A program made the position numbers and the translations under genes. Of a DNA stretch of 64,000 bases, positions 1-64,000 are shown piece by piece. This DNA is from an uncultured Gammaproteobacteria bacterium (GTDB lineage: Bacteria; Pseudomonadota; Gammaproteobacteria; Steroidobacterales; Foliamicaceae). How positions within the stretch are numbered: the stretch's first letter is position 1; every line of letters starts with the position of its first letter. Where the stretch lies: positions 2,970,129 through 3,034,128 of the forward strand of contig OX639965.1 in NCBI GenBank assembly GCA_951828235.1. The letters are read 5' to 3'. The notes beneath the pieces were generated by a model. The model was given only the letters and a program-made list of their open reading frames with translations, was not told the DNA's origin and searched no databases.

Positions 1-402
1 CTCGGTCAGCACGATCTCGACGAGATGCTGTCCGAGCGTGACAAGCTGAACCAGGACATCCAGGTGATTCTCGACCAGCACACCGACGCCTGGGGCATCA
101 AGGTCTCCAATGTCGAAATCAAGCATGTGGACCTGGACGAGAGCATGATCCGTGCGATCGCCGCCCAGGCCGAGGCCGAGCGGTCCCGGCGCGCCAAGGT
201 CATTCACGCGAAGGGCGAACGGCAGGCAGCCACGCAATTGGCGGAAGCAGCGGCCACGCTAGGCACGGAGGGGCAGGCGCTGCAACTGCGTTACCTGCAG
301 ACGCTCACCGAGGTCGCCAACGAGGGCAGTACCACCATCGTGTTCCCGCTCCCCATCGACCTTATCCAGCCGCTGCTGAAGATGGCCGGAGACAAGTCAT
401 GA
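1..402 (+). CDS. SPFH/band-7 (stomatin/slipin-like) protein, C-terminal part; 5' end lies outside the window
   Basis: The frame is open from base 1. Translation ...[42 protein letters not shown]... is typical of the SPFH domain plus its Ala/Glu-rich coiled-coil tail. Stop overlaps the next gene start (399). Confidence 0.8.
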
Positions 403-1829
403 GCAAGGAATACGACATCATCGTGGTCGGCGCCGGCTCGGCCGGCATGCCGGCCGCCATATTCGCAGCCCAGGGCGGCGCCCGGGTGCTGCAGATCGAC
501 GCCGACACGCGCGTGGGCGGCACGCTCTACTGGTCATCGGGCCAGATCAGCGCCGCGGGCACGCGCCAGCAAGCCGCGCTGGGTATTGAGGACAGTGCCG
601 AGGAACACTACCGGGACGCCCAGCGCATCGCCTACGGAGGCATAGACCCGGTCCTCGGGCCGCTTGCAATTGGCGGCGCCGCGGATACCCTGCACTGGCT
701 CATGGACCTGGGGCTTGAGCTGGCGCCGGAAACGCCGGTCGCCGGGATGGTGCACGAACCCTACACGACGCGCCGCTACGTCTGGGGCCACGAGCAGGCC
801 ATTTCTATTCTCAAGGTGATCGAGCCGGTGCACCGGGAACTGGTGGCGTCGGGCGCGATCGAACTGCGGCTGCAGACCCGCATGACCGGCCTGCTTACTT
901 CCGCTTCAGGGGCTGTTATCGGCGTCAGAGCCGAAAGCGCGGGCGAGGAACTCGAATTCCGGGCGCCGAATGTGGCGCTGACCACCGGCGGTTACGCCGC
1001 CAATCCGGAGCTATGGAACGAGGTCACTCCCTACCCCCTGCATTCCCATTGCAACCCGTTTTCCCGAGGCGAAGGGATCATCGCGGCCCGTGACATCGGC
1101 GCAAAGATCGATCGCACCGACCAGTTTCTGGCCACCTTCGCGGGCTTCCTGCAGGACCCGGACGACCCCTTGAGCGCCTGGTTCTTCCAACTGGCCCCGG
1201 CCTACCGGGCGCCCTGGGAAATATACGTGGACGGCCAGGGCAAGCGGTTCCTGCGCGAAGATCACCCAAGCATTCATTACAGCGAGACCTCGCTGTTGAA
1301 GCAGCCCGGAATGCGCATGGTCATCGTATTCGACGAAGGCATTCGCCAGAACGCAACGCCCATGACCGTTCTGGACAAGCAGGGTCGCGACCTGCGTCCC
1401 GAATTCAATACGCACCCGGCGTTCCAGAAAGCCGACTCCATCGAGGAACTGGCCGGCCGCTTCGATATCCCCCCGGACAACCTCGCGGAAACGGTCACGC
1501 GCTACAACGAAGCCGTCGACAACCACGAGGACCCCGACTTCGATCGCCTTTTTCTGCCGCGCCGCATCGAGCGCGCTCCGTTCTACGGAATCGAAGCGGT
1601 GGGCGTAACCGTGATCAGTCCCGGTGGCGTCAAGGTCAACGGGAATCTGCAGGTGGTGGACCAGTCCGAAAAGCCGATAGGCGGCCTCTACGCCGCCGGC
1701 GAGATTCTCGGCTTCACGCGCCTGTCAGGCGCAGCCTTCGTCGGCGGCATGTCGCTGATGCCGGCCATGACCTTCGGCCGCATGATCGGTGAGCAGACCG
1801 CCGCGCAACTGCAGGCACGCGCCGCCTGA
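399..1829 (+). CDS. FAD-dependent oxidoreductase (fumarate reductase/succinate dehydrogenase flavoprotein-like fold)
   Basis: 476 aa ORF. N-terminal dinucleotide-binding motif [15 protein letters not shown]...D...VGG and C-terminal GGLYAAGE motif typical of FAD_binding_2 proteins. Confidence 0.8.
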
Positions 1830-1834
1830 CGGAG

Positions 1835-1853
1835 GGAGGGCGTCTCGCCCTCC
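1835..1853. terminator. GC-rich hairpin between convergent genes (possible bidirectional terminator)
   Basis: GGAGGGCG-TCT-CGCCCTCC is a perfect 8-bp inverted repeat located between the stops at 1829 (+) and 1870 (-). No clear U-tract on either strand. Confidence 0.3.
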
Positions 1854-1869
1854 AGACAGTCACACCACA

Positions 1870-3858
1870 CTAGTAGCCGATGTGCTGCTGGACCGGGTCC
1901 TGCGGCGGCGTGAATTGGATCGACTCCTGTGCCCTTGCCGCCCGCGCTGAAGCGGGCGCCTCGCAACTGCCTGTCTCGATGTAGCGTATCGCCGCGGCGA
2001 TACGCCCCTCTTCCGCCGTGCCAAGCTGACTGACCAGGTCATCGGGAACCTCGCACTCGACAGCCAGGCCGTCATAGTAGTCCTCGAACCCGTCCGCGTT
2101 GACGGTTGCGAAAGAAACGGGCCACATAACGCCCTTTCCAGATCCACGAACGCTGGGGCAAAAGTCGAACCCGTATTGACCCACGGGCTTGCCGTATGTT
2201 CGCTCTCCGATCAATGTCACGTTTTCGTGGGGCTGCATCGCGGTAGCGACCAACTCGCTGGCGGATGCGGAGCTTCGGCTCGTGATGAACACGACGTTTT
2301 CCAGGTCCCGCAGCGACGATTCATTCTCGCACTTGGCGACCAGCGCCTGCGAACCATAGACTCCGCAGCCGAAATAAGCAGTTTCGTTCCAGCCGTAACT
2401 CTCCAGCAGGTCGTTGTGAATTCGTCTTGACAGCACGGTCTGGCGACCGCCTTCAAAGAGTTCAGGTCCCCCGATCAATGTAGCCAGACCGTAAGCTATG
2501 GGGACGCTGCCTCCACCGTTGTAGCGCAAGTCCACGATCAGGTGCCGGATGCCCTGCCGGTTGAACTCGGCAAACTCCTCAAGCAGCCGTTCGTTGGCGT
2601 CGCCGAAAAACGTCCGGAAATGAACATACCCCGCTTTGCCTGCGTCGGTATCGAATACGGTCGCGTGTTCATCCGGCACCGTCGGAATCGAAACCAGGCG
2701 CTTGGAGACATCCAGGGTTGAGCGTTCACCCGTCACTTTTTCCAGTTCGAACGTCACTTCGTGCCCATCCTCGTTGGGACCGAACTCGGCGCCGATCTGA
2801 TCGATGCTCAGGCTTTCGATCGCCTTGCCGTTGAGCGAGAGAATCTTGTCGCCACGCTGGAAGCCCGCGTCTCCGGCAGGGGAACCCTGGTACACGTCTA
2901 GGATCTCAAGGTGCACCGGATTCATGAATTGATCGACGATGAAAATGATTCGAAAACCGAACACGTAGGCCTCTCCGGCAAATATCATGTCCGACCGGAC
3001 TCTGGTCAGCCAGTAACTGAAGCCCCGGTCATGAGTCTCCGGCTTCCAGCGGAGTTCGTCCAGCATGGCGTCGAGGGTATTGTGGTCTTCCAGCACAAGG
3101 TTCCCATACCTGGCTGCCTGCTCGCTCTCGTCATTGAAGTAATAGACTTCCTCCATGAGATCGAATATTTCCCTGCGAGCCTCCGGGTAGGTACAAGCGC
3201 CGGCGCCAAACCAGTCCTGGCTCAGGGCCAGGGACTGCGGCGAATTCGAAGCGGCGGACGCCGTCACGGTGACTTCAAGCTCCCTGTCCACGCCGCCATT
3301 CAGGCCATACTGAACAACGATTTCTCCGGAGTCCGTGCCGGACTCGCCGCTCTCGATATAGGCCCAGTCCACGTCTTCCGGCAGGCTCGCGGTCCAGTCC
3401 ATCGTGCCGTATCCGGCATTTCTGACCTGCACGGTTATGCTGCCACCATCCCCCTCGAGATCGGTGCTGCCCACGGAAAGATCAAGGACCGGAGGCGCTT
3501 CCGCCTGGCGGATGGTCACGGTGCGTGAGGCGGATTCGGTTGCCGAGACGGTCAGTTCAAACTCTCTTGCAGCGCCGTCGTTCGCATCCACCTCGATTTG
3601 AACGGTCCCCGCATTGGTCCCGCTGGAACCGCTGGAAATACGCGCCCAGTCAACGCTGGAGGGAATCGACGCCGTCCAGTTGAGCGACCCGCCGCCGCTG
3701 TTGGACACGCTTACGGAAACGTTTTCGCCGCCGGCGTCCGCGTCAATGCTGGTAACGGAAACACTGAGACTGGGGGGCGGGCCATCGTCTCCGGAACCTC
3801 CGCAGGCCGCCACCAAGATGCCTGCCGCAATCGAAACTATGGTAAGTCTTAAAGGCAT
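1870..3858 (-). CDS. S41-family (C-terminal processing / tail-specific) peptidase lipoprotein with two N-terminal BACON-like repeats and a PDZ domain
   Basis: 662 aa. Lipobox signal MPLRLTIVSIAAGILVAAC. Two tandem ~80-aa repeats (..NWTASIPSSVDWARISSGSSGTNAGTVQIEV.. and ..DWTASLPEDVDWAYIESGESGTDSGEIVVQY..). PDZ-like GSPAGDAGFQRGDKILSLNGK. S41 core VDLRYNGGGS ... TSRSSASASE. Confidence 0.8.
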   Translation of the reverse strand: MPLRLTIVSIAAGILVAACGGSGDDGPPPSLSVSVTSIDADAGGENVSVSVSNSGGGSLNWTASIPSSVDWARISSGSSGTNAGTVQIEVDANDGAAREFELTVSATESASRTVTIRQAEAPPVLDLSVGSTDLEGDGGSITVQVRNAGYGTMDWTASLPEDVDWAYIESGESGTDSGEIVVQYGLNGGVDRELEVTVTASAASNSPQSLALSQDWFGAGACTYPEARREIFDLMEEVYYFNDESEQAARYGNLVLEDHNTLDAMLDELRWKPETHDRGFSYWLTRVRSDMIFAGEAYVFGFRIIFIVDQFMNPVHLEILDVYQGSPAGDAGFQRGDKILSLNGKAIESLSIDQIGAEFGPNEDGHEVTFELEKVTGERSTLDVSKRLVSIPTVPDEHATVFDTDAGKAGYVHFRTFFGDANERLLEEFAEFNRQGIRHLIVDLRYNGGGSVPIAYGLATLIGGPELFEGGRQTVLSRRIHNDLLESYGWNETAYFGCGVYGSQALVAKCENESSLRDLENVVFITSRSSASASELVATAMQPHENVTLIGERTYGKPVGQYGFDFCPSVRGSGKGVMWPVSFATVNADGFEDYYDGLAVECEVPDDLVSQLGTAEEGRIAAAIRYIETGSCEAPASARAARAQESIQFTPPQDPVQQHIGY

Positions 3859-3889
3859 AACAGCTTCTCAGGGATAGCCGCAGCTTAAC

Positions 3890-4939
3890 TTATGCGGGCT
3901 TGTGGCAGTGCCAGGTCTTCACCACCAGGAACTGGCGCGGGCCGGGCGTGATTTCAAAGCCCGCGGACTTCAGCAGGCCGTCGAAGTCGCTTTCCATCAG
4001 GTCGATCGACCAGGGCTCGCCGTTGTCGCGGTGATCCAGTTCGAACATGTAGCGCGATTCCGGAGTCATCGGATCGCCGACCGGGAAATCGTAGATGTTG
4101 AACACGCCGCCGGGACGCAGGATCCGGTACATCTCATGCACCACTTTCTCGGTGGCGCTGAACGGAATCTCGTGAAACAGGATGTAACTGTTGACGAGGT
4201 CGAAATGGCCGTCGGCGAAACCGGTGGCCTCGCCCCTCGCCTGCTTGAAACGCACCGGCATTTCCATGCCCTTCGCTCGCTTGTGCGCGTATCGCAGCAG
4301 CGGCTCGGACGGATCCAGGCCCCAGACCTCGGCATCGGAATAGCGCTGCTTGAGCGCCGTGGCGCACTGGCCTATTCCCGTGGCCAGGTCGAGCGCGCGC
4401 GCCACGCCGCCGTTCAGGGGCTCCTGCCCGCAGTCCACCAGGCCGTTGTGTATCATGTCGCCCGCGTTGAAGCCCATGTAGAACGCGTTGGTTCCATGGT
4501 GATAGATCTCGCCCGCCAGCGAGTCGCCGACATAGCCGCCCGGCTGCAGGTGAAAGTCGAACTTGATGTAGTCCGGCATTTCGAGGTCGGGATCGAGCAC
4601 CAGCAGGGAGTCGTCCGAATCGGCCAGCAACTCCTGCTCCATTCGTTCGCGGTCCGCGTCGATGGCGCTGAAGGCCGAGTCCCAGGTCATTTCCTGGAGG
4701 CTGCGCAGCATCCGGTTGCGAATCTGCGTGTCCGGGATGCGGTCCATTACGCGGCATATCGCATCCACGTCATGCACCTGTATGCCGGCTTCCTTCAAGG
4801 CCTCGGCGCCGGCCGCGCGGGACTTGGCGCTGACGCCGCCCGCTGTGATCATCGCACGCAGGCTCAGGGCAAAGCCGAGGCGCTGCTCGGCGTCCAGTGA
4901 TGGAAGGCGGTTTTGCCCTCCGAGTTGTCCTCTATCCAT
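3890..4939 (-). CDS. Class I SAM-dependent methyltransferase with ~150-aa N-terminal extension (paralog of 5774-6979)
   Basis: 349 aa. SAM motif LDLATGIGQCA, then DLVNSYILFHEIP and LRPGGVF. Clear collinear similarity to the 5774-6979 product from LDPDLEMPDY onward. Confidence 0.8.
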   Translation of the reverse strand: MDRGQLGGQNRLPSLDAEQRLGFALSLRAMITAGGVSAKSRAAGAEALKEAGIQVHDVDAICRVMDRIPDTQIRNRMLRSLQEMTWDSAFSAIDADRERMEQELLADSDDSLLVLDPDLEMPDYIKFDFHLQPGGYVGDSLAGEIYHHGTNAFYMGFNAGDMIHNGLVDCGQEPLNGGVARALDLATGIGQCATALKQRYSDAEVWGLDPSEPLLRYAHKRAKGMEMPVRFKQARGEATGFADGHFDLVNSYILFHEIPFSATEKVVHEMYRILRPGGVFNIYDFPVGDPMTPESRYMFELDHRDNGEPWSIDLMESDFDGLLKSAGFEITPGPRQFLVVKTWHCHKPA

Positions 4940-4968
4940 TTCTTTCTCCCTGGTGTGCTGTCCAGCAA

Positions 4969-5286
4969 CTACGGTTCCGGCGGGGCCTCCTGAACTTCCC
5001 CGCCGCGGGCGAATCCGGCGTACACACGCCGGACAAACTCGTCACGCCGCGCAGCCTCTTCCTTAAGTTCTTCCGCGGATGGCAGGTAAAGCTCCACGGC
5101 GTCTTCGGGCAAGGTTCCGGCATCGGCCAGCGCCTTCTCGAGTACCTCGAGTCGCCGCCTGGTGGTCCACAATTCACTGCCGAGCTGCATGACCGTCTCT
5201 ACCAGGTGGTCCAGTACCGGATGGTCAAAATATTGCGGATCGCTCATTTGCGCCTCGCTCGGGTTCTTGCGGGTCGAGCGCGGCAT
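4969..5286 (-). CDS. Small conserved hypothetical protein (paralog of 5416-5760); start uncertain
   Basis: The ORF is open to 5397. The paralog alignment (YFDHPVLDHLVETVMQLGSELWTTRRRLEVLEKAL vs FLGNPHIDNLMSVVIALGAEIWADRQRMKVVERLL) favours an internal Met at 5286 or 5247. Confidence 0.5.
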   Translation of the reverse strand: MPRSTRKNPSEAQMSDPQYFDHPVLDHLVETVMQLGSELWTTRRRLEVLEKALADAGTLPEDAVELYLPSAEELKEEAARRDEFVRRVYAGFARGGEVQEAPPEP

Positions 5287-5415
5287 TTTAGCGTTGCGCG
5301 CGCTCACTCGAAGCAGATGATATTCTAGTGCCGTGTCCCGCTCTGATGCGACAATATGAGCAGGACGCGGCACTAGTATTGCTTCGCTGGTGATCATTCA
5401 AACGGGAGGAACACC

Positions 5416-5760
5416 ATGAGCGACAAAGTCGACAAGGGGCGCACCAAGGCAGCGCCATTCATTCCGGCGGATACTGATGCCGCCGTATTCCTGGGCAACC
5501 CGCACATCGACAACCTGATGTCGGTGGTGATCGCGCTGGGGGCGGAGATCTGGGCCGACCGCCAGCGCATGAAGGTGGTCGAGCGCCTGCTGGAGACCGA
5601 AGGCAAGGCCACCACCGCCATGATCGAGGCCTATGTGCCGACCGACGCCGAGAAAGCGGCGTGGGAAGCGGAACGCGTGGCGATGGTCGAGCGGGTCTAC
5701 AGCGTTCTGTCGCGCGACACGTCGGGTGCACGTCCGTTCGGCGAAGAACGCCAGTTTTAG
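5416..5760 (+). CDS. Small conserved hypothetical protein (paralog of 4969-5286)
   Basis: 114 aa ORF immediately upstream of, and co-oriented with, the methyltransferase at 5774. Similar to the divergent small ORF. Confidence 0.6.
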   Translation: MSDKVDKGRTKAAPFIPADTDAAVFLGNPHIDNLMSVVIALGAEIWADRQRMKVVERLLETEGKATTAMIEAYVPTDAEKAAWEAERVAMVERVYSVLSRDTSGARPFGEERQF

Positions 5761-5773
5761 GAGGTAGCAAGAG

Positions 5774-6979
5774 ATGATCAACAGACGATCCGTGATGGGT
5801 TTGTTCGCCGGAATGGCATCGCTGGCGGCGGCGCCGTTCGCGAGCCGCTCCGCCCGCGCCGATCTGCCGCCTCCGCCGAAGACGCCCGGAAACGTACCGG
5901 GCACCCTGGCGCCGCGCGGCCGCAACGGGCGCATGGAGCGCCTTCCCGAAATCGACCTGGAAAGCAGGATGGACTTCCTGATGTCGGTGCGCACCTTTGC
6001 CAACCAGACATTGAGCAATGCCGCCGGCAAGCGCGCGGACGACATTCTGGCCAGCAAGGGCATTGCGCCGGACACGGAGGTATCGATGCAGGACGCGATC
6101 GCGCTATTGCAGGACGATCCTGTAGTCAGCGCCAGAACCCGAACATGGATGTCGGTGCAGCAGTTGTCGTGGAACAACATTAAGACCGAGTGCGAGAACA
6201 ACGCCGACACCTACCTGAGCGAAATGGAAGCGGTGGACAACCGCGGGCCGGGAACGCTGGAACTGAATCCGGACCTCGAGATGCCCGACTACACCCGCCA
6301 CGAGATCCACATCCAGCCGGGCGGCTACGTGGGCAACGACTTCGCGGGGCACATGTACGACTACGGCACCAACGGCTTCTATACCGGCCGCAACGACCAG
6401 GACGCGCTGCACATGACGGCGGCCTTCGGGCTGCCGATACCGGCGGACGGCAAGGTCAAGCGCATCCTGGACATCGGCACCGGCATCGGCCAGCTGGCCA
6501 TGGCGCTGAAAGAGCGCTTCCCCGACGCGGAAGTGTGGGGCATCGACGTGGGTGGGCCAATGGTGCGTTACGGCCATCTGCGCGCCGTGGAACGGGGGCT
6601 GGACGTGAACTTCGCCCAGCGCTTGGCCGAAGACACCCGCTTCCCCGACAACTACTTCGACCTGGTGACCAGCTACATCATGTTGCATGAAGTCTCGCCG
6701 CAGGGCACGAAGGACATCGTCAACGAGGCCTACCGCATAACGCGCCCCGGGGGAATTTTCTACCCCATTGACTTCAACCTGAAGAACCCGCGCCCGCGCA
6801 CGGCATACGGCCAGTACCGCCGCTGGTGGGACCACCGCTGGAACAACGAGGTGTGGACGATCAAGTACCGCAGCAACGGGCTGCAGGACCTCGTCCGCGC
6901 CGCCGGGTTCGATCTTAACGAGGAGGGTCCGGTCGCACTGCCGCGCTTCGGCGTGATGAACGCCACCAAGCCCGCATAG
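5774..6979 (+). CDS. Class I SAM-dependent methyltransferase with predicted twin-arginine (Tat) signal peptide
   Basis: 401 aa. N-terminus MINRRSVMGLFAGMASLAAAPFASRSARA has an RR motif, a hydrophobic core and AxA. SAM motif LDIGTGIGQLA, DLVTSYIMLHEV, RPGGIF. Paralog of 3890-4939. Confidence 0.8.
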   Translation: MINRRSVMGLFAGMASLAAAPFASRSARADLPPPPKTPGNVPGTLAPRGRNGRMERLPEIDLESRMDFLMSVRTFANQTLSNAAGKRADDILASKGIAPDTEVSMQDAIALLQDDPVVSARTRTWMSVQQLSWNNIKTECENNADTYLSEMEAVDNRGPGTLELNPDLEMPDYTRHEIHIQPGGYVGNDFAGHMYDYGTNGFYTGRNDQDALHMTAAFGLPIPADGKVKRILDIGTGIGQLAMALKERFPDAEVWGIDVGGPMVRYGHLRAVERGLDVNFAQRLAEDTRFPDNYFDLVTSYIMLHEVSPQGTKDIVNEAYRITRPGGIFYPIDFNLKNPRPRTAYGQYRRWWDHRWNNEVWTIKYRSNGLQDLVRAAGFDLNEEGPVALPRFGVMNATKPA

Positions 6980-6983
6980 CGGC

Positions 6984-7817
6984 GTGCGTGACAAGAACGC
7001 GAAACTGACCCGCCGGCAAACGCTCGCGGGGGCAGGCGCCGCGCTCGTAGCTTCCGCGGCAGGGTCCACGGCGAAGGCTGAGGAGGAATCGAAGACCTTC
7101 ATCCTCGTGCACGGCACCTGGCTGGGCGGCTGGAGCTGGCAGTTCGTGCGCCACATCCTGGAGCGAGCCGGACACGACGTTTATGCGCCTTCACTGACCG
7201 GCTGCGGCGACCGCATCCACATGACCAGCCCGGACGTGGGTCTCGACACCCACATTCAGGACATCGTCAACATCATCGACTTCGAGAACCTCGATGACGT
7301 CATCCTCGTGGGGCATTCCTTCGCCGGCATGGTCATCACCGGCGTGGCGGACCAAAGGCGCGACCGGATACGCCGCATCGTCTTCTTCGATGCGCTGGTT
7401 CCGACAGAAGGCCGCATGAGCGGCGTGAGCCGTACGCCTGCGGGGGAGCTCTCCGAGTACTTCATCAAGCGCATGGAGAAATTCGTCGACGGCTACCAGA
7501 TGGACTATTTCGACTCGTACCCGCTCAAGATGGTGGTGCCGGATTCCGAACCCGAGCTTCAGGCGCTTCTGGAGGAAAAGATCACGCTGCACCCCATGCG
7601 CGCCTGGTCGGACGAACTGGAGCTCGAGAACGGCGGCTGGGAGGGCCTGCCGCGCACCTATATCCACTGCGTGGGCCAGGAATACTCCATGACCAGCGAT
7701 TTCATGGTCGGCCCGGCGCGGGGGCCCGGATGGCAATTCATCGAACTGGACACCCCGCGCGGGGGCATGCTGACCCACCCGGAGATGGTCGCCGATATTT
7801 TCGCGCAACTGACCTGA
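6984..7817 (+). CDS. Alpha/beta-fold hydrolase (esterase family) with Tat-type signal
   Basis: 277 aa from GTG. N-terminus KLTRRQTLAGAGAALVASAAGSTAKA. FILVHGTWLGGWSW oxyanion region and nucleophile elbow GHSFAG. Confidence 0.75.
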   Translation: MRDKNAKLTRRQTLAGAGAALVASAAGSTAKAEEESKTFILVHGTWLGGWSWQFVRHILERAGHDVYAPSLTGCGDRIHMTSPDVGLDTHIQDIVNIIDFENLDDVILVGHSFAGMVITGVADQRRDRIRRIVFFDALVPTEGRMSGVSRTPAGELSEYFIKRMEKFVDGYQMDYFDSYPLKMVVPDSEPELQALLEEKITLHPMRAWSDELELENGGWEGLPRTYIHCVGQEYSMTSDFMVGPARGPGWQFIELDTPRGGMLTHPEMVADIFAQLT

Positions 7818-9016
7818 TGCGCCGTGCACTGGTCCTGGGGGCGGCCTTTGCCTGGGCCGCCGCTGCACACGGGCAGGTGTCGCCGGAAATTCGCGCGCTC
7901 CATGATCGCGTGTTCACCCTCGACGCCCACGTGGACATTTCGCTGTCCTTTGCGACCGAGGAAACGGATCCGGGCGTGGACGGCTTCGAACCGGTGGACC
8001 TGCCGAAGATGGAGCGGGGCGGGCTCGACGCCGCCGCATTTGCCGTATTTGCGTCGCATGGCCCCCTGGACGAGACCGGCTACGCCCAGGCGCTTGAACA
8101 GGCCCGCACCAAGGCCGCCGCCATCCGCCGCATGACCCTTGATATGTACCCGCAACGCATCGGCCTGGCGTTGACGGCGGACGACCTGCGCAATCATGCG
8201 GCCGAAGGGCGGCGCAGCGCTCTCATGTCCATGCTGAACGCCTACAGCCTGGGCGCCGCGGGCGAACACGTCGATGAGTTTTTCGCTGCCGGCGTGCGCA
8301 TGGTCGGATTCACCCACCTCGGGCATAACCAGTTCGCCGATTCAGCGCGCCCCAGCCCCGCCCTGGGCGACGGGCCGGCGCTTCACGGGGGCCTGTCGGA
8401 CGCGGGTCGGAACCTGGTAGCCAGGCTGAACGACCTGGGCGCAATCATCGACGTCTCGCAGATCACGGAGGACGCCCTGCTGCAGACCGTCGCCCTGAGC
8501 CGCGCGCCGGTCGTGGCTTCGCACGTGAGGGTAAAGGCGCTGGTGGATCATCCGCGCAACCTGAGCGACCGGGCCCTTGAGGCGGTCGGCTCGTCCGGCG
8601 GCGTCGTGCACATCGTGGCCTTCGACGGCTACCTCAAGGAACCCTGCCCCGAACGTTCGAATGCCATTCTGGATCTGTTGAGCCGCAACCGCCGCGAGAC
8701 GGTAGAGCAGCGGGAGGCCTACTTCAGGGAAACGCGCGAGATCAACGAGCGCCTGCCCGGCGCGTCCGTCTCCGACCTGGTGGACCAGGTGGACTACGTG
8801 GTCGGGCTATTGGGGATCGATCACGTGGGGCTGGCCACGGATTTCAACCACGGCGGCGGCATCGCCGGCTGGAGGGACGAGGGCGACGTGCCCAACGTCA
8901 CGGCGGAACTGGTCCGCCGCGGCTACTCCGAACAGGAAATCGCCAGGATCTGGGGCGGCAACTTCCTGCGCGTGTTCGACGAGGTAACCGCACTGGCGCG
9001 CGCCAACCCTGAATGA
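7817..9016 (+). CDS. Membrane dipeptidase (peptidase family M19) with Sec signal
   Basis: The ORF is open from 7730. ATG at 7817 overlaps the upstream stop (TGATG) and gives the signal MRRALVLGAAFAWAAAAHG. FTLDAHVD, FTHLGHNQFADS, IVAFDGY and GLATDFNHGGG match the renal-dipeptidase fold. Confidence 0.8.
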   Translation: MRRALVLGAAFAWAAAAHGQVSPEIRALHDRVFTLDAHVDISLSFATEETDPGVDGFEPVDLPKMERGGLDAAAFAVFASHGPLDETGYAQALEQARTKAAAIRRMTLDMYPQRIGLALTADDLRNHAAEGRRSALMSMLNAYSLGAAGEHVDEFFAAGVRMVGFTHLGHNQFADSARPSPALGDGPALHGGLSDAGRNLVARLNDLGAIIDVSQITEDALLQTVALSRAPVVASHVRVKALVDHPRNLSDRALEAVGSSGGVVHIVAFDGYLKEPCPERSNAILDLLSRNRRETVEQREAYFRETREINERLPGASVSDLVDQVDYVVGLLGIDHVGLATDFNHGGGIAGWRDEGDVPNVTAELVRRGYSEQEIARIWGGNFLRVFDEVTALARANPE

Positions 9017-9031
9017 GGCGCCGGCCGAGCG

Positions 9032-9619
9032 CTATGTGCGCTGGATTCGATATACGAATGCCGGGGGTACATTTAGGGCCGCGACTCCGAGACATGATGC
9101 CCTGAGTCCGAGGCCGTCGAGCATGCGCGTGGCGACGGGACAGACGCCACCATAGGTGAACTGATGAAAGGCTCCACCCTCGCCGAGCAGCCTGAAGGCC
9201 GAAGCCAACAGCCGGCGCTTTCTGGCATCCGAAAACAGAAGCAGCGGCAAGCCGCTGATGATGAAATCGACCTGGCCCATCAGATCCTCCAGATGCTCGC
9301 CGAGCGATGTAGCGTCACCTTGCACGATGCGCGCGCCGGGGAAGCGCTCCTGGAGGGTTGCGACGAACCTCTCGTCACTCTCCACCAGGCAGAGGTCCCT
9401 TTCGGATACGCCCTTATTGAGGATCGCCGTGGTCAGCGCGCCCGTTCCCGCGCCCACCTCGACAACGCGCGCGCCCCCCTCGCAGCCGCGAGCCATGAGC
9501 CGGCCCAGTGATGGACCACTCGGCACAACGGCGCCCACGGCGCGCGGATCGCTGAACAGGCTGCGGAAGAATCCGCCAAGCTGACCGTTCCCGTACGGTT
9601 GGAATTCGTCTCTGGCCAT
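9032..9619 (-). CDS. Class I SAM-dependent methyltransferase (small, COG3963-like)
   Basis: 195 aa. VVEVGAGTGALT SAM motif followed by LCLVESDERF and IISGLPLL. Confidence 0.7.
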   Translation of the reverse strand: MARDEFQPYGNGQLGGFFRSLFSDPRAVGAVVPSGPSLGRLMARGCEGGARVVEVGAGTGALTTAILNKGVSERDLCLVESDERFVATLQERFPGARIVQGDATSLGEHLEDLMGQVDFIISGLPLLLFSDARKRRLLASAFRLLGEGGAFHQFTYGGVCPVATRMLDGLGLRASCLGVAALNVPPAFVYRIQRT

Positions 9620-9627
9620 GGCAACCG

Positions 9628-9927
9628 TTACTGAGGCGCCATCCGGTCATCAATATCTTCAAATCCCGCGCGTAAACCAAAGGTCTGGCCGACCTTAAAC
9701 TTGATCGGGCGGTGCATTGCATCCACCCAGAGATTCGAGTGCGTTTCGTATTCCTCACCGACGCCGTCCAGCGAACCTTTTTCGCCAAACACGAAATGAC
9801 GAACGGTTATCTCAGATCCATCGGCGCGGGCAAGCGTGAAATCCCGCACATGAGCAAAGCTGACGACTACGTCGAATGATCTCATGTCCTGGTTCAGCAC
9901 GAAGGCCATCCAGCGAAAGTCCTGCAC
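9628..9927 (-). CDS. Hypothetical protein; possibly the 3' part of a frameshifted secreted protein
   Basis: 99-aa ORF from GTG. A 52-aa ORF (10052-9894, other frame) encodes a signal-like MKELSGLLAVTVLATASARG and overlaps its 5' end (see findings). Confidence 0.4.
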   Translation of the reverse strand: MQDFRWMAFVLNQDMRSFDVVVSFAHVRDFTLARADGSEITVRHFVFGEKGSLDGVGEEYETHSNLWVDAMHRPIKFKVGQTFGLRAGFEDIDDRMAPQ

Positions 9928-10139
9928 TCCTCCCCCGTCGGCGTCATAGCGCCGCCCGGAGACGGCAGATACAAGCGAGGATCCACGATATCGCCACGCG
10001 CGCTTGCCGTCGCCAGAACAGTAACCGCGAGAAGTCCGGACAGCTCTTTCATTCTTGTACCTCTTGAGACGCTACAGCGAGAGTAATTTGACCCTGTACG
10101 TTGGGCGCGTCGGCATGGGCTGCACAGCTGACGGTAACG

Positions 10140-10212
10140 TGGGTCGTGCAGGAATCGAACCTGCGACCTACTGGTTAAAAGCCAGCTGCTCTACCAACTG
10201 AGCTAACGACCC
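10140..10212 (-). tRNA. tRNA-Lys (anticodon UUU)
   Basis: Reverse complement GGGTCGTTAGCTCAGTTGGTAGAGCAGCTGGCTTTTAACCAGTAGGTCGCAGGTTCGATTCCTGCACGACCCA is a cloverleaf nearly identical to the E. coli-type tRNA-Lys(UUU). 3' CCA is not encoded. Confidence 0.95.
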
Positions 10213-10246
10213 GTGGGCGGCAATTGTAGCCGTGAAGATTCGAGGA

Positions 10247-11041
10247 CTACGTAGGGTCTTGCTGCAGGTATGGCAAGGCTTCGCGCCAGGCCCCGACCTC
10301 GGGGGTGACGACATTGATGACGGTGAAGGTCTTGTTGATCGCGTTTTCTCCAACGGCGCACTCGGCCAGGACCGAGGCGCTGTCCTCACGACAGACCATG
10401 TAGGGCCCGCCAGGCGGGATGGGATCCATTTGCAGGAGCAGGATGCCGTACTCGCCCCCTGGCCGATCCGAGAGACCGGGTGTGCGCGAGATGGTGTAGT
10501 GAATTCCGGATGCGCGCAGCGCAGCCTCGCCTTTCGCCTTGGCGTCCATCGAGGGACGGAGGCGTTCGGGAAATTCGCCGTCGAGCAGACGGCCGGCGGA
10601 CGAGAGCAGGACGAAGCGTTTTACGCCTGCCTGCCGGGCCACAGCCGCCGTATCGGCAACACCCGTGTGATACACGTCGTAGAGGGCGCCGACTTCGACT
10701 CGAGTGTAGGTCACGCCCACCGCGTACACCAGCGCATCCACGTCCTCGAGCGCCGGGCGTAGCGTTTCCGGTTTGCGCACATCGGCGCTGATCCAGGTCG
10801 CGCCGTCTCGCGGGGGCTGCTGGCCGGCGCTCCTGGAAATACCGCGCACCGAATGCCCGCGCGCAAGGAGATCTTCGACAACAAACCTGCCGGTGCGACC
10901 GGTCGCGCCCAATACCGCAATAGTGAGCGGGTTCTCGTCCGCGGCGCGCGCCAGGTCGGCCCCGCTGGAGAATCGGGCGCCCAGGAATCCGGACGTACCC
11001 AAGGCGAGGCCGTTCATGATGAGAGTCCGGCGTGTGGTCAT
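10247..11041 (-). CDS. NAD(P)-binding (atypical SDR / NmrA-like) protein with Tat-type signal
   Basis: Start taken at MTTRRTLIMNGLALG... (ATG 11041). Rossmann motif IAVLGATGRTGRFV. The listed 488-aa ORF upstream of this Met is an out-of-frame read across cpoB. Confidence 0.75.
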   Translation of the reverse strand: MTTRRTLIMNGLALGTSGFLGARFSSGADLARAADENPLTIAVLGATGRTGRFVVEDLLARGHSVRGISRSAGQQPPRDGATWISADVRKPETLRPALEDVDALVYAVGVTYTRVEVGALYDVYHTGVADTAAVARQAGVKRFVLLSSAGRLLDGEFPERLRPSMDAKAKGEAALRASGIHYTISRTPGLSDRPGGEYGILLLQMDPIPPGGPYMVCREDSASVLAECAVGENAINKTFTVINVVTPEVGAWREALPYLQQDPT

Positions 11042-11060
11042 GGCAGTCGCGCTTGAGGTG

Positions 11061-11894
11061 TTACCGGGAGCGGGCTTCAATCTGGGCCAGGCGGATGGTC
11101 GCGAGGTTCGCGGCGTCGGCGCCGGCGAAGTCCTGGCGGACGCGCTGCAACGTTCCGGTGGCAGCCTCCTTATCGCCCAGTTCATCCTGCGTGTATCCCA
11201 GCTTGAGCAGCGCGTCCGGGAGCTTGTTGGAATCGGGGTGGTCGGAAACGACCTGGGCGAACTCCGCGCCCGCTTCCTGGTACTGGCCTTGCACGTAGTA
11301 GGTCTCGCCCAGCCAGTAGCGGGCGTTGGCCGCCAGTCCCCCGCCGGGGTTAGCCTCCAGATAGCGCAGGAATTCGGCCCCGGCCGCCTGGTATTGGCCC
11401 TGGCTGAGCAGTTCGCGGGCCTGCTCGTAGTTCTCTTGACTTCCGGCTTCAATTGCAGACTCTCCGCCTTCGCCCGGCTGCGCGCCGGGAATCGGGCCCT
11501 GGGATGCGTCTGCAGCATCCGCTGTTCCCGGGGCCTGTCCCGCCGCATCCTCTGGTCCCGCCGGTGCGGGGGTGAATCCGCCGGCTTCAAGCACGGCCAG
11601 GCGCTCCTCCAGCACCGCAAACTGGCTGCGCCGCAACTCGGCGTTGCGCCGCAGGTCCTCATCGAGGCGCTCGACCGCATCGCGCAGCGCCTGGATCTCG
11701 CGCCTAAGTTCATCCTGTGCGTTGATCAGCGCCACGACGTTGTCGGCCCGGATCTGCTGCTCCAGCACGCCTACGCGGATCTCCAGTTCCTCAAGAACCT
11801 CGCGGTCGCGGCGGCGTTGCGCATCGGCCGGCGCCGCCAGCACGGCGGCAAGCGCCAGCGCTACCGCCATGACCGGCCAGCTAGTTCGTTTCAT
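11061..11894 (-). CDS. cpoB: Tol-Pal system protein CpoB/YbgF (cell-division coordinator)
   Basis: 277 aa. Signal peptide, N-terminal coiled coil and C-terminal TPR region (ARYWLGETYYVQGQYQEA...LLKLGY). Positioned downstream of pal. Confidence 0.85.
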   Translation of the reverse strand: MKRTSWPVMAVALALAAVLAAPADAQRRRDREVLEELEIRVGVLEQQIRADNVVALINAQDELRREIQALRDAVERLDEDLRRNAELRRSQFAVLEERLAVLEAGGFTPAPAGPEDAAGQAPGTADAADASQGPIPGAQPGEGGESAIEAGSQENYEQARELLSQGQYQAAGAEFLRYLEANPGGGLAANARYWLGETYYVQGQYQEAGAEFAQVVSDHPDSNKLPDALLKLGYTQDELGDKEAATGTLQRVRQDFAGADAANLATIRLAQIEARSR

Positions 11895-12480
11895 ATACCA
11901 ACTCCACGCGGCGATTCTTCGACCATGCTATCTCGTCGGCTCCCTCCGCGGCAGGGCGTTCCTCGCCGAAACTCACCGCGTTCAATTGTGCACTGCCCGC
12001 GCCCAGTGCGGTCAGCGCCTGGGCCACCGCGTCTGCCCGGCGCGATCCCAGCGCCAGGTTGTATTCGGGCGTTCCGCGTTCGTCGGCGTGACCCTGGAGC
12101 AATACGGCCTGGCCCTGGTTGGCCGCCAGCCAGGCGCCATGAGCCTGGAGTATCTCGCCGTATTCCGCGCGGATCGAGCTGCGGTCATAGTCGAAATAGA
12201 TCACCAGCGTGCCCTCGGGCCCGCCGATCCAGTCGCCGGTCGCGCTCCGCCCCGGTTCAACTGCAGCCTGGGGACCCTCGCGGTTGATCATCGTGCCGCT
12301 GGCGGTGGCGCCGGATCCCGTTCCGGCCGCGGTGGCCCCGCCGGCGGCTGTTCCGGCAGCGACGCCCGCTGGGTCCGCGCCCGGCTCAGGCCGCGCCGCG
12401 GTGCCGGAGGTCTCGCAGGCGGCCAGCGCGACGGCCATCAGGATGGGGAGACAGGCTTTGGTGTTTCTCAGGAGTTTCAT
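11881..12480 (-). CDS. pal: Peptidoglycan-associated lipoprotein Pal (OmpA-like)
   Basis: 199 aa. Lipobox LAAC. OmpA-C motifs YFDYDRSSI, LQGHADERGTPEYNLALGSRRA, NRRVELVY. Confidence 0.9.
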   Translation of the reverse strand: MKLLRNTKACLPILMAVALAACETSGTAARPEPGADPAGVAAGTAAGGATAAGTGSGATASGTMINREGPQAAVEPGRSATGDWIGGPEGTLVIYFDYDRSSIRAEYGEILQAHGAWLAANQGQAVLLQGHADERGTPEYNLALGSRRADAVAQALTALGAGSAQLNAVSFGEERPAAEGADEIAWSKNRRVELVYETN

Positions 12481-13862
12481 GGCGTTGGTCCTTGCAGATT
12501 TGGTTGTGTTTCATGCGGGCCCCAGGCGGGCTCGCGCAGGATTCCCTCAGGCGCTCGCAGCAGGCGCAGAATGCCGCTGTCGATGAAATAAACGCCCAGT
12601 CCCCTGCCGGCGGCCGTGCCCGCGCCGAATATCAGGGCGCGGCCGTTTGGGGCGAAGCTGGGCGATTCGTCCAGCGGGCCGTCGGTGAGCAGGCGCAGCG
12701 ACTCGTCGCGCAGATCCAGAAGGCCGATCCGGAAACGGCCGTCCTGCTGGTGCACGATCGCCATCTGGTTACCCTCCGGCTGCAGCCGCGGCCGGGCGTT
12801 GTAGGACCCGGTAAAGCTAACCCTTTGCGCCCTGCCCCCCTGAACCGGCACGCCATATACCTGCGGGCCGATCCCGCGGTCCGAGGTGAAGTACACCCGG
12901 TCGCCGTCAGCGGAGAACTCCGGTTCGGTCTCGGTGGCCGGATGGCGCGTCAGGCGCCGCGGCGAGCCTCCGTCAACCGAATAGACGTAGATGTCGCTGT
13001 TGCTGTCGACGTTGCGCGCTACCGCCAGCAGCTTGCCGTCCGGCGACCAGGCCGGGGCGCTGCTCGTGGCCCGCTCCGGCGACAGCGGCCGGCGACTGCC
13101 GGTCACCACCTCCTGCACGAAGACTTCGGCATAGCCGGCTTCGAACGACACGTAGGCGAGGTAGGCGCCGTCCGGCGACCAGCTCGGCGACATGATGGGC
13201 TCCGCCGAGCGCAGCACGACAATCGGGTTCTGACCGTCGGCGTCCGCCACGATCAGCCGGAACTCCTCGCGGCCCGGCGTCACCTGCACATAGGCCAGAC
13301 GGGTGGAGAACATGCCCCGGGCGCCGGTCAGTTGCTCGTAAACCAGGTCCGCGATCCGGTGGGCCGTGGCCCGGAAGGCGTCGCGGGTGCTCTGCAGGCG
13401 ATACACAAGAAGGGACTTGCCCGCGTAGACGTCCACCAGCTCGAACTCAATGGCCGGGTTCGCTTCGCTGCCGGACACATGGCCCACGAGCACGGCCTCC
13501 ACATCCATGATGCGCCAGTTGTCGAGCCGCATTTCGCTGAAACGGGTCGGCCGGGTGATCATCGTCTCGCGGCCCATGGGCGCAAACTGCCCGGTGCGCT
13601 CGAGATCCGCCTCGACGATCCGGGCAAAGTCATACGGCAGACCCAGCGTGACGCGCCACTCGAAGGGCACGACAGCGATGGGTATTGCCCGCTGGGTGGA
13701 TCGGGTGATGACGATGTCAAGCTGGGCGGAAGCTGCCAGCGGGAGGAGCGCGAGGACGGCGAGGCAAAGCGCCCGGGAGCGAGGACGTCTCGTCCTCGCG
13801 GAGGGCGGGTACACCCTACTTCCCAGCGACGCCATTTCCCCCGGGAGTTTGAAGAGTTTCAT
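12477..13862 (-). CDS. tolB: Tol-Pal system beta-propeller protein TolB
   Basis: 461 aa (start may be later). Repeated SPxWSPDG propeller motifs (SPSWSPDGAYLAY, APAWSPDGKLLA). 4-nt overlap with pal. Confidence 0.9.
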   Translation of the reverse strand: MKLFKLPGEMASLGSRVYPPSARTRRPRSRALCLAVLALLPLAASAQLDIVITRSTQRAIPIAVVPFEWRVTLGLPYDFARIVEADLERTGQFAPMGRETMITRPTRFSEMRLDNWRIMDVEAVLVGHVSGSEANPAIEFELVDVYAGKSLLVYRLQSTRDAFRATAHRIADLVYEQLTGARGMFSTRLAYVQVTPGREEFRLIVADADGQNPIVVLRSAEPIMSPSWSPDGAYLAYVSFEAGYAEVFVQEVVTGSRRPLSPERATSSAPAWSPDGKLLAVARNVDSNSDIYVYSVDGGSPRRLTRHPATETEPEFSADGDRVYFTSDRGIGPQVYGVPVQGGRAQRVSFTGSYNARPRLQPEGNQMAIVHQQDGRFRIGLLDLRDESLRLLTDGPLDESPSFAPNGRALIFGAGTAAGRGLGVYFIDSGILRLLRAPEGILREPAWGPHETQPNLQGPTP

Positions 13863-14877
13863 CAGCCGGCCTCCGGAGGCGGGTAGCGCAGCCGCAATTG
13901 CCGCTCGAACAGTTCCGGCACCGGTGGAGCCGGCAAGGGTGAGGACCTGCGAATTGCGGTTTCGATCGAGCGCTGATCAATGACCGTGCCGTTGAATTGC
14001 TCGAATCTGATTTCGGCAACCTCGTTGCCGGGCAGAATGTCCAGCAAGACCACCCACATCAGGTCATCCCCGCTGCCGGCCGGCCGCTGCCAGTTGCTCT
14101 CGATCCTCTGCCGGATGCGGGCCTTGTACTCGTCGAGCAGACCGGATTCGATCGCTTCGCGCCGCCGCTCTTCCTCCATTTCCTGGCGCATGCGTTCCGC
14201 CAGCTCGGCCTCGCGCTTCCTGCGCTCGGTCTCTTCCAACTGGCGCTGCGCCGCCTGGGCCTCCTCGGCCAGCCTGCGGGTCTCTTCCTCGGCCCGCAGC
14301 CGTTCGGCTTCCGCCCGTTGCCGCTCAGCCGCGGCCGCCCTGGCCCTTTCCTCTTCTTCCTGGCGCTCCCGCTCAATCCGTTCAAGACGCTCGGCCTCTT
14401 CCTGTTGCCGCTGCTGCATTTCGCTGAGCTGGCGGCTGGCCCGGGTCTGCTGCTCGCTCAAGTCGCGCCGGGCCTGTTCGGTCTGCGAACTCAGGGCGCT
14501 CAGTTCCTGTTCCTGGCGGACCTGGCGCTGCTCCTGCTCCTCGATCTGCCTGCGAAGGCGCTCGACTTCCTGTTCACGCTCGATGACCGCCGCCCGCTCC
14601 AGTTCGTCCAAACGCCGAATCTCTTCCTGGACGGCCTCGTCGTCCAGCACGATGCCGTCGATGGCAATGGTGCCGAAGGCCGGCTCGCCCGGCTCGATGC
14701 GCCCGGCAAAACCGATCAGCATGAACGCCACCACCGCAACATGCCCCACGACCGAATACGTGCAGGGCCGCAGCATGGGCAGCGGGGGCGCGTTCGGGTT
14801 GGCGCCGGGCGTGCGCGCAACGGGGCCCGTTCGCAGGTACTCGATCGCACGCTCAATCGGCGCCTTGAGGCGGTCCA

Positions 14878-14881
<4 letters not shown>
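13862..14881 (-). CDS. tolA: Tol-Pal system protein TolA
   Basis: 339 aa. N-terminal TM helix, a long Glu/Arg/Ala/Gln-rich helical domain II and a small C-terminal domain. Lies between tolR and tolB. Confidence 0.8.
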
Positions 14882-15303
<422 letters not shown>

Positions 15304-15313
15304 AAGATCCGTC

Positions 15314-16018
15314 CTATTCCACCAGCTCGAGATCGGAGTGGGCGTGCTCGCTCAACAGCGTCACGCACTCTTCCCGGTAGGCCTGGTAGCGGATTTCCAG
15401 GTTTCCGACGCGGTAGGCATAGCGGTTGTACGCGATGACCGCGGGAATCGCGGCGAACAGGCCCATGGCGGTTGCGATCAGCGCCTCGGCGATGCCCGGC
15501 GCCACCAGCGAGAGCGTAGCCGAATCGACGTTGCCCAGCGCCCGGAAGGAATTCATGATCCCCCACACGGTCCCGAACAGCCCTACGTACGGGCTGACCG
15601 AACCGATCGTGGCCAGCCAGGGAAGGCCGCGCTCCAGGCGTTCGAGTTCGTTCATTTGCGCCAGGCGCATCTCCCGGCGGCCGACTTCAACCAGGCGCTC
15701 GGGGTCGGATTTGCCGCGCGCGGCCTGGCGATGGAACTCGCGCATTCCGGCCTCGAACACCCAGGCCATGCCGGTGGTGCTGCGGCTCTTGTTGCGCGAC
15801 AGCGCGACGAACAGGGATTCCAGGCTGTCGCGTTGCTTGAACGCCTGCTCGAAATCGCCCAGGTCGCGCTCGGCCCCTCCTAGGATCACCCGCCGTTGCA
15901 GGATGATGACCCAGGACAGTATGGACGCTGCAAGCAGCAGGGCCATGATCATTTGCACCAGCAGCGTGGCCTGGCTGATCAGGTCCCAGAAACCCATGTC
16001 AACGCTTACTTCACCCAC
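15314..16018 (-). CDS. tolQ: Tol-Pal system protein TolQ (MotA/TolQ/ExbB proton channel)
   Basis: 234 aa. Three TM helices and the conserved SPYVGLFGTVWGIM and IAEALIATAMGL motifs. Confidence 0.9.
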   Translation of the reverse strand: MGEVSVDMGFWDLISQATLLVQMIMALLLAASILSWVIILQRRVILGGAERDLGDFEQAFKQRDSLESLFVALSRNKSRSTTGMAWVFEAGMREFHRQAARGKSDPERLVEVGRREMRLAQMNELERLERGLPWLATIGSVSPYVGLFGTVWGIMNSFRALGNVDSATLSLVAPGIAEALIATAMGLFAAIPAVIAYNRYAYRVGNLEIRYQAYREECVTLLSEHAHSDLELVE

Positions 16019-16050
16019 ATTCGCGCCTCGCCTGTTGCATCACCTGCTCC

Positions 16051-17112
16051 TCAAATATCCAATCCTTCCAGCGGCGGATTATCGCCCTGTTTTCCGGGCC
16101 TCCTGAGACCCAGGGCCGAGTAGGCGGCGGGGCCCGCCACACGGCCGCGCGGTGTGCGCAGAACATAGCCGGCGCGCACCAGGAACGGCTCGTAGACGTC
16201 CTCGATCGTACCCCGGTCCTCCCCGATTCCCGCGGCCAGCGCCTCGACGCCGGCGGGCCCCCCGTCGAAGCGCTCGATCAGCACGCCCAGAAGCCGCCGA
16301 TCCATACGGTCGAGGCCATTGGCATGCACGTTGTACAGCTCCATGGCCGCGGCGGCGGTCTTGCCGCTTACCTTGCCGTCGGCGCGCACCTCCGCGTAAT
16401 CGCGGGCCCGCCTCAGCAAGCGGTTGGCCACCCGGGGCGTACCCCGCGCGCGGCCGGCGATCTCCGACGCTCCCCTGGGCGTGCAGGGGATGTCCATGAT
16501 TCCCGCCGACCGCTGCACGATGCGTTGCAGCTCGTCCCTGGAGTAAAGCTCCAGCCGCTCCTGTATGCCGAAGCGGTCGCGCAGCGGCGATGACAGCAGG
16601 CCAGCCCGTGTAGTCGCTCCCACAAGAGTAAAGGGCTTGAGTTTCAGCCGCATGGTATGCGCGGCGGGCCCCTCGCCGATCACGATGTCGAGACGGAAAT
16701 CCTCCATGGCCGGATACAGCAGCTCCTGCACCACCGGGTTCAGCCGATGGACCTCGTCCACAAACAGCACGTCCCGGGCCTTGAGGTTGGTGAGCAGCGC
16801 GGCGAGGTCGCCCGGGCGTTCCAGGACCGGTCCCGAGGTATGCCGCAGACCCACGCCCAGTTCGCGCGCGATCACCTGCGCCAGGGTGGTCTTGCCGAGG
16901 CCCGGCGGACCATACAGCAACGTGTGGTCCATGGCCTCGCCACGCTTGCCTGCCGCTGTCACGCTGATCTCGACGCGTTCCTTGACTTGGCGCTGGCCAA
17001 GAAACTCGGACATCTGCCGTGGACGGACCGAATTTTCCACCTCGCGCTCGTCCGACCGAAGCTCCCCCGAAAGGATGCGCTCGTCCTTAGTGCGGTCGTC
17101 CTTTTCGTTCAC
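16051..17112 (-). CDS. ruvB: Holliday junction branch migration ATPase RuvB
   Basis: 353 aa. Walker [16 protein letters not shown], and the arginine finger region. Confidence 0.95.
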
Positions 17113-17684
17113 GACGCGCCGACGCCTCCCGAAAGCGCCTCGCGCACCAGTTCCTCAACGTCGCGACCGCCGGGATCACCGACCTGCTTGAGCATGCGCC
17201 CGGCTTCCACGGGCGAATAGCCCAACCCCGTAAGGGCCTTGAGCGCCAGGCTGGCGGCGCTGGACTCGCCATGCACCGGAACCGTTTCCAGCCGGCCCCG
17301 CATCTCGACGATGAGGCGGCTGGCGGTCTTGGGACCGATGCCCGGCAGGCGCGTCAGGGCCTTGACGTCGCCGGCCTGGATCTGTTCCGCGAATTCGGCC
17401 ACGCCGCTTTGCGACACGATATTTAGCGCCAGCTTGGGGCCGATGCCCGGAACGCGGATGAGTTCGCGGAACCAGGCGCGGTCGGCCGGCTTCCGGAAGC
17501 CGTACAGGCTGAGTTCGTCTTCCCGCTGCACAAGTTGAGTCGAGACCTTGAGGTCCTGCCCCACCGCCGGTAAATCCGACAAATCGCTGAGCGGCAATTG
17601 CAGTTCGAAGCCCACGCCGTGCACGTCCAGAAGGATCATCGGCGGCTCCACCGCCAATAGCCTGCCTCTGAGGGCCCCGATCAT
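17109..17684 (-). CDS. ruvA: Holliday junction DNA helicase subunit RuvA
   Basis: Start at MIGALRGRL (ATG 17684), forming an ATGA overlap with the ruvC stop. HhH motifs [12 protein letters not shown] and [12 protein letters not shown]. The ORF upstream of this Met is read-through. Confidence 0.9.
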
Positions 17685-18214
17685 GAAACGGCCTCTTCTT
17701 CCTGGCTCAGGGCAAGCTTCGCCGCCTGCGCCATGCGCCGATGGTGCGCATGGCAGATGCCGAGCGCCAGTCCGTCGGCCTCGTCCTCGGTAAATTCCCC
17801 GTCGTGGTCCAGGAGCCGCGCCACCATCGCGCTCACCTGGTCCTTGCCGGCGGCGCCGTACCCGCACACGGCCTGCTTCACGCGCCGTGGCGAATACTCG
17901 GCCGGTTCGCTCACTCCCGCCATGATCAGCGCGCACAGCGCCGCGCCACGCGCCTGGCCGAGCTTGAGCGCGCTTTGTGCGTTCTTGTTCATGAACACGG
18001 TTTCGATCGCGGCTTCATCGATCCTCTCATTGCGGGCGATATCGCCCAGCTCCGTGAATATCTGCGCCAGCCGTTCCGCCATCGGCTTGCCGCGCGCCAG
18101 GGCGATGCAGCCGCTATCAACGTAGCGGCATTCCATGCCGTCGCTTTCGATGACTCCCCAGCCGGTGAATCGGGAACCGGGATCCACACCCAGGATCCTC
18201 ACCAGAGCCTGCAC
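17681..18214 (-). CDS. ruvC: Crossover junction endodeoxyribonuclease RuvC
   Basis: 177 aa. ILGVDPGSRFTGWGV and the catalytic D/E/D/D pattern of the RuvC family. Confidence 0.95.
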   Translation of the reverse strand: MQALVRILGVDPGSRFTGWGVIESDGMECRYVDSGCIALARGKPMAERLAQIFTELGDIARNERIDEAAIETVFMNKNAQSALKLGQARGAALCALIMAGVSEPAEYSPRRVKQAVCGYGAAGKDQVSAMVARLLDHDGEFTEDEADGLALGICHAHHRRMAQAAKLALSQEEEAVS

Positions 18215-18217
18215 CGC

Positions 18218-18955
18218 TCAGTCCCCCTCCAGGGGCTGCAGTTCGGCGTTGGTCCACACGTCCTGCACGTCATCCAGGTCCTGCAGGTACTCCAGAAGTT
18301 TCAGGGCCTGCTCCGAGCGCTTGTTGTCCAGCGGCGCGTCCATCGACGCGCGCATCGTGACTTCGGCGTTTTCCGGAGGCAGTTCCGCGGCGCGCAGCGC
18401 TTCCAGCACGCCGGTGAAGTCGCGCGGGTCGGCCAGCACCTCGATCGTCCCGTCGTCGTCGCTGACCACATCCTCGGCGCCGCCCTCAATCGCCGCGTCA
18501 ATGATCGCCGCCTCGTTGGAGCCCGGCGAATAGGTGAACACCGCGACCTCGCTGAACAGGTAGGCGACGGCCCCGTCGGCGCCCAGGTTGCCGCCGTGCC
18601 GGCTGAAGCCGTGGCGGACCTCGGCGACAGTGCGGTTGCGGTTGTCGGTCAGGCAGCGCAGCAGGATCGCGGCGCCGCCGGCGCTGTAGCCTTCGTAGGT
18701 GACCTCCTCAAGGTCGGCGCCTTCGCCACCGCTGGCGCCGCGGCTGATCGCCCGATTGATGTTGTCCTTGGGCATGCTCTGGGCCCGCGCCTTCTCGATG
18801 GCGAGCCGGAGCTGGGCGTTATTAACGGGGTCCGGTCCGCCCATGCGCGCGGCTACGGTGATTTCGCGCGCCAGGCGTGTAAAGAGTCGACCGCGTTTGG
18901 CGTCCTGCCGGCTCTTGCGGTGCTGGATGTTGGCCCACTTTGAGTGCCCCGCCAT
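18218..18955 (-). CDS. yebC: YebC/PmpR-family DNA-binding transcriptional regulator
   Basis: 245 aa. MAGHSKWANIQHRK... N-terminus is diagnostic of the YebC/TACO1 family. Conserved position upstream of ruvC. Confidence 0.9.
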   Translation of the reverse strand: MAGHSKWANIQHRKSRQDAKRGRLFTRLAREITVAARMGGPDPVNNAQLRLAIEKARAQSMPKDNINRAISRGASGGEGADLEEVTYEGYSAGGAAILLRCLTDNRNRTVAEVRHGFSRHGGNLGADGAVAYLFSEVAVFTYSPGSNEAAIIDAAIEGGAEDVVSDDDGTIEVLADPRDFTGVLEALRAAELPPENAEVTMRASMDAPLDNKRSEQALKLLEYLQDLDDVQDVWTNAELQPLEGD

Positions 18956-19039
18956 GGGACCCCCATGATACCAGCCCGGGGGTGAAGGCGGGACGGTCCC
19001 GGTCCCGGCTCTTGAGGGCGGGACGCCCTCGGTCCCGGC

Positions 19040-20467
19040 TTAGCGGTTTATTGCGTGGATGGCGCGCTTGTCGACGGAGAGGGCCGCTTCGTGCAGAGCC
19101 TCGCAAAGTGTCGGATGCCCATGCACGGTGCGCTGCAGGTCCTCGGTGCTGGCCTCGAACTCCATGGCCAGCACGGCTTCCTGTATCAGTTCGCCGGCCA
19201 TGGGGCCGACGATGTGCACGCCCAGGATCGCGTCGCTGTCGGGGTCCGACAGAAATTTCGCCAGACCCGCGTCCTGCGCCATGGCCTTGGCCCGGCCGTT
19301 GGCCGCCATGTTGAATGCCCCCACCTTGTAGGCCTGTCCGGATTGCTGCAATTCTTCCTCGGTCTGCCCCACCCAGGCGATTTCCGGAGAGGTGTAGATC
19401 ACCGAAGGAATCGCGCCGTAATTCACCTCGGCGGAACGCCCGGCAATCATCTCCGCCACCATCATGCCTTCCTCGGACCCCTTGTGCGCCAGCATCGGCC
19501 CGCGCACCAGGTCGCCGATCGCCCAAACGCCGTCGGCGCTGCTGCGGCAGTTCTCGTCCACCTGCACGTGGCCCCTTTCGGTCAGGACGATCCCGGCGCT
19601 TTCGTCGATCAGGCCTTCGGTCGCCGGCGCCCTGCCTACCGCCACCACCAGTCTGTCCACGGTGATGTGATGATCGCCCTCGCGGTCGCTGAACCGCACC
19701 TCCACGTGATCGTCCATGCGCCGGGCGTTTTCGACCTTTGCGCCCAGGCGCGTGTCCAGCCCCTGGCGCTTGAACTGGCGCTGCGCCTCGCGGGCAACCT
19801 GGCTGTCGGCCATGAACAAAAAGCGGTCCATCGCCTCCAGGATCGTGACTTCGGAGCCCAGCCGATTCCAGACGCTGCCAAGCTCCAGGCCGATGACGCC
19901 GCCGCCGATTACGCCCAGGCGTTGCGGCGGCCGGTCGAACTCCAGGGCGCCTTCAGAATCCACGATGTATTCGCCGTCGAACCGCGCGATCGGCAACTCC
20001 ACCGGCCGCGAGCCGGCGGCCAGGACGACGTGCCCGGCATGCAGCAGGTGAGGATCGCCGTCGTGCGAAGCGACTTCCACCTGCCGACCGGCCAGCAGTT
20101 TGCCGCGGCCGCTCACGGGCGTCACCCCGTTGGCGCGAAACAATGCGTTGATTCCCGTGGTCAGCTGGCGGACGATGCGGTTCTTGCGGCCCTGCATGGC
20201 CGTGAGGTCCAGCTTCACTTCCGGGATCATGATGCCGTGGCCTGCAAACTCTTCGCGGGTCCGGTGATACAGCTCCGACGACTCCAGGAGGACCTTGGAA
20301 GGAATACAGCCGGCATTGAGACAGGTGCCGCCCAGCGCCGGCTTGCCCTTGTCGTCGCGCCAGTCATCCACGCAGGCCACGGACATGCCCAGCTGCGCGG
20401 CACGAATCGCTCCGACGTAGCCGGCGGGCCCACCACCGACTACAACTACATCATATTTATCAGACAT
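19040..20467 (-). CDS. lpdA: Dihydrolipoyl dehydrogenase (E3)
   Basis: 475 aa. GGGPAGY FAD motif, redox-active GGTCLNAGCIPSK, C-terminal HAHPT-like HGHPT. Confidence 0.9.
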   Translation of the reverse strand: MSDKYDVVVVGGGPAGYVGAIRAAQLGMSVACVDDWRDDKGKPALGGTCLNAGCIPSKVLLESSELYHRTREEFAGHGIMIPEVKLDLTAMQGRKNRIVRQLTTGINALFRANGVTPVSGRGKLLAGRQVEVASHDGDPHLLHAGHVVLAAGSRPVELPIARFDGEYIVDSEGALEFDRPPQRLGVIGGGVIGLELGSVWNRLGSEVTILEAMDRFLFMADSQVAREAQRQFKRQGLDTRLGAKVENARRMDDHVEVRFSDREGDHHITVDRLVVAVGRAPATEGLIDESAGIVLTERGHVQVDENCRSSADGVWAIGDLVRGPMLAHKGSEEGMMVAEMIAGRSAEVNYGAIPSVIYTSPEIAWVGQTEEELQQSGQAYKVGAFNMAANGRAKAMAQDAGLAKFLSDPDSDAILGVHIVGPMAGELIQEAVLAMEFEASTEDLQRTVHGHPTLCEALHEAALSVDKRAIHAINR

Positions 20468-20485
20468 ATAAAAAGACTTTCTAAC

Positions 20486-21754
20486 TTATATACTAAGAAT
20501 TATGCGAGCCGGATCTTCAATCGATTTCTTGATTTCCGAAAGAAACAGCACGGCTTCGCGGCCATCCACGATGCGGTGGTCGTAACTGAGTGCGAGATGC
20601 ATCATCGGCCGGGCGACGACCTCGCCGTCCACGACCACGGCCCGCTGTTCGATCCGATGCATGCCGAGGATTCCGCTCTGCGGCGGGTTCAGTATCGGCG
20701 TGGACATCAGCGAGCCGAATACGCCGCCGTTGGTGATCGTAAAGGTGCCGCCGGTCAGCTCGTCCAGCCCGATGGTTCCTTCCCGCGCCCGCGAAGCGAA
20801 TGTGCCTATGGTCTGCTCGACGTCGGCGAAACTCAGCCGGTCGGCGTCACGCAGCACGGGAACCAAAAGCCCGCGCTCGGTGGATACGGCAACGCCGACA
20901 TCGTAGTAATCGTGGTAGACGATCTCATCGCCCTCGACGCTGGCGTTGACTACCGGATAGCGCTTCAGGGCCGCGACGCTCGCGGCCACGAAGAAGCTCA
21001 TGAAGCCCATGCGCACGCCGTGCCGGGCCTCGAAGGCTTCGCCGTGGCGGCGGCGCAGATCAAGCACGGCGCTCATGTCCGCGTCGTTGAAGGTGGTCAG
21101 CATGGCCGCTTCGCGCTGCGATTCCACCATGCGCTGGGCGATGCGGGCCCGCAGGCGGCTCATGGTCTCGCGCCGCTCGCGCCGGGCCGGCTGCGCTGCG
21201 GGAACGGCCGGCTCTTCGACCGTTTCACCGGCATCCGCTTTCGCAGTGTCCGGTTCCTCGACCCGGGCCGCGGTGGCCGCGCCGGCCGCGCTGCTCAGCA
21301 CCGCCAGCACGTCGCGCTTGAGGACCCTGCCCCGCTTGCCGCTGCCCTTGATCGAGGAAATGTCGAGATCGTGTTCTTCCAGCAGGCGCCGGACCGCCGG
21401 CGACATCGCAACGGTGCCGTTTCCGCCGGCCGCCTGCTGCGTTTCCGCCTGCGCTTCCCTGCCTGTGGGGGCCGCGTCCTCCACGTCATCAGCCGAGGCG
21501 CCGGCGTCCGCTGCCGCGCCCAGCACGGCCAGGGGCGTCCCCGCATTCACGACCGCTCCGGTCTCGGCCAGGATTTTTTCCAGCACGCCGTCCGCCGGGG
21601 CCGGCACTTCAAGCACCACCTTGTCCGTCTCCAGGTCGGCGAGGTTCTCGTCCCGCACGACGGACTCGCCCGCCGACTTGTGCCAGGCCAGGACCTTGGC
21701 GTCGGCCACCGATTCGGGAAGCTCCGGCGTTCGAATCTGGATTGAATTGCTCAT
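20486..21754 (-). CDS. sucB: Dihydrolipoyllysine-residue succinyltransferase (2-oxoglutarate dehydrogenase E2)
   Basis: Start at [16 protein letters not shown] (ATG 21754). Lipoyl site [10 protein letters not shown], Ala/Pro-rich linkers, E3-binding SPAVRRLL, catalytic DHRIVDG. Confidence 0.9.
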
Positions 21755-21780
21755 AGCCAATGTCCTGTCCTGCTGCCGTG

Positions 21781-24588
<2,808 letters not shown>

Positions 24589-24642
24589 GGCACAAGGAAT
24601 TGTATAGCGCCGACAATAACTGTAGAGGACAATACGCAGCCG

Positions 24643-25383
24643 ATGAACGAACCGGGAATCAGCATCGTGGCGCCGGCCCACGAGGAGGCGGACAACCTGC
24701 CCGGGCTGGTGCGCGGCGTGGCCGACGCCTTTCTTGGTCTGGACGCCTGGGAGCTGATCGTGGTCGATGACGGAAGCCGGGACAACAGTGCCGGTGTGCT
24801 GGCGGGCCTGCAAGGCGAGCACGCCACGCTGAGAGTGGTTCGGCACCTGAACCGGAGGGGCCAGAGCGCCGCCATGTGCACCGGTGCGGACGCCGCTCGA
24901 TTTGCCTGGCTGGGCTTTCTCGACGCCGACGGGCAGAACGATCCAGCCGACCTGGCCCGGCTATATTCCGAAATGCTCCGGAAAGGCGATGCGGCGCCCG
25001 GCATGATCATGGGCCACCGGCAAGAGCGCAAGGACGGCTGGCTGACGCAGGTTTCTTCGCGCGTTGCCAACACAGTGCGCGCCGCCTTGCTAAGGGACCG
25101 AACGCCGGATACGGGCTGCAGCCTGAAAGTCCTGGCCCGGGACGACTTCCTGGCGCTGCCTCGGTTCGATCACATGCACCGTTTTCTGCCGGCGCTCCTG
25201 CTGCGGCAGGGCCTGCAAACCGTTTCCCGCCCGGTGGCGCACTATCCCCGCCGCGCCGGGCGCTCAAAATACGGCTTGGGTAACCGGCTCTGGGCCGGTA
25301 TTGCCGACCTGCCGGGAGTCTGGTGGCTCGGCAGACGGCGCTTCCGTCCCGGAACATCCGAGGAGATACGACACGATGAATGA
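24643..25383 (+). CDS. Family-2 glycosyltransferase, polyprenyl-phosphate sugar synthase type (ArnC/DPM1-like)
   Basis: 246 aa. ISIVAPAHEEADNL, VVDDGSRDNS, DADGQND (DxD), and a C-terminal basic amphipathic tail. Confidence 0.8.
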   Translation: MNEPGISIVAPAHEEADNLPGLVRGVADAFLGLDAWELIVVDDGSRDNSAGVLAGLQGEHATLRVVRHLNRRGQSAAMCTGADAARFAWLGFLDADGQNDPADLARLYSEMLRKGDAAPGMIMGHRQERKDGWLTQVSSRVANTVRAALLRDRTPDTGCSLKVLARDDFLALPRFDHMHRFLPALLLRQGLQTVSRPVAHYPRRAGRSKYGLGNRLWAGIADLPGVWWLGRRRFRPGTSEEIRHDE

Positions 25384-25684
25384 GTTGATTCAGCAATGGC
25401 TGGCGCTGCCCACCGCCGACCTGGTCTGGCTGGCGGTAGGGTTCGGAGGGCAGGCCATATTCGCGTCGCGCTTCCTCTACCAATGGATCGTGAGCGAACG
25501 CGCGGGCCGCAGCCATATTCCGCGGGCCTTCTGGTACCTGAGCCTGGCCGGCGGACTCACGCTGCTCAGCTACGCCATTCATCGCGGCGACCCCGTGTTC
25601 ATCCTGGGCCAGACCACCGGCGCCGTGATCTATATCCGCAACCTGGCCCTCCTGCACCGCCGCGGCCAGCTTGAGTCCACCTGA
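25376..25684 (+). CDS. Lipid-A-disaccharide-synthase-N-terminal-domain (LAB_N) small membrane protein
   Basis: Start at MNELIQQW (ATG 25376, overlaps the GT2 stop). ~102 aa, 3 TM helices, QAIFASRFLYQWIVSE motif. This family typically sits between a GT2 and an ArnT-like gene. Confidence 0.7.
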   Translation: MNELIQQWLALPTADLVWLAVGFGGQAIFASRFLYQWIVSERAGRSHIPRAFWYLSLAGGLTLLSYAIHRGDPVFILGQTTGAVIYIRNLALLHRRGQLEST

Positions 25685-25687
25685 CGT

Positions 25688-27370
25688 TTGCAAATAAGAA
25701 AGAACGAAATCTGGCTCGCAGCGGCCGCCGTGATGATGATCGCCGCGGGCCTGGGCCTGCGCGATCCCTGGGCGCCCGACGAGCCCCGCTACGCGCTGAT
25801 CGCCGCGGAAATGCTCCAATCGGGCGACTGGTCGGTGACCCGGCTCGGCGGAGTGATCTACGCGGAAAAGCCGCCGGTCTATTTCTGGCTGCTGGCCGCG
25901 GCCCAGTGGCTGGCCGGTCTCCGCCCCGGGTTCCAGTTGCCGTCTCTGATGGCCGGCATGGGAAGTCTTGTGCTCGTCTGGGACCTTGCCCGGAGGCTGT
26001 GGTCGCGCGAGACAGGCTGGTGGGCGGCCCTGGGGCTGCTTGCCTGTTTGCAATTCGCGATGCAGGCCCGCAGCGCGCAGATCGACGCGGTCCTGTGCTT
26101 CTTCACCACGCTGAGCCTGTACGGTCTGCTACGCCACCTCCTGAAGGGGCCGGACTGGCGCTGGTTTTGCCTCGGCTGCCTTGCCGCGGGAGTGGGTGTA
26201 ATGACCAAGGGCGTGGGCTTTCTGCCGCTGCTTGTGCTCCTGCCGTGGGCCGGATTGCGTTGGGCCGGCTGGAGCCTTCCGCGGATTGGAGGCGGCCTGC
26301 GCTGGCTGCTGGGACCGGTGGCGTTTTTCGTGCCCCTGGCGCTCTGGCTGGTCCCGCTAATGCTCAGGGCCCAGGGCGATCCTGAAATCGCCGGTTACCT
26401 CGACAACCTGCTGTTCCGTCAGACCATTACCCGCTACGCCGACCCCTGGCACCACCTCCAGCCGTTCTGGTACTTCTTCGTGGAAGTCATTCCATGGGCC
26501 TGGTTCCCGCTCGTCCTCCTGTCGCCCTGGCTTGCCGTGCGCTGGGCGCGCCGCTGGCGCGACCGCGACGCGAGCCTCGTACTGCTTGGCGGCTGGATCG
26601 CACTGGTCCTTGTGTTCTTTTCGATCAGTTCCGCCAAGCGCGACGTCTACCTGCTGCCGGCGGCGCCCGCACTGGCGCTGCTTTCTGCACCTTATCTCTC
26701 CGAGCTCGCGACCCGCTTGTCCTGCCGCCGTGTCCTGCGCGCCACGGCGCTGCTGCTGTCGCTGATCCTGGCTGCCGGTTCCGCATGGCTGCTTTTCGTG
26801 GACCTGGAGCGGCTGTCCGAATTGTCGGCCAGGTACGAGACCGGAGTCGCACCTCTCTGGACGCTGTTCTTCGCGGCGCTGACCGGCGCCGTGCTTGCGC
26901 TGGCTGTGCCGTCGAGCCGCGCTGCGGCAATGTTCGCGACGTTCATGCTTCTCGGTTGCCAAGTCTGGGGCTGGGCGCTGCAACCCCAGATCAATGACGC
27001 CCGCTCGGGAGGCCCCATCGCGGCCCGCGCCCTGAACGCCATGCCCGCCGGCGCCTCATTGGGGTTGGCCCACTGGCGTGCCCAGCAGGTACTGCATCTT
27101 GACCGGCCCGTCGTGCATTTCCAGGCCGGCGGGCTTTCAGGACAGGCAGAAATGGAACAGGCCGCCGCGTGGCTCGCGATGGACGGGGAGCGCCGGCTGC
27201 TGGTGCCGTCCGAACACCGTCAGCCGTGCTTCAGAGCGGAGAGCGGATTGCGCCTGGGACACGCCCATCGGCGCGACTGGGTGCTGTTGTCGTCCGAGGA
27301 CGCGAGCGGCGCCTGCGCCGCGAATGCCGATCCCGCGAGCTGGATCCACCTTCCGGCGCTGCGACCCTAG
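25688..27370 (+). CDS. ArnT/PMT-like (GT39/GT83-type) polyprenyl-phosphate-sugar-dependent glycosyltransferase
   Basis: 560 aa from TTG. More than 10 TM helices, DEPRYALIAAEM (DE motif in the first periplasmic loop), YAEKPPVYFWL. Confidence 0.75.
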   Translation: MQIRKNEIWLAAAAVMMIAAGLGLRDPWAPDEPRYALIAAEMLQSGDWSVTRLGGVIYAEKPPVYFWLLAAAQWLAGLRPGFQLPSLMAGMGSLVLVWDLARRLWSRETGWWAALGLLACLQFAMQARSAQIDAVLCFFTTLSLYGLLRHLLKGPDWRWFCLGCLAAGVGVMTKGVGFLPLLVLLPWAGLRWAGWSLPRIGGGLRWLLGPVAFFVPLALWLVPLMLRAQGDPEIAGYLDNLLFRQTITRYADPWHHLQPFWYFFVEVIPWAWFPLVLLSPWLAVRWARRWRDRDASLVLLGGWIALVLVFFSISSAKRDVYLLPAAPALALLSAPYLSELATRLSCRRVLRATALLLSLILAAGSAWLLFVDLERLSELSARYETGVAPLWTLFFAALTGAVLALAVPSSRAAAMFATFMLLGCQVWGWALQPQINDARSGGPIAARALNAMPAGASLGLAHWRAQQVLHLDRPVVHFQAGGLSGQAEMEQAAAWLAMDGERRLLVPSEHRQPCFRAESGLRLGHAHRRDWVLLSSEDASGACAANADPASWIHLPALRP

Positions 27371-27410
27371 CGCCGTGTCAGGCAGGCAATGGCAGGCTGA
27401 ACCGCAGAAT

Positions 27411-28382
27411 TCACCCGCAATACTCCCGGAACCAGCGGGCGAACTCGCGCAATCCTTGCTTCAGCTCCGTTCCCGGCTCGAATCCGAGGTCCCGGCGCAT
27501 GGCGGAAATGTCCGGCAGCGTCGCCCGCATCTCGCCGGGCGGCTCCGGATGAAACTCGATCTCGTACTCGCAGCGCATTTCCCTGGCGAGAATCCGGATG
27601 AATTCCAGCAGTTCCACGTCCTGATCGGAACCGAGATTGTAGAGCGCTGCCGCAGGCTGCCGGGCAGGCGCTCCGCGCTCAAGTATGGCCAGCGTTCCCA
27701 TAACGGCATCGTCGATATACGTGAACGCCCGCCGTTGCCGCCCGTCGCCGAATACCTTAAGCGGCCGTTCCGCCCGCAAATCCTCGGCAAAGGTCATCGC
27801 CGCCATGTCCGGGCGTCCCCAGGGACCGTACACCGTAAAGTAGCGAATGCCGGTGCTGGGCAGCCCATGTATACAGGCATGGGAATAGGCCAGCAGCTCC
27901 CCAGCGCGCTTGGTGGCCGCATACAGGCTCCTGGGTCGATCGGCAGCGTCTTTTTCGGAAAAGGGCGTCTCTTCCGTGTCGCCATACACCGACGAGGACG
28001 AGGCATAAAGCAGATGCCGCACGCCGTTTTGGACGCAGCACTCCAGCAGCGTGCAAAAGCCGGCGATGTTGCTTGATATGTATTGCTGCGGCGCATCGAT
28101 CGAATAGCGCACGCCGGCCTGCGCCGCCAGATGCACGACCTGCCGGAAACGGTGCTTCGCGAACAAGGCTTGCATCCCATGCTGGTCCGTCAGGTCCAGC
28201 CTGTGAAACGAAAAACCGTCATGCTGCCGCAACCGGGCGAGTCGGGCGTGCTTCAGCGCCGGATCATAGTACGCATTCAGGTTGTCCAGCCCGACAACCT
28301 CCCCGCCATCGGACAATAGCGCCTCCGCGACTGCGTGACCGATAAAACCGGCCGCGCCAGTAATCAGAATCGGCGCGCTAAT
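27411..28382 (-). CDS. NAD-dependent nucleotide-sugar epimerase (UDP-glucuronate 4-epimerase-like); start codon non-canonical or damaged
   Basis: VVGLDNLNAYYDPALK, YASSSSVYG and YAATKRAGEL (YxxxK). The Rossmann motif ILITGAAGFIGH is encoded upstream of the first ATG/GTG/TTG (28316), in frame, with only ATT (28382, 28370) and CTG available before the in-frame TAA at 28400-28398. Confidence 0.75.
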   Translation of the reverse strand: MSAPILITGAAGFIGHAVAEALLSDGGEVVGLDNLNAYYDPALKHARLARLRQHDGFSFHRLDLTDQHGMQALFAKHRFRQVVHLAAQAGVRYSIDAPQQYISSNIAGFCTLLECCVQNGVRHLLYASSSSVYGDTEETPFSEKDAADRPRSLYAATKRAGELLAYSHACIHGLPSTGIRYFTVYGPWGRPDMAAMTFAEDLRAERPLKVFGDGRQRRAFTYIDDAVMGTLAILERGAPARQPAAALYNLGSDQDVELLEFIRILAREMRCEYEIEFHPEPPGEMRATLPDISAMRRDLGFEPGTELKQGLREFARWFREYCG

Positions 28383-28406
28383 CGGCGTATCGGACCGTTA
28401 CAAATG

Positions 28407-28745
28407 CTACTGGATGGCCGCTTCGGAAGTCTCGCGCGAAGAAATCAGGATTCCTTCCATACGCGCCACGCGTTGGGCAACCTCGCTAATGCTGGACGCA
28501 AAGCTGTCGAACCGGGCTTCAATCCGGTCCATGCGGGCTTCAATCCGGTCCATGCGGGCTTCGAGCGCATCCAGGCGGGCTTCAATAGCATCCATCCGGC
28601 CTTCCAGCATGCCCACCCGAGCGTCCAGATCGCTGAGCCGGGACTCGATGCGATCCAGGCGGGCAACGGTTCGCAACTGCAGCGGAAGGACAACGGCAAG
28701 CACCGCGCCCGCCGTCCCGATAATGGTGATGAACTGCTCAATCAT
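28407..28745 (-). CDS. Small membrane-anchored coiled-coil protein with heptad tandem repeats
   Basis: Start at MIEQFITIIGTAGAVLAVVL (ATG 28745), ~112 aa. One TM helix followed by RLDRIESRLSDLDARVGMLEGRMDAIEARLDALEARMDRIEARMDRIEARFD. The longer listed ORF would overlap the MFS gene. Confidence 0.5.
   Translation of the reverse strand: MIEQFITIIGTAGAVLAVVLPLQLRTVARLDRIESRLSDLDARVGMLEGRMDAIEARLDALEARMDRIEARMDRIEARFDSFASSISEVAQRVARMEGILISSRETSEAAIQ
28514..28597. repeat. 21-bp tandem repeat (4 units, the first two identical) inside the coiled-coil gene
   Basis: gggcttcaatccggtccatgc occurs twice exactly (28514-28534, 28535-28555), followed by two degenerate units. Encodes the ARMDRIE heptads on the minus strand. 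Confidence 0.85.
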
Positions 28746-28834
28746 GGGGCTTTCCCTGCTCCCGCTTCCTGCACGCGATTCTGTACGCTGCCAGGAAAAA
28801 AGACAATACAGAAACCGCAGGCTGAACGCACAAT

Positions 28835-30145
28835 TTACGTCGAGGTGCGGACCTCCTTCGCGGACATGCCCGGTGCACGCACCAGCACGAACAGCGCAAC
28901 CAGGACGACAAGGAAATTGATGACGCCCATCATCGCAAACGGCGCGCCCCTGCCGATCTTGTCGAACACGATTCCGCCAATGAAGCTCGTGCACAGGATC
29001 GAAAATGCCCCCACGAGCCCGAACACGCCCACCACCGCGCCCCGCCGCTCCCTGGGCGCTTCCTGGCCCAACAGGGCGCCGCCCGATAACAGCGCGGCAA
29101 TCTCACCGATGCCCACGGCAACACTGGCCAGAAGGGCGCCGGTAACAAAGGGGTCCTTGGCCAGGTACATGGCGAAATAGGCGACTCCGGCCATGCTGAA
29201 ACCGAGGCACACGGTCACCACCCGGTTCAGGCGGTCGGCGATGAATCCCATGATGGGAGACCAAAGGACGCTGGTCCCGAAAACGAGGGCGAACATGATG
29301 CCCGCTCTTTGCATGCCCTCGGCACTGGTCAGCCCCACGTCATTGCTGTGCTGGACCACCCACAGCGGAAGGAAAATGCCCACGGCCACCAGGTCGCCCC
29401 TGGAAGCGAAGGATGTCATGTAGGCCAGGGCGATCCGGGGATTTCTCGCGGCCTCGGAAAACCCCTTGCCGACGTTTTTCCAGAGGGGCTCGCGTGGCTT
29501 GCTCTGCGCAACCCGTCCCGAACGCCAGGCCAGGCGGATCACCAGCGCGACGAACAGCGCAAACCCGACCATCAGCCAGCACGTGTAGATCCCCGCGTCC
29601 GCCGGGCTGATTCCGTATTCCTGCAGGTAACCGGGCAGATTGCCGATATTCCGCGACATCACCGCCATGCCCACAGCAGTGCAAATGCTGCCGAGTCCGA
29701 GGAGCATTCCGCGCGAACGGTTGGCGGGCAGGTCCTGCAGCGACGCCCCGTACATTACCGGGGCAATCGCGGCGCCTATGGCGAACACCGCGCGGTAGGC
29801 GAAAATCTGGAATTCACTCTGCGCCAGCGGGTAGATCAGCAGGCCCAGGGCCACGAAGCCCAGGCCGATGACCATGATCACGCGGCGGCCGAAATTGTCC
29901 GAGGCCGCGCCCACAATGCCCATCAGCAGCAGGACCACGATCTCCTGCATGGACGCCAGTTGTCCGGTCAGTTGCCCCTGGTTCTCGGTGATGCCAAAGA
30001 CTTCCGTCAGGAGATACGGCTGGATGAAACCGATGAAGCCAAGAAGCGGAATGACGGTGAGTCCGGCAAACATGACGCCTCCGGCATTCAGCCAGGTATA
30101 CCCGACCGTCAGGGTCAGCGGACCGATTCGCCGGGGTTCGCTCAT
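28835..30145 (-). CDS. MFS transporter (tandem paralog 1)
   Basis: 436 aa, ~12 TM helices, MFS motif A-like GAASDNFGRRV. Collinear similarity to the 30179-31492 product. Confidence 0.85.
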   Translation of the reverse strand: MSEPRRIGPLTLTVGYTWLNAGGVMFAGLTVIPLLGFIGFIQPYLLTEVFGITENQGQLTGQLASMQEIVVLLLMGIVGAASDNFGRRVIMVIGLGFVALGLLIYPLAQSEFQIFAYRAVFAIGAAIAPVMYGASLQDLPANRSRGMLLGLGSICTAVGMAVMSRNIGNLPGYLQEYGISPADAGIYTCWLMVGFALFVALVIRLAWRSGRVAQSKPREPLWKNVGKGFSEAARNPRIALAYMTSFASRGDLVAVGIFLPLWVVQHSNDVGLTSAEGMQRAGIMFALVFGTSVLWSPIMGFIADRLNRVVTVCLGFSMAGVAYFAMYLAKDPFVTGALLASVAVGIGEIAALLSGGALLGQEAPRERRGAVVGVFGLVGAFSILCTSFIGGIVFDKIGRGAPFAMMGVINFLVVLVALFVLVRAPGMSAKEVRTST

Positions 30146-30178
30146 TTCATTATTCCTGGTGTCGTGTCATGCCTGTAG

Positions 30179-31492
30179 TCAGGTCGAGTTGCGAACGTCC
30201 TGCGCCGACATGCCCGGTGCGCGGAAAAATACATAGAGGGCAACCACCGCAACGATGAGGTTGACGATGCCCATCATGAAAAACGGCGCCGTACGGCTTA
30301 TTGCGTCGAAAACAATGCCGCCAAAATAGCTGGTGCAGAGGATCGAGGACGCCCCGATAAGACCGAACACGCCGACAACCGCACCGCGCCGGGCTTTCGG
30401 TGCTTCCTGGCCGAGAAGGACATTGCCCGTGATGATTACGGAGATTTCGCCGATGCCCACGAATACGCACGCGACAAGCGCAATGTTCACGTACGGGTCC
30501 TCTATCATCGACATGCCCAGATATGCGGCGCCGGCAACCGTAAACGCAATGCACACTGCCAGAACGCGATTCATGCGGTCGACAAACCTCCCGATAAACA
30601 CGGACACCAAGAGCCCAATTCCCTGAATCGCCGCAATCATGACGCCCGCCCGCTTCAGTCCTTCGGCGGTACTCAGGCCAGCGTCCCTGCCGTCCTGCAC
30701 GACCCAGAGCGAAAGGAAGGTAAGAATCACGACCAGGTCGCCCCTGGAAGCGAAAGACGTCAGGTAGGCGAGAGTCATCCGCGGATTCCGGACGGCTTCG
30801 GAGAACCCCTGCCCCACGTTTTTCCAGACGGGCTCGCGCGGTTCGCTTGCGGCGACGCGGCCGGCGCGCCAGGACAGGCGCACCATCACCGCAACCACAG
30901 CAGCGAAACCGACCATGCACCAGCAGGTATAGATGCCGGCATCCTGCGGCGTTACGCCTTGCGCCACCAGGTACTCGGGCAGCCTGCCGACGGTCAGCGA
31001 CATCACCAGGATGCCCAGCCCCGTGGCAATGGCGCCGAATCCTATGAACAGGCCGCGGGAACGATTTGCCGGCGTGTCCTGCACGGAAGTCCCGTACATG
31101 ATGGGGGCCGTCGCCGCACCGAGCGCGAACACCGCCCGGTATCCGTACATCTGCAATTCGTTGTCGGCCAGCGGATACAGCAACAGGCCAAAGCCCACCA
31201 GGCATAGCCCCAGGACCATGATCACGCGCCGTCCGAAATTGTCGGATGCTGCTCCTACCACGCCCATCAGCAGAAGCACGATAACTTCCTGCAGGACCGC
31301 CAGCTGCCCCGTCAGCCGCCCCTGGATCGCGGGGTCGATCCGAAAAACCTCCTCGAGAAGGAACGGCATGATCAGGCCCATGAACCCGAGCAGGGGGATG
31401 ATCGAGAATCCCCCAAGCAGCACGCCGAACGCGTTCAGCCGCGTGTAGCCGTCCGCAAGGACGATCGGCCCGAATTTTCTCGTCTCGCTCAT
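30179..31492 (-). CDS. MFS transporter (tandem paralog 2)
   Basis: 437 aa. Same architecture and motifs (GAASDNFGRRVIMV) as the downstream paralog. Confidence 0.85.
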   Translation of the reverse strand: MSETRKFGPIVLADGYTRLNAFGVLLGGFSIIPLLGFMGLIMPFLLEEVFRIDPAIQGRLTGQLAVLQEVIVLLLMGVVGAASDNFGRRVIMVLGLCLVGFGLLLYPLADNELQMYGYRAVFALGAATAPIMYGTSVQDTPANRSRGLFIGFGAIATGLGILVMSLTVGRLPEYLVAQGVTPQDAGIYTCWCMVGFAAVVAVMVRLSWRAGRVAASEPREPVWKNVGQGFSEAVRNPRMTLAYLTSFASRGDLVVILTFLSLWVVQDGRDAGLSTAEGLKRAGVMIAAIQGIGLLVSVFIGRFVDRMNRVLAVCIAFTVAGAAYLGMSMIEDPYVNIALVACVFVGIGEISVIITGNVLLGQEAPKARRGAVVGVFGLIGASSILCTSYFGGIVFDAISRTAPFFMMGIVNLIVAVVALYVFFRAPGMSAQDVRNST

Positions 31493-31547
31493 GAGCTACG
31501 CACCAGGGAAAGAGAGCGCCCCGCCCTCACGCAGCCGCTTGCCGGAA

Positions 31548-32816
31548 TCAACCGCCGCGCCGCTTTGCCTGCACGGCATCCAGTATCGAGATATTTGCTT
31601 CTGTACTTCCCTGCTTCTGTGCCTCGGCGATGACCGCGCTGATCGCCGCCCCGCGGAACATGCGGGGAATCTTCTCAAGCCGTGCCGCCGCTCCCGCCGT
31701 GAACGCAATCCCGTGCCTGTTGCCATTCAGCTTCTCCAGGAACTTCCGGTCAACCTCGGCGGCGTACTCGTCTTCCGGATCCGCTGCGCCATTGCCCGAT
31801 TCGGTAGCCGCGCCGTTTCCTTGCGCCGGCTCCTCGCCGTCAACGTGGTAAGTCAATTCAGGCTTGTTGACGAACAGGTCCTCCACGCGGATGAAGTCGG
31901 CGTTCCTGTCGTATGGAAGGCGCGGCTCATTGTCCGGATCCAGCGACGGGCGCCGGTCGTCAACGATGGCGATGCGGTGCATCAGCCGGAACGCCGGCGT
32001 GAAATCGTTGATCCCGCGGTGCTGCGTGCAGCGGTTATCCCAGATCGCCACCGAGTTGTCGCGCCAGAAGAAACGGCACTCGTGCTCCGGCTGGTAGCTG
32101 TGTTCCAGCAACATTTCCAGCAATGCGTCGCTTTCCTCCTTGTTCAGTTCCAGGAAGCGCGAGGTCAACATCTCATTCACGTACAAGCACTTCCTGCCCG
32201 TTTCGGGATGCGTGCGAATCACGGGATGAACGACCGGCGGGTTGCGCTTCATCATGTCCTCGTAAGCCTTCGCTCCGCCGCCCTCGAGTATTCCCTGCCC
32301 GAAGTTCTTGGAGAGCGTGTGCTCCGCGGTCAATCCCTCCAGGAAAGTCTTCATGGGCCCGGACAGGCTCGCGTATGCCTTTTCCATGTCGCACCAGATC
32401 GTGTTCCCGCCGCCGATCGGCATCGTCAGCCCGCGCAGGATGGACATGCGCGAGGGATAGTCGCGGTAGGAATCATCCGAGTGGTAGTTCACGTCGCCGC
32501 CGATGGTCTGGTACTCGTCCATGCGCTGCAGGCGGATCATCGGGTAACCCTCCACCTGCGGAATCGAGCCCGGCCCTTGCGGCATGCCGAACTTGCGGGC
32601 CAGCCGCAGGTGCTGTTCGTCGGTCATCTCCTGATCACGCAGGAACAGGACCTTGAATTCCAGGAGGGCCGCGTAGATTTCGTTGATGACGTCCCGGGAA
32701 AGGTCATCAGCCAGGTCGACGCCGCTGATCATCGCGCCCAGCGCCCCCGACAGCGGCTCCGCTTCAAGGTGCCTGTAACTCGGCAGTTCGCGTTGCGAGG
32801 TAAAAAGATATGACAT
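31548..32816 (-). CDS. TauD/TfdA-family Fe(II)/2-oxoglutarate dioxygenase with ~120-aa C-terminal extension ending in a PCP_red-like domain
   Basis: Start at MSYLFTSQ (ATG 32816). HSD facial-triad region NYHSDDSY, and WDNRCTQHRG. The C-terminal segment AFTAGAAARLEKIPRMFRGAAISAVIAEAQKQGSTEANISILDAVQAKR resembles the protochlorophyllide reductase B C-terminal domain (PF08369). Confidence 0.8.
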   Translation of the reverse strand: MSYLFTSQRELPSYRHLEAEPLSGALGAMISGVDLADDLSRDVINEIYAALLEFKVLFLRDQEMTDEQHLRLARKFGMPQGPGSIPQVEGYPMIRLQRMDEYQTIGGDVNYHSDDSYRDYPSRMSILRGLTMPIGGGNTIWCDMEKAYASLSGPMKTFLEGLTAEHTLSKNFGQGILEGGGAKAYEDMMKRNPPVVHPVIRTHPETGRKCLYVNEMLTSRFLELNKEESDALLEMLLEHSYQPEHECRFFWRDNSVAIWDNRCTQHRGINDFTPAFRLMHRIAIVDDRRPSLDPDNEPRLPYDRNADFIRVEDLFVNKPELTYHVDGEEPAQGNGAATESGNGAADPEDEYAAEVDRKFLEKLNGNRHGIAFTAGAAARLEKIPRMFRGAAISAVIAEAQKQGSTEANISILDAVQAKRRGG

Positions 32817-32936
32817 AGGAACTCCCCCAATGCCCGCGCTTCCGACATACTTTAACCTGCCCCCCTCCCCCGGGAAAGATGGCGTACCGCCCTCCAAAGG
32901 CAATCCCATTCGAAACCATCATGCTATCGTCGCGGT

Positions 32937-33461
32937 ATGCCCCAGACCGGCAAAAGGCGCCTGTTCCTTGCACTGTGGCCCGACGACCAACTGCTCACCC
33001 GCATTGTCCGCGCTACCCGCGCCGAGGTGAGGGGGACGGGAGGCAAGCCGACGCCCCCGGAAAACCTGCACATGACGCTGCACTTCTTCGGGGCGACTCC
33101 CGACGAACTCATTGCGCCCCTGATCGAGCGGGTTGCAGCATTGCCGTTGGATCCGTTTGAGCTGACCCTTGACCAGTACGGCTACTGGCAGCGCGCAAGG
33201 ACCTTGTGGCTGGGGGTGCATGAAACGCCTCCCGCGCTGGCGGAACTTGCCCGCGACCTCAGCCAGATTTCGCACGAACTGGGACTGCCTCGTAACCGGC
33301 GCGTCTTCATCCCGCACATGACCCTGGCGCGCAAGGTCAGCCGCCTCACGCCCAGGGAACCGCCCCCACCCATGCATTGGCCGGTAAACGAGTTCGTGCT
33401 GGTGGATTCGACGCTGGGAGGCCTCCACTCCCGCTACACCATCCTGGAGCACTTCGGCTGA
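32937..33461 (+). CDS. thpR: RNA 2',3'-cyclic phosphodiesterase (2H phosphoesterase, LigT/ThpR)
   Basis: 174 aa. Two HxT motifs (HMTLHFFG and HMTLAR) with the correct spacing. Confidence 0.85.
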   Translation: MPQTGKRRLFLALWPDDQLLTRIVRATRAEVRGTGGKPTPPENLHMTLHFFGATPDELIAPLIERVAALPLDPFELTLDQYGYWQRARTLWLGVHETPPALAELARDLSQISHELGLPRNRRVFIPHMTLARKVSRLTPREPPPPMHWPVNEFVLVDSTLGGLHSRYTILEHFG

Positions 33462-33518
33462 CCTGCCTTGCCGCCCCTTTCCCTTGCCCCAGGATTTTCT
33501 ATTAGCTATGATAGATGA

Positions 33519-33770
33519 ATGTATGACATTGCTTATAGCAAGTCAGCAACCAACTTCCTCAAGAAGGTCCCAACAAAGGAGCAAAGGCGAATTCGCACAG
33601 CAATTACCGGCTACGCGAAGCGGCCAAAGGTTCACTCGCACCAGGTCAGGAAGCTGAAAAGCCGCAACGGCCATCGGCTGCGAGTCGGAAGGTGGCGGGC
33701 GATTTTCGATCTGGACGGCAAGACAATGCGGATACTCGATATTGGCCCGCGAGGGAGCATTTATTCCTAG
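33519..33770 (+). CDS. RelE/StbE(ParE)-family type II toxin
   Basis: 83 aa. Y..S..A...L.K...... then ..KLK...GHRLRVGRWRAIFDLDGKTMRILDIGPRGSIY is typical of RelE/StbE. Lower-GC segment. Confidence 0.8.
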   Translation: MYDIAYSKSATNFLKKVPTKEQRRIRTAITGYAKRPKVHSHQVRKLKSRNGHRLRVGRWRAIFDLDGKTMRILDIGPRGSIYS

Positions 33771-33782
33771 GAGATAACTGTT

Positions 33783-34157
33783 ATGACCGATCCGCAAATC
33801 ATTAGCACACCGGCCGGCGAACAGATGGCGGTCTTACCATTGGAGGAATACCGTCACCTTCTTCGAAGCGCCGAAGAACTGACGGATATCCGTGCGTATG
33901 ACAAGGCTATAGAACGACTTGCCAGAGGGCAGGACGAGATGATTCCTTCAACTTTCGCTGACCGTATTCTTGATGGCGAAAGCGCCGTTCGGGTCTGGCG
34001 TGAGTATCGCAATTTGAGCGTTAAGGAATTAGCCCGCAGAGCAAATATCAGTGCTTCCTATCTCTCGCAGATCGAGGGCGGCAGCCGGGCTGGCTCCCTG
34101 CCCACTATGAAGGCCTTGGCGCAGGCGCTGAATCTGGAACTTACAGACCTGACCTGA
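33783..34157 (+). CDS. Antitoxin with C-terminal XRE-family HTH domain
   Basis: 124 aa, 12 nt downstream of the toxin gene. HTH LSVKELARRANISASYLSQIEGG. The N-terminal ~45 aa look like a Phd/YefM-style partner-binding region. Confidence 0.75.
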   Translation: MTDPQIISTPAGEQMAVLPLEEYRHLLRSAEELTDIRAYDKAIERLARGQDEMIPSTFADRILDGESAVRVWREYRNLSVKELARRANISASYLSQIEGGSRAGSLPTMKALAQALNLELTDLT

Positions 34158-34229
34158 AAAAACCTCGGACAGGGTGCGCATTGACTCTCCGAAGCGCGCA
34201 GCCCGAAAGCCTAGGCCACGGTCGTCCCT

Positions 34230-35147
34230 CTAGTTCTCGAACGGAGTCAGGTCCACGGTGAGCAGCTCCGGATTGTCCCGCTGGATGCGGGTGTGGTACT
34301 CGGCCGGCAACTGATGCACGCCATCGAGCTTCTTGCCGCTCCAGATGGCGAACATGTGCCCCGGGATTTCGCCCATCTCCAGCCAGCGGGGGTACGGAAA
34401 GACGTAGCCGCCGGCGGTTCCCATGGGCAACCGTGTGATCGACAGGTCCTCGAACAGGGACTGCGCCGTCCAGTTGTGCGACGTTTCGATGAACGGCGTC
34501 AGCCAGTTGTCCGGCGGCACGCGGATCTGTTCCGCCTTCACGATGTCGTCTTCGATGCGGAAGACCGTGTTGGTGGGCGTGTAGGAGTCGCCTTCCCGGT
34601 CCAGCGGATGCTTGCCTTCGGGCGAATACAGCATGCCCGGGTCGTCGGTGAGGATTGTTGGATCCACCCTGACGGTCTTGCCGGTTACGGGATTGTGAAC
34701 ACGTTCAATGAACTCACCCGTCACCGGGTGGCGCGGATACGAGGTGTTGTGGCCGTGCACGCGGTAAACGTGCGTGTCGATCCTCTTATGGCGTGAATAC
34801 TCTATGCCTTCGTACCGAACCACCGGCTCGACGCGCCGGCCCTCGGCGACGATGAACATGGTGAAGTGATACCAGAGCAGCACATCCGCTTCGTCGGCGA
34901 GATCGCGGTAAATGCGAAACTCGGCGGTCATCTTGTCCAGCGGGTCGTCAAAGGTGAAGAATTCCGATCGCACCCTCCCTTCCGAGGGCGGCAAATGCGT
35001 GGTTTCCGGGTGGGCGGCCGCGTTTGCCGAGCAAAACGGCGTGAACGCCGATGCGGCCGCCGCGGCGACCGGCAGCACAAGCGCGTCGCGCCGCGAAACC
35101 GACAGCGCCTCGCCGCCGCCAAAAGCCCGTTTCATGATGTCGAGCAT
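34230..35147 (-). CDS. Secreted hypothetical protein (possibly DUF1838 family), Tat-like signal
   Basis: 305 aa. N-terminus ...VSRRDALVLPVAAAAASAFTPFCSANAAA. No catalytic motif recognised. The family assignment is from memory only. Confidence 0.55.
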   Translation of the reverse strand: MLDIMKRAFGGGEALSVSRRDALVLPVAAAAASAFTPFCSANAAAHPETTHLPPSEGRVRSEFFTFDDPLDKMTAEFRIYRDLADEADVLLWYHFTMFIVAEGRRVEPVVRYEGIEYSRHKRIDTHVYRVHGHNTSYPRHPVTGEFIERVHNPVTGKTVRVDPTILTDDPGMLYSPEGKHPLDREGDSYTPTNTVFRIEDDIVKAEQIRVPPDNWLTPFIETSHNWTAQSLFEDLSITRLPMGTAGGYVFPYPRWLEMGEIPGHMFAIWSGKKLDGVHQLPAEYHTRIQRDNPELLTVDLTPFEN

Positions 35148-35198
35148 GTCCCCTCCCGTTAGTCCTCAGGCGCGATGTGAAACAGAATTCGCCGGCGA

Positions 35199-35870
35199 CT
35201 AGCGCCGGAACCAGAAGTAGGCAATAGAGATTTCCGGACCGACACCCCTGCAGAACTCGCCCCTGTTGTCACAGGTTTCGCCCTTGCAGGTACGGCACAC
35301 ACGCGATTCCTTGCGCTCGAACCGCTCAACCGACGAAAACTCCGGCGCCAGGAAGGCGATCAACTGTTCCTTGCTGGAACGCCTGGGTCCCTTGAAAAGC
35401 CGGTCGTGGTCGCCGCGGCTTTCCCAGTGGACCAGTATGAAATCACCGTCCTCCTTAAGCCAGCGAAGAACACGGCTCTTGTATTCCAGCAGATTCTCCC
35501 TGGGCAGGTTGTGCATGAGGCCGGAATCCACCACCAGATCGAACTGCTGGCCGGGTTCCCACTCCAGCACGTCGGTGAGTATGTATTCCACGGCCACGGC
35601 TTCCTGTTCGGCCAGTGCAGTGGACATGGCGATCGCCTTCTCCATGAAGTCGATGCCCTTGACCGTCCAGCCAAGCTTCGCCAGGGCCACGGTATCGACG
35701 CCGGAACCGCTCCCCAGATCGACGGCGGCGCCGGGCTCCTTGCGCGACTCATGGACCAGAGGAATGAAACGCGTGGGTTCGGCATGGTGCCAGGCCAGCC
35801 CCTCCCTGCCCTTCGCCTCCTTGTAGTAGCCCTCAAACCTGGCTTTCTGGTTCATGGCATGCGCTCCCAA
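35199..35870 (-). CDS. Class I SAM-dependent methyltransferase (TPMT/TehB-like) with Cys-rich C-terminus
   Basis: 223 aa (start may be MNQKARF at 35855). [15 protein letters not shown] motif. C-terminal [18 protein letters not shown]. Confidence 0.75.
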
Positions 35871-36081
35871 GACCTGGTTGACAACAGCTTGTACCGCGCC
35901 CCGACCAAGATCAGAAATGCGAGCATAAGTGCCTATTAAATGGCACTTTCCCCACGACCGAACTTCCTTATTCCAACAATTTATCCAACGCCACCCACAA
36001 TGCGTGAAGTTGGTTCATAGCCGAGACATAGAACTCAGTATAAGGGGCTTTGCTCTGGTCGAGCGCAGCATCCTTTCCGAG

Positions 36082-36327
36082 GTTCCGGGCGAGCAGGACC
36101 TGGGCGACCGCGTGGCGCAGCCATCGGCAGCCGCTACCGGACAGGTTCTCGGTGCTGAGTACCTCCTGCAGGTCGTTATCACCGACTACGAGACAGGCAC
36201 CAAAGAGGCGGGAGGCGGCGCCATTGGCGCGCTGCTCAAAGTCCCTCTGATCGGCGGAGTGGGCATCAAGAAGGAAGGAAGCCAAAAGCAAGTGGTGCGG
36301 TCGCCCGCTCCCAAGGAAAGCGGATGA
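36082..36327 (+). pseudogene. Possible CsgG-family lipoprotein gene remnant (very tentative)
   Basis: Translation ...TGQVLGAEYLLQVVITDYETGTKEAGGGAIGALLKVPLIGGVGIKKEG resembles the central CsgG/COG1462 segment. There is no signal peptide or full-length frame, and a 107-aa ORF on the opposite strand (35968-36291) is equally open. Confidence 0.25.
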
Positions 36328-36644
36328 AGAAGACTCACCATCGCGGGCGACCGCACCGGAGGCATTCAGTCCATCAAGATCACAATCCTGGACACATGGC
36401 CCGGCACATAATCGCGCATTAGTTCGTCATCCTGAAATCTGAATTTTTCGGGACAAGTGTGTCCCCTACCAAGGGGTTGCCGGTGCAATCAGCATATGGA
36501 AAATTTGCGATTGGCTTGAAGCGGCGGGAGTGGTTGCGACGTTTTGCATTCTGCGCGGCGAGCTTCCTTCCAGACGAGCACGGTCTGATGTTAGCGGCTC
36601 CAGAGGCGAACGGCTATACTCACCGTTTTCCAGTTAACGAAACG

Positions 36645-38918
36645 ATGGAACGCCGTGTGAATCCCCAGTCGAATGAAGTGGAGGCGACGCCCGGACCCCA
36701 GTTCCCCTCCGCTCTCCCCGAACCCAATCTGCGCGAGGTTCTTCGCCTGCTTTGGCGGCGCAAGATGCTGATTGCATCGACGATCCTTCTGACCATGCTT
36801 GTCTCCGCCCTGATCGTATTTCAGCTCACCCCGCTGTACACCGCCGAGACGCAGATTCTCATCGGAACCCGCGCATCTAACGTGGTGGACATCGAGAGCG
36901 TGCTCGAAGCATTGCGGCCGGATCGCACGACACTCCAGAGCGAGGCGGAGGTGCTCGCCTCCAGGTCGCTGGCGGAACAGGTTGTGGACAAGCTCGAACT
37001 GATAGACAACCCCGAGTTCAACCGGCTCCTGCGCCCGCCTTCGTTGCGCAACCCGCTCCAGTGGCTTCCCCCATCGCTGCGCTCGGCGCTTTTCGGCGCC
37101 GACCCGGCGGCCCCCACCACCCCGCAAGAAGCGGAACGCCGGACCCGTAACGATGTCGTCACCGCATTGCAGGAGGCCATCGCCGTGGATCTGGTCAGGA
37201 TATCCCGGGTCGCCGCCGTTGCCGTGACATCCGAGGATCCCCATCTTGCCGCGGCGATCGCAAACACACTGGCCGAAGTCTATTTGCAGGAACAAATCCG
37301 GCAAAAACTCGACGCAGGCGACCAGGCGGCCGTCTATCTGACCGAACGGGTGGAGACGATTCGAAACCAGGTCGAACAGTCGGACAGGGCGGTCGAGGAC
37401 TATCGCCAGCAACAGGGCCTGACCGAAGCAAGGGACACCACCCTGATCGAGCAGCAGATATCGGAGGTCAATACGCTGTTGATCGCCGCGCAGGCGCGGA
37501 CTGCCGAAGCGGACGCCTCGTTGCGGCAGGCCCGTGCGCAGATGCGGGCAGAGGGGGACATTTACGCCGTTCCCGAAGTGCTGGCCGCGCCGCTGATTCA
37601 GAATCTCAGAATGCAGGAGGCCGGACTGGCCGGCGAAGCCGCGCAAATGGCGTCCGAATACGGCCCGCGGCATCCGCAGCTAATCAACGTCACGGCGGAA
37701 CTGGCGGATATCCGGAGCAAGATCTCCGTGGAGGTGGACCGCATCGTGCTGGGCCTGCAGAACAGCCTTGAGGTCGCGCAGACGCGGGAGCGCGCGCTGG
37801 TGCAGAGTCTGGACGACCTCAAGGCGGAGGCCGCGCAGCTTACCGCCTCGCAGGCCCGGCTGCGGATACTGGAACGCGAGGCGGAAGCGAACCGGACCCT
37901 GTTCGACGTGTTTCTCTCGCGATACAACGAAACGGGACAGCGGGAGGAGCTCCAGAGCGCGGACGCGCGGGTGATTTCGCGGGCCACGGTGCCAGGCGAG
38001 CCCTCCTGGCCGAACTTCCGGGCTGCGTTGGGGATCGCGTTGGTGGTTTCCCTTCTGCTGTCGCTATTACTGGTATTCCTGATCGAGCAGGTGTTCGACC
38101 GCGGATTTCGGCATACCGAGCAGATCGAGAACCTGTTGAACGCCGGAACGCTTGGCGTCGTTCCGATGCTGACCGAATCCGAAGAGTCGCTGCCCAACTA
38201 CGTGCTGGACAAGCCCGTCTCCGCCTTCGCCGAATCCCTGCGCATGCTCCACACCGGTCTGCTGCTGACCGATACCGAAGACACCCCGCCGGTCTCCGTC
38301 CTGATCACGTCCTCGGTTCCGGAGGAGGGCAAGACGTTCATAGCGCTTGCCTGGGCGCGACAGGTCGCCCGCAGCGGCCGAAAGGTTCTGCTTGTCGATG
38401 CGGACCTGCGCCACGGCCAGATCGGCAAACGACTTGGAATGTCCGACAAGCGCGGGCTCCTCCAGCTGCTGACCGGGCATATTGAGTCGGCTGAAGAAGC
38501 CATTCAGCACGATGAACGATCAGGTCTGGACGTACTGACGGCGGGCCGCACGGTCGAGGTGCCCACGGACATTCTCCGCTCGCGCTCAATGTCGGAACTG
38601 ATGGCCACGCTCAAGTCCTCCTACGAACTGATCATCGTCGATTCGCCACCGTCGCTGCTGGTGTCCGACTCGCGGACACTGGCCAGGTTGCTGGACAAGA
38701 CGGTGTTCGTCGTGCGTTGGGCGGACACGGTGCGCAAGGTTGCTGCGAACGCATACAAGCAGCTTCTGGAGTCCGAGGCGCAAATGGCCGGCGTCGTGCT
38801 GAGCATGGCGCTGGTCAAGCGGCGCGGGAAGTACGGATACGGATACGGATACGGATACGGGTACGGGTACGGATACGGCAGATTGTCGTCCAAGTACGAG
38901 CGGTATTACACCCGGTAG
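36645..38918 (+). CDS. wzc: Polysaccharide co-polymerase / tyrosine autokinase (Wzc/GumC/EpsG-type, PCP-2a)
   Basis: ORF open from GTG 36459; ATG 36645 (MERRVNPQ) preferred. Wzz domain with TM helix, long coiled-coil periplasmic region, second TM helix, Walker A SSVPEEGKT, Walker B IIVDSPP, and a C-terminal Tyr cluster KYGYGYGYGYGYGYGRLSSKYERYYTR. Confidence 0.85.
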   Translation: MERRVNPQSNEVEATPGPQFPSALPEPNLREVLRLLWRRKMLIASTILLTMLVSALIVFQLTPLYTAETQILIGTRASNVVDIESVLEALRPDRTTLQSEAEVLASRSLAEQVVDKLELIDNPEFNRLLRPPSLRNPLQWLPPSLRSALFGADPAAPTTPQEAERRTRNDVVTALQEAIAVDLVRISRVAAVAVTSEDPHLAAAIANTLAEVYLQEQIRQKLDAGDQAAVYLTERVETIRNQVEQSDRAVEDYRQQQGLTEARDTTLIEQQISEVNTLLIAAQARTAEADASLRQARAQMRAEGDIYAVPEVLAAPLIQNLRMQEAGLAGEAAQMASEYGPRHPQLINVTAELADIRSKISVEVDRIVLGLQNSLEVAQTRERALVQSLDDLKAEAAQLTASQARLRILEREAEANRTLFDVFLSRYNETGQREELQSADARVISRATVPGEPSWPNFRAALGIALVVSLLLSLLLVFLIEQVFDRGFRHTEQIENLLNAGTLGVVPMLTESEESLPNYVLDKPVSAFAESLRMLHTGLLLTDTEDTPPVSVLITSSVPEEGKTFIALAWARQVARSGRKVLLVDADLRHGQIGKRLGMSDKRGLLQLLTGHIESAEEAIQHDERSGLDVLTAGRTVEVPTDILRSRSMSELMATLKSSYELIIVDSPPSLLVSDSRTLARLLDKTVFVVRWADTVRKVAANAYKQLLESEAQMAGVVLSMALVKRRGKYGYGYGYGYGYGYGYGRLSSKYERYYTR
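38832..38879. repeat. Hexanucleotide microsatellite (TACGGR)x8 encoding the (YG)n tail of Wzc
   Basis: tacgga x4, tacggg x2, tacgga, tacggc read directly in the sequence. Confidence 0.9.
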
Positions 38919-38920
38919 CC

Positions 38921-39583
38921 GTGTTCCGATTCATCCCGACCGCCCGGCTGTCGTTGCGCGTGCTGATCGGCATGGCGGCGGGGGGGGTTGGCGCGGGCAT
39001 GTCCGTCGCCGCGTTGCCGCTCGCGGTGGCGAGCCTGATTGAAGCCTCCGGCAATTCGGTCCTGAGGCAGATCCAGGACCAGGGCGCGGTGGAGGCGCCC
39101 GCCCTGCGCGAATTCATCCGCTCGCGCGAGGCCGCCGCGCAGTGGCGCCGCTCCGCCCGCGCCTATACCGACCTAGCCCTGGGCCGCGTGCTGCTCACCG
39201 AATACGAAGACGCCTCGCGCCGCCGGGAGAATCTGGCGCTCGCGGAAAAAGCGCTGGCCAGGGGGCTCGGTCTGGCGCCCATGGACCCGTACGGCTGGAT
39301 GCGCCTCGTGCAGGTACGCACCATGCGCGGCGCGAGCGCGGCGGAGATCGCTCCGCCGCTCCGGCTGGCGTTGCGCAGCGGGCCGCACGAGGACCGGCGC
39401 GACGCCATGCTGCTGCTGACTCTCGAGGCCGGCCTGCGGGCATGGGGCGATCTGGACGGCTCCCAGCGCCGGCTGATCGCGGACAAGGCGCGGGAAGCCT
39501 GGCGTCGCAATGCGCGCGCCGCCGCGGCGGCGGCCGTCCGGGCGGGGGAGACGGAACGGCTGGCCAGCCTGCTCGGCTTCTGA
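38921..39583 (+). CDS. Hypothetical membrane-anchored protein in the EPS locus
   Basis: GTG at 38921 lies 3 nt after the wzc stop. N-terminal hydrophobic segment, then an Ala/Arg/Leu-rich helical (TPR-like?) region. No family recognised. The listed ORF upstream of 38921 overlaps wzc out of frame. Confidence 0.5.
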   Translation: MFRFIPTARLSLRVLIGMAAGGVGAGMSVAALPLAVASLIEASGNSVLRQIQDQGAVEAPALREFIRSREAAAQWRRSARAYTDLALGRVLLTEYEDASRRRENLALAEKALARGLGLAPMDPYGWMRLVQVRTMRGASAAEIAPPLRLALRSGPHEDRRDAMLLLTLEAGLRAWGDLDGSQRRLIADKAREAWRRNARAAAAAAVRAGETERLASLLGF

Positions 39584-39584
39584 C

Positions 39585-40601
39585 TTGAAGGTGCTCTTCC
39601 TGCAGCCCGCCGCGCATGTCGCCGCGATGGGAGTGGACATCAATCGGTTACGCCATACCGCCCGTTTCGGCGTCGTGAACCTTGCATCGCTGCCGCGCAA
39701 GCTCCGCGCCACCGGCGCCGTGGTCAACTGCATCGACACCAGCGCCACCGCGCGGCGGATCCTTGAATTGGCCGCCGGCCATGGCGTCCCGCGCATCTAT
39801 CTGTTCGACGGTATCTACGACGTGGCCAACGCCTACTACAATCCCGCGCACCGCGGGCTGGGCCAGATGGACCCCCTGCTCTATACGCACGTCGCGTGCG
39901 TGGACCGATGGTCCCACAGGGCGTTTGCCGCGCTGGGCGCGCACACTCACGCCTGGCTTCCGCCCCACGCCGAGCCGGATGACGGTCCGGACCCCGCGCA
40001 CGGCGCCGAGGCGGCCTTCCTCGTGGCAACCGCCCGAAGTCCCGCGTTTGACGCCGGGGAACGCGGAAGGCTGAGGAAGCTGCTCGCGCTGACGATCGCC
40101 GCCCTCGACCGCCTCGGCGCCGAATACCGCTTTCGGACCGGCGACACGGACCTGCTGACCTCGCTCGGAGTGCCCGCGCGCCGCAACGACGCGCGCGATT
40201 CCTTCGCCCGCTGCATCCGCCGCTACAAGTGTCTGATCACGACCCCTTCCACCGTTGCAACGACGGCAATGCTGACCGGGAAACCGACCGCCATCCTAGA
40301 CTACCGGGACGGCCCGCTGACGCAGCAGGCGGGGTGGCGCATTCACCGCTCCACGGATATCGACGCCACTCTGGCGTCCATGCTTGAGCCATCTCCGGAG
40401 CGGATGACGTTTCAGGCGCGCGAAGTCGCTCATCTGACCGGCCGCACGCCGGTCGAGGATTTCATCCTGCGCGCCGCCACTGGACCGCCGCCAGGCCAGC
40501 CGCCTGCGGACCCGCCTGCAAAGGGACGGCGCATCAGTATCGAGTACCCCTTGCGATGGATTTACGTGAACTGGCTGAAGCCGTTCAGGAAGGGGTTTTA
40601 G
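39585..40601 (+). CDS. Hypothetical protein in the EPS locus (Rossmann-like N-terminus; function unknown)
   Basis: TTG at 39585 (LKVLFLQPAAH...) lies 2 nt after the upstream stop. ~338 aa, no motif I can assign. Confidence 0.5.
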   Translation: MKVLFLQPAAHVAAMGVDINRLRHTARFGVVNLASLPRKLRATGAVVNCIDTSATARRILELAAGHGVPRIYLFDGIYDVANAYYNPAHRGLGQMDPLLYTHVACVDRWSHRAFAALGAHTHAWLPPHAEPDDGPDPAHGAEAAFLVATARSPAFDAGERGRLRKLLALTIAALDRLGAEYRFRTGDTDLLTSLGVPARRNDARDSFARCIRRYKCLITTPSTVATTAMLTGKPTAILDYRDGPLTQQAGWRIHRSTDIDATLASMLEPSPERMTFQAREVAHLTGRTPVEDFILRAATGPPPGQPPADPPAKGRRISIEYPLRWIYVNWLKPFRKGF

Positions 40602-40605
40602 GACG

Positions 40606-41826
40606 ATGCTTCCAACCTTGGCGTTGGCGACGATGATTGCCGGCTTTGCGGCCTGGCACTATGCCCGCCAGCGGCACGTGCTCACGTTGAGCTTCTACTT
40701 CAATATCTGCGCCATGGTCTACATGGTTTTCGGCATGGCCATCGCCCGCAACAACATCAACGTACAATTCGAGGGCGATCTGGATCTCATCGGCTGGATG
40801 TCCGTCGCGGCGGTCGCCGGATTCAACGTCGCTTACCTCATTGCGAACCTGCGCAGCACCCCGGTTTACAAGAACCGGTCCGGCTACCTTCCAACCCACA
40901 TGTCGATGCTCGTTGTGGTGAGCGTCGGCTTCGCCTTCGAGGCCGCCTGCCTTCTACTGGTCGGCCCCCTGGAATTCCTGTTCGCCGATCGCGTTGCGCG
41001 TTTCGGCAAGTTGCAGACCATGACTGCGTTGCTCTACATGGCCAACCTGATAAATGTCTGCCTGCCGATTGTCTTCATGCGTTATCTGGAGTATCGGCAG
41101 CGGCGCGACTACCGGTTACTCCTGGTCCTGGTGGCCCACGGCCTCTTTCTGGGGCTCGCGACCATTTCCAGGTACGACCTGATGATCGTGCTGCTTGTCG
41201 CAGGTTACTTCCTGGAGAAGTACTACGGAATTCGCCCGGTTCCTCTTCTGTGCATTATGGCCGCGGCGATTGCATCGACACTGGTGTACAAGCCCGTGCT
41301 CTACGGCGTCCTGCTTGAAAGCGCATACCCATCCACCATCGACATGGGCGAGTACACCAACTGGATCAGGCATACGTTCCTGCTGCTCCAGCGTCCGGAA
41401 GTGGAATTACCCCACGACGGTTACGCTCTGGCGCTCATGTCGCTGTTCGTCATCCGGCCGGAGAAGGATTCTCTGTCCGAGTGGTTTTTCGAGGAGTTCT
41501 TTCTGGATCGCACGCTCCTGTTTCCGGGAGTCAGTTACGGCTTTACCGGCGTATGGGAGGGGTATTCGGCGAACGGCCTGATCGGCGTGGCGATGCATTT
41601 TGCCTTTTTCGGGGCCTTTTTCGGATGGCTGGAACGATCGCAGACCCCCATGCGGCGCATCCTGATCGTGTTCGCCATGATCCTGACCTATCGGCTCTTC
41701 CGTTCCGAGGCGTACAACTTCGTCAAGACATACGCGTGGTATTTCGCCTATCCGACAGCCGCCATCGTGCTCGCCGACAGATTTCTGACCTGGGCGTCCG
41801 GGGTCCGTGGCGCCGTTTCCGATTGA
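40606..41826 (+). CDS. Polytopic membrane protein, candidate Wzy-type polysaccharide polymerase
   Basis: 406 aa, ~10 predicted TM helices and no soluble domain. The locus otherwise has a flippase, Wzc and a separate O-antigen-ligase-like protein. Assigned by context only. Confidence 0.55.
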   Translation: MLPTLALATMIAGFAAWHYARQRHVLTLSFYFNICAMVYMVFGMAIARNNINVQFEGDLDLIGWMSVAAVAGFNVAYLIANLRSTPVYKNRSGYLPTHMSMLVVVSVGFAFEAACLLLVGPLEFLFADRVARFGKLQTMTALLYMANLINVCLPIVFMRYLEYRQRRDYRLLLVLVAHGLFLGLATISRYDLMIVLLVAGYFLEKYYGIRPVPLLCIMAAAIASTLVYKPVLYGVLLESAYPSTIDMGEYTNWIRHTFLLLQRPEVELPHDGYALALMSLFVIRPEKDSLSEWFFEEFFLDRTLLFPGVSYGFTGVWEGYSANGLIGVAMHFAFFGAFFGWLERSQTPMRRILIVFAMILTYRLFRSEAYNFVKTYAWYFAYPTAAIVLADRFLTWASGVRGAVSD

Positions 41827-41841
41827 GTTTCGCCGTACTGC

Positions 41842-43104
41842 TCACCGCGCCAGCCAGCCGAACTCCCGCCGGCGCCGCAGCAACGCCAGCGTGAACAGGC
41901 AAGCCAACGCCTGCGGCAGGGCGAAACCAACCAGCGCCGCCGCCATGCCGAATCGCGGAATCAACAGCAGGTACGCCACCTGCTGGAGCGCCAGCACCGC
42001 GCCGGCCGCCTTGAGGTGGTCAATGGCCCGGCCCGACATCTCCGCCAGATGACCGATCGGCATCAGCGCTACGCGCACCGCCATAAGCGCCGCGGCGACC
42101 CGGAGAATGCCGGCGGAATCGGAGTAGGGCGGGCCGAGACGGTCCAGAACGTACGGCCCAACCAACGCAATCGCCGCCACAGCGAGCACCGCAAACACGG
42201 CTGACGCCGCGCACGCCCGAACAAATTCCATGCGCAGAGCGCTCACCTGCGCCCGCCCGTGATGCCGCGCGAATCGCGGCGCCGCGATGGAATTGACGGC
42301 GTGGCCGATGAAGGTAATGCCGCCGGCGAGCCTTGTACAGATCGCATAGACCGCAACGGCCTTAGCGTCGATCCACCACCCAAGCCACAGCGTATCCGAC
42401 CAGCGGATGAGCACATTGCAAACGGACAGGGCGGCAAGCGGCGCCACTTCCCGAATCTGCGCTGCGGCCGGCGCGGCGCGGCTGGGCGTGGACGGCTCCC
42501 AACTGAAGGTCAGGCGCTTGGCGGCGGTCAGGAACAAGCTGAACACCAACGCCGAACCGGCCGCGAAGCAGGTCGCGACGAGGAGCAGCGAGTCGCTGCC
42601 GGCGTAGCGCATCAGAATCGCGCAGATGCACATCGCGCTCTGCCACCCGCCGGTCTCCAGGAACACCGCGGCGGCGGGATAATCCCTGGCCTTCAGCAAT
42701 CCCGCCAGCACGTAGCACATGGCCAGGAACGGGATCGCCACATGCAACACGCCGAACGTCAGGGCTGAGGCGGGACGAACCTCCGAACCGACCATGGCGC
42801 TGCCGATCCAGAAAAGCGCGCCAACGACGCCCGCCACCGCCAGACAGCGCGAGGCAACGCGCCAGGCGACTTCCGGGCGTTCCGCGGCGCGGCGCAACGT
42901 ATAAACATCCAGCCCGCATTTTGCGAACGTGGCGGCGATCAGCGCCACCGAAACCGCGAGTACGAATTCACCCATGTCGGCCGGCGCGAGCACGTCGGCC
43001 AGCAGCAGCCCGTAAACCAGGCTGGCCGCAGCGCCCACACAGCGCATGAGAAACGCCCTCGATACGGAAGCGACCCAGCTCAAGGCCGCAGGCGCGCCAG
43101 TCAT
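41842..43104 (-). CDS. Polysaccharide flippase (Wzx-like, MOP superfamily)
   Basis: 420 aa, ~12 TM helices, Ala/Leu-rich. Typical size and topology, in an EPS operon. Confidence 0.7.
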   Translation of the reverse strand: MTGAPAALSWVASVSRAFLMRCVGAAASLVYGLLLADVLAPADMGEFVLAVSVALIAATFAKCGLDVYTLRRAAERPEVAWRVASRCLAVAGVVGALFWIGSAMVGSEVRPASALTFGVLHVAIPFLAMCYVLAGLLKARDYPAAAVFLETGGWQSAMCICAILMRYAGSDSLLLVATCFAAGSALVFSLFLTAAKRLTFSWEPSTPSRAAPAAAQIREVAPLAALSVCNVLIRWSDTLWLGWWIDAKAVAVYAICTRLAGGITFIGHAVNSIAAPRFARHHGRAQVSALRMEFVRACAASAVFAVLAVAAIALVGPYVLDRLGPPYSDSAGILRVAAALMAVRVALMPIGHLAEMSGRAIDHLKAAGAVLALQQVAYLLLIPRFGMAAALVGFALPQALACLFTLALLRRRREFGWLAR

Positions 43105-43120
43105 TGGCGTCGCGCCGCCT

Positions 43121-44209
43121 TCACTCGCCGGCCTGCGCCTGCCGGTAGATGCGCGCCAGGTCCGCGGCGAAACGCGCCTGGGAGAATCGTTCCCCCGCGG
43201 CTGTCCGTGCGGCCTCGGCGGTTTCCCGGCGCCACGCCGAATCCGCCGACAACAGCGTCTGCACGGCAGACCGTGCGTTATCGAACAGACGCCCGGTCAC
43301 CCCGTCCCGCACGATCGCCTCGCTCCACTCGGCGCGCCGGCACAGGACAGGCACCTTCAGCATCATCGCTTCCAGCACGGACACGGGCATCCCTTCCCAA
43401 CGGCTCGTGGAGAGATACACACAGCTCTCGGCAACGTGGCGAAGCGCATCTTCGCGGGCCATCCAGCCGGTCACGAGCACGCCGGCGCGCTCCAGCATCC
43501 GGCGTTGCCGCCGATCGCCGTCTCCGATCCACATGAACTCAATCTCCGGGCGCTCATCCCGAACTATCCTGCAGATGTCCGCGAACAACGCCGGATCCTT
43601 CTGCTCCGCAACGCGCGCACAGGTCACAACCCGCCGCACCTCCAGGCGTGGCGCGCTTCGGCGCCCGCGCGCAGCGTCAAGATCCTCTTCAAGCGCGTTT
43701 TCCAGTAGGAGCGCCGGCACCCCGATTTCCCGGGCGATGACCGCCCGCTCGGGTTCGCTGCAAGCAACATAGACCGCCGGACAAACCGTGTTCGCAAACC
43801 GCTCCAGCGCTCGGTACAGAACGTGCTCGGCTGCGGACAAGTTCGTACGCATCGGCCAGAAGCCGTGCGTGCTTTGGAACGCGCGGCGCGCAAAGCGCCG
43901 CCCCGCCACCAGCCTCCCCATGAAGCCTGCCCTGGACCCGTGAAAATGCAGCACGTCCGGATTCCAGCGACGCAACAGCGACGCGAAGCGCCAGCACCAG
44001 GCCGCAAGATGCAGCGCCAGCGGCCTCATCCTTAAATGCGCGAGTTGGATCCCCGGATTCACCAGGGCGCGCAGGTCGGCGGGCGCTCCGGGGCGCCGAG
44101 AATAGACGATCAGCACCTCGTCGCCCATCCCGCGCTGGATTTCGGCCGTGATCAGCACCATCTGCAGCGCGCCGGTCGCACCGGACTCGATGACATGGCA
44201 TACCCGCAT
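43121..44209 (-). CDS. Glycosyltransferase family 4 (GT-B, group 1)
   Basis: 362 aa. C-terminal SRWEGMPVSVLEAMMLKVPVL (EX7E motif region). Confidence 0.8.
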   Translation of the reverse strand: MRVCHVIESGATGALQMVLITAEIQRGMGDEVLIVYSRRPGAPADLRALVNPGIQLAHLRMRPLALHLAAWCWRFASLLRRWNPDVLHFHGSRAGFMGRLVAGRRFARRAFQSTHGFWPMRTNLSAAEHVLYRALERFANTVCPAVYVACSEPERAVIAREIGVPALLLENALEEDLDAARGRRSAPRLEVRRVVTCARVAEQKDPALFADICRIVRDERPEIEFMWIGDGDRRQRRMLERAGVLVTGWMAREDALRHVAESCVYLSTSRWEGMPVSVLEAMMLKVPVLCRRAEWSEAIVRDGVTGRLFDNARSAVQTLLSADSAWRRETAEAARTAAGERFSQARFAADLARIYRQAQAGE

Positions 44210-44223
44210 GGAATTCGCGCCCT

Positions 44224-44892
44224 TCAGCGTTTAGCCGCGACCATGGCGCGGGCGAGCCGATCCTGCCGGTCCAGCGGCACTTCAACGGCATCCAGAACGC
44301 GCCCTCCGTCGATCGCCTCGACCATCTCGTGAACGGTAACGACGGCAACGGACTCGCCCGCGAGCAGTTGCCAGAACACGGGCATCATACCCCGATAGGC
44401 GGGCAGGCGTCCCGAGTGGACATTCAGGCACCCCAACCGCGGCATCGACAGCAACGCCGTTTTGAATATCTCCGGCGCCGCCACGGACACGATCACGTCC
44501 GGCGCCAGTTCCGCGACGCGGCCCAGGTAGTCATCGCTGTTCACCGAGCGCGTTTCGATCCGAGCAAGGCCCGCTTTCTCCGTGAGCCGCGAGACGCTGC
44601 GCCGGCAAACACGGGCGAGCGCATAGCGCAGACACAATCGCGCGAAATCCATCGGACCGTAGAGGCCGAGAACGCGCCTGGCGGTATGGAAGAGGGGTTC
44701 GTGGAATGCCGGCAGCAAGGTGACGCCCACGACCTGGATTGTGCCGGGAAGGGCGGGGATCAGCGCCTCGAAAAAGAACGGCACGTATATGGGGTTGTCC
44801 GCCGTGACGACAAGCACGCGAATAGACTCGCCGATTGCCTGATTCCGCCCGCTATTCGGCCGGGGTTTTCCGTGCGGCGCCGGGCCTGTCAT
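44224..44892 (-). CDS. Formyltransferase-family protein (Fmt/PurN-like N-terminal domain)
   Basis: Start placed at MTGPAPHG (ATG 44892), which forms an ATGA overlap with the galE stop. LNVHSGRLPAYRGMMPVFW corresponds to the formyl_trans_N HxSLLPxxRG motif. Confidence 0.75.
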   Translation of the reverse strand: MTGPAPHGKPRPNSGRNQAIGESIRVLVVTADNPIYVPFFFEALIPALPGTIQVVGVTLLPAFHEPLFHTARRVLGLYGPMDFARLCLRYALARVCRRSVSRLTEKAGLARIETRSVNSDDYLGRVAELAPDVIVSVAAPEIFKTALLSMPRLGCLNVHSGRLPAYRGMMPVFWQLLAGESVAVVTVHEMVEAIDGGRVLDAVEVPLDRQDRLARAMVAAKR

Positions 44893-45899
44893 TCCGGGAA
44901 ACCGTTCGGGTGCGAGGACAGGAAGCGCCACTGGTCCGCGCAGATGCGGTCCAGCCCCCGCGTCGCGGTCCAGCCGAGTTCGGCCCGAGCGCGGGCCGGG
45001 TCCGCGCGGCTGATGGGTGCATCCCCCGCGCGGCGCGTCACGATACGGAACGGAACGGTTCGCCCGCTGGCGCGCTCGAACGCGCGTATGAGCTCCAGCA
45101 CGCTGTGGCCGCGGCCCGTTCCGAGATTGTGAACCGCCAGGCGCGGTTCGGGGCGAAGGAACTCCAGGGCCGCGATGTGCGCGTTCGCAAGATCCATGAC
45201 GTGCAGATAGTCACGCACGCAGGTGCCGTCCGGCGTCGGATTGTCATCCCCGAACACCTCCAGCCGCTCGCGCAGGCCCAGGGCGACCTGGCCGATGCGC
45301 GGCAGAAGGTTCGTCGAAGTCCGCGTGGGGTCTTCCCCAATCAGCCCGCTCGGGTGCGCGCCGACGGCATTGAAGTAGCGCAGAATCGAGATGCGCCATT
45401 CGGGGTCCGCCGCATGGACGTCCCGCAGGATTTCCTCCTCGAAGAGCTTGACGCGCCCGTAGGGACTGGACGGCTCCGTCGGAAGCGTCTCCGTTAACAG
45501 TTCAGGGGAGTCGCGGTAAACGGTGGCGGACGAACTGAAGATCAGCGTCCTGACTCCGTGCGCCGCCATGCGCTGCAGCAGGGAGACGGTGCCGGCCATG
45601 TTGTTGGCGTAGTAGCGCAACGGATTCTCTACCGACTCGTCGACCGACTTGAGGGCGGCCAGGTGCATGACCGCGTCGAAGCCGCCACCTTCGAACACGC
45701 CGTCGAGGAAACGGCTGTCGCGGACGTCGCCCTTCAAGAACGGCGCCGTCCGTCCGGCCAGTCCGGCGAGCGCGGACGTCGCCCCCGGCGATGCGTTCGA
45801 AAGATTGTCGAGCAGCACCGCCTCGTGGCCATTCTCCAGCAGCGCCGCAGCGGCATGCAGCCCGATATAACCCGCTCCGCCGGTGACGAGGACCTTCAA
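44889..45899 (-). CDS. galE: UDP-glucose 4-epimerase
   Basis: 336 aa. MKVLVTGGAGYIG, SSSATVY, YGRVKLFEE (YxxxK), DGTCVRDYLHVMDLA. Confidence 0.9.
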   Translation of the reverse strand: MKVLVTGGAGYIGLHAAAALLENGHEAVLLDNLSNASPGATSALAGLAGRTAPFLKGDVRDSRFLDGVFEGGGFDAVMHLAALKSVDESVENPLRYYANNMAGTVSLLQRMAAHGVRTLIFSSSATVYRDSPELLTETLPTEPSSPYGRVKLFEEEILRDVHAADPEWRISILRYFNAVGAHPSGLIGEDPTRTSTNLLPRIGQVALGLRERLEVFGDDNPTPDGTCVRDYLHVMDLANAHIAALEFLRPEPRLAVHNLGTGRGHSVLELIRAFERASGRTVPFRIVTRRAGDAPISRADPARARAELGWTATRGLDRICADQWRFLSSHPNGFPE

Positions 45900-46567
45900 G
45901 GCTCACCCTCCCCCCCGCTGTTCGGGTTCGGGAGAATCCCTATCGAAATCAAAAAGCACGCCGCAAGGAGCTTCAGGTCCAGCAGCGGGCTCATCTTCGC
46001 GATGTAGAGATTGTCGTAGTGATGCTTCTGCCGCGCGGATGCGTAGTGAGATCGGCGGGCCTGAGCCAGCCCCGCGATTCCCGGACGGACGCGCAGGCGT
46101 CGAGCGAATTCGGGCTGCTGCCGTTCGATCAGGCTTGCCAGCTCCGGCCGTTCCGGGCGGGGCCCCACCAGGCTCATGTCTCCCTTCAGCACGTTCAGGA
46201 TCTGGGGAATCTCGTCGAGATGGAGCGGCCGCAGAATCCTGCCCACCCGGGTGATCCGCGAATCGTTTTCCTCCGCCCAGACCGGGCCGGTCGATTTCTC
46301 CGCTTCCTCCACCATAGTACGGAATTTGAACATCTCGAAACGGCGTCCAGCCCGACCCAGCCGGGTCTGAATGTGAAACACGCGGCCGCGATCCTCAAGC
46401 CGGATCGCCACCGGGATCGCGACGCAGAGAAATAACCACAGGGGCGCGAGCAGAACGCCCGAGAGGACGATCACGGCCATGTCGAAGGGACGTTTGTAGC
46501 GTGCGCGAATGCTTGCGGGCTCCTGCCCGAACCCATGCGAACTCCCGGATTTCATCCGTGGCGTCAT
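45896..46567 (-). CDS. Undecaprenyl-phosphate sugar-1-phosphate transferase (small bacterial sugar transferase, WbaP-C/EpsL-like)
   Basis: Start at MTPRMKSG (46567) or MKSG (46555). One TM helix, then FKFRTM ... DEIPQILNVLKGDMSLVGPRPERP. Confidence 0.85.
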   Translation of the reverse strand: MTPRMKSGSSHGFGQEPASIRARYKRPFDMAVIVLSGVLLAPLWLFLCVAIPVAIRLEDRGRVFHIQTRLGRAGRRFEMFKFRTMVEEAEKSTGPVWAEENDSRITRVGRILRPLHLDEIPQILNVLKGDMSLVGPRPERPELASLIERQQPEFARRLRVRPGIAGLAQARRSHYASARQKHHYDNLYIAKMSPLLDLKLLAACFLISIGILPNPNSGGEGEP

Positions 46568-46580
46568 GAATGCAGGCTTG

Positions 46581-47966
46581 TCAACCGCGGTCGGAGCGCC
46601 GGGCCTGTGCGACCGACACCCCCAGCACGAGCGCAAAAGTGGCGGCCACGGCCGGTATCTGCAGGCTGAAGTCAACGAGCGCGTGTGCGCCCACCAGGGT
46701 GCAGGCTGCGATGCCCACGGCAGGAAGCACTGCGTCGCGGCGCCCCCTCCCCCGGACGCCCAGCGCGCAGCCCAGGGCCAGCACCATGATCGAGAACACG
46801 AACAGAACGGCTGCGGGAATGCCGAGTTCCAGCGCCAGCTCCAGGTAGTCGTTGTGCGCCATGTTCACGCCGGGTCTGATCTCCTCGCTGCGGTGACTTC
46901 GATATACCGGCCCGAACGTGCCAAGTCCGGTGCCGAGCAGGGGGGACTCCTCGATGGCGCTCAGTGTCTGGGCGTATATCTCAGAGCGCCTTTGCCAGTC
47001 GGTGCCGGTATCCAATACCCGCCGCTCCAGGCCCTCCCCGATCAGCAGAAACAAGGCTGCGCCGGCCAACGCCGGCCCGATCGAACTCAATACTATTTTA
47101 CGCAATCGAACGCCCCGCCCTAAGGCCAGCACCCAGAAGAAGACCAGCAGCGACAGGGCCGTTGCCGCCGCGCCCGCGCGCGAGAGGCTCAGCAGCAACG
47201 CGCCGGCCAGCACCAGCCACATTGCGAGAAACAAGGCGTTGCGGGGCATGAATTCCGCGAAAAGATAATTCAGCCGCAGCCTGAGACCGGCCGCGCCCGG
47301 AGCCCCGCGCTCGAATCGGTACCGGAGCACGGCCGTGGCGCACAACAGGCCTATCCCGGCGTAAGTCGCGAAAGAGTTCGGGTTCACGAACGTGGCGGTC
47401 ACTGCATCGTGATACACCGTCTTTTCGAACCACAGGGTGCGTTTGAGGCCCAAGAACGATACGCCCAGGCCGTAGAGCGCATAGCAGGCCGAGCCTGCGG
47501 CCAGGGCGCGCAAGGCGTACCGGGCGCGCCCCGAATCGCTGCCGTACTGCAACGCCAGCCAGAATATCCCCGCGTACGACAAGACGCGCAGGATGCTCTC
47601 CCGGCTTGCCGAAGGATCCAGCGATATCGCTCCGCGGTATGGCATGCCCAGCGCCTGGGCGGCGTCCCGCCACACGGGGTGATGCCAGCCCTCCGGCATG
47701 AACCCCGCGGTCTGAAGCGCCGCCCACAGCATGGCCAGCGCCAGCGCCGACGCCGACCACCACACGAAGGGCGCCGGCGGTACCGCTGCCGCGCGCACGG
47801 TGAGCGTCGACACGGCTCGGCAAATGACCAGCGCGCCGCAGATGGCAGCCATGCTCGCCCATGCCCAGTCGGCGTAAGCCCCCAAGGGCAACGGAGCGGC
47901 CAGCGTCAGCGCAACAAGCGCATGAAACACCGGCGCGCGACGCTCGCCGGCGGGCGCTTCCCTCAT
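46581..47966 (-). CDS. O-antigen ligase / Wzy_C-family membrane protein
   Basis: Start at MREAPAGERR (ATG 47966, ATGA overlap with the upstream stop). Polytopic, with NMAHNDYLELALELGIPAA in the large periplasmic loop. Confidence 0.75.
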   Translation of the reverse strand: MREAPAGERRAPVFHALVALTLAAPLPLGAYADWAWASMAAICGALVICRAVSTLTVRAAAVPPAPFVWWSASALALAMLWAALQTAGFMPEGWHHPVWRDAAQALGMPYRGAISLDPSASRESILRVLSYAGIFWLALQYGSDSGRARYALRALAAGSACYALYGLGVSFLGLKRTLWFEKTVYHDAVTATFVNPNSFATYAGIGLLCATAVLRYRFERGAPGAAGLRLRLNYLFAEFMPRNALFLAMWLVLAGALLLSLSRAGAAATALSLLVFFWVLALGRGVRLRKIVLSSIGPALAGAALFLLIGEGLERRVLDTGTDWQRRSEIYAQTLSAIEESPLLGTGLGTFGPVYRSHRSEEIRPGVNMAHNDYLELALELGIPAAVLFVFSIMVLALGCALGVRGRGRRDAVLPAVGIAACTLVGAHALVDFSLQIPAVAATFALVLGVSVAQARRSDRG

Positions 47967-48700
47967 GTGGACAGGAATCGCCTCGCCGTGCCCTCCAGAA
48001 CGAGGCAGGTCAGGCGGCCGGTGACGTAGGCGCCGGTGTCGATGCCGATCCGGTTGCGAGCGACGACGGGCTCGGGAGCAAACGCATGGCCATGGACGAT
48101 GATCTTGCCGTGATTGCCGGGGTCCTCCATGAACCCGTCCACGCCCCATAGCAGATCCTCTTCCCGTTGCGCCGCCAGCGGCGTTCCGGGCCGCACGCCT
48201 GCATGCACGAACGCGTAGCCCCCTTCGACGTGCAGCGTCGCAAGCCCGTTCAGGAAGTCCCTGTGGGCGTCGGGCAGCGCCTCGGCGAACGACACCCTCA
48301 CCGCCTCCAGGCAATCGGCGTTGCGCGGCCCGGGCGGCAGCGATACCCCGTAGCTGAGCAAGGTACCCTGGCCCCCCGCGGCCAGCCACTGCCGGGCGAC
48401 CCCGGCGTCATCGAGAAACGCGAGCACCCAAGCCTCATGATTGCCCTTGAGGAACACCGTCTCGAATCCCGGCGCGGGATCGCCCAGCAGGAACTCGATC
48501 ACCTCGCGCGACTGCAGGCCGCGGTCGACATAGTCGCCCAGGAAGACCAGCACGCGCCGCTCAGCGCGCGAGGTATCTCGGCGAACCATTGCCACCAGTC
48601 TGGCCAGCGGCCCGAGTTCGCCGTGAATATCGCCGATGGCGTAGACGCAAGTATCGTGCGGAACGGAGTATGTCTTTCGCGTCGACATCGGGGCGTTCAC
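47963..48700 (-). CDS. PPP-family metallophosphoesterase (Ser/Thr protein phosphatase, PrpA/ApaH-like)
   Basis: 245 aa. GDIHG, GDYVDRG, GNHE, then HGH near the C-terminus. Confidence 0.85.
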   Translation of the reverse strand: MNAPMSTRKTYSVPHDTCVYAIGDIHGELGPLARLVAMVRRDTSRAERRVLVFLGDYVDRGLQSREVIEFLLGDPAPGFETVFLKGNHEAWVLAFLDDAGVARQWLAAGGQGTLLSYGVSLPPGPRNADCLEAVRVSFAEALPDAHRDFLNGLATLHVEGGYAFVHAGVRPGTPLAAQREEDLLWGVDGFMEDPGNHGKIIVHGHAFAPEPVVARNRIGIDTGAYVTGRLTCLVLEGTARRFLST

Positions 48701-49484
48701 GGTCCGCCGCTCAGGGATTGCAGTCTTCGCCGCGCGGGTTTTCCCCGAACTGCGTTCGATATCGCGATCGAAGCGACCTCGCCGCCTGCGCCGCCGATGC
48801 GCGCAGTTTCTGCCATCCCCCGTCGAGATACCAGGTCAGCATCAGCGAGTTTCTCGGCGACTCCCCCCCCCGGAATCCGGTCCACCCCGTGCCAGCTGCT
48901 CGGCGTGACCCCGAACGCATACCCGGTATTTGGCAAGAATGGCAGCCTCACGAGCCTCTCCAGTTCTCCGACACCGTTGCGGCGGTACAAGGAGGTACCC
49001 AAATGGATTTGGCTCAGGTCCGCTGGCAGATAGAACTGCACCGTGATGAGCTTTGGGGGATGTCCTGATGCGGTCGGATGCGGTAGCCGGGCAGATCGCG
49101 CAAAAGTGAGATGCGCAAGTTGGTCCTTGCATCCGCAGGGATGGATCTGCTGGCGATAGAGGCGGCAAGTTTCTTCGCAAAGGCATGCTTCACCAGCGGA
49201 TGCCGCAAAGCGTCCGCGACCGCCTTCCAGAAACGGCGACGGGTTCCCTCCAGCGTCCGCAGACTCTCCTCTGTCAACGGGAACTCGAGCCGAGCGCAGC
49301 TTCCGTCCGCCAAAATCGCATCTTTGTGGCGCAGTTCGGCGTAATGGGTGGCGCGCGGCAGTAGACCGATCAGTTGCCTGTAGCTTTCCTCCGCAAAGAG
49401 GCGCTTCAACACGACGTAGTTGAATGGGCGGGGATTCAGAGGCGCGGCTTGGATGGCCTGCACGATTCGCTCGGTTTCAATCAT
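48697..49484 (-). pseudogene. 2OG-Fe(II) oxygenase-like gene split by a frameshift at a G5/C5 run
   Basis: ORFs 49484-49014 (..GYRIRPHQDIPQ..) and 49041-48697 (..QFYLPAD...SWHGV..) together give the HxD...H pattern. Reading one extra C at 49055-49059 would produce ..HQDIPPKLITVQFYLPAD.. in a single frame. Confidence 0.6.
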
Positions 49485-49707
49485 CGCGTCACGGTCCAGG
49501 CCGCGAACCGAGTCCGCCTGTCCGGTTCCCCGCTATTCGACCGTTAATTCGAATTTCCATAATGCCGCACTCGCCAAAGGATGGATTCTTATACCTTGAA
49601 CGTCCAGGCAGATCAAGCAGTTTCGCCTTGCCCAGATCGGTGGGCCTGCGCTATGGTTGTTTCGCAAACCCTGAAGGGCTGCAACCCACAGACTCGAAGG
49701 AAATTCA

Positions 49708-49926
49708 ATGAAACACCGCACCAGCGAACCGAAGCACTCTCCCGCGCGCCCGGCGGGAGACGCCGTGGCGCCGCACAACTCACCCCCGCCCCCGAATTTC
49801 AAACCAAGCTGGGCACGTCCGACAATCCGGGTCCTGCCGGTAGTCACGCACACGGCGTCCGGTACGCAGCCGTACACGGGCCCCAATCTCGAGGATCAAT
49901 CAGGGCACTACGTGACCACCTCCTGA
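49708..49926 (+). CDS. Candidate lasso-type precursor peptide P (72 aa)
   Basis: AAGGA lies 6 nt upstream of the ATG. MKHRTSEPKHSPARPAGDAVAPHNSPPPPNFKPSWARPTIRVLPVVTHTASGTQPYTGPNLEDQSGHYVTTS carries the shared leader motif WxRPx(V/I)R and the TxSG junction, with a C-terminal Ser. 177 nt upstream of the PqqD-like gene. Confidence 0.65.
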   Translation: MKHRTSEPKHSPARPAGDAVAPHNSPPPPNFKPSWARPTIRVLPVVTHTASGTQPYTGPNLEDQSGHYVTTS

Positions 49927-50102
49927 TGCTCCTCCGCGGCGCCGGCTCTAACGCGCGTACGTTAACGAGACATTCAACGGCTGCTCAAGCCAGCAGTATT
50001 TGCGCGCCGGCCCGCAAGAATCGGTCCGCTGCGCTTTCGCATATCCCGCTGGCTTAAAATGACGCCCGAAGGCACAACCGCCCACAACGAGGTAGCATCG
50101 GC

Positions 50103-50384
50103 ATGCAGGTTGAACCGGAAATGCGCGTCGCGCGCAACGACGACATCATCTTCACCGCACTCGACGATACGGTAGTCATGATGGACGTCGACAAAGGACG
50201 CTACTACGAACTCGACCCAACGGCCGCCTCCGTCTGGGCGTTGCTGGAGCGCGAATCCCTTGTGGCCAGCCTGTGCGACGCCTTGCTGGAGCGCTACGAC
50301 GTCTCCGCGGAAACCTGCCGCCGCGACTTACAGGCGTTTCTGGGCGAGCTCGCCGACCTCGGCGTCGTGCAAATCCGGGCGTGA
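50103..50384 (+). CDS. PqqD-family RiPP recognition element protein (lasso B1)
   Basis: 93 aa. ...DDTVVMMDVDKGRYYELDPTAASVWALLERESLVASLCDALLERYDVSAETCRRDLQAFLGELADLGVV is a typical PqqD/RRE winged-helix pattern. Confidence 0.85.
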   Translation: MQVEPEMRVARNDDIIFTALDDTVVMMDVDKGRYYELDPTAASVWALLERESLVASLCDALLERYDVSAETCRRDLQAFLGELADLGVVQIRA

Positions 50385-50449
50385 ACACGACACGTAGGAG
50401 GTAAAGATGAATGAGGCCGGGACCCACCGCCTCACGCAAGGATGTGAAT

Positions 50450-51271
50450 CTATGCGCCGGGCACCAGGAATTCGTATCCGAAATACTCGAAGTTGTCCCG
50501 GTGGCGCCGGAACACGCGGTTGAAGGTGTCAATCTCGGCAGCGCCGAGGCGCCCGATCTGGCGATCGTTCATGTTGGTGAGCATTTCGTTGTACCGACCC
50601 TCCTTCACCCATAGGCGCTGGCGCAGTACAAGGTCGTCGAGTTCCGGCGCCAACGCGCGGATTTTCTCTTCTACCCTTGCCGGTTCATCGCACATCTCCT
50701 CGTAGGTGAAGAACACCCCGCGTTCGCCGTGGCGCTCCAGGTTGCGGCGCTGATAGGAGAAACAGTTCGATACGTGCGTCGCCGCCAACGTGGGCAGGTC
50801 CTCGCGGTTCCCCAGGGAAGAGCCCCGCAGATTGCGGCAGATGCCCTCGCACACCGCGTACGGGTTGCGCACCATGAACAGGAACTTCGCGTTGGGAAAG
50901 TGCCGGACCAGCTCGCCGACGTAGAGCAGAAAGGGCGGGGCCTTCGTATAAAAGACCGACGCCCGGGAGTTGCGCGCGAATGCCTGGAAATACCACGCCT
51001 TGCGCGTGCGCGGCCAATCGTAGGCGCCGGGGTCGGTCAGCCGGGCAAGCCAGTCCGGCTGCGCGCTCCAGATGAGGGGGACTCTCCCCCGATTGACCGG
51101 CCCGACAAAGCCGAGCATCCTCTGACCTTCGTGCACAAGGTTCCAGGTCCCCCGGCACGTCGCCAGCGCTTCCTTGAGGAAGCTCGAACCGCTGTTGTTC
51201 GCCGCGATGCCGAATAGGTGCGTCCCCACGGCGCCCTCGACATCATGCTGGGCTCCGTATATCCGGCTCAT
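50450..51271 (-). CDS. Sulfotransferase-family protein
   Basis: Start at MSRIYGAQ (ATG 51271, 4-nt overlap with the GT8 stop). PAPS 5'-phosphosulfate-binding-like loop IAANNSGSSFL, later FMVRNPYA (3'-PB-like). Confidence 0.7.
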   Translation of the reverse strand: MSRIYGAQHDVEGAVGTHLFGIAANNSGSSFLKEALATCRGTWNLVHEGQRMLGFVGPVNRGRVPLIWSAQPDWLARLTDPGAYDWPRTRKAWYFQAFARNSRASVFYTKAPPFLLYVGELVRHFPNAKFLFMVRNPYAVCEGICRNLRGSSLGNREDLPTLAATHVSNCFSYQRRNLERHGERGVFFTYEEMCDEPARVEEKIRALAPELDDLVLRQRLWVKEGRYNEMLTNMNDRQIGRLGAAEIDTFNRVFRRHRDNFEYFGYEFLVPGA

Positions 51272-52218
51272 TCGGCTTCCCCCGGTTGCGGCGCCGCCCC
51301 TCCCGCGCCCCTTCCGGCCACCCGCGCCACGGCCCGCAGGTGGCCGCTGGCCAGACACTCCAGCCACGCCTCGTACCACAGCCCGAAAAAACGACTCGGA
51401 GGGAAACGCCCGTCTCCCATCAATTGCCACATCATCCGGTCCGGCATCCAGGGCTTGACCGCACCGGTGAAGTGCAGCACCTTCGCCTCTTCCGCACGAA
51501 TACCCTCGCGCGCCCGGATGGCGTCGACGAGGTGCGTTCGATAGTTGTAGGTTGAGCTGACCAGCGTCTGCTGGCCGGCGAAGCGCCGGTTCAGGAGAAA
51601 CTGATCGGAGTGCACCGTATCGGCGCCATGCCACGACTCCGTCGTCACCAGCTCCGCCAGTTCCGAGTACGCGCGTTCGCCCGTCAAGCGCCCGTCGATG
51701 AGCAGCACACCGCAGCTGAAAGTCCGTTCGAGCGCGCCTCCGGGACCGGCGCGCGACGGACTCTCGATTGGCCGATACGTGTCCGCATCGTGGCACCAAC
51801 CCCTCATGAACTCGGTGTCTCCGCAGCACAGCAACGACTCAGCGGAGTCGAAAAGCTCGTCGACCGGCCCGCGAAACAGGAGGTCGCAGTCACAGTAGAA
51901 AACTTTCCGGAAGCCCTCCATCCGGAAAGCCTCGAGGGAATAGAAATCCGGCAGCTTCGAGCGCATGGCCGGACGGGCCTCGCCGAGGCGGATGAGCCGC
52001 TGCTCAAGGGCGGCGCCCACCCGCTCGAAACGCAGCGGCGGAAACGCCGATTCGAGCGATTCGCGCAGTTGCCCGGGCAATCCATCATGGCAGAACACGA
52101 TGTCCCCGCCGAATCGCGGATGCTGTTTCAGGAAGGAGCCGATGCTAACAACGGCTCCCGGCAGGAAATTCTCCGTTGCCGCGAAAACGAGGCAGACATC
52201 ACTCCATCGTGCGCTCAT
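51268..52218 (-). CDS. Glycosyltransferase family 8-like (retaining GT-A)
   Basis: Start at MSARWSDVCLVFAATENF (ATG 52218, 4-nt overlap with the upstream stop). FYCDCDLLF (DxD), GVLLIDG, VLHFTGAVKPW. Confidence 0.75.
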   Translation of the reverse strand: MSARWSDVCLVFAATENFLPGAVVSIGSFLKQHPRFGGDIVFCHDGLPGQLRESLESAFPPLRFERVGAALEQRLIRLGEARPAMRSKLPDFYSLEAFRMEGFRKVFYCDCDLLFRGPVDELFDSAESLLCCGDTEFMRGWCHDADTYRPIESPSRAGPGGALERTFSCGVLLIDGRLTGERAYSELAELVTTESWHGADTVHSDQFLLNRRFAGQQTLVSSTYNYRTHLVDAIRAREGIRAEEAKVLHFTGAVKPWMPDRMMWQLMGDGRFPPSRFFGLWYEAWLECLASGHLRAVARVAGRGAGGAAPQPGEAE

Positions 52219-54158
52219 CGCGAATTCCCCCCTGCGTTGCGCCCGGCCGATCCATCCGCAAGAAACGCTTTCGCCTCGCCGAGGTAGCCGAAGCGTTCCA
52301 TGATCGGACCGTTCGCATCGATGACCGCCCGTACCTGATCCCGCGTAAGCTCGTCGCGCCATGCCCCCGCCCCGCCCGACCGGAAGAACAGGCGCGCCGT
52401 CGGCGGCTTCTCGAAGAACCCGGAACGCTTCTCCTGGGCGCGCAGGCGCTCGAAGCGGGCGCGCTCCACCGCCCGCGAAAGGCGCCCTGCCTCCGGCTCA
52501 AGGCCCGCAAAACGCAGCACCTCCTCAAAGGCGGCCGCCGGGTTCGCCAGCAGATTCTCGTAACGGGCAACGTGAACCGGCAGCTCCCCCTGGTCCAGCC
52601 AGCTCGCTACGTGGCCGCTCCAGGTGAGCAGGGGCTGCGGGAGCACATGGTGGATGCCCCCGACCGGCTGCGACAGAGCGGCGTCGGGACGACATAGTTC
52701 CGCCACGCTACGGGCGATGGACCAGTTCCAGAAGTGCGCGTTGGAAACCGCCACGTCGAGCGGGTTGCGAACGAGGTAAACCGCCCCGCAGGTCACGGAC
52801 GAAGGGAAGAGAAGGCTCCCGCCCGCGGTGCGCAGGCAGGCGTCGTGGACCTTGACGAAGGTTGGGCGCCGCAACTCGGCGGCCAGCAGTTCGTGAAGCC
52901 GCGGCCGCGCTCGCAGGATCTCGTCCGCGGTCAGGTCGGATGAGGGCAGCCCCAGCTGATCGTCGAAAACCTCGCGCTGTTGGAAGTCAAGCCTGCCCAC
53001 GAGCGCGTCGATGGAAGCCGGTCCGTCGCCGTCCTCCAGGTAGTTTGTCAGCAGCGCCCGCAGCCAGGTGTTGCCGGACCGGGGATAGGAAGCAAGCCAG
53101 ACGATGGGCCCTGCATTCCCCTCACGCAAGGCAACATGCTCCGCAACCTTCAGCCGCGGGCGGCTCTTGCCCGTCCGCCACGGCGATGCGTTCGCACCAT
53201 CGATGAGCCTTGGCCACCCGTCGCGCAGACAAGCTTCGACCTCGTCCGCCAGCGCATAGATAGGGCTGCGCCACACGGGTTGCACCAACCGGGCGACCGG
53301 CGCCCGACCCACCAGCGCCACGAGCGCCCGAAACTGGGCGCGCCCCTGTCCGAGCCCGTGCGCGTACCGCTTGCGGTAGATTCGCCCGAGCAGTTGCTCG
53401 AACGCCGCGCCGCGCGAAGGCGCATCGATCCTGAAGCCGTCCTTGTTGTGGTGCATGAGCGTGAAGACTCCGCGCACCGTGATCGGCGCCTCCCGGAAAC
53501 GCGGGGCGGGCGCCAGGTACTTCTCCATTCCTTCCCGCACCCGCCCCTGCACCCGGCTATTCCATCCCAGCGACTCCACCGCATCGGCCCACAGCCGAAG
53601 CCGTGGGTAGGCGGGCAGGGCCACGGGATGACCGCCTCCGTTCGGCACGATGCCCACCACGTCGTCGCAGAGCATCTCGTGCCCGCGGTCGAGCAGCGCC
53701 GCGAGCAGCGTGGATTTGCCGCTCCCGGAGTGGCCCGCAAACAGTACCGCGCCGGAGTCGGTGGCGATCGCACTCGCGTGCAGGGTGAGGACGCCGCGCT
53801 GCTTCAGGCACGCGGCCAGCACCGATCCGAGCAGGAAGGCGCTTACCGATGCGTCCCCGTCCCGGGCGGGTTGGACCGTGATCTCCCGCCCATCGCGGAC
53901 CAGGTAGCGGGCCACCGCGTCCACCACCATCAGGAAAACCCCGGGCGCAGCCTCCCAGGCACCGCGCCGCACCCGGGGTTTGGGCAGCGTATCCGGCACC
54001 GCGCCAATGCGGATGTCCACCTCCGTATCTGCCGTCGGGGAGGCGAGAGGAAGAGGAAGAGGAATCTCGGAGCGTATGACGAGCCCGTAGGCCGCGTAGT
54101 GGCGGGCGCCATGATCCATGGCGCTTTCCAGCGCCCGCACATTGTCCAGCCCGGTCAA
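52215..54158 (-). CDS. Fusion protein: HPr-kinase-like (HprK C-terminal domain-related) kinase plus C-terminal sulfotransferase domain
   Basis: 647 aa. N-terminal half has LHASAIATDSGAVLFAGHSGSGKSTLLAALLDRGHEMLCDDVV (HprK-like P-loop). C-terminal half has LASYPRSGNTWLRALL (sulfotransferase 5'-PSB) and YLVRNPLDVAVS (3'-PB). Confidence 0.8.
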   Translation of the reverse strand: MTGLDNVRALESAMDHGARHYAAYGLVIRSEIPLPLPLASPTADTEVDIRIGAVPDTLPKPRVRRGAWEAAPGVFLMVVDAVARYLVRDGREITVQPARDGDASVSAFLLGSVLAACLKQRGVLTLHASAIATDSGAVLFAGHSGSGKSTLLAALLDRGHEMLCDDVVGIVPNGGGHPVALPAYPRLRLWADAVESLGWNSRVQGRVREGMEKYLAPAPRFREAPITVRGVFTLMHHNKDGFRIDAPSRGAAFEQLLGRIYRKRYAHGLGQGRAQFRALVALVGRAPVARLVQPVWRSPIYALADEVEACLRDGWPRLIDGANASPWRTGKSRPRLKVAEHVALREGNAGPIVWLASYPRSGNTWLRALLTNYLEDGDGPASIDALVGRLDFQQREVFDDQLGLPSSDLTADEILRARPRLHELLAAELRRPTFVKVHDACLRTAGGSLLFPSSVTCGAVYLVRNPLDVAVSNAHFWNWSIARSVAELCRPDAALSQPVGGIHHVLPQPLLTWSGHVASWLDQGELPVHVARYENLLANPAAAFEEVLRFAGLEPEAGRLSRAVERARFERLRAQEKRSGFFEKPPTARLFFRSGGAGAWRDELTRDQVRAVIDANGPIMERFGYLGEAKAFLADGSAGRNAGGNSR

Positions 54159-54182
54159 GAGTCAGGCAGATGCCAAGGGCTA

Positions 54183-54374
54183 TCAGAAGAAAGGAAAATA
54201 GGTCGGGACGTGGTGCTCACCGCTTGGGTTCACATTTGAATCGCCACTTTCGGTGTGCTGCATTCCCATGATCCGAACGGCGGGACGGGTCCAGTGTGAT
54301 TTGCGCTGGATCGAGCGTCGTGGCGAGTTGTCAGCATACCCCCTCCCCCGCGTTTTCAGAGGAATGCGCTGCAT
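54183..54374 (-). CDS. Candidate lasso-type precursor peptide A (63 aa)
   Basis: MQRIPLKTRGRGYADNSPRRSIQRKSHWTRPAVRIMGMQHTESGDSNVNPSGEHHVPTYFPFF. Its stop lies 25 nt upstream of, and co-oriented with, the kinase-sulfotransferase gene. Shares the leader motif. In a hand alignment with the 59482 copy, 8 of 17 substitutions fall at codon position 3. Confidence 0.55.
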   Translation of the reverse strand: MQRIPLKTRGRGYADNSPRRSIQRKSHWTRPAVRIMGMQHTESGDSNVNPSGEHHVPTYFPFF

Positions 54375-54394
54375 CCGAAAACGGCACGGCCTTT

Positions 54395-55171
54395 ATGCTC
54401 GGTCGATTGTCAGACATTTCATTCACCTTGTTCCAGCAGGAAGACGCACCGTGCCAATACTACCACTCTCGCGGCTTTTCCGGCGCGGACCGCAATGCTA
54501 CACTCCGGCGCGTGGAGACGCACGAAGGACGTTCCGCTGCCCCGCCGGCGGCCGAACCCAGCGGGATCGCCCGCGTCCGGAAGCCGACCCGATTTCGTGC
54601 CCTCGGTTCGGTTGACGTGCAGGCGTTGCGGCGCCAGGTCGGGCGCCTCTCGGAGCGGGTCTGGAGGCAGGAAGACGCGATAAAGGAGAACGCCTATCGC
54701 TGCTTTGACCATACTCAGCACATCGTTTTTCGGTTCATCGAGGGCAACCGCGACCCGCGGCGGTTCTACTCGCAGCCGAGCTGGGCAGTCTGGAGTCCGA
54801 TGCTGCTCGCGGTAATGGAGCCGGCCGCGGCGCCGTACCGGTTTCAGGAGCCAGCCTTCCCCAAGGTGATGCTTGCCCGGCTCAAGCCGGGTCACGTGAT
54901 CGAACGGCACGACGATGGCGAGACCGACTGCTCGCACCCGTTCGTGCACAAAATCCATGTGCCGCTGGAGACGAATCTCGGAGCCCTGGTGCACGTGGAC
55001 GGCGAAGACCTCCACCTGGAGGTGGGACAGGCATGGGAGATCAATAACCTCGCGCGGCACGGAGCCGTGAACCGGGGACGAACGGATCGCATCCACCTTG
55101 TTTTCGAGGTCTTCGAAGGGGCGCAGGTGACGATGCCGGAAGATCGTCAACGCACAGCCGCCCGCACTTGA
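54395..55171 (+). CDS. Aspartyl/asparaginyl beta-hydroxylase-family (cupin) protein
   Basis: The ORF is open from GTG 54296; ATG 54395 is the conservative start. LARLKPGHVIERHDD...HKIHVPLETN...EVGQAWEINNLARHGAVN matches the Asp_Arg_Hydrox pattern. Confidence 0.75.
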   Translation: MLGRLSDISFTLFQQEDAPCQYYHSRGFSGADRNATLRRVETHEGRSAAPPAAEPSGIARVRKPTRFRALGSVDVQALRRQVGRLSERVWRQEDAIKENAYRCFDHTQHIVFRFIEGNRDPRRFYSQPSWAVWSPMLLAVMEPAAAPYRFQEPAFPKVMLARLKPGHVIERHDDGETDCSHPFVHKIHVPLETNLGALVHVDGEDLHLEVGQAWEINNLARHGAVNRGRTDRIHLVFEVFEGAQVTMPEDRQRTAART

Positions 55172-55241
55172 CGGACCGCCCGATGCCGCCCGCAGGCACG
55201 GCTGGCGTCCGATTTCGGCATCCGCAGGACACAAACACACC

Positions 55242-57089
55242 ATGAGCACGATCTGCGGCATCCAGGATCCTTCCGTCGCCGCCGCCCCCCAACTGGACGG
55301 CATGCTGGACGCACTGCCGGGCCGGGAGACCGACGCGCGCGCCGCGTGGGCGGGGACCTCGGCGGTCCTCGGCTGGCGGGGCCGGCCCGATGTCGGGGCC
55401 GGCGAGGCGCAGGGCGTGCCCCACTTCGACGCCGAGAGCGGACTGACGATCACCGCAAGCGTGCGCCTCGACGGGCGGAACACGCTGTGCGAGGCACTCG
55501 GCGTGCCCGGCGCGCAGCGGCACACGATCGCCGACAGCGTGCTCGTCCTCAAGGCCTACCAGCACTGGGGCCTGGAGTGTCCTCGGCATCTGCTTGGCGA
55601 CTTCGCGTTCGCGCTGTGGGATGAAAAGCGCCGGAGGCTGTTCTGCGCACGCGACCATGTGGGCGCGCGCGCCTTTTGCTATGCGTTCGCGGGGGAGCGC
55701 TTCATTTTCGCGAGCGACATCGACACGGTATTGGCCGCGCCCGGGGTCTGCGAGGAATTCGACGAGACCGTGGTCGCGACCCGCCTGACATACGGCGCCC
55801 GTCCCCTTGGGGACCGCACCTGCTACCGGTCCATCCGCCGGCTGCTCCCCGGTCATGCTCTCGTCGTCGAGCGCGGCGCGCGGCGCTTCAAGCGCTGGTG
55901 GCGTCCCGAGGAGTTGCCTGAAGTCCGGAACGCCTCCGACGACGCCATAGCGGAGGAGTGCCTGGCGATTCTGAGCGAAGCGGTGCGGGACCGCCTGCGG
56001 GGACGCAGGCCCGTTGGCGTGCACCTGAGCGGAGGCCTGGACTCGTCCAGCATCGCCGTCCTCGCGGCTCGCGAACTCGCGCGCCAGGGGAGCGCGCCCC
56101 CGGTCGCCTTCGGTTGGCATCCGCCGCCCGGCCGCGGGCCGCGGGACGCCGCGGCGGACGCCGAGTACGGACCCATCGAGGCGGTGTGCCGTCAGGAGGG
56201 CATCAACATCGTCTACCAATCTCCGCAGGCCCGCGACGTGGTCGATTTCCTGCGCCGCGACGGCACCCGCCGCGCGGACGAGGGCTCGCTGATCCACGAA
56301 CAGATCGTGCAGCGGGCCGCGGCCGCGCGGGGCGTCGGCCTGCTCCTGTCCGGGTGGGGAGGCGACGAAGGCATCTCCTTCAACGGCCGGGGCTACTACC
56401 CGCTGCTGCTGCGAACCGGCCGGCTGGGCAAGCTGTGGCGGGAACTGCGGGAGTGCAGCTCCCGCCCTCTCGCCATGCTTCTGGAGCACGCGGCGCTGCC
56501 GCTGCTCGCTCCCGGCGCGGCGCGCGCGTCAAGGCGGTTGCGCCTTGGAGAGTCGGCCTTGCGGAAAAACATCACGTTCATTCACCCGGAATTTGCGCGT
56601 CGGGCCACGCTGCTGCCCGCAAAATCCCGGCCCTCTCCGGGAGGGCGGGGCGAGCAACTGCATGTGCTCCAGCTCGGCCACCTGAGCCGGCGCATGGAGG
56701 GGTGGGCCGCCAGCGGCGCAAGCCTCGGGCTTGAGTACGCCTATCCCCTGCTGGACCGGCGGGTGCTGGAATTCGCCCTCGGCCTGCCGCCGGATCAGTA
56801 CCGGCGCGGACGCTGGAGCCGTTGGCTGATACGTCACGCGCTCGGCTCGGTCCTTCCGCCCGCGGTTCGGTGGAACCGGCAAAAACGAGATCCCGCGCGC
56901 TACGAGCCGGCACTCGACGCCCTCGCGGAGGCGCTGCCGGTGGTGCGCGGGATGATCGCGGAACGACCGCCGCCACGGGGCCGCTACCTGGACCTGCCGC
57001 GCCTGTTGGAGCAGATGGAACCGAAACGCTGGCGCGACGGCGGAAGGTATGGGCCGGTCCTGAACGCCTTGCGTTTCCTGGATTTTTAA
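55242..57089 (+). CDS. Asparagine synthetase-like lasso peptide cyclase (lasso C)
   Basis: 615 aa. N-terminal MSTICGI (Ntn-type Cys), PP-loop HLSGGLDSSSIA, and AsnB-like architecture, next to RRE/B2/ABC genes. Confidence 0.9.
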   Translation: MSTICGIQDPSVAAAPQLDGMLDALPGRETDARAAWAGTSAVLGWRGRPDVGAGEAQGVPHFDAESGLTITASVRLDGRNTLCEALGVPGAQRHTIADSVLVLKAYQHWGLECPRHLLGDFAFALWDEKRRRLFCARDHVGARAFCYAFAGERFIFASDIDTVLAAPGVCEEFDETVVATRLTYGARPLGDRTCYRSIRRLLPGHALVVERGARRFKRWWRPEELPEVRNASDDAIAEECLAILSEAVRDRLRGRRPVGVHLSGGLDSSSIAVLAARELARQGSAPPVAFGWHPPPGRGPRDAAADAEYGPIEAVCRQEGINIVYQSPQARDVVDFLRRDGTRRADEGSLIHEQIVQRAAAARGVGLLLSGWGGDEGISFNGRGYYPLLLRTGRLGKLWRELRECSSRPLAMLLEHAALPLLAPGAARASRRLRLGESALRKNITFIHPEFARRATLLPAKSRPSPGGRGEQLHVLQLGHLSRRMEGWAASGASLGLEYAYPLLDRRVLEFALGLPPDQYRRGRWSRWLIRHALGSVLPPAVRWNRQKRDPARYEPALDALAEALPVVRGMIAERPPPRGRYLDLPRLLEQMEPKRWRDGGRYGPVLNALRFLDF

Positions 57090-57178
57090 TCTTGTATGAC
57101 CGCTGCTGCCCTTGCCTCAAGCCTCTTGTATACTTCCCTTGGACCGACGGTAGTTGCAGCAAGTCAGAGGCGATTGGA

Positions 57179-57403
57179 ATGAACGACACTCCACATAACG
57201 CAGGGAAGGCGGTGCCTTCCGGTACTGCGAAGTACCCCAGATTGGGGGGGCAAGACTCACCCGGCCGTAAAGAGCACCGAGGCGACAGGCTACCGTGGTC
57301 TCGCCCCGCGGTGCGCGTAATGACAGGAGTCCGATCAACCAAGAGCGGACCAGAGGCTAACAATCCATCTGTGGAGAACGAATTTTATCGACCAACATCT
57401 TGA
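57179..57403 (+). CDS. Candidate lasso-type precursor peptide C (74 aa)
   Basis: AGAGG lies 8 nt upstream of the ATG. MNDTPHNAGKAVPSGTAKYPRLGGQDSPGRKEHRGDRLPWSRPAVRVMTGVRSTKSGPEANNPSVENEFYRPTS. Lies between the cyclase and the ABC exporter. Has the leader motif, the TKSG junction and a C-terminal Ser. Confidence 0.7.
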   Translation: MNDTPHNAGKAVPSGTAKYPRLGGQDSPGRKEHRGDRLPWSRPAVRVMTGVRSTKSGPEANNPSVENEFYRPTS

Positions 57404-57655
57404 CCCTGCACAGACGACATAAGCACATAACACGGCAGAACAGGCTCTCTTGAACGCGCGCCATCGTCCAGGGCATTGCTATAGGGCGTGATTCAATTCT
57501 CCCTGTTCGCCTCGGCATTGCCATCGCGCCAGCGCATTGTTACGGTAGCCGCAGGTTCCCTGCCTGATTTCCGCGAGGCAATTGACACCGATTCAGATTT
57601 TGCCTGCCTCCGCGCCGGTGTCACGCACCACTGAAACCCGGACCCGGCTGGCGCC

Positions 57656-59491
57656 ATGACGGCGCAACCCACGCCCCAGAACCCCACAATGCCCCGCTCG
57701 GCCGAAGGCGCGTTTCGCGGCGCCGGCGCCCTCGTCGCCGAACTGCTCGCCCGAGCGCCCGGCCTTTCCGCGCTTGCGCTCGCGCTGCTCCTGACCGCGG
57801 CCGTGACAGAGGCGTTCGGCCTTGCGTTGATCGTTCCCCTGCTGTACGTCACGGGTCTTGCCGAATCCTCCGGCAACCGTCCCCCCGTAGTGGACGCCGT
57901 CGCCGCCGCCGCCGAACGCATCGGCCTGGAACTCACGCTGCCGTCGGTTCTCGCCATCTTTCTGGCGCTGGCTGCCGTGCGTGTCGCCGCCGCATGGCAG
58001 CGGCAGCAGGTCCTGGCCCGCCTCGCGCACGGATTCGAGGACCGGCTTCGCGGCGATCTATACGCCGCGACGGCTTCGGCGAAGTGGTCCCACCTGATCC
58101 GCTGGCGCCGCTCCGACATCCACCATGCGCTGACTCGGGAAATTCGCCGCGCCGGGAGCAGCGTCAACCTGCTCTGTCAGCTCGCCGCAGGCTCAGTGCT
58201 TGCACTGGCCCAGTTTGCCGTCGCCGTCGCGATCGACCCGCTGGTCTCGCTCGGCGCGTTGGTCGCCGGCGCCGCACTGGCGTTCCTGACGGTCCCGCTG
58301 GCTTCGCGCTCCTCGCGCCGCGGCACGCAGTTGACGCGGCGCAACGAGGCGCTGCACGCCCTGGTGTCGGACTTCCTGGCCGGTCTCAGGCTCGTCAAGA
58401 GCCACAACGCCGAAGGGCGCCACCTCGGGGACTTCACGGCCGCGGCGCGCGCGACCCGGCAAAGCGAGCTGGCGTCCCGGGCCACGCTCGCCGCCGCGCG
58501 CGCCGTCATGGACCTGGGCGCGGCATGTACGCTGGCCGCCCTGGCCTACGCGGCGATCATCTTTTCCGGCCTGGCTCTGCCCGAACTGCTCGTTCTGGTG
58601 CTGGTCTTCGCCCGCCTGATACCGTCCCTCTCGCGCCTGCAGCAGTTCGCCCAGCAGCTGGCCCAGCAATTGCCGGCCTACGCGCACGCCACCGGCATGA
58701 TCCGCCGGTTGCGCCGGGGCGCCGAGCCGATCCCGAAGGAAAGCCGCTTCCCGCTGCGCCTGCGCGACGCCCTGAACGTGTCCGGCCTTTCGTTCGCTTA
58801 CCCATCCTCGCCCGAAACCCCGGTCCTGACGGACGTGAACCTGTGCGTTCCGACCGGCCGATTCGTCGCCGTCATGGGTCCGTCGGGCGTCGGCAAAAGC
58901 ACGTTCGCAGACCTTCTTTTCGGCCTCCTGGAGCCCTGCCGCGGCGAGATCGCGATCGACGGCGCGCCGTTGACGCCTGCCAACGCGCGGCGCTGGCGCG
59001 ATTCGGCCGCCTACGTCCCCCAGGAGCCCTACCTGTTTCACGAATCCATCCGCGCCAACATGCTCAGAGCCAACCCGAAGGCTTCCGGCGCCGAACTTGA
59101 ACGGTCGCTCTCCCTCGCCGACGCCCGCCGCTTCGTCGATGCCCTGCCCCGGGGACTCGACACGGTGGTCGGTGATCGCGGCGCCCGCCTTTCGAGCGGC
59201 GAGCGCCAGCGCATCGCGATCGCTCAGGCGTTGCTCCGGAACCCGGCGCTGCTACTGCTCGACGAACCCACCGCAAATCTGGACGCCGCCTCGGAGCGCC
59301 GGATCGTGGCGACGCTGGCCTCCCTGTGCCCACGCGTCACGGTCGTGACCATGACCCACCGGCCGGAGCCCGCCAAGCACGCGGACAACATCGTCCTGCT
59401 ACGATCCGGCCGCGTTGCCGCCACCGGACGCTGGAGTGAACTCGAAGCCGCGCTCGAGGGTCCGCTAGATGCCAAGGGCGATCAGGAGTAA
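57656..59491 (+). CDS. ABC transporter, fused permease/ATPase (lasso D-type exporter)
   Basis: 611 aa. 6 TM helices, then Walker A GPSGVGKST, signature LSSGERQRIAIA, Walker B LLLLDEP. Confidence 0.9.
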   Translation: MTAQPTPQNPTMPRSAEGAFRGAGALVAELLARAPGLSALALALLLTAAVTEAFGLALIVPLLYVTGLAESSGNRPPVVDAVAAAAERIGLELTLPSVLAIFLALAAVRVAAAWQRQQVLARLAHGFEDRLRGDLYAATASAKWSHLIRWRRSDIHHALTREIRRAGSSVNLLCQLAAGSVLALAQFAVAVAIDPLVSLGALVAGAALAFLTVPLASRSSRRGTQLTRRNEALHALVSDFLAGLRLVKSHNAEGRHLGDFTAAARATRQSELASRATLAAARAVMDLGAACTLAALAYAAIIFSGLALPELLVLVLVFARLIPSLSRLQQFAQQLAQQLPAYAHATGMIRRLRRGAEPIPKESRFPLRLRDALNVSGLSFAYPSSPETPVLTDVNLCVPTGRFVAVMGPSGVGKSTFADLLFGLLEPCRGEIAIDGAPLTPANARRWRDSAAYVPQEPYLFHESIRANMLRANPKASGAELERSLSLADARRFVDALPRGLDTVVGDRGARLSSGERQRIAIAQALLRNPALLLLDEPTANLDAASERRIVATLASLCPRVTVVTMTHRPEPAKHADNIVLLRSGRVAATGRWSELEAALEGPLDAKGDQE

Positions 59492-59637
59492 GGAAAATAG
59501 GTGGGGACGTGGTGCTCACCGCTTGGGTTCACGTCCGGATCGCCACTTTCAGTGCGCTCCATTGCCATGACCCGGACCGTGGGGCGAGTCCAGTGTGATT
59601 TGCGCGGGGCTGCGCGTCGTAGCGAGTTGTCAGCAAT
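59482..59637 (-). CDS. Precursor-like coding segment B1 (paralog of peptide A); start codon unresolved
   Basis: ..IADNSLRRAAPRKSHWTRPTVRVMAMERTESGDPDVNPSGEHHVPTYFPYS, stop at 59482. No ATG/GTG/TTG lies between the G14 tract and the leader motif. Only the frame through the G14 tract (TTG 59769) is open. The A-like upstream frame (GTG at about 59686) would need 13 or 16 G. Confidence 0.45.
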   Translation of the reverse strand: MADNSLRRAAPRKSHWTRPTVRVMAMERTESGDPDVNPSGEHHVPTYFPYS

Positions 59638-59834
59638 CCCCCCCCCCCCCCAATTTCCAGGGAATGCGCTGGTGGATGCGCCACACCGAAGGACACCGTA
59701 AAGAGCACCCAGGCGACAGGCTACCGTGGTCCCGCCCCGCCGTGCGTTTTTTGGAAGGAGTCCGATCAACCGCGACCGGACCAGAATTCTATAGGGTAGA
59801 GAATACGCCTCACTATGGACCTACTGCGTCTTAG
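59595..59834 (+). CDS. Candidate lasso-type precursor peptide B2 (79 aa from GTG 59595; alternative ATG 59664 or 59676)
   Basis: MICAGLRVVASCQQSPPPPNFQGMRWWMRHTEGHRKEHPGDRLPWSRPAVRFLEGVRSTATGPEFYRVENTPHYGPTAS. Shares GRKEHxGDRLPWSRPAVR with peptide C and SPPPPNF with peptide P. Gly-to-Glu spacing of 8 and a C-terminal Ser. Confidence 0.6.
   Translation: MICAGLRVVASCQQSPPPPNFQGMRWWMRHTEGHRKEHPGDRLPWSRPAVRFLEGVRSTATGPEFYRVENTPHYGPTAS
59638..59651. repeat. Homopolymer C14 (G14 on the minus strand)
   Basis: Read directly: ...cagcaat cccccccccccccc aatttcc. Lies in the overlap of the 5' regions of the divergent ORFs B1(-) and B2(+). Confidence 0.95.
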
Positions 59835-59871
59835 CCCGATGCGGCTCGCGTAAATGCCGAGGAGCCAAGGC

Positions 59872-61188
59872 TCATGGGCGTACTGGGCATTTCGGCTTCT
59901 CTTTCGCATCCCCCGCAACCTGCAGACGTCCCGTACCGCCCCGGCGCGTTGTAGCTTGGCCGGAGCGTTTCCTGTTGCGCTCCAGCCTGCTGGCCAGCCA
60001 CAGGATCGGGCGCAGCGGCAGGTAGAGGAAGAACAGCCGATCAGGCAAATCCACCCTCCCCAAATCGTACGGCGCTACGCAAAGCCGGGCCAACTCGTGC
60101 GCCGCGCTGCGCCAGGACGGGTTCATCGCCTGACCGAGCCACAATTCGTCCATCCGTCGATCGAGGCCCTCAAGCCCTTTGCCGCCGTGCGGCCGGTTCC
60201 AGAGACGGCGAGTCGAGCGCATTGCGCGGCCGGCCCAGGCGCCCGGCGGCGGAAAAGCCGCAGGCGGGTCCACATGGAACATTTCCGAACACAGGAGAAG
60301 AGCCGCTCCGAACGCGGGCTCCAGCCGCAGTCCCTCGCGCCTGCACCGCTCGACGGCCGCAACGAGGTGGTCCTCGTCCATGGAAGCGAGCAGCGCAGCC
60401 ATGTCGCAAAGCCACTTCAGCCGGCTCCAGCGATGAAGCTGGCCGTGGATGGCCAGGTAGACCATCAGGTCGCCGTCGCCCAGGGAGGCGAAGGCTTGGC
60501 CGCCGATCTCGACGCTGACCGTGCTGGCGCTCAGCGTTTCAAAGGACGCGCGCAACAGGAACGGGTTGTTGACCAGGCGATGGTGCAGTTCCAGCTTGCC
60601 GTGGGGGCCGATAAAGAGGCGGTCCTTGACAAACCGGTCGTAGTGGCGGATGCGGGCCGGAGTCGGGTGAAATGACGGCTTGACAAGGCGCCAGCCACCC
60701 GACGCCAGAGCTTGGGCAGCCTCCGCGGCCTGCTCCCGCGGGACCAGCAGGTCAATGTCGATACAGTCCCTTGCAAGCGGCGTGCCGAACAACCGCATGC
60801 TCAGCGGCAGGCCCTTGAGCACCAGCGACGGAATACCGCTTGCGGCCAGACGATCCGTAGCCTCACGCAGGTCCGCGAGCTGCCGCAACCCTCGTCTCAT
60901 CCTGTGCTGTCGGAAGGGCTCCAGTGCAGCTTGCGCGTCGGGACTCGGGTCCGCGACGGCGCTCACGCCGCGGAGCAACAGCGAACCGACCCGGTGGCGC
61001 CTGGCGAGAGCGGCTACGGCGTTCCAGTCGGCGACGCCGTCGAGCGCCGCGGTATCCGCCTCCCGTGTGCCGACGCCCATGCCAAGGCGCAGCCCGGCAA
61101 GAAGGCCCGCGAACGGCGGCGTTCGAGCGCTGCGTGCGTTCCGCCGCTGCGCCGCCGCCGATGTTCCCATCAGGCCTTTCGGCATCAT
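59872..61188 (-). CDS. Uncharacterised nucleotidyltransferase-family protein (PF14907-like)
   Basis: 438 aa. ...LVLKGLPLSMRLFGTPLARDCIDIDLLVP... (GS/DxD nucleotidyltransferase-fold motif). 4-nt overlap with the upstream B2 gene. Confidence 0.7.
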   Translation of the reverse strand: MMPKGLMGTSAAAQRRNARSARTPPFAGLLAGLRLGMGVGTREADTAALDGVADWNAVAALARRHRVGSLLLRGVSAVADPSPDAQAALEPFRQHRMRRGLRQLADLREATDRLAASGIPSLVLKGLPLSMRLFGTPLARDCIDIDLLVPREQAAEAAQALASGGWRLVKPSFHPTPARIRHYDRFVKDRLFIGPHGKLELHHRLVNNPFLLRASFETLSASTVSVEIGGQAFASLGDGDLMVYLAIHGQLHRWSRLKWLCDMAALLASMDEDHLVAAVERCRREGLRLEPAFGAALLLCSEMFHVDPPAAFPPPGAWAGRAMRSTRRLWNRPHGGKGLEGLDRRMDELWLGQAMNPSWRSAAHELARLCVAPYDLGRVDLPDRLFFLYLPLRPILWLASRLERNRKRSGQATTRRGGTGRLQVAGDAKEKPKCPVRP

Positions 61189-61844
61189 GGCGATCTGGTC
61201 GACGAACGTCCCGGTTCGTCACCGTTGGGATACAGTGGCGACAGTGGAACGTAGGTGTCAAGTTCCCCGCCCCCGATGACGCACTGCCCGGCGACCATCA
61301 GCCAGGCGTGGTACTCGAGAGTCCGCTCCGGCGTTCGGCCTCGCCGCGCGCCGAAGACAAGACGGCTCGGGATACTCCGCCGGCGCAGCATCCATTGCGC
61401 CGCCATGGCCTGCGGCAGACAAAGCGCCTGGAACGGCAGGCGGCGGGCCACCTTGCGGACGACGCGCGCCATCTTTCGGGGGATACGCAGTCTCGCTGCC
61501 GCGCGCCGCTCTTCGTCGGCGCGTTCAGCCGGCCGCTCATCCGCGCCCGGGAGCATAGTGGAGCGCCGTTGCCTGGGCGATTCGGCGCGTTCGGGACAGG
61601 GCGAAGACTCCGGCACCATATCAAGACGACGGCGCCAGAACCGCATCGGCACATGCGCGACAAGCAGTCGCGCCAGCAGCAGGGTGAACGCCGCTTCCAG
61701 CGCCAGCGCCTGCGTTGCGGCCGGCAGGCGCAGAAAACTGCGAAGTCCGTTGACGGACGACGAAGCCCCGCGCTTTGCTGCGGCAAGCCGGCCCGCCCGC
61801 CGTCCCTGTTTCTTCATTTCGTCCTCGCCCACCACCTGCGCCAA
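61185..61844 (-). CDS. Lasso peptide biosynthesis B2 protein (transglutaminase-like cysteine protease, PF13471-like)
   Basis: 219 aa. ...LPFQALCLPQAMAAQWMLRRRSIPSRLVFGARRG....LEYHAWLMVAGQCVIGG gives the Cys...His pattern and the overall signature of leader peptidases of split-B lasso clusters. Confidence 0.85.
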   Translation of the reverse strand: MAQVVGEDEMKKQGRRAGRLAAAKRGASSSVNGLRSFLRLPAATQALALEAAFTLLLARLLVAHVPMRFWRRRLDMVPESSPCPERAESPRQRRSTMLPGADERPAERADEERRAAARLRIPRKMARVVRKVARRLPFQALCLPQAMAAQWMLRRRSIPSRLVFGARRGRTPERTLEYHAWLMVAGQCVIGGGELDTYVPLSPLYPNGDEPGRSSTRSP

Positions 61845-62058
61845 TTACGGTAAGGTACCGACCTGTGGTGTGCAAGTCGGCCGCGCGGGGCGCAGGTTAA
61901 ACGAAGAGTGAGCGATATACGGACACGCGCCGGCTGTCCGCTGGTGTTGAGCGGCTACCTGCCCGAGGCAGAGGCGTTTCTCGCAGCGCGTGGGGCGCTG
62001 GGACCGTGATCGTAGCGCCGCCGGCGTGCGCTGGGGCGAACTCGAACCGGAAGAAGTC

Positions 62059-62658
62059 TTACAAGAATCGCTCGGTGACCCTTACGACGTCGCCCGGCAG
62101 CACCTCATCGGTAACCGGTATAGGGCGTTCCGCGCGCGTGTCGTCGGTTGCGCGAATAATCATTACGCGGTTTGTGCGGGCCCGGTAGGTAAAGCCGCCG
62201 CCCAGCGCCACCGCTTCCCTAACGGTCATGCCGCTGACGTAGGGGTAGGGGCCGGGGTTGTTCACCTCGCCGATGATGTAGAAGGGCCGGTACTCCAGCA
62301 CCTCGACGCTGACCCTGGGATTCAGCAGGTAGTCGGGCTTGAGCGCCTCCACGACCATTTCCTGCGCTTCGCTGACTGTTGCTCCGCTAAAATCCAGCAC
62401 GCCAACCAGGGGCATGGCGATGGTACCGTTTTCACTGACCAGGAACTCTCCGCTCAGATCCTCGTGGCCAAAAACCGTGACGCGGATTCGGTCGCCGTGA
62501 CCGAGCACGTATTCTGATGCGGGCGCCTCGGAGGGCGTCTGATCCGTAGCGATCGCTTCGAACGAGTACGCCATTGCGATGCAAATAACTGCGGCGATGC
62601 TGAAACAACGCCGGTTTGCGGGAGTGCTGGTGGAGGGGCACGTCCGCGGCAAGCTCAT
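62059..62658 (-). CDS. Polysaccharide export protein (Wza/GumB/EpsA-like; Poly_export plus SLBB)
   Basis: 199 aa. YVLGHGDRIRVTVFGHEDLSGEFLVSENGTIAMPLVG and RPFYIIGEVNNPGPYPY. Confidence 0.85.
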   Translation of the reverse strand: MSLPRTCPSTSTPANRRCFSIAAVICIAMAYSFEAIATDQTPSEAPASEYVLGHGDRIRVTVFGHEDLSGEFLVSENGTIAMPLVGVLDFSGATVSEAQEMVVEALKPDYLLNPRVSVEVLEYRPFYIIGEVNNPGPYPYVSGMTVREAVALGGGFTYRARTNRVMIIRATDDTRAERPIPVTDEVLPGDVVRVTERFL

Positions 62659-63998
62659 AGGCTGAGCCGGACGTCCAAGAAAACGTAGTTCTTGGCGTAG
62701 TCGTCCCGCCGAACCGTTGAGTCCCTGCGCTGCCCCCGATAGCCGAAATTGGCGCTAACGGTCCTGTTGAACTTCCACGTTACCCAAATCGTGCTGGTCA
62801 CGATGTCGTCTTCGCGCTCGATTCCCTCGTAGCTGTTGGTGGTCACGCTCATATCGGCGCCAATCAGCACGTTGCGGCGCAATTCATGGTCCAGTCCGAT
62901 CTCCCAGGTTGACGAAAGATAGCCGGAAGCCTGCCGCAGCGCGGATTCGTTCACCGTGCGGCTCACCGCGCCCCGCACGGTGGTCAGCGGCGTAACGTTC
63001 CATGTCAGCACGCCACCGTATCCCAGCCCGTCCACGTCAGGAAGCCTTTCGTCCCGATCGTAAGACTGGCTGCGGTAACCGGCGAACACTTCGACCGCCA
63101 GCACCGCGCCGAGCTCCAGCCGTGAGCCAAGCACCGCTTCCGTGCCGTCGGAATCCCTCAGGTACCTATCCTCGCCCTGCGGGCGGTCGTACCGGCGGCT
63201 GTACCGTGTCGCGCGCAGGTACATCTCACTGGCGGACGCCACCTTCCAGCCCAGCCGCGCCGAAACCTCGCGCTCCGCCCGGTCACGGTCGTTCTGTACA
63301 AGCGGCCGGCCCGTGACGCTATCGACCGTATCATCGAACGCCACGTCCGTATAGCTGCCCTCCAGACCCACTGTCAGGCGGTTCATGCGCCGGAAGGCCT
63401 CCACCTGAACGCCCGACATCCGCCTCGACACGGGCCGCAGCGCAGTGGCGGGGGACTCCGGGTCGCCGCGTTCCTCGTGCAGTTCGCGCATGTTCACTTG
63501 GGCGCGCACCCAGGTATCGCGCCCAATATCGAACCTTCCCCCGGCGCCCAGGAACCAGTTCCTGACATCTTCATCGTCCGCTTCCTCGAAGGAACTCGCG
63601 TCAAGCCCTGCATCCAGCTCGATTTCGTGGCGGCTCCACCGCGAAACGCCGAAGATTCGCGGACGCGCGGCGCGCACGATGTCGCGCGTCGGCGCCTCGC
63701 GCAGCCTGTAGATGTTGTCGTCGTTGGCAAGGCCGAGTTCCACGGACGGAAACACCAGGAAGCCGCCAACGCCGATTCCGGCGGCATCCCAGTCCGGCCT
63801 GGGCCGGTTCGCGACAGTCATTTGCGATGCGCCGCCGTCCTCTTGCGCCATTGCGACCGGCGCCGGCAGGGCAGCGAGGATCAGCATTGCCCAGACCAGC
63901 CGCCTAAAGCTGCACAATGGATTCAGGATTATGCTCCGCCGGTGCTGCGCAAGGTGTACGGGTAAAGTCATTTCGCCCCCGCACACAAAAAAATTCAT
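62655..63998 (-). CDS. Outer-membrane beta-barrel protein associated with EPS loci (start uncertain)
   Basis: 447 aa ORF. Signal-like MLILAALPAPVAMAQ, alternating beta-strand pattern throughout, terminal ...YVFLDVRLSL. 4-nt overlap with the Wza-like gene. Confidence 0.6.
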   Translation of the reverse strand: MNFFVCGGEMTLPVHLAQHRRSIILNPLCSFRRLVWAMLILAALPAPVAMAQEDGGASQMTVANRPRPDWDAAGIGVGGFLVFPSVELGLANDDNIYRLREAPTRDIVRAARPRIFGVSRWSRHEIELDAGLDASSFEEADDEDVRNWFLGAGGRFDIGRDTWVRAQVNMRELHEERGDPESPATALRPVSRRMSGVQVEAFRRMNRLTVGLEGSYTDVAFDDTVDSVTGRPLVQNDRDRAEREVSARLGWKVASASEMYLRATRYSRRYDRPQGEDRYLRDSDGTEAVLGSRLELGAVLAVEVFAGYRSQSYDRDERLPDVDGLGYGGVLTWNVTPLTTVRGAVSRTVNESALRQASGYLSSTWEIGLDHELRRNVLIGADMSVTTNSYEGIEREDDIVTSTIWVTWKFNRTVSANFGYRGQRRDSTVRRDDYAKNYVFLDVRLSL

Positions 63999-64000
63999 GT

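Follow-up and report, generated by a model that had tools for sequence, protein, structure and literature searches.

Within a window of 64,000 nucleotides, that is, the whole stretch of DNA analysed here, the interval from 49.7 to 61.9 kb holds an apparently complete lasso-type gene cluster. The cluster comprises one putative asparagine-synthetase-type cyclase, one B2 protease and one PqqD recognition protein, an HPr-kinase-like/sulfotransferase fusion, a second sulfotransferase, a GT8 glycosyltransferase, an NTP_transf_5 protein, an Asp/Asn beta-hydroxylase, an ABC exporter and five precursors. Homologous loci from other assemblies are denoted L followed by a number, database proteins P followed by a number; L001 is a genome that is 99% related to the window. 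The features are as follows.

49708..49926 (+), pre-P precursor (72 aa, MKHRT...VTTS; core ...THTAS-GTQPYTGPNLEDQSGHYVTTS), with the W35 codon at 49810, Thr49 at 49852, Gly52 at 49861, Glu62 at 49891, Asp63 at 49894, Tyr68 at 49909 and a C-terminal Ser; Glu at Thr+13. Protein P0001 has the same length and 98% identity.
50103..50384 (+), B1/PqqD-type leader-recognition protein (RRE), directly downstream of pre-P (PF05402, 76 bits; best NCBIfam hit lasso_PqqD_Bac; best PDB hit TbiB1, 5v1u, E = 2e-10).
50450..51829 (-), Sulfotransfer_3 family sulfotransferase, with the true start probably near 51270, because homologues are about 272 aa; homologous genes in L002, L004, L005 and L091.
51268..52362 (-), GT8 glycosyltransferase, with the start probably near 52200; conserved in L002, L004, L005, L008 and L091.
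52215..54158 (-), HPr-kinase-like (ScmC-like) domain fused to a Sulfotransfer_1 domain.
54183..54374 (-), pre-A precursor (63 aa from the ATG at 54374; core ...HTES-GDSNVNPSGEHHVPTYFPFF), with W at 54293, Thr at 54254, Gly at 54245 and Glu at 54218; Glu at Thr+12. It ends in Phe-Phe, without a C-terminal Ser, whereas the L001 allele ends FPFS.
54296..55171 (+), Asp/Asn beta-hydroxylase family protein (PF05118), with the real start probably later, because homologues are about 205 aa; conserved in L002, L004-L007 and L091.
55242..57089 (+), putative lasso cyclase of the asparagine-synthetase type, the only one in the window.
57179..57403 (+), pre-C precursor (74 aa, MNDTPH...RPTS; core ...STKS-GPEANNPSVENEFYRPTS), with W at 57296, Thr at 57338, Gly at 57347 and Glu at 57374; Glu at Thr+12. 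The MND N-terminus matches homologues that begin MNE/MND.
57656..59491 (+), ABC exporter (membrane domain plus ATPase).
59482..59769 (-), pre-B1 precursor ORF, start uncertain (peptide 59482-~59650; core ...RTES-GDPDVNPSGEHHVPTYFPYS), with W at 59592, Thr at 59553, Gly at 59544, Glu at 59517 and a C-terminal Ser; Glu at Thr+12. The leader-coding part contains a G14 run (C14 on the + strand, 59638-59651).
59664..59834 (+), pre-B2 precursor (56 aa from the ATG at 59664; core ...STAT-GPEFYRVENTPHYGPTAS), with W at 59727, Thr at 59769, Gly at 59778, Glu at 59799 and a C-terminal Ser; Glu at Thr+10, the only canonical spacing of the five.
59872..61188 (-), NTP_transf_5 nucleotidyltransferase (PF14907, 159 bits), of the family of the enzyme that glycosylates phospho-Ser in pseudomycoidin (PMC8498205).
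61185..61844 (-), lasso B2 leader protease, transglutaminase-like (NF033537, 73.4 bits against a cut-off of 33; PF13471, 77.6 bits).

The B2 protease and the PqqD protein are recovered by their family models. The cyclase candidate carries PF00733 and GATase domains, its best NCBIfam hit is the lasso isopeptide cyclase NF033535 at 325 bits, below the curated cut-off of 525, and it also hits the XrtA/PEP-CTERM amidotransferase model. It is present in single copy by tblastn, and has 1,226 database homologues at E <= 1e-20. The HPr-kinase-related domain is weak but consistent (TIGR04352/04355, PF07475; ScmC in homologues), and together with the C-terminal Ser on four of the five precursors it conforms to the expectation for phosphorylated lasso peptides of the paeninodin type. 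The best PDB matches of the fused sulfotransferase domain are Teg12, Teg14 and StaL, followed by aryl and tyrosine-ester (phenol-type) sulfotransferases.

The observation that prompted this analysis, namely that most cores do not place an acidic residue where a 7-9-residue lasso ring requires it, is confirmed. All five peptides were recovered by a six-frame search and in the ORF list, although pre-P lies outside the interval 54183-59834 to which the earlier note assigned its observation. The precursors share W-x-R-P-x-(V/I)...T-x-(S/T)-G...E...Y, with Thr 8 or 9 residues after the W-x-R-P-x-(V/I) motif, as expected of a lasso leader, where the Thr would be at -2 or -3 depending on the register. 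In an alignment of the five, W, R-P, T, G and E are invariant; among 18 family members W, P, T and Y are invariant, and G and E nearly so. Counted from the Gly of T-x-(S/T)-G, the conserved Glu is residue 8 in pre-B2, residue 10 in pre-A, pre-B1 and pre-C, and residue 11 in pre-P (Asp at 12); counting from the Ser/Thr adds one. Canonical lasso precursors need Thr+8 to Thr+10, such that an acceptor at core position 7, 8 or 9 is found only in pre-B2 (E9 from Thr1, or E8 from Gly1). This agrees with the counts of the earlier note. One correction concerns the N-P-S-x-E element, which the note described as recurring: the element is not conserved in the family, as pre-A and pre-B1 are near-identical duplicates and the L001 allele of pre-C reads T-P-A-V-E. 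Only the Glu itself and its spacing are conserved.

The spacing is a family trait rather than local decay, and dozens of related clusters share it. A family profile finds 49 proteins at E <= 1e-3 among 1.8 billion, of which we judged all but one (the repeat protein P0141) to be genuine precursors. Among 44 non-redundant representatives the first acid is found at Thr+8 in 4, at Thr+9 in 4, at Thr+10 in 10, at Thr+11 in 10, at Thr+12 in 10, at Thr+13 in 5, and at Thr+14 in 1. Hence 18 of 44 (41%) have an acid at Thr+8 to Thr+10, compared to 37 of 40 (92.5%) in more distant kinase-type lasso clusters, including those with the paeninodin-like pattern T-M|A-G-P-G-x-x-x-P-D (Fisher p = 5.6e-7). We note that this wider control set was picked by eye from motif hits, and some selection bias is possible. 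In 16 of the 44 representatives no acid is found anywhere in Thr+8 to Thr+11, and hence none fits either register. At least 14 distinct homologous cores contain a single acidic residue, located at Thr+10 to Thr+14 (Thr+11 or beyond in all but one). The same accessory gene set and the same precursor type recur in L002, L004, L005, L006, L007 and L091, and off-canonical spacing is found in the intact clusters of L002, L004 and L091. Related clusters also mix spacings: L091 holds precursors from Thr+10 to Thr+14, and the Thr+14 precursor lies directly upstream of a cyclase. A C-terminal Ser is found in 73 of 77 family cores, and the Tyr lies 3-7 residues after the acid.

The interpretation offered in the earlier note is partly supported. 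The note proposed an unexpected cleavage site, macrolactams of 10-12 residues, or copies that are not lasso substrates, and inferred that the Glu is functionally constrained. The constraint is supported: the Glu is near-invariant across the family, it is the only acidic residue in many homologous cores, and the pre-C core differs from its L001 allele by 9 substitutions in 14 nt without an indel, so that the presumed ring codons are hypervariable yet the Glu stays at the same distance. The third option is disfavored, as off-canonical spacing is the majority state of the family, with modes at Thr+11 and Thr+12. The note also suggested that Asp as residue 1 would give pre-A and pre-B1 a 9-residue ring. 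This is disfavored because the same register would make Pro residue 1 in pre-C, in L004 and in 15 of 74 family cores. Sequence alone does not separate a larger ring from a shifted cleavage, but every fixed register leaves 36-59% of the family outside 7-9, which favors larger rings.

We therefore consider the five ORFs as genuine precursors of an uncharacterized family of lasso-type peptides, related to the phosphorylated paeninodin/pseudomycoidin type, whose named hits come from Gemmatimonadetes and Acidobacteria metagenome-assembled genomes. The family probably makes larger rings or is cut at an unusual site, and our preferred reading, with a probability of about 0.5, is that macrolactams of 10-13 residues are formed on the conserved Glu. 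In this view, the PqqD protein binds the W-x-x-P-x-(V/I) leader motif, the B2 protease cuts at the invariant T-x-(S/T)-G, by analogy with paeninodin most likely as T-x|S-G with T-x-S|G as the alternative, and the single asparagine-synthetase-type cyclase joins the new N-terminus to the Glu across a segment of variable length. The predicted macrolactams are 9 (or 8) residues for pre-B2, 11 (or 10) for pre-A, pre-B1 and pre-C, and 12-13 (or 11-12) for pre-P, hence four of the five would exceed the range of 7-9 residues of all natural lasso peptides characterized to 2026. The short conserved module E-x(2-6)-Y-x(3-5)-Ser-COOH is the likely target of the tailoring enzymes: the kinase, the nucleotidyltransferase and the GT8 would act on the C-terminal Ser and the phenol-type sulfotransferase on the Tyr, and these bulky groups could serve as the stoppers a wider ring needs. 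The gene content, the motifs, the spacing and their conservation are established by the sequences, whereas the cleavage site, the ring closure on this Glu, the threading of the tail through an N-terminal macrolactam, and every modification are inferred. No product has been observed for any member of the family. A change of ring size by a single residue usually lowers the yield sharply, so that one cyclase serving four ring sizes would be unusual, and a Tyr is unlikely to lock a ring of 11-13 residues, which makes threading doubtful. In addition, related proteobacterial phospho-lasso clusters have repeatedly failed to give mature product in heterologous hosts (PMC10368454).

Alternative explanations are less likely but not excluded. 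The products might retain rings of 7-9 residues if the leader is cut, or the core later trimmed, at a precursor-specific position, for example D1-E9 in pre-A and pre-B1, A1-E7 or E1-E8 in pre-C, and Q1-E9 in pre-P. Indeed, for each precursor some suitable N-terminus can be chosen, the Val-to-Thr distance in the leader varies by one residue within the cluster, the L001 allele of pre-P has an Asp at Thr+11 that would give G1-D9, and non-Thr penultimate residues are documented in related phospho-lasso precursors (PMC10368454). We consider this unlikely, as the single B2 protease would have to cut at four different offsets from an invariant motif that is the conserved element next to the core, and no extra peptidase is encoded in the conserved clusters. 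A constant cut after the Gly results in the Pro at residue 1 noted above, and Pro is the one residue that even the most tolerant known cyclase rejects (PMC13632552). Likewise unlikely is that only pre-B2 is a real substrate, with the other four being decaying duplicates, decoys or regulatory leader-only peptides; we assign this the lowest weight. It is true that pre-A and pre-B1 are recent duplicates, the duplication having carried a fragment of the 3' end of the ABC gene, that pre-A has lost the C-terminal Ser, that pre-B1 has no obvious start codon and contains a G14 run, and that orphan precursors exist far from any cluster (L089). However, precursors with Thr+11, Thr+12 and Thr+13 are the majority of the family and are found intact in several other assemblies next to cyclases, the paralogous type GQMPVNNYLE (Thr+12) is kept on two separate contigs of one metagenome assembly (P0136, P0138), all five window ORFs keep every invariant residue, and the substitutions in pre-C indicate diversification with preserved length, not decay.

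It is also possible, though again unlikely, that the products are not lasso peptides closed from the N-terminus to the Glu. The asparagine-synthetase homologue might activate the Glu for amidation or for attachment of another amine or sugar amine, or the products might be linear or unthreaded branched-cyclic peptides, heavily phosphorylated, glycosylated and sulfated, and perhaps linked to the surrounding exopolysaccharide pathway. The length of the presumed ring segment varies as freely as a linker, from Thr+8 to Thr+14, the cyclase score remains below the curated cut-off, the set of tailoring enzymes is unusually large, and the cluster sits inside EPS/sugar loci in the window and in L002, L004, L006, L007, L090 and L091. 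Against this, a dedicated B2 leader protease and RRE are conserved, both of which make sense if a free N-terminus is needed, the best family hit of the cyclase is still the lasso isopeptide cyclase, the protein has no N-terminal Cys for glutamine hydrolysis (it begins MSTICG), and the nearest characterized relatives, of the paeninodin type, are true lasso peptides that share the leader motif, the start of a small residue followed by Gly and the C-terminal Ser. 

A more far-reaching extension of our preferred reading, tentative but given more weight than any of these alternatives, is that a widespread family, known so far mostly from metagenome contigs plus Acidobacteria and Gemmatimonadetes genomes, makes natural lasso or lariat peptides with rings of 10-13 residues closed by a length-tolerant cyclase, whose tail is held, if at all, by enzymatically installed bulk (sulfotyrosine and a phospho-glycosyl/sulfated C-terminal Ser) rather than by ordinary side chains. 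This would be a new way of building the mechanical lock.

The closest known systems are the phosphorylated and phosphoglycosylated class II lasso peptides of Firmicutes (paeninodin, ThcoA, pseudomycoidin). These share split B1 (PqqD) and B2 proteins, an asparagine-synthetase-type cyclase, an ABC exporter, an HPr-kinase homologue, an NTP_transf_5 nucleotidyltransferase and, in some clusters, sulfotransferase genes (PMC8498205), as well as a leader (Y/W)-x-x-P-x-(L/V) with Thr eight residues later. Paeninodin-like cores have the acceptor at Thr+10 (A1-D9; metagenomic relatives at loci L070, L074 and L084), whereas the present family has modes at Thr+11 and Thr+12 and adds the conserved Tyr, the kinase-sulfotransferase fusion, GT8, a second sulfotransferase, an Asp/Asn hydroxylase, long leaders of about 50 aa with a Gly-run, and 3-6 heterogeneous precursors per cluster. 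Proteobacterial phospho-lasso clusters (SyanA/SyanK of Sphingobium yanoikuyae and BsfA/BsfK of Bradymonas sediminis) likewise combine a kinase, a nucleotidyltransferase, split B1/B2 and a YxxPxL-type leader in gram-negative bacteria, with documented deviations from the Thr(-2) rule and no mature product obtained in heterologous hosts (PMC10368454, PMC9266682). BsfA is predicted as G1-D8 with the YxxPxL motif at -17 to -12 and Ile at -2; the present family keeps the Thr but moves the acid outwards.

With respect to ring size, the fusilassin/fuscanodin enzymes closed an unnatural 10-residue ring in a FusA variant (bioRxiv 10.1101/2020.11.25.399105), and one enzyme set makes both 8- and 9-residue rings in the caulosegnins (PMC13352647). 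The former is an engineered +1 variant and the latter a natural 8/9 pair, whereas here four different spacings occur with one cyclase and the implied sizes reach 11-13. Canucin A provides a further parallel, as its cluster contains an Fe/2-oxoglutarate-type hydroxylase, CanE, that acts on the linear precursor. CanE acts on a C-terminal Asp, giving beta-hydroxy-Asp, while the cores described here end in Ser and the hydroxylase is of the Asp/Asn beta-hydroxylase family PF05118. The Asn/Asp that frequently follows directly after the conserved Glu is only a candidate target.

The region 49.7-61.9 kb is a lasso-type RiPP gene cluster set inside an exopolysaccharide locus, with neighbouring genes that include Wzy, Wza/Poly_export, sugar transferases and epimerases. 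The core machinery is present once each, as assessed by tblastn, and no second cyclase or protease was found in the window. The PqqD recognition protein was identified by codon-position GC content and translation. The components are as follows.

55242-57089: asparagine-synthetase-type cyclase; best NCBIfam hit is the lasso isopeptide cyclase NF033535, at 325 bits against a cut-off of 525.
61185-61844: B2 transglutaminase-like protease, with a hit to NF033537 above its cut-off.
50103-50384: PqqD recognition protein, with a hit to PF05402 and resemblance to TbiB1.
52215-54158: HPr-kinase-like/Sulfotransfer_1 fusion.
Further accessory genes: a Sulfotransfer_3 protein, a GT8 glycosyltransferase, an Asp/Asn beta-hydroxylase, an NTP_transf_5 nucleotidyltransferase and an ABC exporter.

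By sequence, the cyclase has no solved lasso-cyclase relative in the PDB. A scan of genome contigs with the single cyclase sequence returned only one near-identical match, a contig of a Gemmatimonadetes MAG (L001) that carries a 99%-identical cyclase.

A six-frame motif search finds exactly the five peptides described in the earlier note, and the observation that their acidic residues are spaced unusually is confirmed. One of them, pre-P (49708-49926), lies outside the range assigned there, directly upstream of the PqqD gene. All five precursors share W-x-R-P-x-(V/I)-R, followed by T-x-(S/T)-G, a Glu and a Tyr, and four of the five end in Ser. A canonical lasso precursor has Thr at -2 and a 7-9-residue ring, which requires the acid at Thr+8 to Thr+10; the counting in the earlier note is correct.

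Table. Position of the Glu in the five precursors, counted from the Gly and as offset from the invariant Thr.
pre-B2: 8 from Gly; Thr+10
pre-A: 10 from Gly; Thr+12
pre-B1: 10 from Gly; Thr+12
pre-C: 10 from Gly; Thr+12
pre-P: 11 from Gly (Asp at 12); Thr+13

At position 49885 of the window (3626 in L001), pre-P has Asn at Thr+11, as does the database protein P0001, whereas L001 has Asp. The Asp would allow a Gly1-Asp9 ring in that allele only. An alternative reading frame in the pre-A/pre-B1 duplicate (MLTTR...) was considered and rejected, as only the precursor frame matches the other three paralogues and the family. The duplication itself extends about 25 nt past the stop codon (54160-54185 and 59470-59491) and includes a remnant of the 3' end of the ABC transporter gene (DAKGDQE and a stop, against ADAKGYQ...); pre-A therefore looks like a copy of the pre-B1 locus inserted upstream of the kinase-sulfotransferase gene.

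The spacing is a property of the family rather than a local oddity. The cyclase has 1,226 database homologues at E <= 1e-20, and the few named ones are from Acidobacteria and Gemmatimonadetes MAGs. We retrieved the neighbourhoods of homologues at 52-75% identity (loci L002 and L004-L008, then L090 and L091). Most show the same accessory set, namely GT8, Sulfotransfer_3, Asp_Arg_Hydrox, the kinase-sulfotransferase fusion, PqqD, B2, ABC and NTP_transf_5, and they carry precursors of the same design. In L004 (9154-9675) and in protein P0180, two independent sequences, the PqqD (B1) recognition domain is fused in frame to a precursor peptide (173 and 167 aa), such that the RRE and its own substrate are one polypeptide; in the window the order is reversed (pre-P, then PqqD) and the two genes are separate. 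The cluster is also repeatedly embedded in exopolysaccharide/sugar-nucleotide loci (Wzy, Poly_export, Bac_transf, epimerases, Metallophos) with partly conserved gene order, in the window (39.5-49 kb and 62-64 kb) as well as in L002, L004, L006, L007, L090 and L091.

A first profile search with the five precursor sequences found only pre-P itself, whereas a 16-sequence profile recovered 20 database proteins and an exhaustive HMMER search 49. These proteins are 43-89 aa long; many begin MNE/MND and carry a Gly-run in the leader. The precursors match no Pfam or NCBIfam model. In 44 non-redundant representatives, the first acid at or beyond Thr+8 is distributed as listed below.

Table. Offset of the first acid at or beyond Thr+8 in 44 non-redundant representatives.
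Thr+8: 4
Thr+9: 4
Thr+10: 10
Thr+11: 10
Thr+12: 10
Thr+13: 5
Thr+14: 1

Only 18 of 44 (41%) fit the Thr(-2) register, 27 of 44 fit a Thr(-3) register (Gly as residue 1), and 16 of 44 fit neither. At least 14 distinct cores contain one acidic residue only, located at Thr+10 to Thr+14, and hence have no alternative acceptor. As a control we used 40 precursors next to more distant cyclases (26-45% identity) from the metagenome scan, including paeninodin-like T-M-A-G-P-G-x-x-x-P-D peptides (inferred cut between Met and Ala). Of these, 37 of 40 have the acid at Thr+8 to Thr+10 (Fisher p = 5.6e-7). We note that the control set was chosen from motif hits by inspection and may carry some bias.

There is also evidence that the spacing is maintained by selection. 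The window and L001 are about 98-99% identical around pre-C, yet 9 of 14 consecutive nucleotides differ (window 57355-57368, columns 256-269 of the alignment with L001). The differences fall exactly in ring codons 3-8 (GPEANNPSVE against GPDELTPAVE), without any indel, such that the Glu stays at the same distance within a sharply localised hypervariable cassette. A Thr+12 paralogue type (GQMPVNNYLE) is conserved on two separate contigs of one metagenome assembly, alongside the Thr+11 type GQPMVTYLE. These Thr+12-type precursors are orphans far from any cyclase (L089 10001-10231, protein P0136; L092 2191-2415, protein P0138), one of them next to a 2808-aa protein in the same 6-Mb genome that carries the cluster seen in L005. 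Single clusters mix spacings: L002 has Thr+10/11/12 types and two Thr+13 types, and L091 has six precursors spanning Thr+10 to Thr+14, of which the Thr+14 one lies directly upstream of a cyclase. The C-terminal module is well conserved, with Tyr 3-7 residues after the acid and 4-6 residues before the end, and Ser as the last residue in 73 of 77 cores. The pre-A core ends Phe-Phe in the window (54186-54191) but Phe-Ser in the 99%-related L001; it is the only one of the 77 family cores ending in Phe and would escape modification at a C-terminal Ser.

Two simple rulers were tested and rejected. A fixed distance from the WxxPxV motif does not hold, as the Val-to-Thr distance is 8 in pre-A and pre-B1 but 9 in pre-P, pre-C and pre-B2 within one cluster, while known families use 8 (paeninodin) or 10 (canonical). 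Likewise, a constant length of ring plus loop with a floating Glu is ruled out by the Thr-to-Tyr distance, which also varies, from 15 to 19.

With respect to the identity of residue 1, the pattern of an invariant Thr, a variable residue, a small residue and Gly mirrors the canonical T(-2)-x(-1)-residue 1 and favours Ser/Thr/Ala at Thr+2. Paeninodin-like metagenomic relatives (L070, L074 and L084) carry the same Leu-to-Thr distance (8) and an Ala-Gly start; in the paeninodin type, Ala is residue 1 and the ring is A1-D9. In favour of Gly at Thr+3, Gly is more conserved in this family than the residue before it (63 of 74 against 49 of 74), and this register would make the commonest spacing (Thr+11) a normal 9-residue ring. 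A cut after the Gly, as required for the D1-E9 ring suggested in the earlier note, would place Pro at residue 1 in 15 of 74 cores, including pre-C, and Pro is the one residue rejected even by the most tolerant cyclase described (PMC13632552). We lean about 65:35 to Ser/Thr as residue 1. In either register, four of the five window precursors fall outside 7-9.

In the most likely mechanism, the PqqD protein would bind the WxxPxV motif, B2 would cut at the T-x-(S/T)-G site, and the cyclase would close the N-terminus onto the conserved Glu. The predicted rings are then 9 (or 8) residues for pre-B2, 11 (or 10) for pre-A, pre-B1 and pre-C, and 12-13 (or 11-12) for pre-P. While the spacing and its recurrence across the family are established by the sequence analysis, leader binding, cleavage, ring closure and all modifications considered here are inferred. 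Natural rings are 7-9 residues (PMC10368454, PMC9266682, bioRxiv 10.1101/2020.11.25.399105), and literature searches for natural rings larger than 9 and for sulfated lasso peptides found nothing; the 'unprecedented ring' of metanodin is an Asn1, not a new size. However, an unnatural 10-residue fusilassin variant was formed enzymatically (bioRxiv 10.1101/2020.11.25.399105), and the caulosegnin enzymes make both 8- and 9-residue rings, although +/-1 changes generally depress yield.

A Tyr would be a weak stopper for a wide ring, but the cluster encodes enzymes that could add bulk. The kinase, NTP_transf_5 and GT8 could act on the C-terminal Ser, in parallel to paeninodin and pseudomycoidin. The closest solved relatives of the sulfotransferase domain are Teg12, Teg14 and StaL, and aryl and tyrosine-ester sulfotransferases also appear among the hits. 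Teg12, Teg14 and StaL are glycopeptide-antibiotic sulfotransferases that sulfate phenolic hydroxyls. The conserved Tyr is therefore a candidate sulfation site, and the frequent Asn/Asp immediately after the Glu is a candidate for the beta-hydroxylase.

The interpretation offered in the earlier note is thus partly supported: the Glu is constrained, as had been inferred, decay of the copies is unlikely, and larger rings are favoured over shifted cleavage but not proven. Precursor-specific cleavage or trimming that restores 7-9 rings is possible for each peptide but appears unlikely, as it needs one protease to ignore its own conserved motif. Slightly less improbable, though still doubtful, is a different chemistry on the Glu, or linear or unthreaded decorated peptides tied to the EPS pathway. 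This is suggested by the linker-like length variation, the sub-threshold cyclase score with a secondary hit to the PEP-CTERM amidotransferase model, and the recurrent EPS context, whereas the conserved B1/B2 pair argues against it. The least likely alternative is that these are decayed or decoy copies. It could draw on the missing terminal Ser of pre-A and on pre-B1, which has no clear start codon and a G14 run, but the off-canonical spacing is the family norm. The run (C14 on the plus strand, 59638-59651) lies inside the putative leader-coding part of pre-B1 and 12 nt upstream of the pre-B2 ATG, and pre-A has an interrupted version that shifts the upstream frame; it could be slippage-prone (phase variation) or an assembly weak point.

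The system is evolutionarily related to the phosphorylated lasso peptides (paeninodin, ThcoA, pseudomycoidin, SyanA, BsfA) and is predicted to work like them. Its leaders, B2 protease and PqqD protein fulfil the criteria of lasso clusters, with the cyclase scoring as stated, but the acceptor position does not for four of the five precursors here and for 36-59% of the family. We found no description of this family in the searchable literature, and the product may be an oversized lasso, a lariat or another type. The 7-9-residue ring is treated as a defining rule of lasso peptides: structure-building tools such as LassoPred are limited to rings of 7, 8 or 9 residues, and RODEO-type precursor scoring also expects the acid at positions 7-9. 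A family outside these limits may therefore be overlooked by such tools, consistent with the absence of Pfam and NCBIfam matches. Natural 10-13-residue rings made by one tolerant cyclase would be surprising. If the rings are indeed larger, the chemical and topological space of lasso peptides widens, a naturally ring-size-tolerant cyclase becomes available for engineering, and the question arises how a wide ring is kept threaded. If instead cleavage is shifted, the Thr(-2) rule used to call core peptides needs revision for this clade. The window supplies a compact set of five substrates and one enzyme set on which either outcome is directly testable.

The top hit of the precursor-profile search, P0141 (686 aa), is a protein with 10 tandem ~68-aa repeats, each containing the leader-like motif WKQPSIRV(M/I)SGQEG, and is either an unrelated repeat protein or a multi-copy precursor. 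Some family cores (P0148, P0150, the one starting at position 1842 of L091, and P0176) carry two Cys residues, one in the ring segment and one next to the C-terminal Ser, which suggests disulfide-braced variants within the same family.

Follow-up and report, generated by a model that had tools for sequence, protein, structure and literature searches.

Phase variation through simple sequence repeats (SSRs) is textbook biology for the surface antigens and restriction systems of host-adapted pathogens. In the contingency loci of Campylobacter jejuni and Helicobacter pylori (poly-G/C) and of Neisseria (pilC and lgt, poly-G), a gene has a run of 8-14 nt or more in its 5' coding part, the length of this run varies between near-identical strains, and the resulting frame connects the start codon with the downstream sequence or disconnects it. 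Most alike to the case described here is Neisseria opa, in which paralogues each carry their own CTCTT repeat in the signal-peptide-coding region and coexist in mixed on and off states; the opa repeat in the signal peptide and the present tract in the leader both lie in a protein part that is later removed. A related arrangement is found in the hifA/hifB genes of Haemophilus influenzae, where one tract of TA repeats lies between divergent genes and a single change could affect both, but there the tract sets the -10/-35 spacing of overlapping divergent promoters. Systems based on transcriptional slippage (poly-A in insect endosymbionts, Shigella mxiE, IS-element frameshifting) also feature a long homopolymer in an ORF whose DNA frame is often 'wrong', but they rely on A/T runs and correction at the RNA level.

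As for the genes concerned, the closest described systems are clusters for phosphorylated or glycosylated lasso peptides, those of paeninodin, pseudomycoidin and Sphingobium yanoikuyae, with which the present cluster shares a cyclase, a Transglut_core3 protein, a PqqD/RRE protein, an ABC exporter, an HPr-kinase homologue, an NTP_transf_5 protein and a sulfotransferase. In paeninodin/pseudomycoidin-type systems the kinase phosphorylates the C-terminal Ser of the precursor, the residue in which precursors of the present cluster also end (PMC8498205). A literature search returned no report that ties lasso peptides or RiPP precursors to phase variation or homopolymeric tracts.

Here we analyse a homopolymer of 14 C at the junction of two precursor-like ORFs in a 64,000-nt stretch of DNA (the window) from an uncultured gammaproteobacterium. 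Compared to the SSR contingency loci, the host is an environmental high-GC bacterium rather than a host-adapted pathogen, the targets are RiPP precursors rather than surface or restriction-modification genes, switching is predicted from comparative evidence, and the gene at the B locus has lost its native start. Unlike the hifA/hifB repeats, the tract lies in or next to coding sequence with no promoter-like elements, and any dual control is putative; unlike in the transcriptional slippage systems, the runs are G/C and vary at the DNA level. The cluster differs from the paeninodin type in having five precursor ORFs instead of one, a kinase fused to a sulfotransferase, additional GT8 and Asp/Asn beta-hydroxylase genes, homopolymer tracts in the leaders, and a conserved Glu that is not always at core position 7-9. 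The mechanism would thus be of a known kind, SSR frame switching, in a new target class and a new ecological setting.

Precursor genes of a lasso-peptide cluster

The cluster occupies about 49.7-61.9 kb of the window and contains five precursor-like ORFs (P, A, C2, B1 and B2) interspersed with enzymes that were identified by Pfam:

49708-49926, plus strand: precursor P (72 aa, ends ..TTS), with a C-rich tract at 49783-49794 (C5GC5G)
50103-50384, plus strand: PqqD/RRE
about 50450-51271, minus strand: sulfotransferase
ending at 52362, minus strand: GT8 glycosyltransferase
52215-54158, minus strand: HPr-kinase-like and sulfotransferase fusion (Hpr_kinase_C/ScmC-type + Sulfotransfer_1)
54183-54417, minus strand: precursor A locus, with the ORF from ATG-2 at 54183-54374 and an interrupted tract at 54339-54349
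probably GTG 54512 to 55171, plus strand: Asp/Asn beta-hydroxylase
55242-57089, plus strand: lasso cyclase (Asn-synthetase-like)
57179-57403, plus strand: precursor C2 (MNDTPHNAGKAVPSGTAKYPRLGGQDSPGRKEH..PTS, then stop), whose homologous G-run is G7 at 57244-57250
57656-59491, plus strand: ABC exporter
59482-59637, minus strand: the portion of B1 that follows the tract (leader and core), IADNSLRRAAPRKSHWTRPTVRVMAMERTESGDPDVNPSGEHHVPTYFPYS and stop, a copy of precursor A
59595-59663, plus strand: optional N-terminal extension of B2 (B2-long) from GTG 59595, with the tract read as PPPP
59638-59651: homopolymer, C14 on the plus strand and G14 on the minus strand, 10-14 nt among near-identical strains
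59652-59686, minus strand: candidate B1 N-terminus VWRIHQRIPWKL, with GTG at 59686-59684 and TTG at 59653-59651
59664-59834, plus strand: precursor B2 from ATG 59664, MRWWMRHTEGHRKEHPGDRLPWSRPAVRFLEGVRSTATGPEFYRVENTPHYGPTAS and stop, with a second ATG at 59676
59872-61188, minus strand: NTP_transf_5 nucleotidyltransferase
61185-61844, minus strand: Transglut_core3 leader protease

The ORFs are found in the context of lasso precursors, adjoining the cyclase (Asn_synthase), the Transglut_core3 protein and the PqqD-like RRE, and all five encode the leader motif W-[AST]-R-P-[AT]-[IV]-R-x-[LM]...T-x-[ST]-G, a recognition motif of the YxxPxL type. Because so specific a motif on both strands excludes an antisense accident, all five ORFs are or were precursor genes. 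The leader Thr is at position -2 if the core starts with Ser or Thr and at -3 if it starts with Gly; relative to the conserved Gly, the Glu occupies position 8 in B2, 10 in A, B1 and C2, and 11 in P, compared to positions 8-10 in relatives and to core positions 7-9 expected for an Asp/Glu acceptor of a lasso peptide. In keeping with tailoring by a kinase, the cluster encodes the HPr-kinase homologue and P, C2, B1 and B2 end in Ser, while the C-terminus of A is Ser in six strains and Phe in the window.

The original prediction had taken the N-terminus of A, beginning 'MQRIPLK', as its reference, but this start (ATG-2, 54374) is probably not native and the family start M-[SN]-D is found instead at ATG-1 (54417-54415). 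ATG-1 is preceded by a Shine-Dalgarno sequence (AAGGTGA, 54429-54423), lies in a different frame from ATG-2 and gives MSDNR.SIKAVPFSDAAHSSENAGEGE.., a sequence with homology to MNDTPHNAGKAVPSGTAKYPRLGGQ.. at the N-terminus of C2 and to precursor N-termini of other species. This homology identifies ATG-1 as the putative ancestral start of A, the family start M-[SN]-D.. lying about 22-25 codons before the tract. ATG 54417 is intergenic, since GTG 54512 is the probable start of the hydroxylase (homologues of this enzyme have 205-210 aa and align to its long form only from residue 61 onwards). The tract of A occurs as three alleles in steps of 1 nt, the window having 11 nt, five strains 12 nt and L008 13 nt, and these change which start, if any, is in frame: ATG-2 (MQRIP..) in the window only and ATG-1 only in L008. 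By comparison, the G7 of C2 is invariant and the interrupted C5GC5G of P, which encodes PPPP, is stable in all strains.

Tract length and reading frames at the B1/B2 junction

The C14 run lies where B1 (minus) and B2 (plus) meet head to head inside the cluster and is as conspicuous as first described, being the longest homopolymer of the 64-kb window (the runners-up are C9 at 48863 and G8 at 38980), in which 0.014 G/C runs of at least 14 nt are expected from base composition. With 14 nt in the window and 10-14 nt in relatives, it exceeds the repeat length associated with hypermutability (about 8-9 nt or more for G/C).

Exact look-ups of precursor P yielded five relatives that cover the locus (L002, L005, L006, L007 and L008), all independent assemblies from SPAdes, scaffolded and hifiasm-type pipelines, which are 98.7-99.1% identical to the window, none of the five being identical to it. 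A comparison of tract length among relatives had been proposed as a check, and the lengths are not uniform: the tract is C10 in L002 and L006, C11 in L005, C12 in L007 and C14 in L008 and the window (10, 10, 11, 12, 14 and 14 in six genomes). The other ~385 nt between the stop codons of the ABC and nucleotidyltransferase genes carry four or five SNPs and zero further indels. Among themselves, the five relatives diverge by only 13-34 SNPs per 10.4 kb, yet they show four tract alleles, and the only further indels in these 10.4 kb are the +1 in the A tract of L008 and a 3-nt GCC repeat. Homopolymers of 6-7 nt in the shared region have the same length in all genomes; only the two runs of at least 9 nt vary. 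Because near-identical relatives differ in the tract while the 6-7-nt runs are constant, we conclude that it is a genuine mutational hotspot, and its identification as a slipped-strand hypermutable tract is well supported by these comparisons. The reference metagenome-assembled genome L001 (labelled Gemmatimonadetes bacterium, 98.7% identical, the one genome returned by a scan with the cyclase) is uninformative on tract length, since a 208-N gap covers its B locus. A scan of JGI metagenomes with the tract flanks and a variable gap gave zero matches, and in exact-protein look-ups neither the ABC transporter nor the NTP_transf_5 protein of the window was on record.

The B locus is composed of two duplicated pieces: DNA 59446-59671 is an 82% identical copy of the A locus at 54148-54371, and 59696-59785, within B2, is 87% identical to C2 at 57265-57354. 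The last 10 nt of B1 overlap the end of the ABC transporter gene. B1 does not have a start of the family type M-N/S-D, and the homology between A and B ends near 54371, at the second start codon of A, which marks B1 as a copy of precursor A that has lost its 5' end and is joined head to head with B2.

All translations given in the original prediction were reproduced, while three of its coordinates need small corrections (the GTG upstream of the B1 frame is at 59686-59684, not 59683; the TTG at 59653-59651 abuts the tract; and the ATG of C2 is at 57179). On the plus strand, the frame that starts at GTG 59595 reads ..SCQQSPPPPNFQGMRWW.. and continues into B2, sharing SPPPPNF with P, which encodes it at 49780-49800 in mixed codons (TCA CCC CCG CCC CCG AAT TTC). 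On the minus strand, the GTG frame with 14 G reads VWRIHQRIPWKLGGGGDC and then meets a stop, whereas 13 or 16 G, and likewise 10 G, lets it continue into IADNSLRR..HWTRP... The tract of A is indeed interrupted (C5TC5 on the plus strand at 54339-54349), and the tract stretch of B is one base longer than that of A, so that the A-like N-terminal frame ends in ..GGGGDC and a stop at B.

The candidate B1 N-terminus joins the B1 core only at a G count of 10, 13 or 16, and alleles with 10 G, the 'on' frame of B1 in the original prediction, occur in nature (L002 and L006). With 10 or 13 G, B1 joins GTG 59686 or TTG 59653; with 12 G it joins GTG 59708; and with 14 G its leader and core are in frame only with the distant TTG 59769. 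As each phase of the tract has some in-frame upstream non-ATG start, a clean on/off switch of B1 is not demonstrated. A well-placed Shine-Dalgarno sequence is absent from all candidate B1 starts, while P, C2 and ATG-1 of A have one, and no sigma-70-like promoter was found in 59300-60000, which led us to reject phase variation of a promoter spacer. The single terminator-like match in the same interval lies inside the B2 leader, and its T-run is not conserved in relatives. We also rejected a structured RNA or known RNA family at the tract, as an Rfam gathering scan of the whole window returned only a tRNA at 10140-10212.

B2-long is open only with C8, C11 or C14, its frame is broken in three of the six strains, and its sequence is the antisense of the B1 leader. 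The two ATGs of B2 downstream of the tract (59664 and 59676), initiation at which had been named as evidence against a switch, are in frame in every strain. With these ATGs kept and the long frame broken in half of the strains, B2 need not depend on the tract, and it most likely initiates at ATG 59664 or 59676 in a manner not gated by the tract. For A versus B1, dN/dS is about 0.43 in the B1 frame, from small counts and compared to controls of about 0.9-1.1 in most frames and about 0.45 in the antisense frame that shares wobble positions; B1 carries zero substitutions across the six strains. B1 therefore still looks constrained, whereas dN/dS for C2 versus B2 is about 0.9, which indicates no constraint. 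With the native start, a Shine-Dalgarno sequence and a promoter missing from B1, control of anything by the tract may have been lost at the B locus.

Long G/C runs in related clusters

We then collected family loci from other lineages as homologues of the kinase-sulfotransferase fusion, and judged the frame state of their precursors against the conserved N-terminal start M-[NS]-[DE] (percentages are amino acid identities to the window enzyme):

L010 (74%): G13 in frame; G14 out of frame (MSDDRHEGTGAAPTRAARLPRGGGG, then stop); G8 in frame
L011 (72%): C33 (ten prolines), in frame
L093 (71%): no run of at least 8 nt
L012 (66%): precursor without run
L095 (64%): G10 in frame; G15, G21, G11 and G14 out of frame
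L096 (63%, 64x circular contig): two near-identical copies in tandem, one in frame (G17) and one out of frame (G12)

In four other lineages the corresponding site of the leader thus holds G/C runs of 10-33 nt, the assembled length of the very long ones (G21, C33) being uncertain, and L093 and L012, which have no long runs, show that the feature is not universal in the clade. In 174 kb made up of these loci and the window, 11 of the 12 G/C runs of at least 10 nt lie at most 150 nt upstream of a WxxP motif, a zone that makes up 1.8% of the sequence (binomial P about 8e-19). The same holds for all seven long runs of L095 and L096, which were fetched after the hypothesis had been formed. In about half of the tract-bearing copies, among them the full-length homologues L010-2, L095-2 to L095-5 and L096-1, the precursor is not in frame with the conserved M-N/S-D start. 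In contrast to these close relatives, 80 more distant loci (33-50% identity) contain no G/C run of at least 10 nt, and their 27 precursor-like ORFs have no upstream G/C run of at least 7 nt. L097 (P0022), in which the cluster ends at the contig end without a precursor, was left out as uninformative.

Within the cluster, GGG accounts for 27% of Gly codons and CCC for 34% of Pro codons, and runs of identical codons are thus not expected from selection at the protein level alone. A need for poly-Gly or poly-Pro in the protein is unlikely, given this homopolymeric choice of codons and the existence of tract-free relatives. Most copies have the G-run on the sense strand, but L011, P and long B2 have the C-run there. 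Because the orientation of the tract does not matter, a DNA-level, frame-based role is favoured, and the pattern speaks against a specific peptide motif; with the G-run antisense in P, L011 and B2, we also rejected G-quadruplex formation as an explanation for the family in general. Since poly-Gly leaders and poly-Pro leaders (C33 of L011) both exist in the family, the tract as coding sequence in either direction has precedent.

Alternative readings of the tract

We regard as about evenly balanced the prospect that the real, hypermutable C14/G14 tract, the local copy of a feature that recurs in one clade, acts as a stochastic frame switch of precursor genes. The clade comprises Ser-terminated lasso precursors from clusters with an HPr-kinase/sulfotransferase fusion, NTP_transf_5, GT8 and Asp/Asn hydroxylase, in which the run falls near the N-terminus of the leader, in a presumably dispensable portion some 15-20 codons before the W-x-x-P recognition motif. 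Slipped-strand mispairing at replication would change the run length, the change in length would shift the frame between the start codon and the leader and core, and individual precursors of a multi-precursor cluster would be stochastically connected to translation or disconnected from it in the manner of contingency loci. The tract in the window would belong to B1, with 14 G out of frame with the nearest starts (GTG 59686 and TTG 59653) and 10 or 13 G in frame. The alleles, their recurrence and their frames can be read directly from the assemblies; slippage as the mechanism, the consequence of frame for expression and selection on mutability are what we infer from them. Of the original prediction of a slipped-strand phase-variation site, the hypermutable tract is thus borne out by the 10-14-nt alleles and the recurrence in the family, while a role in phase variation is plausible. 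That contingency acts at the level of the family alone, each precursor having its own slip-prone run under selection and clonal cells making different peptide subsets, seems to us a little short of an even prospect; its combination with a bidirectional toggle at B, in which one slip would switch poly-Gly B1 and poly-Pro B2 together, is rather improbable.

Similar snapshots would be produced by neutral decay of redundant copies or by transcriptional slippage that erases the frame, and finding half of the copies out of frame is also expected from neutral decay or sequencing noise. The B locus itself might be a dead copy, in which B1 and perhaps B2 are remnants of deletion or rearrangement and the run is a functionless hotspot that drifts unselected. 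Such a remnant would be expected to look much as B1 does at its 5' end, where the conserved M-S/N-D N-terminus and the Shine-Dalgarno sequence are missing and homology to A stops at the second start of A; the absence of a promoter-like site, tract lengths of 10-14 nt that occupy all three phases, the relaxed C2/B2 comparison and the fact that no gene caller predicted B1 or B2 fit as well. We nevertheless consider this reading unlikely, because B1 retains an uninterrupted leader and core of 51 codons with the recognition motif and a C-terminal Ser, its dN/dS relative to A is low, the locus is nearly invariant in six strains apart from the tract, and the retention of runs at this position by full-length precursors of four other lineages is hard to square with pure decay. 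An artefact of sequencing or assembly, with one true length and differences due to homopolymer-calling errors, is barely credible. Homopolymers are the most error-prone feature of sequencing, several of the assemblies derive from long reads, and L001, the closest reference genome, has its gap exactly at the B locus; but six assemblies from different pipelines all have a run of at least 10 nt there, which argues against an artefact of one assembly, the differences of up to 4 nt exceed ordinary calling error and loosely track relatedness (10, 11, 10 versus 12 versus 14), the 6-7-nt runs are perfectly stable, and two flanking-identical copies in L096 differ by 5 nt at 64x coverage.

The reciprocal switch of the original prediction, poly-Gly in B1 and poly-Pro in B2-long with one slip turning B2 off and B1 on, is arithmetically valid, since B2-long is open at C8, C11 and C14 and B1 from GTG 59686 at G10, G13 and G16, and natural alleles represent both classes. 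The SPPPPNF shared with P and the C33-encoded poly-Pro leader of L011 lend it further weight, but as biology it is unsupported and, in our estimation, quite improbable: the native start of B1 is missing, every strain keeps in-frame ATGs of B2 past the tract, the C12 allele has no B2 start ahead of the tract, the C10 allele gives B2 another N-terminus, no convincing Shine-Dalgarno sequence precedes GTG 59595 or GTG 59686, and the N-terminus of B2-long is merely the antisense of the B1 leader, the same frame being open at the A locus. Nor do we think it probable, to much the same degree, that the tract is agnostic to frame and causes RNA polymerase (or the ribosome) to stutter at 10 or more G/C, giving mRNAs of mixed frames from every DNA allele and a dimmer rather than a switch, with tract length in the DNA almost neutral. 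Long homopolymers are slippage sites in other bacteria, the runs of this family are long (10-33 nt), and the mix of in-frame and out-of-frame copies is close to random, but in Campylobacter and Neisseria discrete on and off states go with poly-G tracts of 8-13 nt, phase not normally being erased by slippage at G/C runs.

If the tracts are contingency loci under selection, this would be the first RiPP or natural-product repertoire to be subject to SSR phase variation, and its host a free-living high-GC bacterium. Should the tracts switch, one cluster would be a stochastic combinatorial generator of peptides, by which soil and water bacteria would hedge their bets in antagonism or signalling; heterologous expression would need tract-corrected constructs, and apparent homopolymer "errors" in metagenome assemblies would deserve scrutiny before they are polished out. 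The tract offers a directly testable system, in which a one-base change can be set against peptide output. Switching would also explain why gene callers and RiPP miners miss precursors: gene finders predicted P alone in the window and never called the other four of the five, B1 and B2 included. Word-indexed profile searches of 5.8 billion proteins with the five precursors returned only P itself, and an exhaustive profile search with the same five recovered a handful of relatives, in frame and tract-less.

Precursor A, the tract module and core peptides

Precursor A, one of the five precursor-like ORFs (P, A, B1, B2 and C2) of the lasso-peptide gene cluster, was compared with the same locus in the relatives L001-L008, which comprise the closest reference MAG (L001) and independent assemblies 98.7-99.1% identical to the window:

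54183-54417, minus strand, precursor A locus

Precursor A offers two alternative start codons, each in its own frame: ATG 54417, which has a Shine-Dalgarno sequence, and ATG 54374. Its interrupted tract occurs as three alleles among the window and these relatives, leaving just two of seven strains with a start in the frame of A. The C-terminus reads PFF in the window and PFS in every other strain, PFS being the end expected of a kinase substrate.

Comparison of window 49783-49800 with 59638-59657 and 54339-54359 revealed that the P leader DNA (CCCCCGCCCCCG AATTTC, 49783-49800) is similar to the A/B1 module (GAAAWT plus G-run) when the latter is reverse-complemented; relative to the leader motif, the tract module is thus found in either orientation. 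Across species, 9 of 15 tracts have the A-rich sequence GAAAAT[TC] immediately 5' of their G-run.

When the cores (for example that at window 57340-57400) are numbered from the conserved Gly that follows T-x-S/T, their conserved Glu falls at position 8 in B2, 10 in A, B1 and C2, and 11 in P. Most of these cores thus place it outside the canonical 7-9 ring, implying either cleavage at another place or unusually large rings. The C2 core is a localised hypervariable core: SGPEANNPSVENE in the window (57355-57365) is replaced by SGPDELTPAVEN in the ~99% identical relatives (L001 11156-11166) via compensating indels that keep the frame.

Annotation and assembly of the precursor loci

P is the sole precursor predicted by gene callers (L002-L008 gene tables) and the only one recovered when 5.8 billion proteins were searched by profile, while A, B1, B2 and C2 are uncalled in every assembly (window 57179-57403, 54183-54374 and 59482-59834). 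Standard annotation is largely blind to precursors of this lasso-peptide family. In L001, a 208-N gap (13293-13500) lies exactly across the B1/B2 locus, whose length in the window is 356 nt; such a gap fits a failed assembly at the repeat or homopolymer.

Other variable runs and gene boundaries

Besides the tract between B1 and B2, a second hypervariable run was observed upstream of P:

48863-48871, C9 run in a gene at ~48700-49484, minus strand

Its length, C9 in the window, is 8, 8, 8, 8, 9 and 11 in L001, L002, L005, L006, L007 and L008, respectively. The gene, which adjoins P on its upstream side, encodes a hypothetical protein of ~258 aa with no Pfam match; it carries further indels (A3/A4 near 49052, plus 2 nt in L002). 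In the window the gene falls into two ORFs, and L007 and L008 alone have it unbroken.

Compared with all six relatives, the window has one additional C, at 52247, close to where the kinase-sulfotransferase gene ends (3'), altering the last residues of the enzyme and the position of its stop. In the more distant relative L012, whose kinase-sulfotransferase fusion shares 66% amino acid identity with the window's enzyme, a C11 run (9984-9994) is located in the linker joining the kinase and sulfotransferase domains, and the precursor and PqqD share a frame as a single 173-aa ORF (3938-4459).
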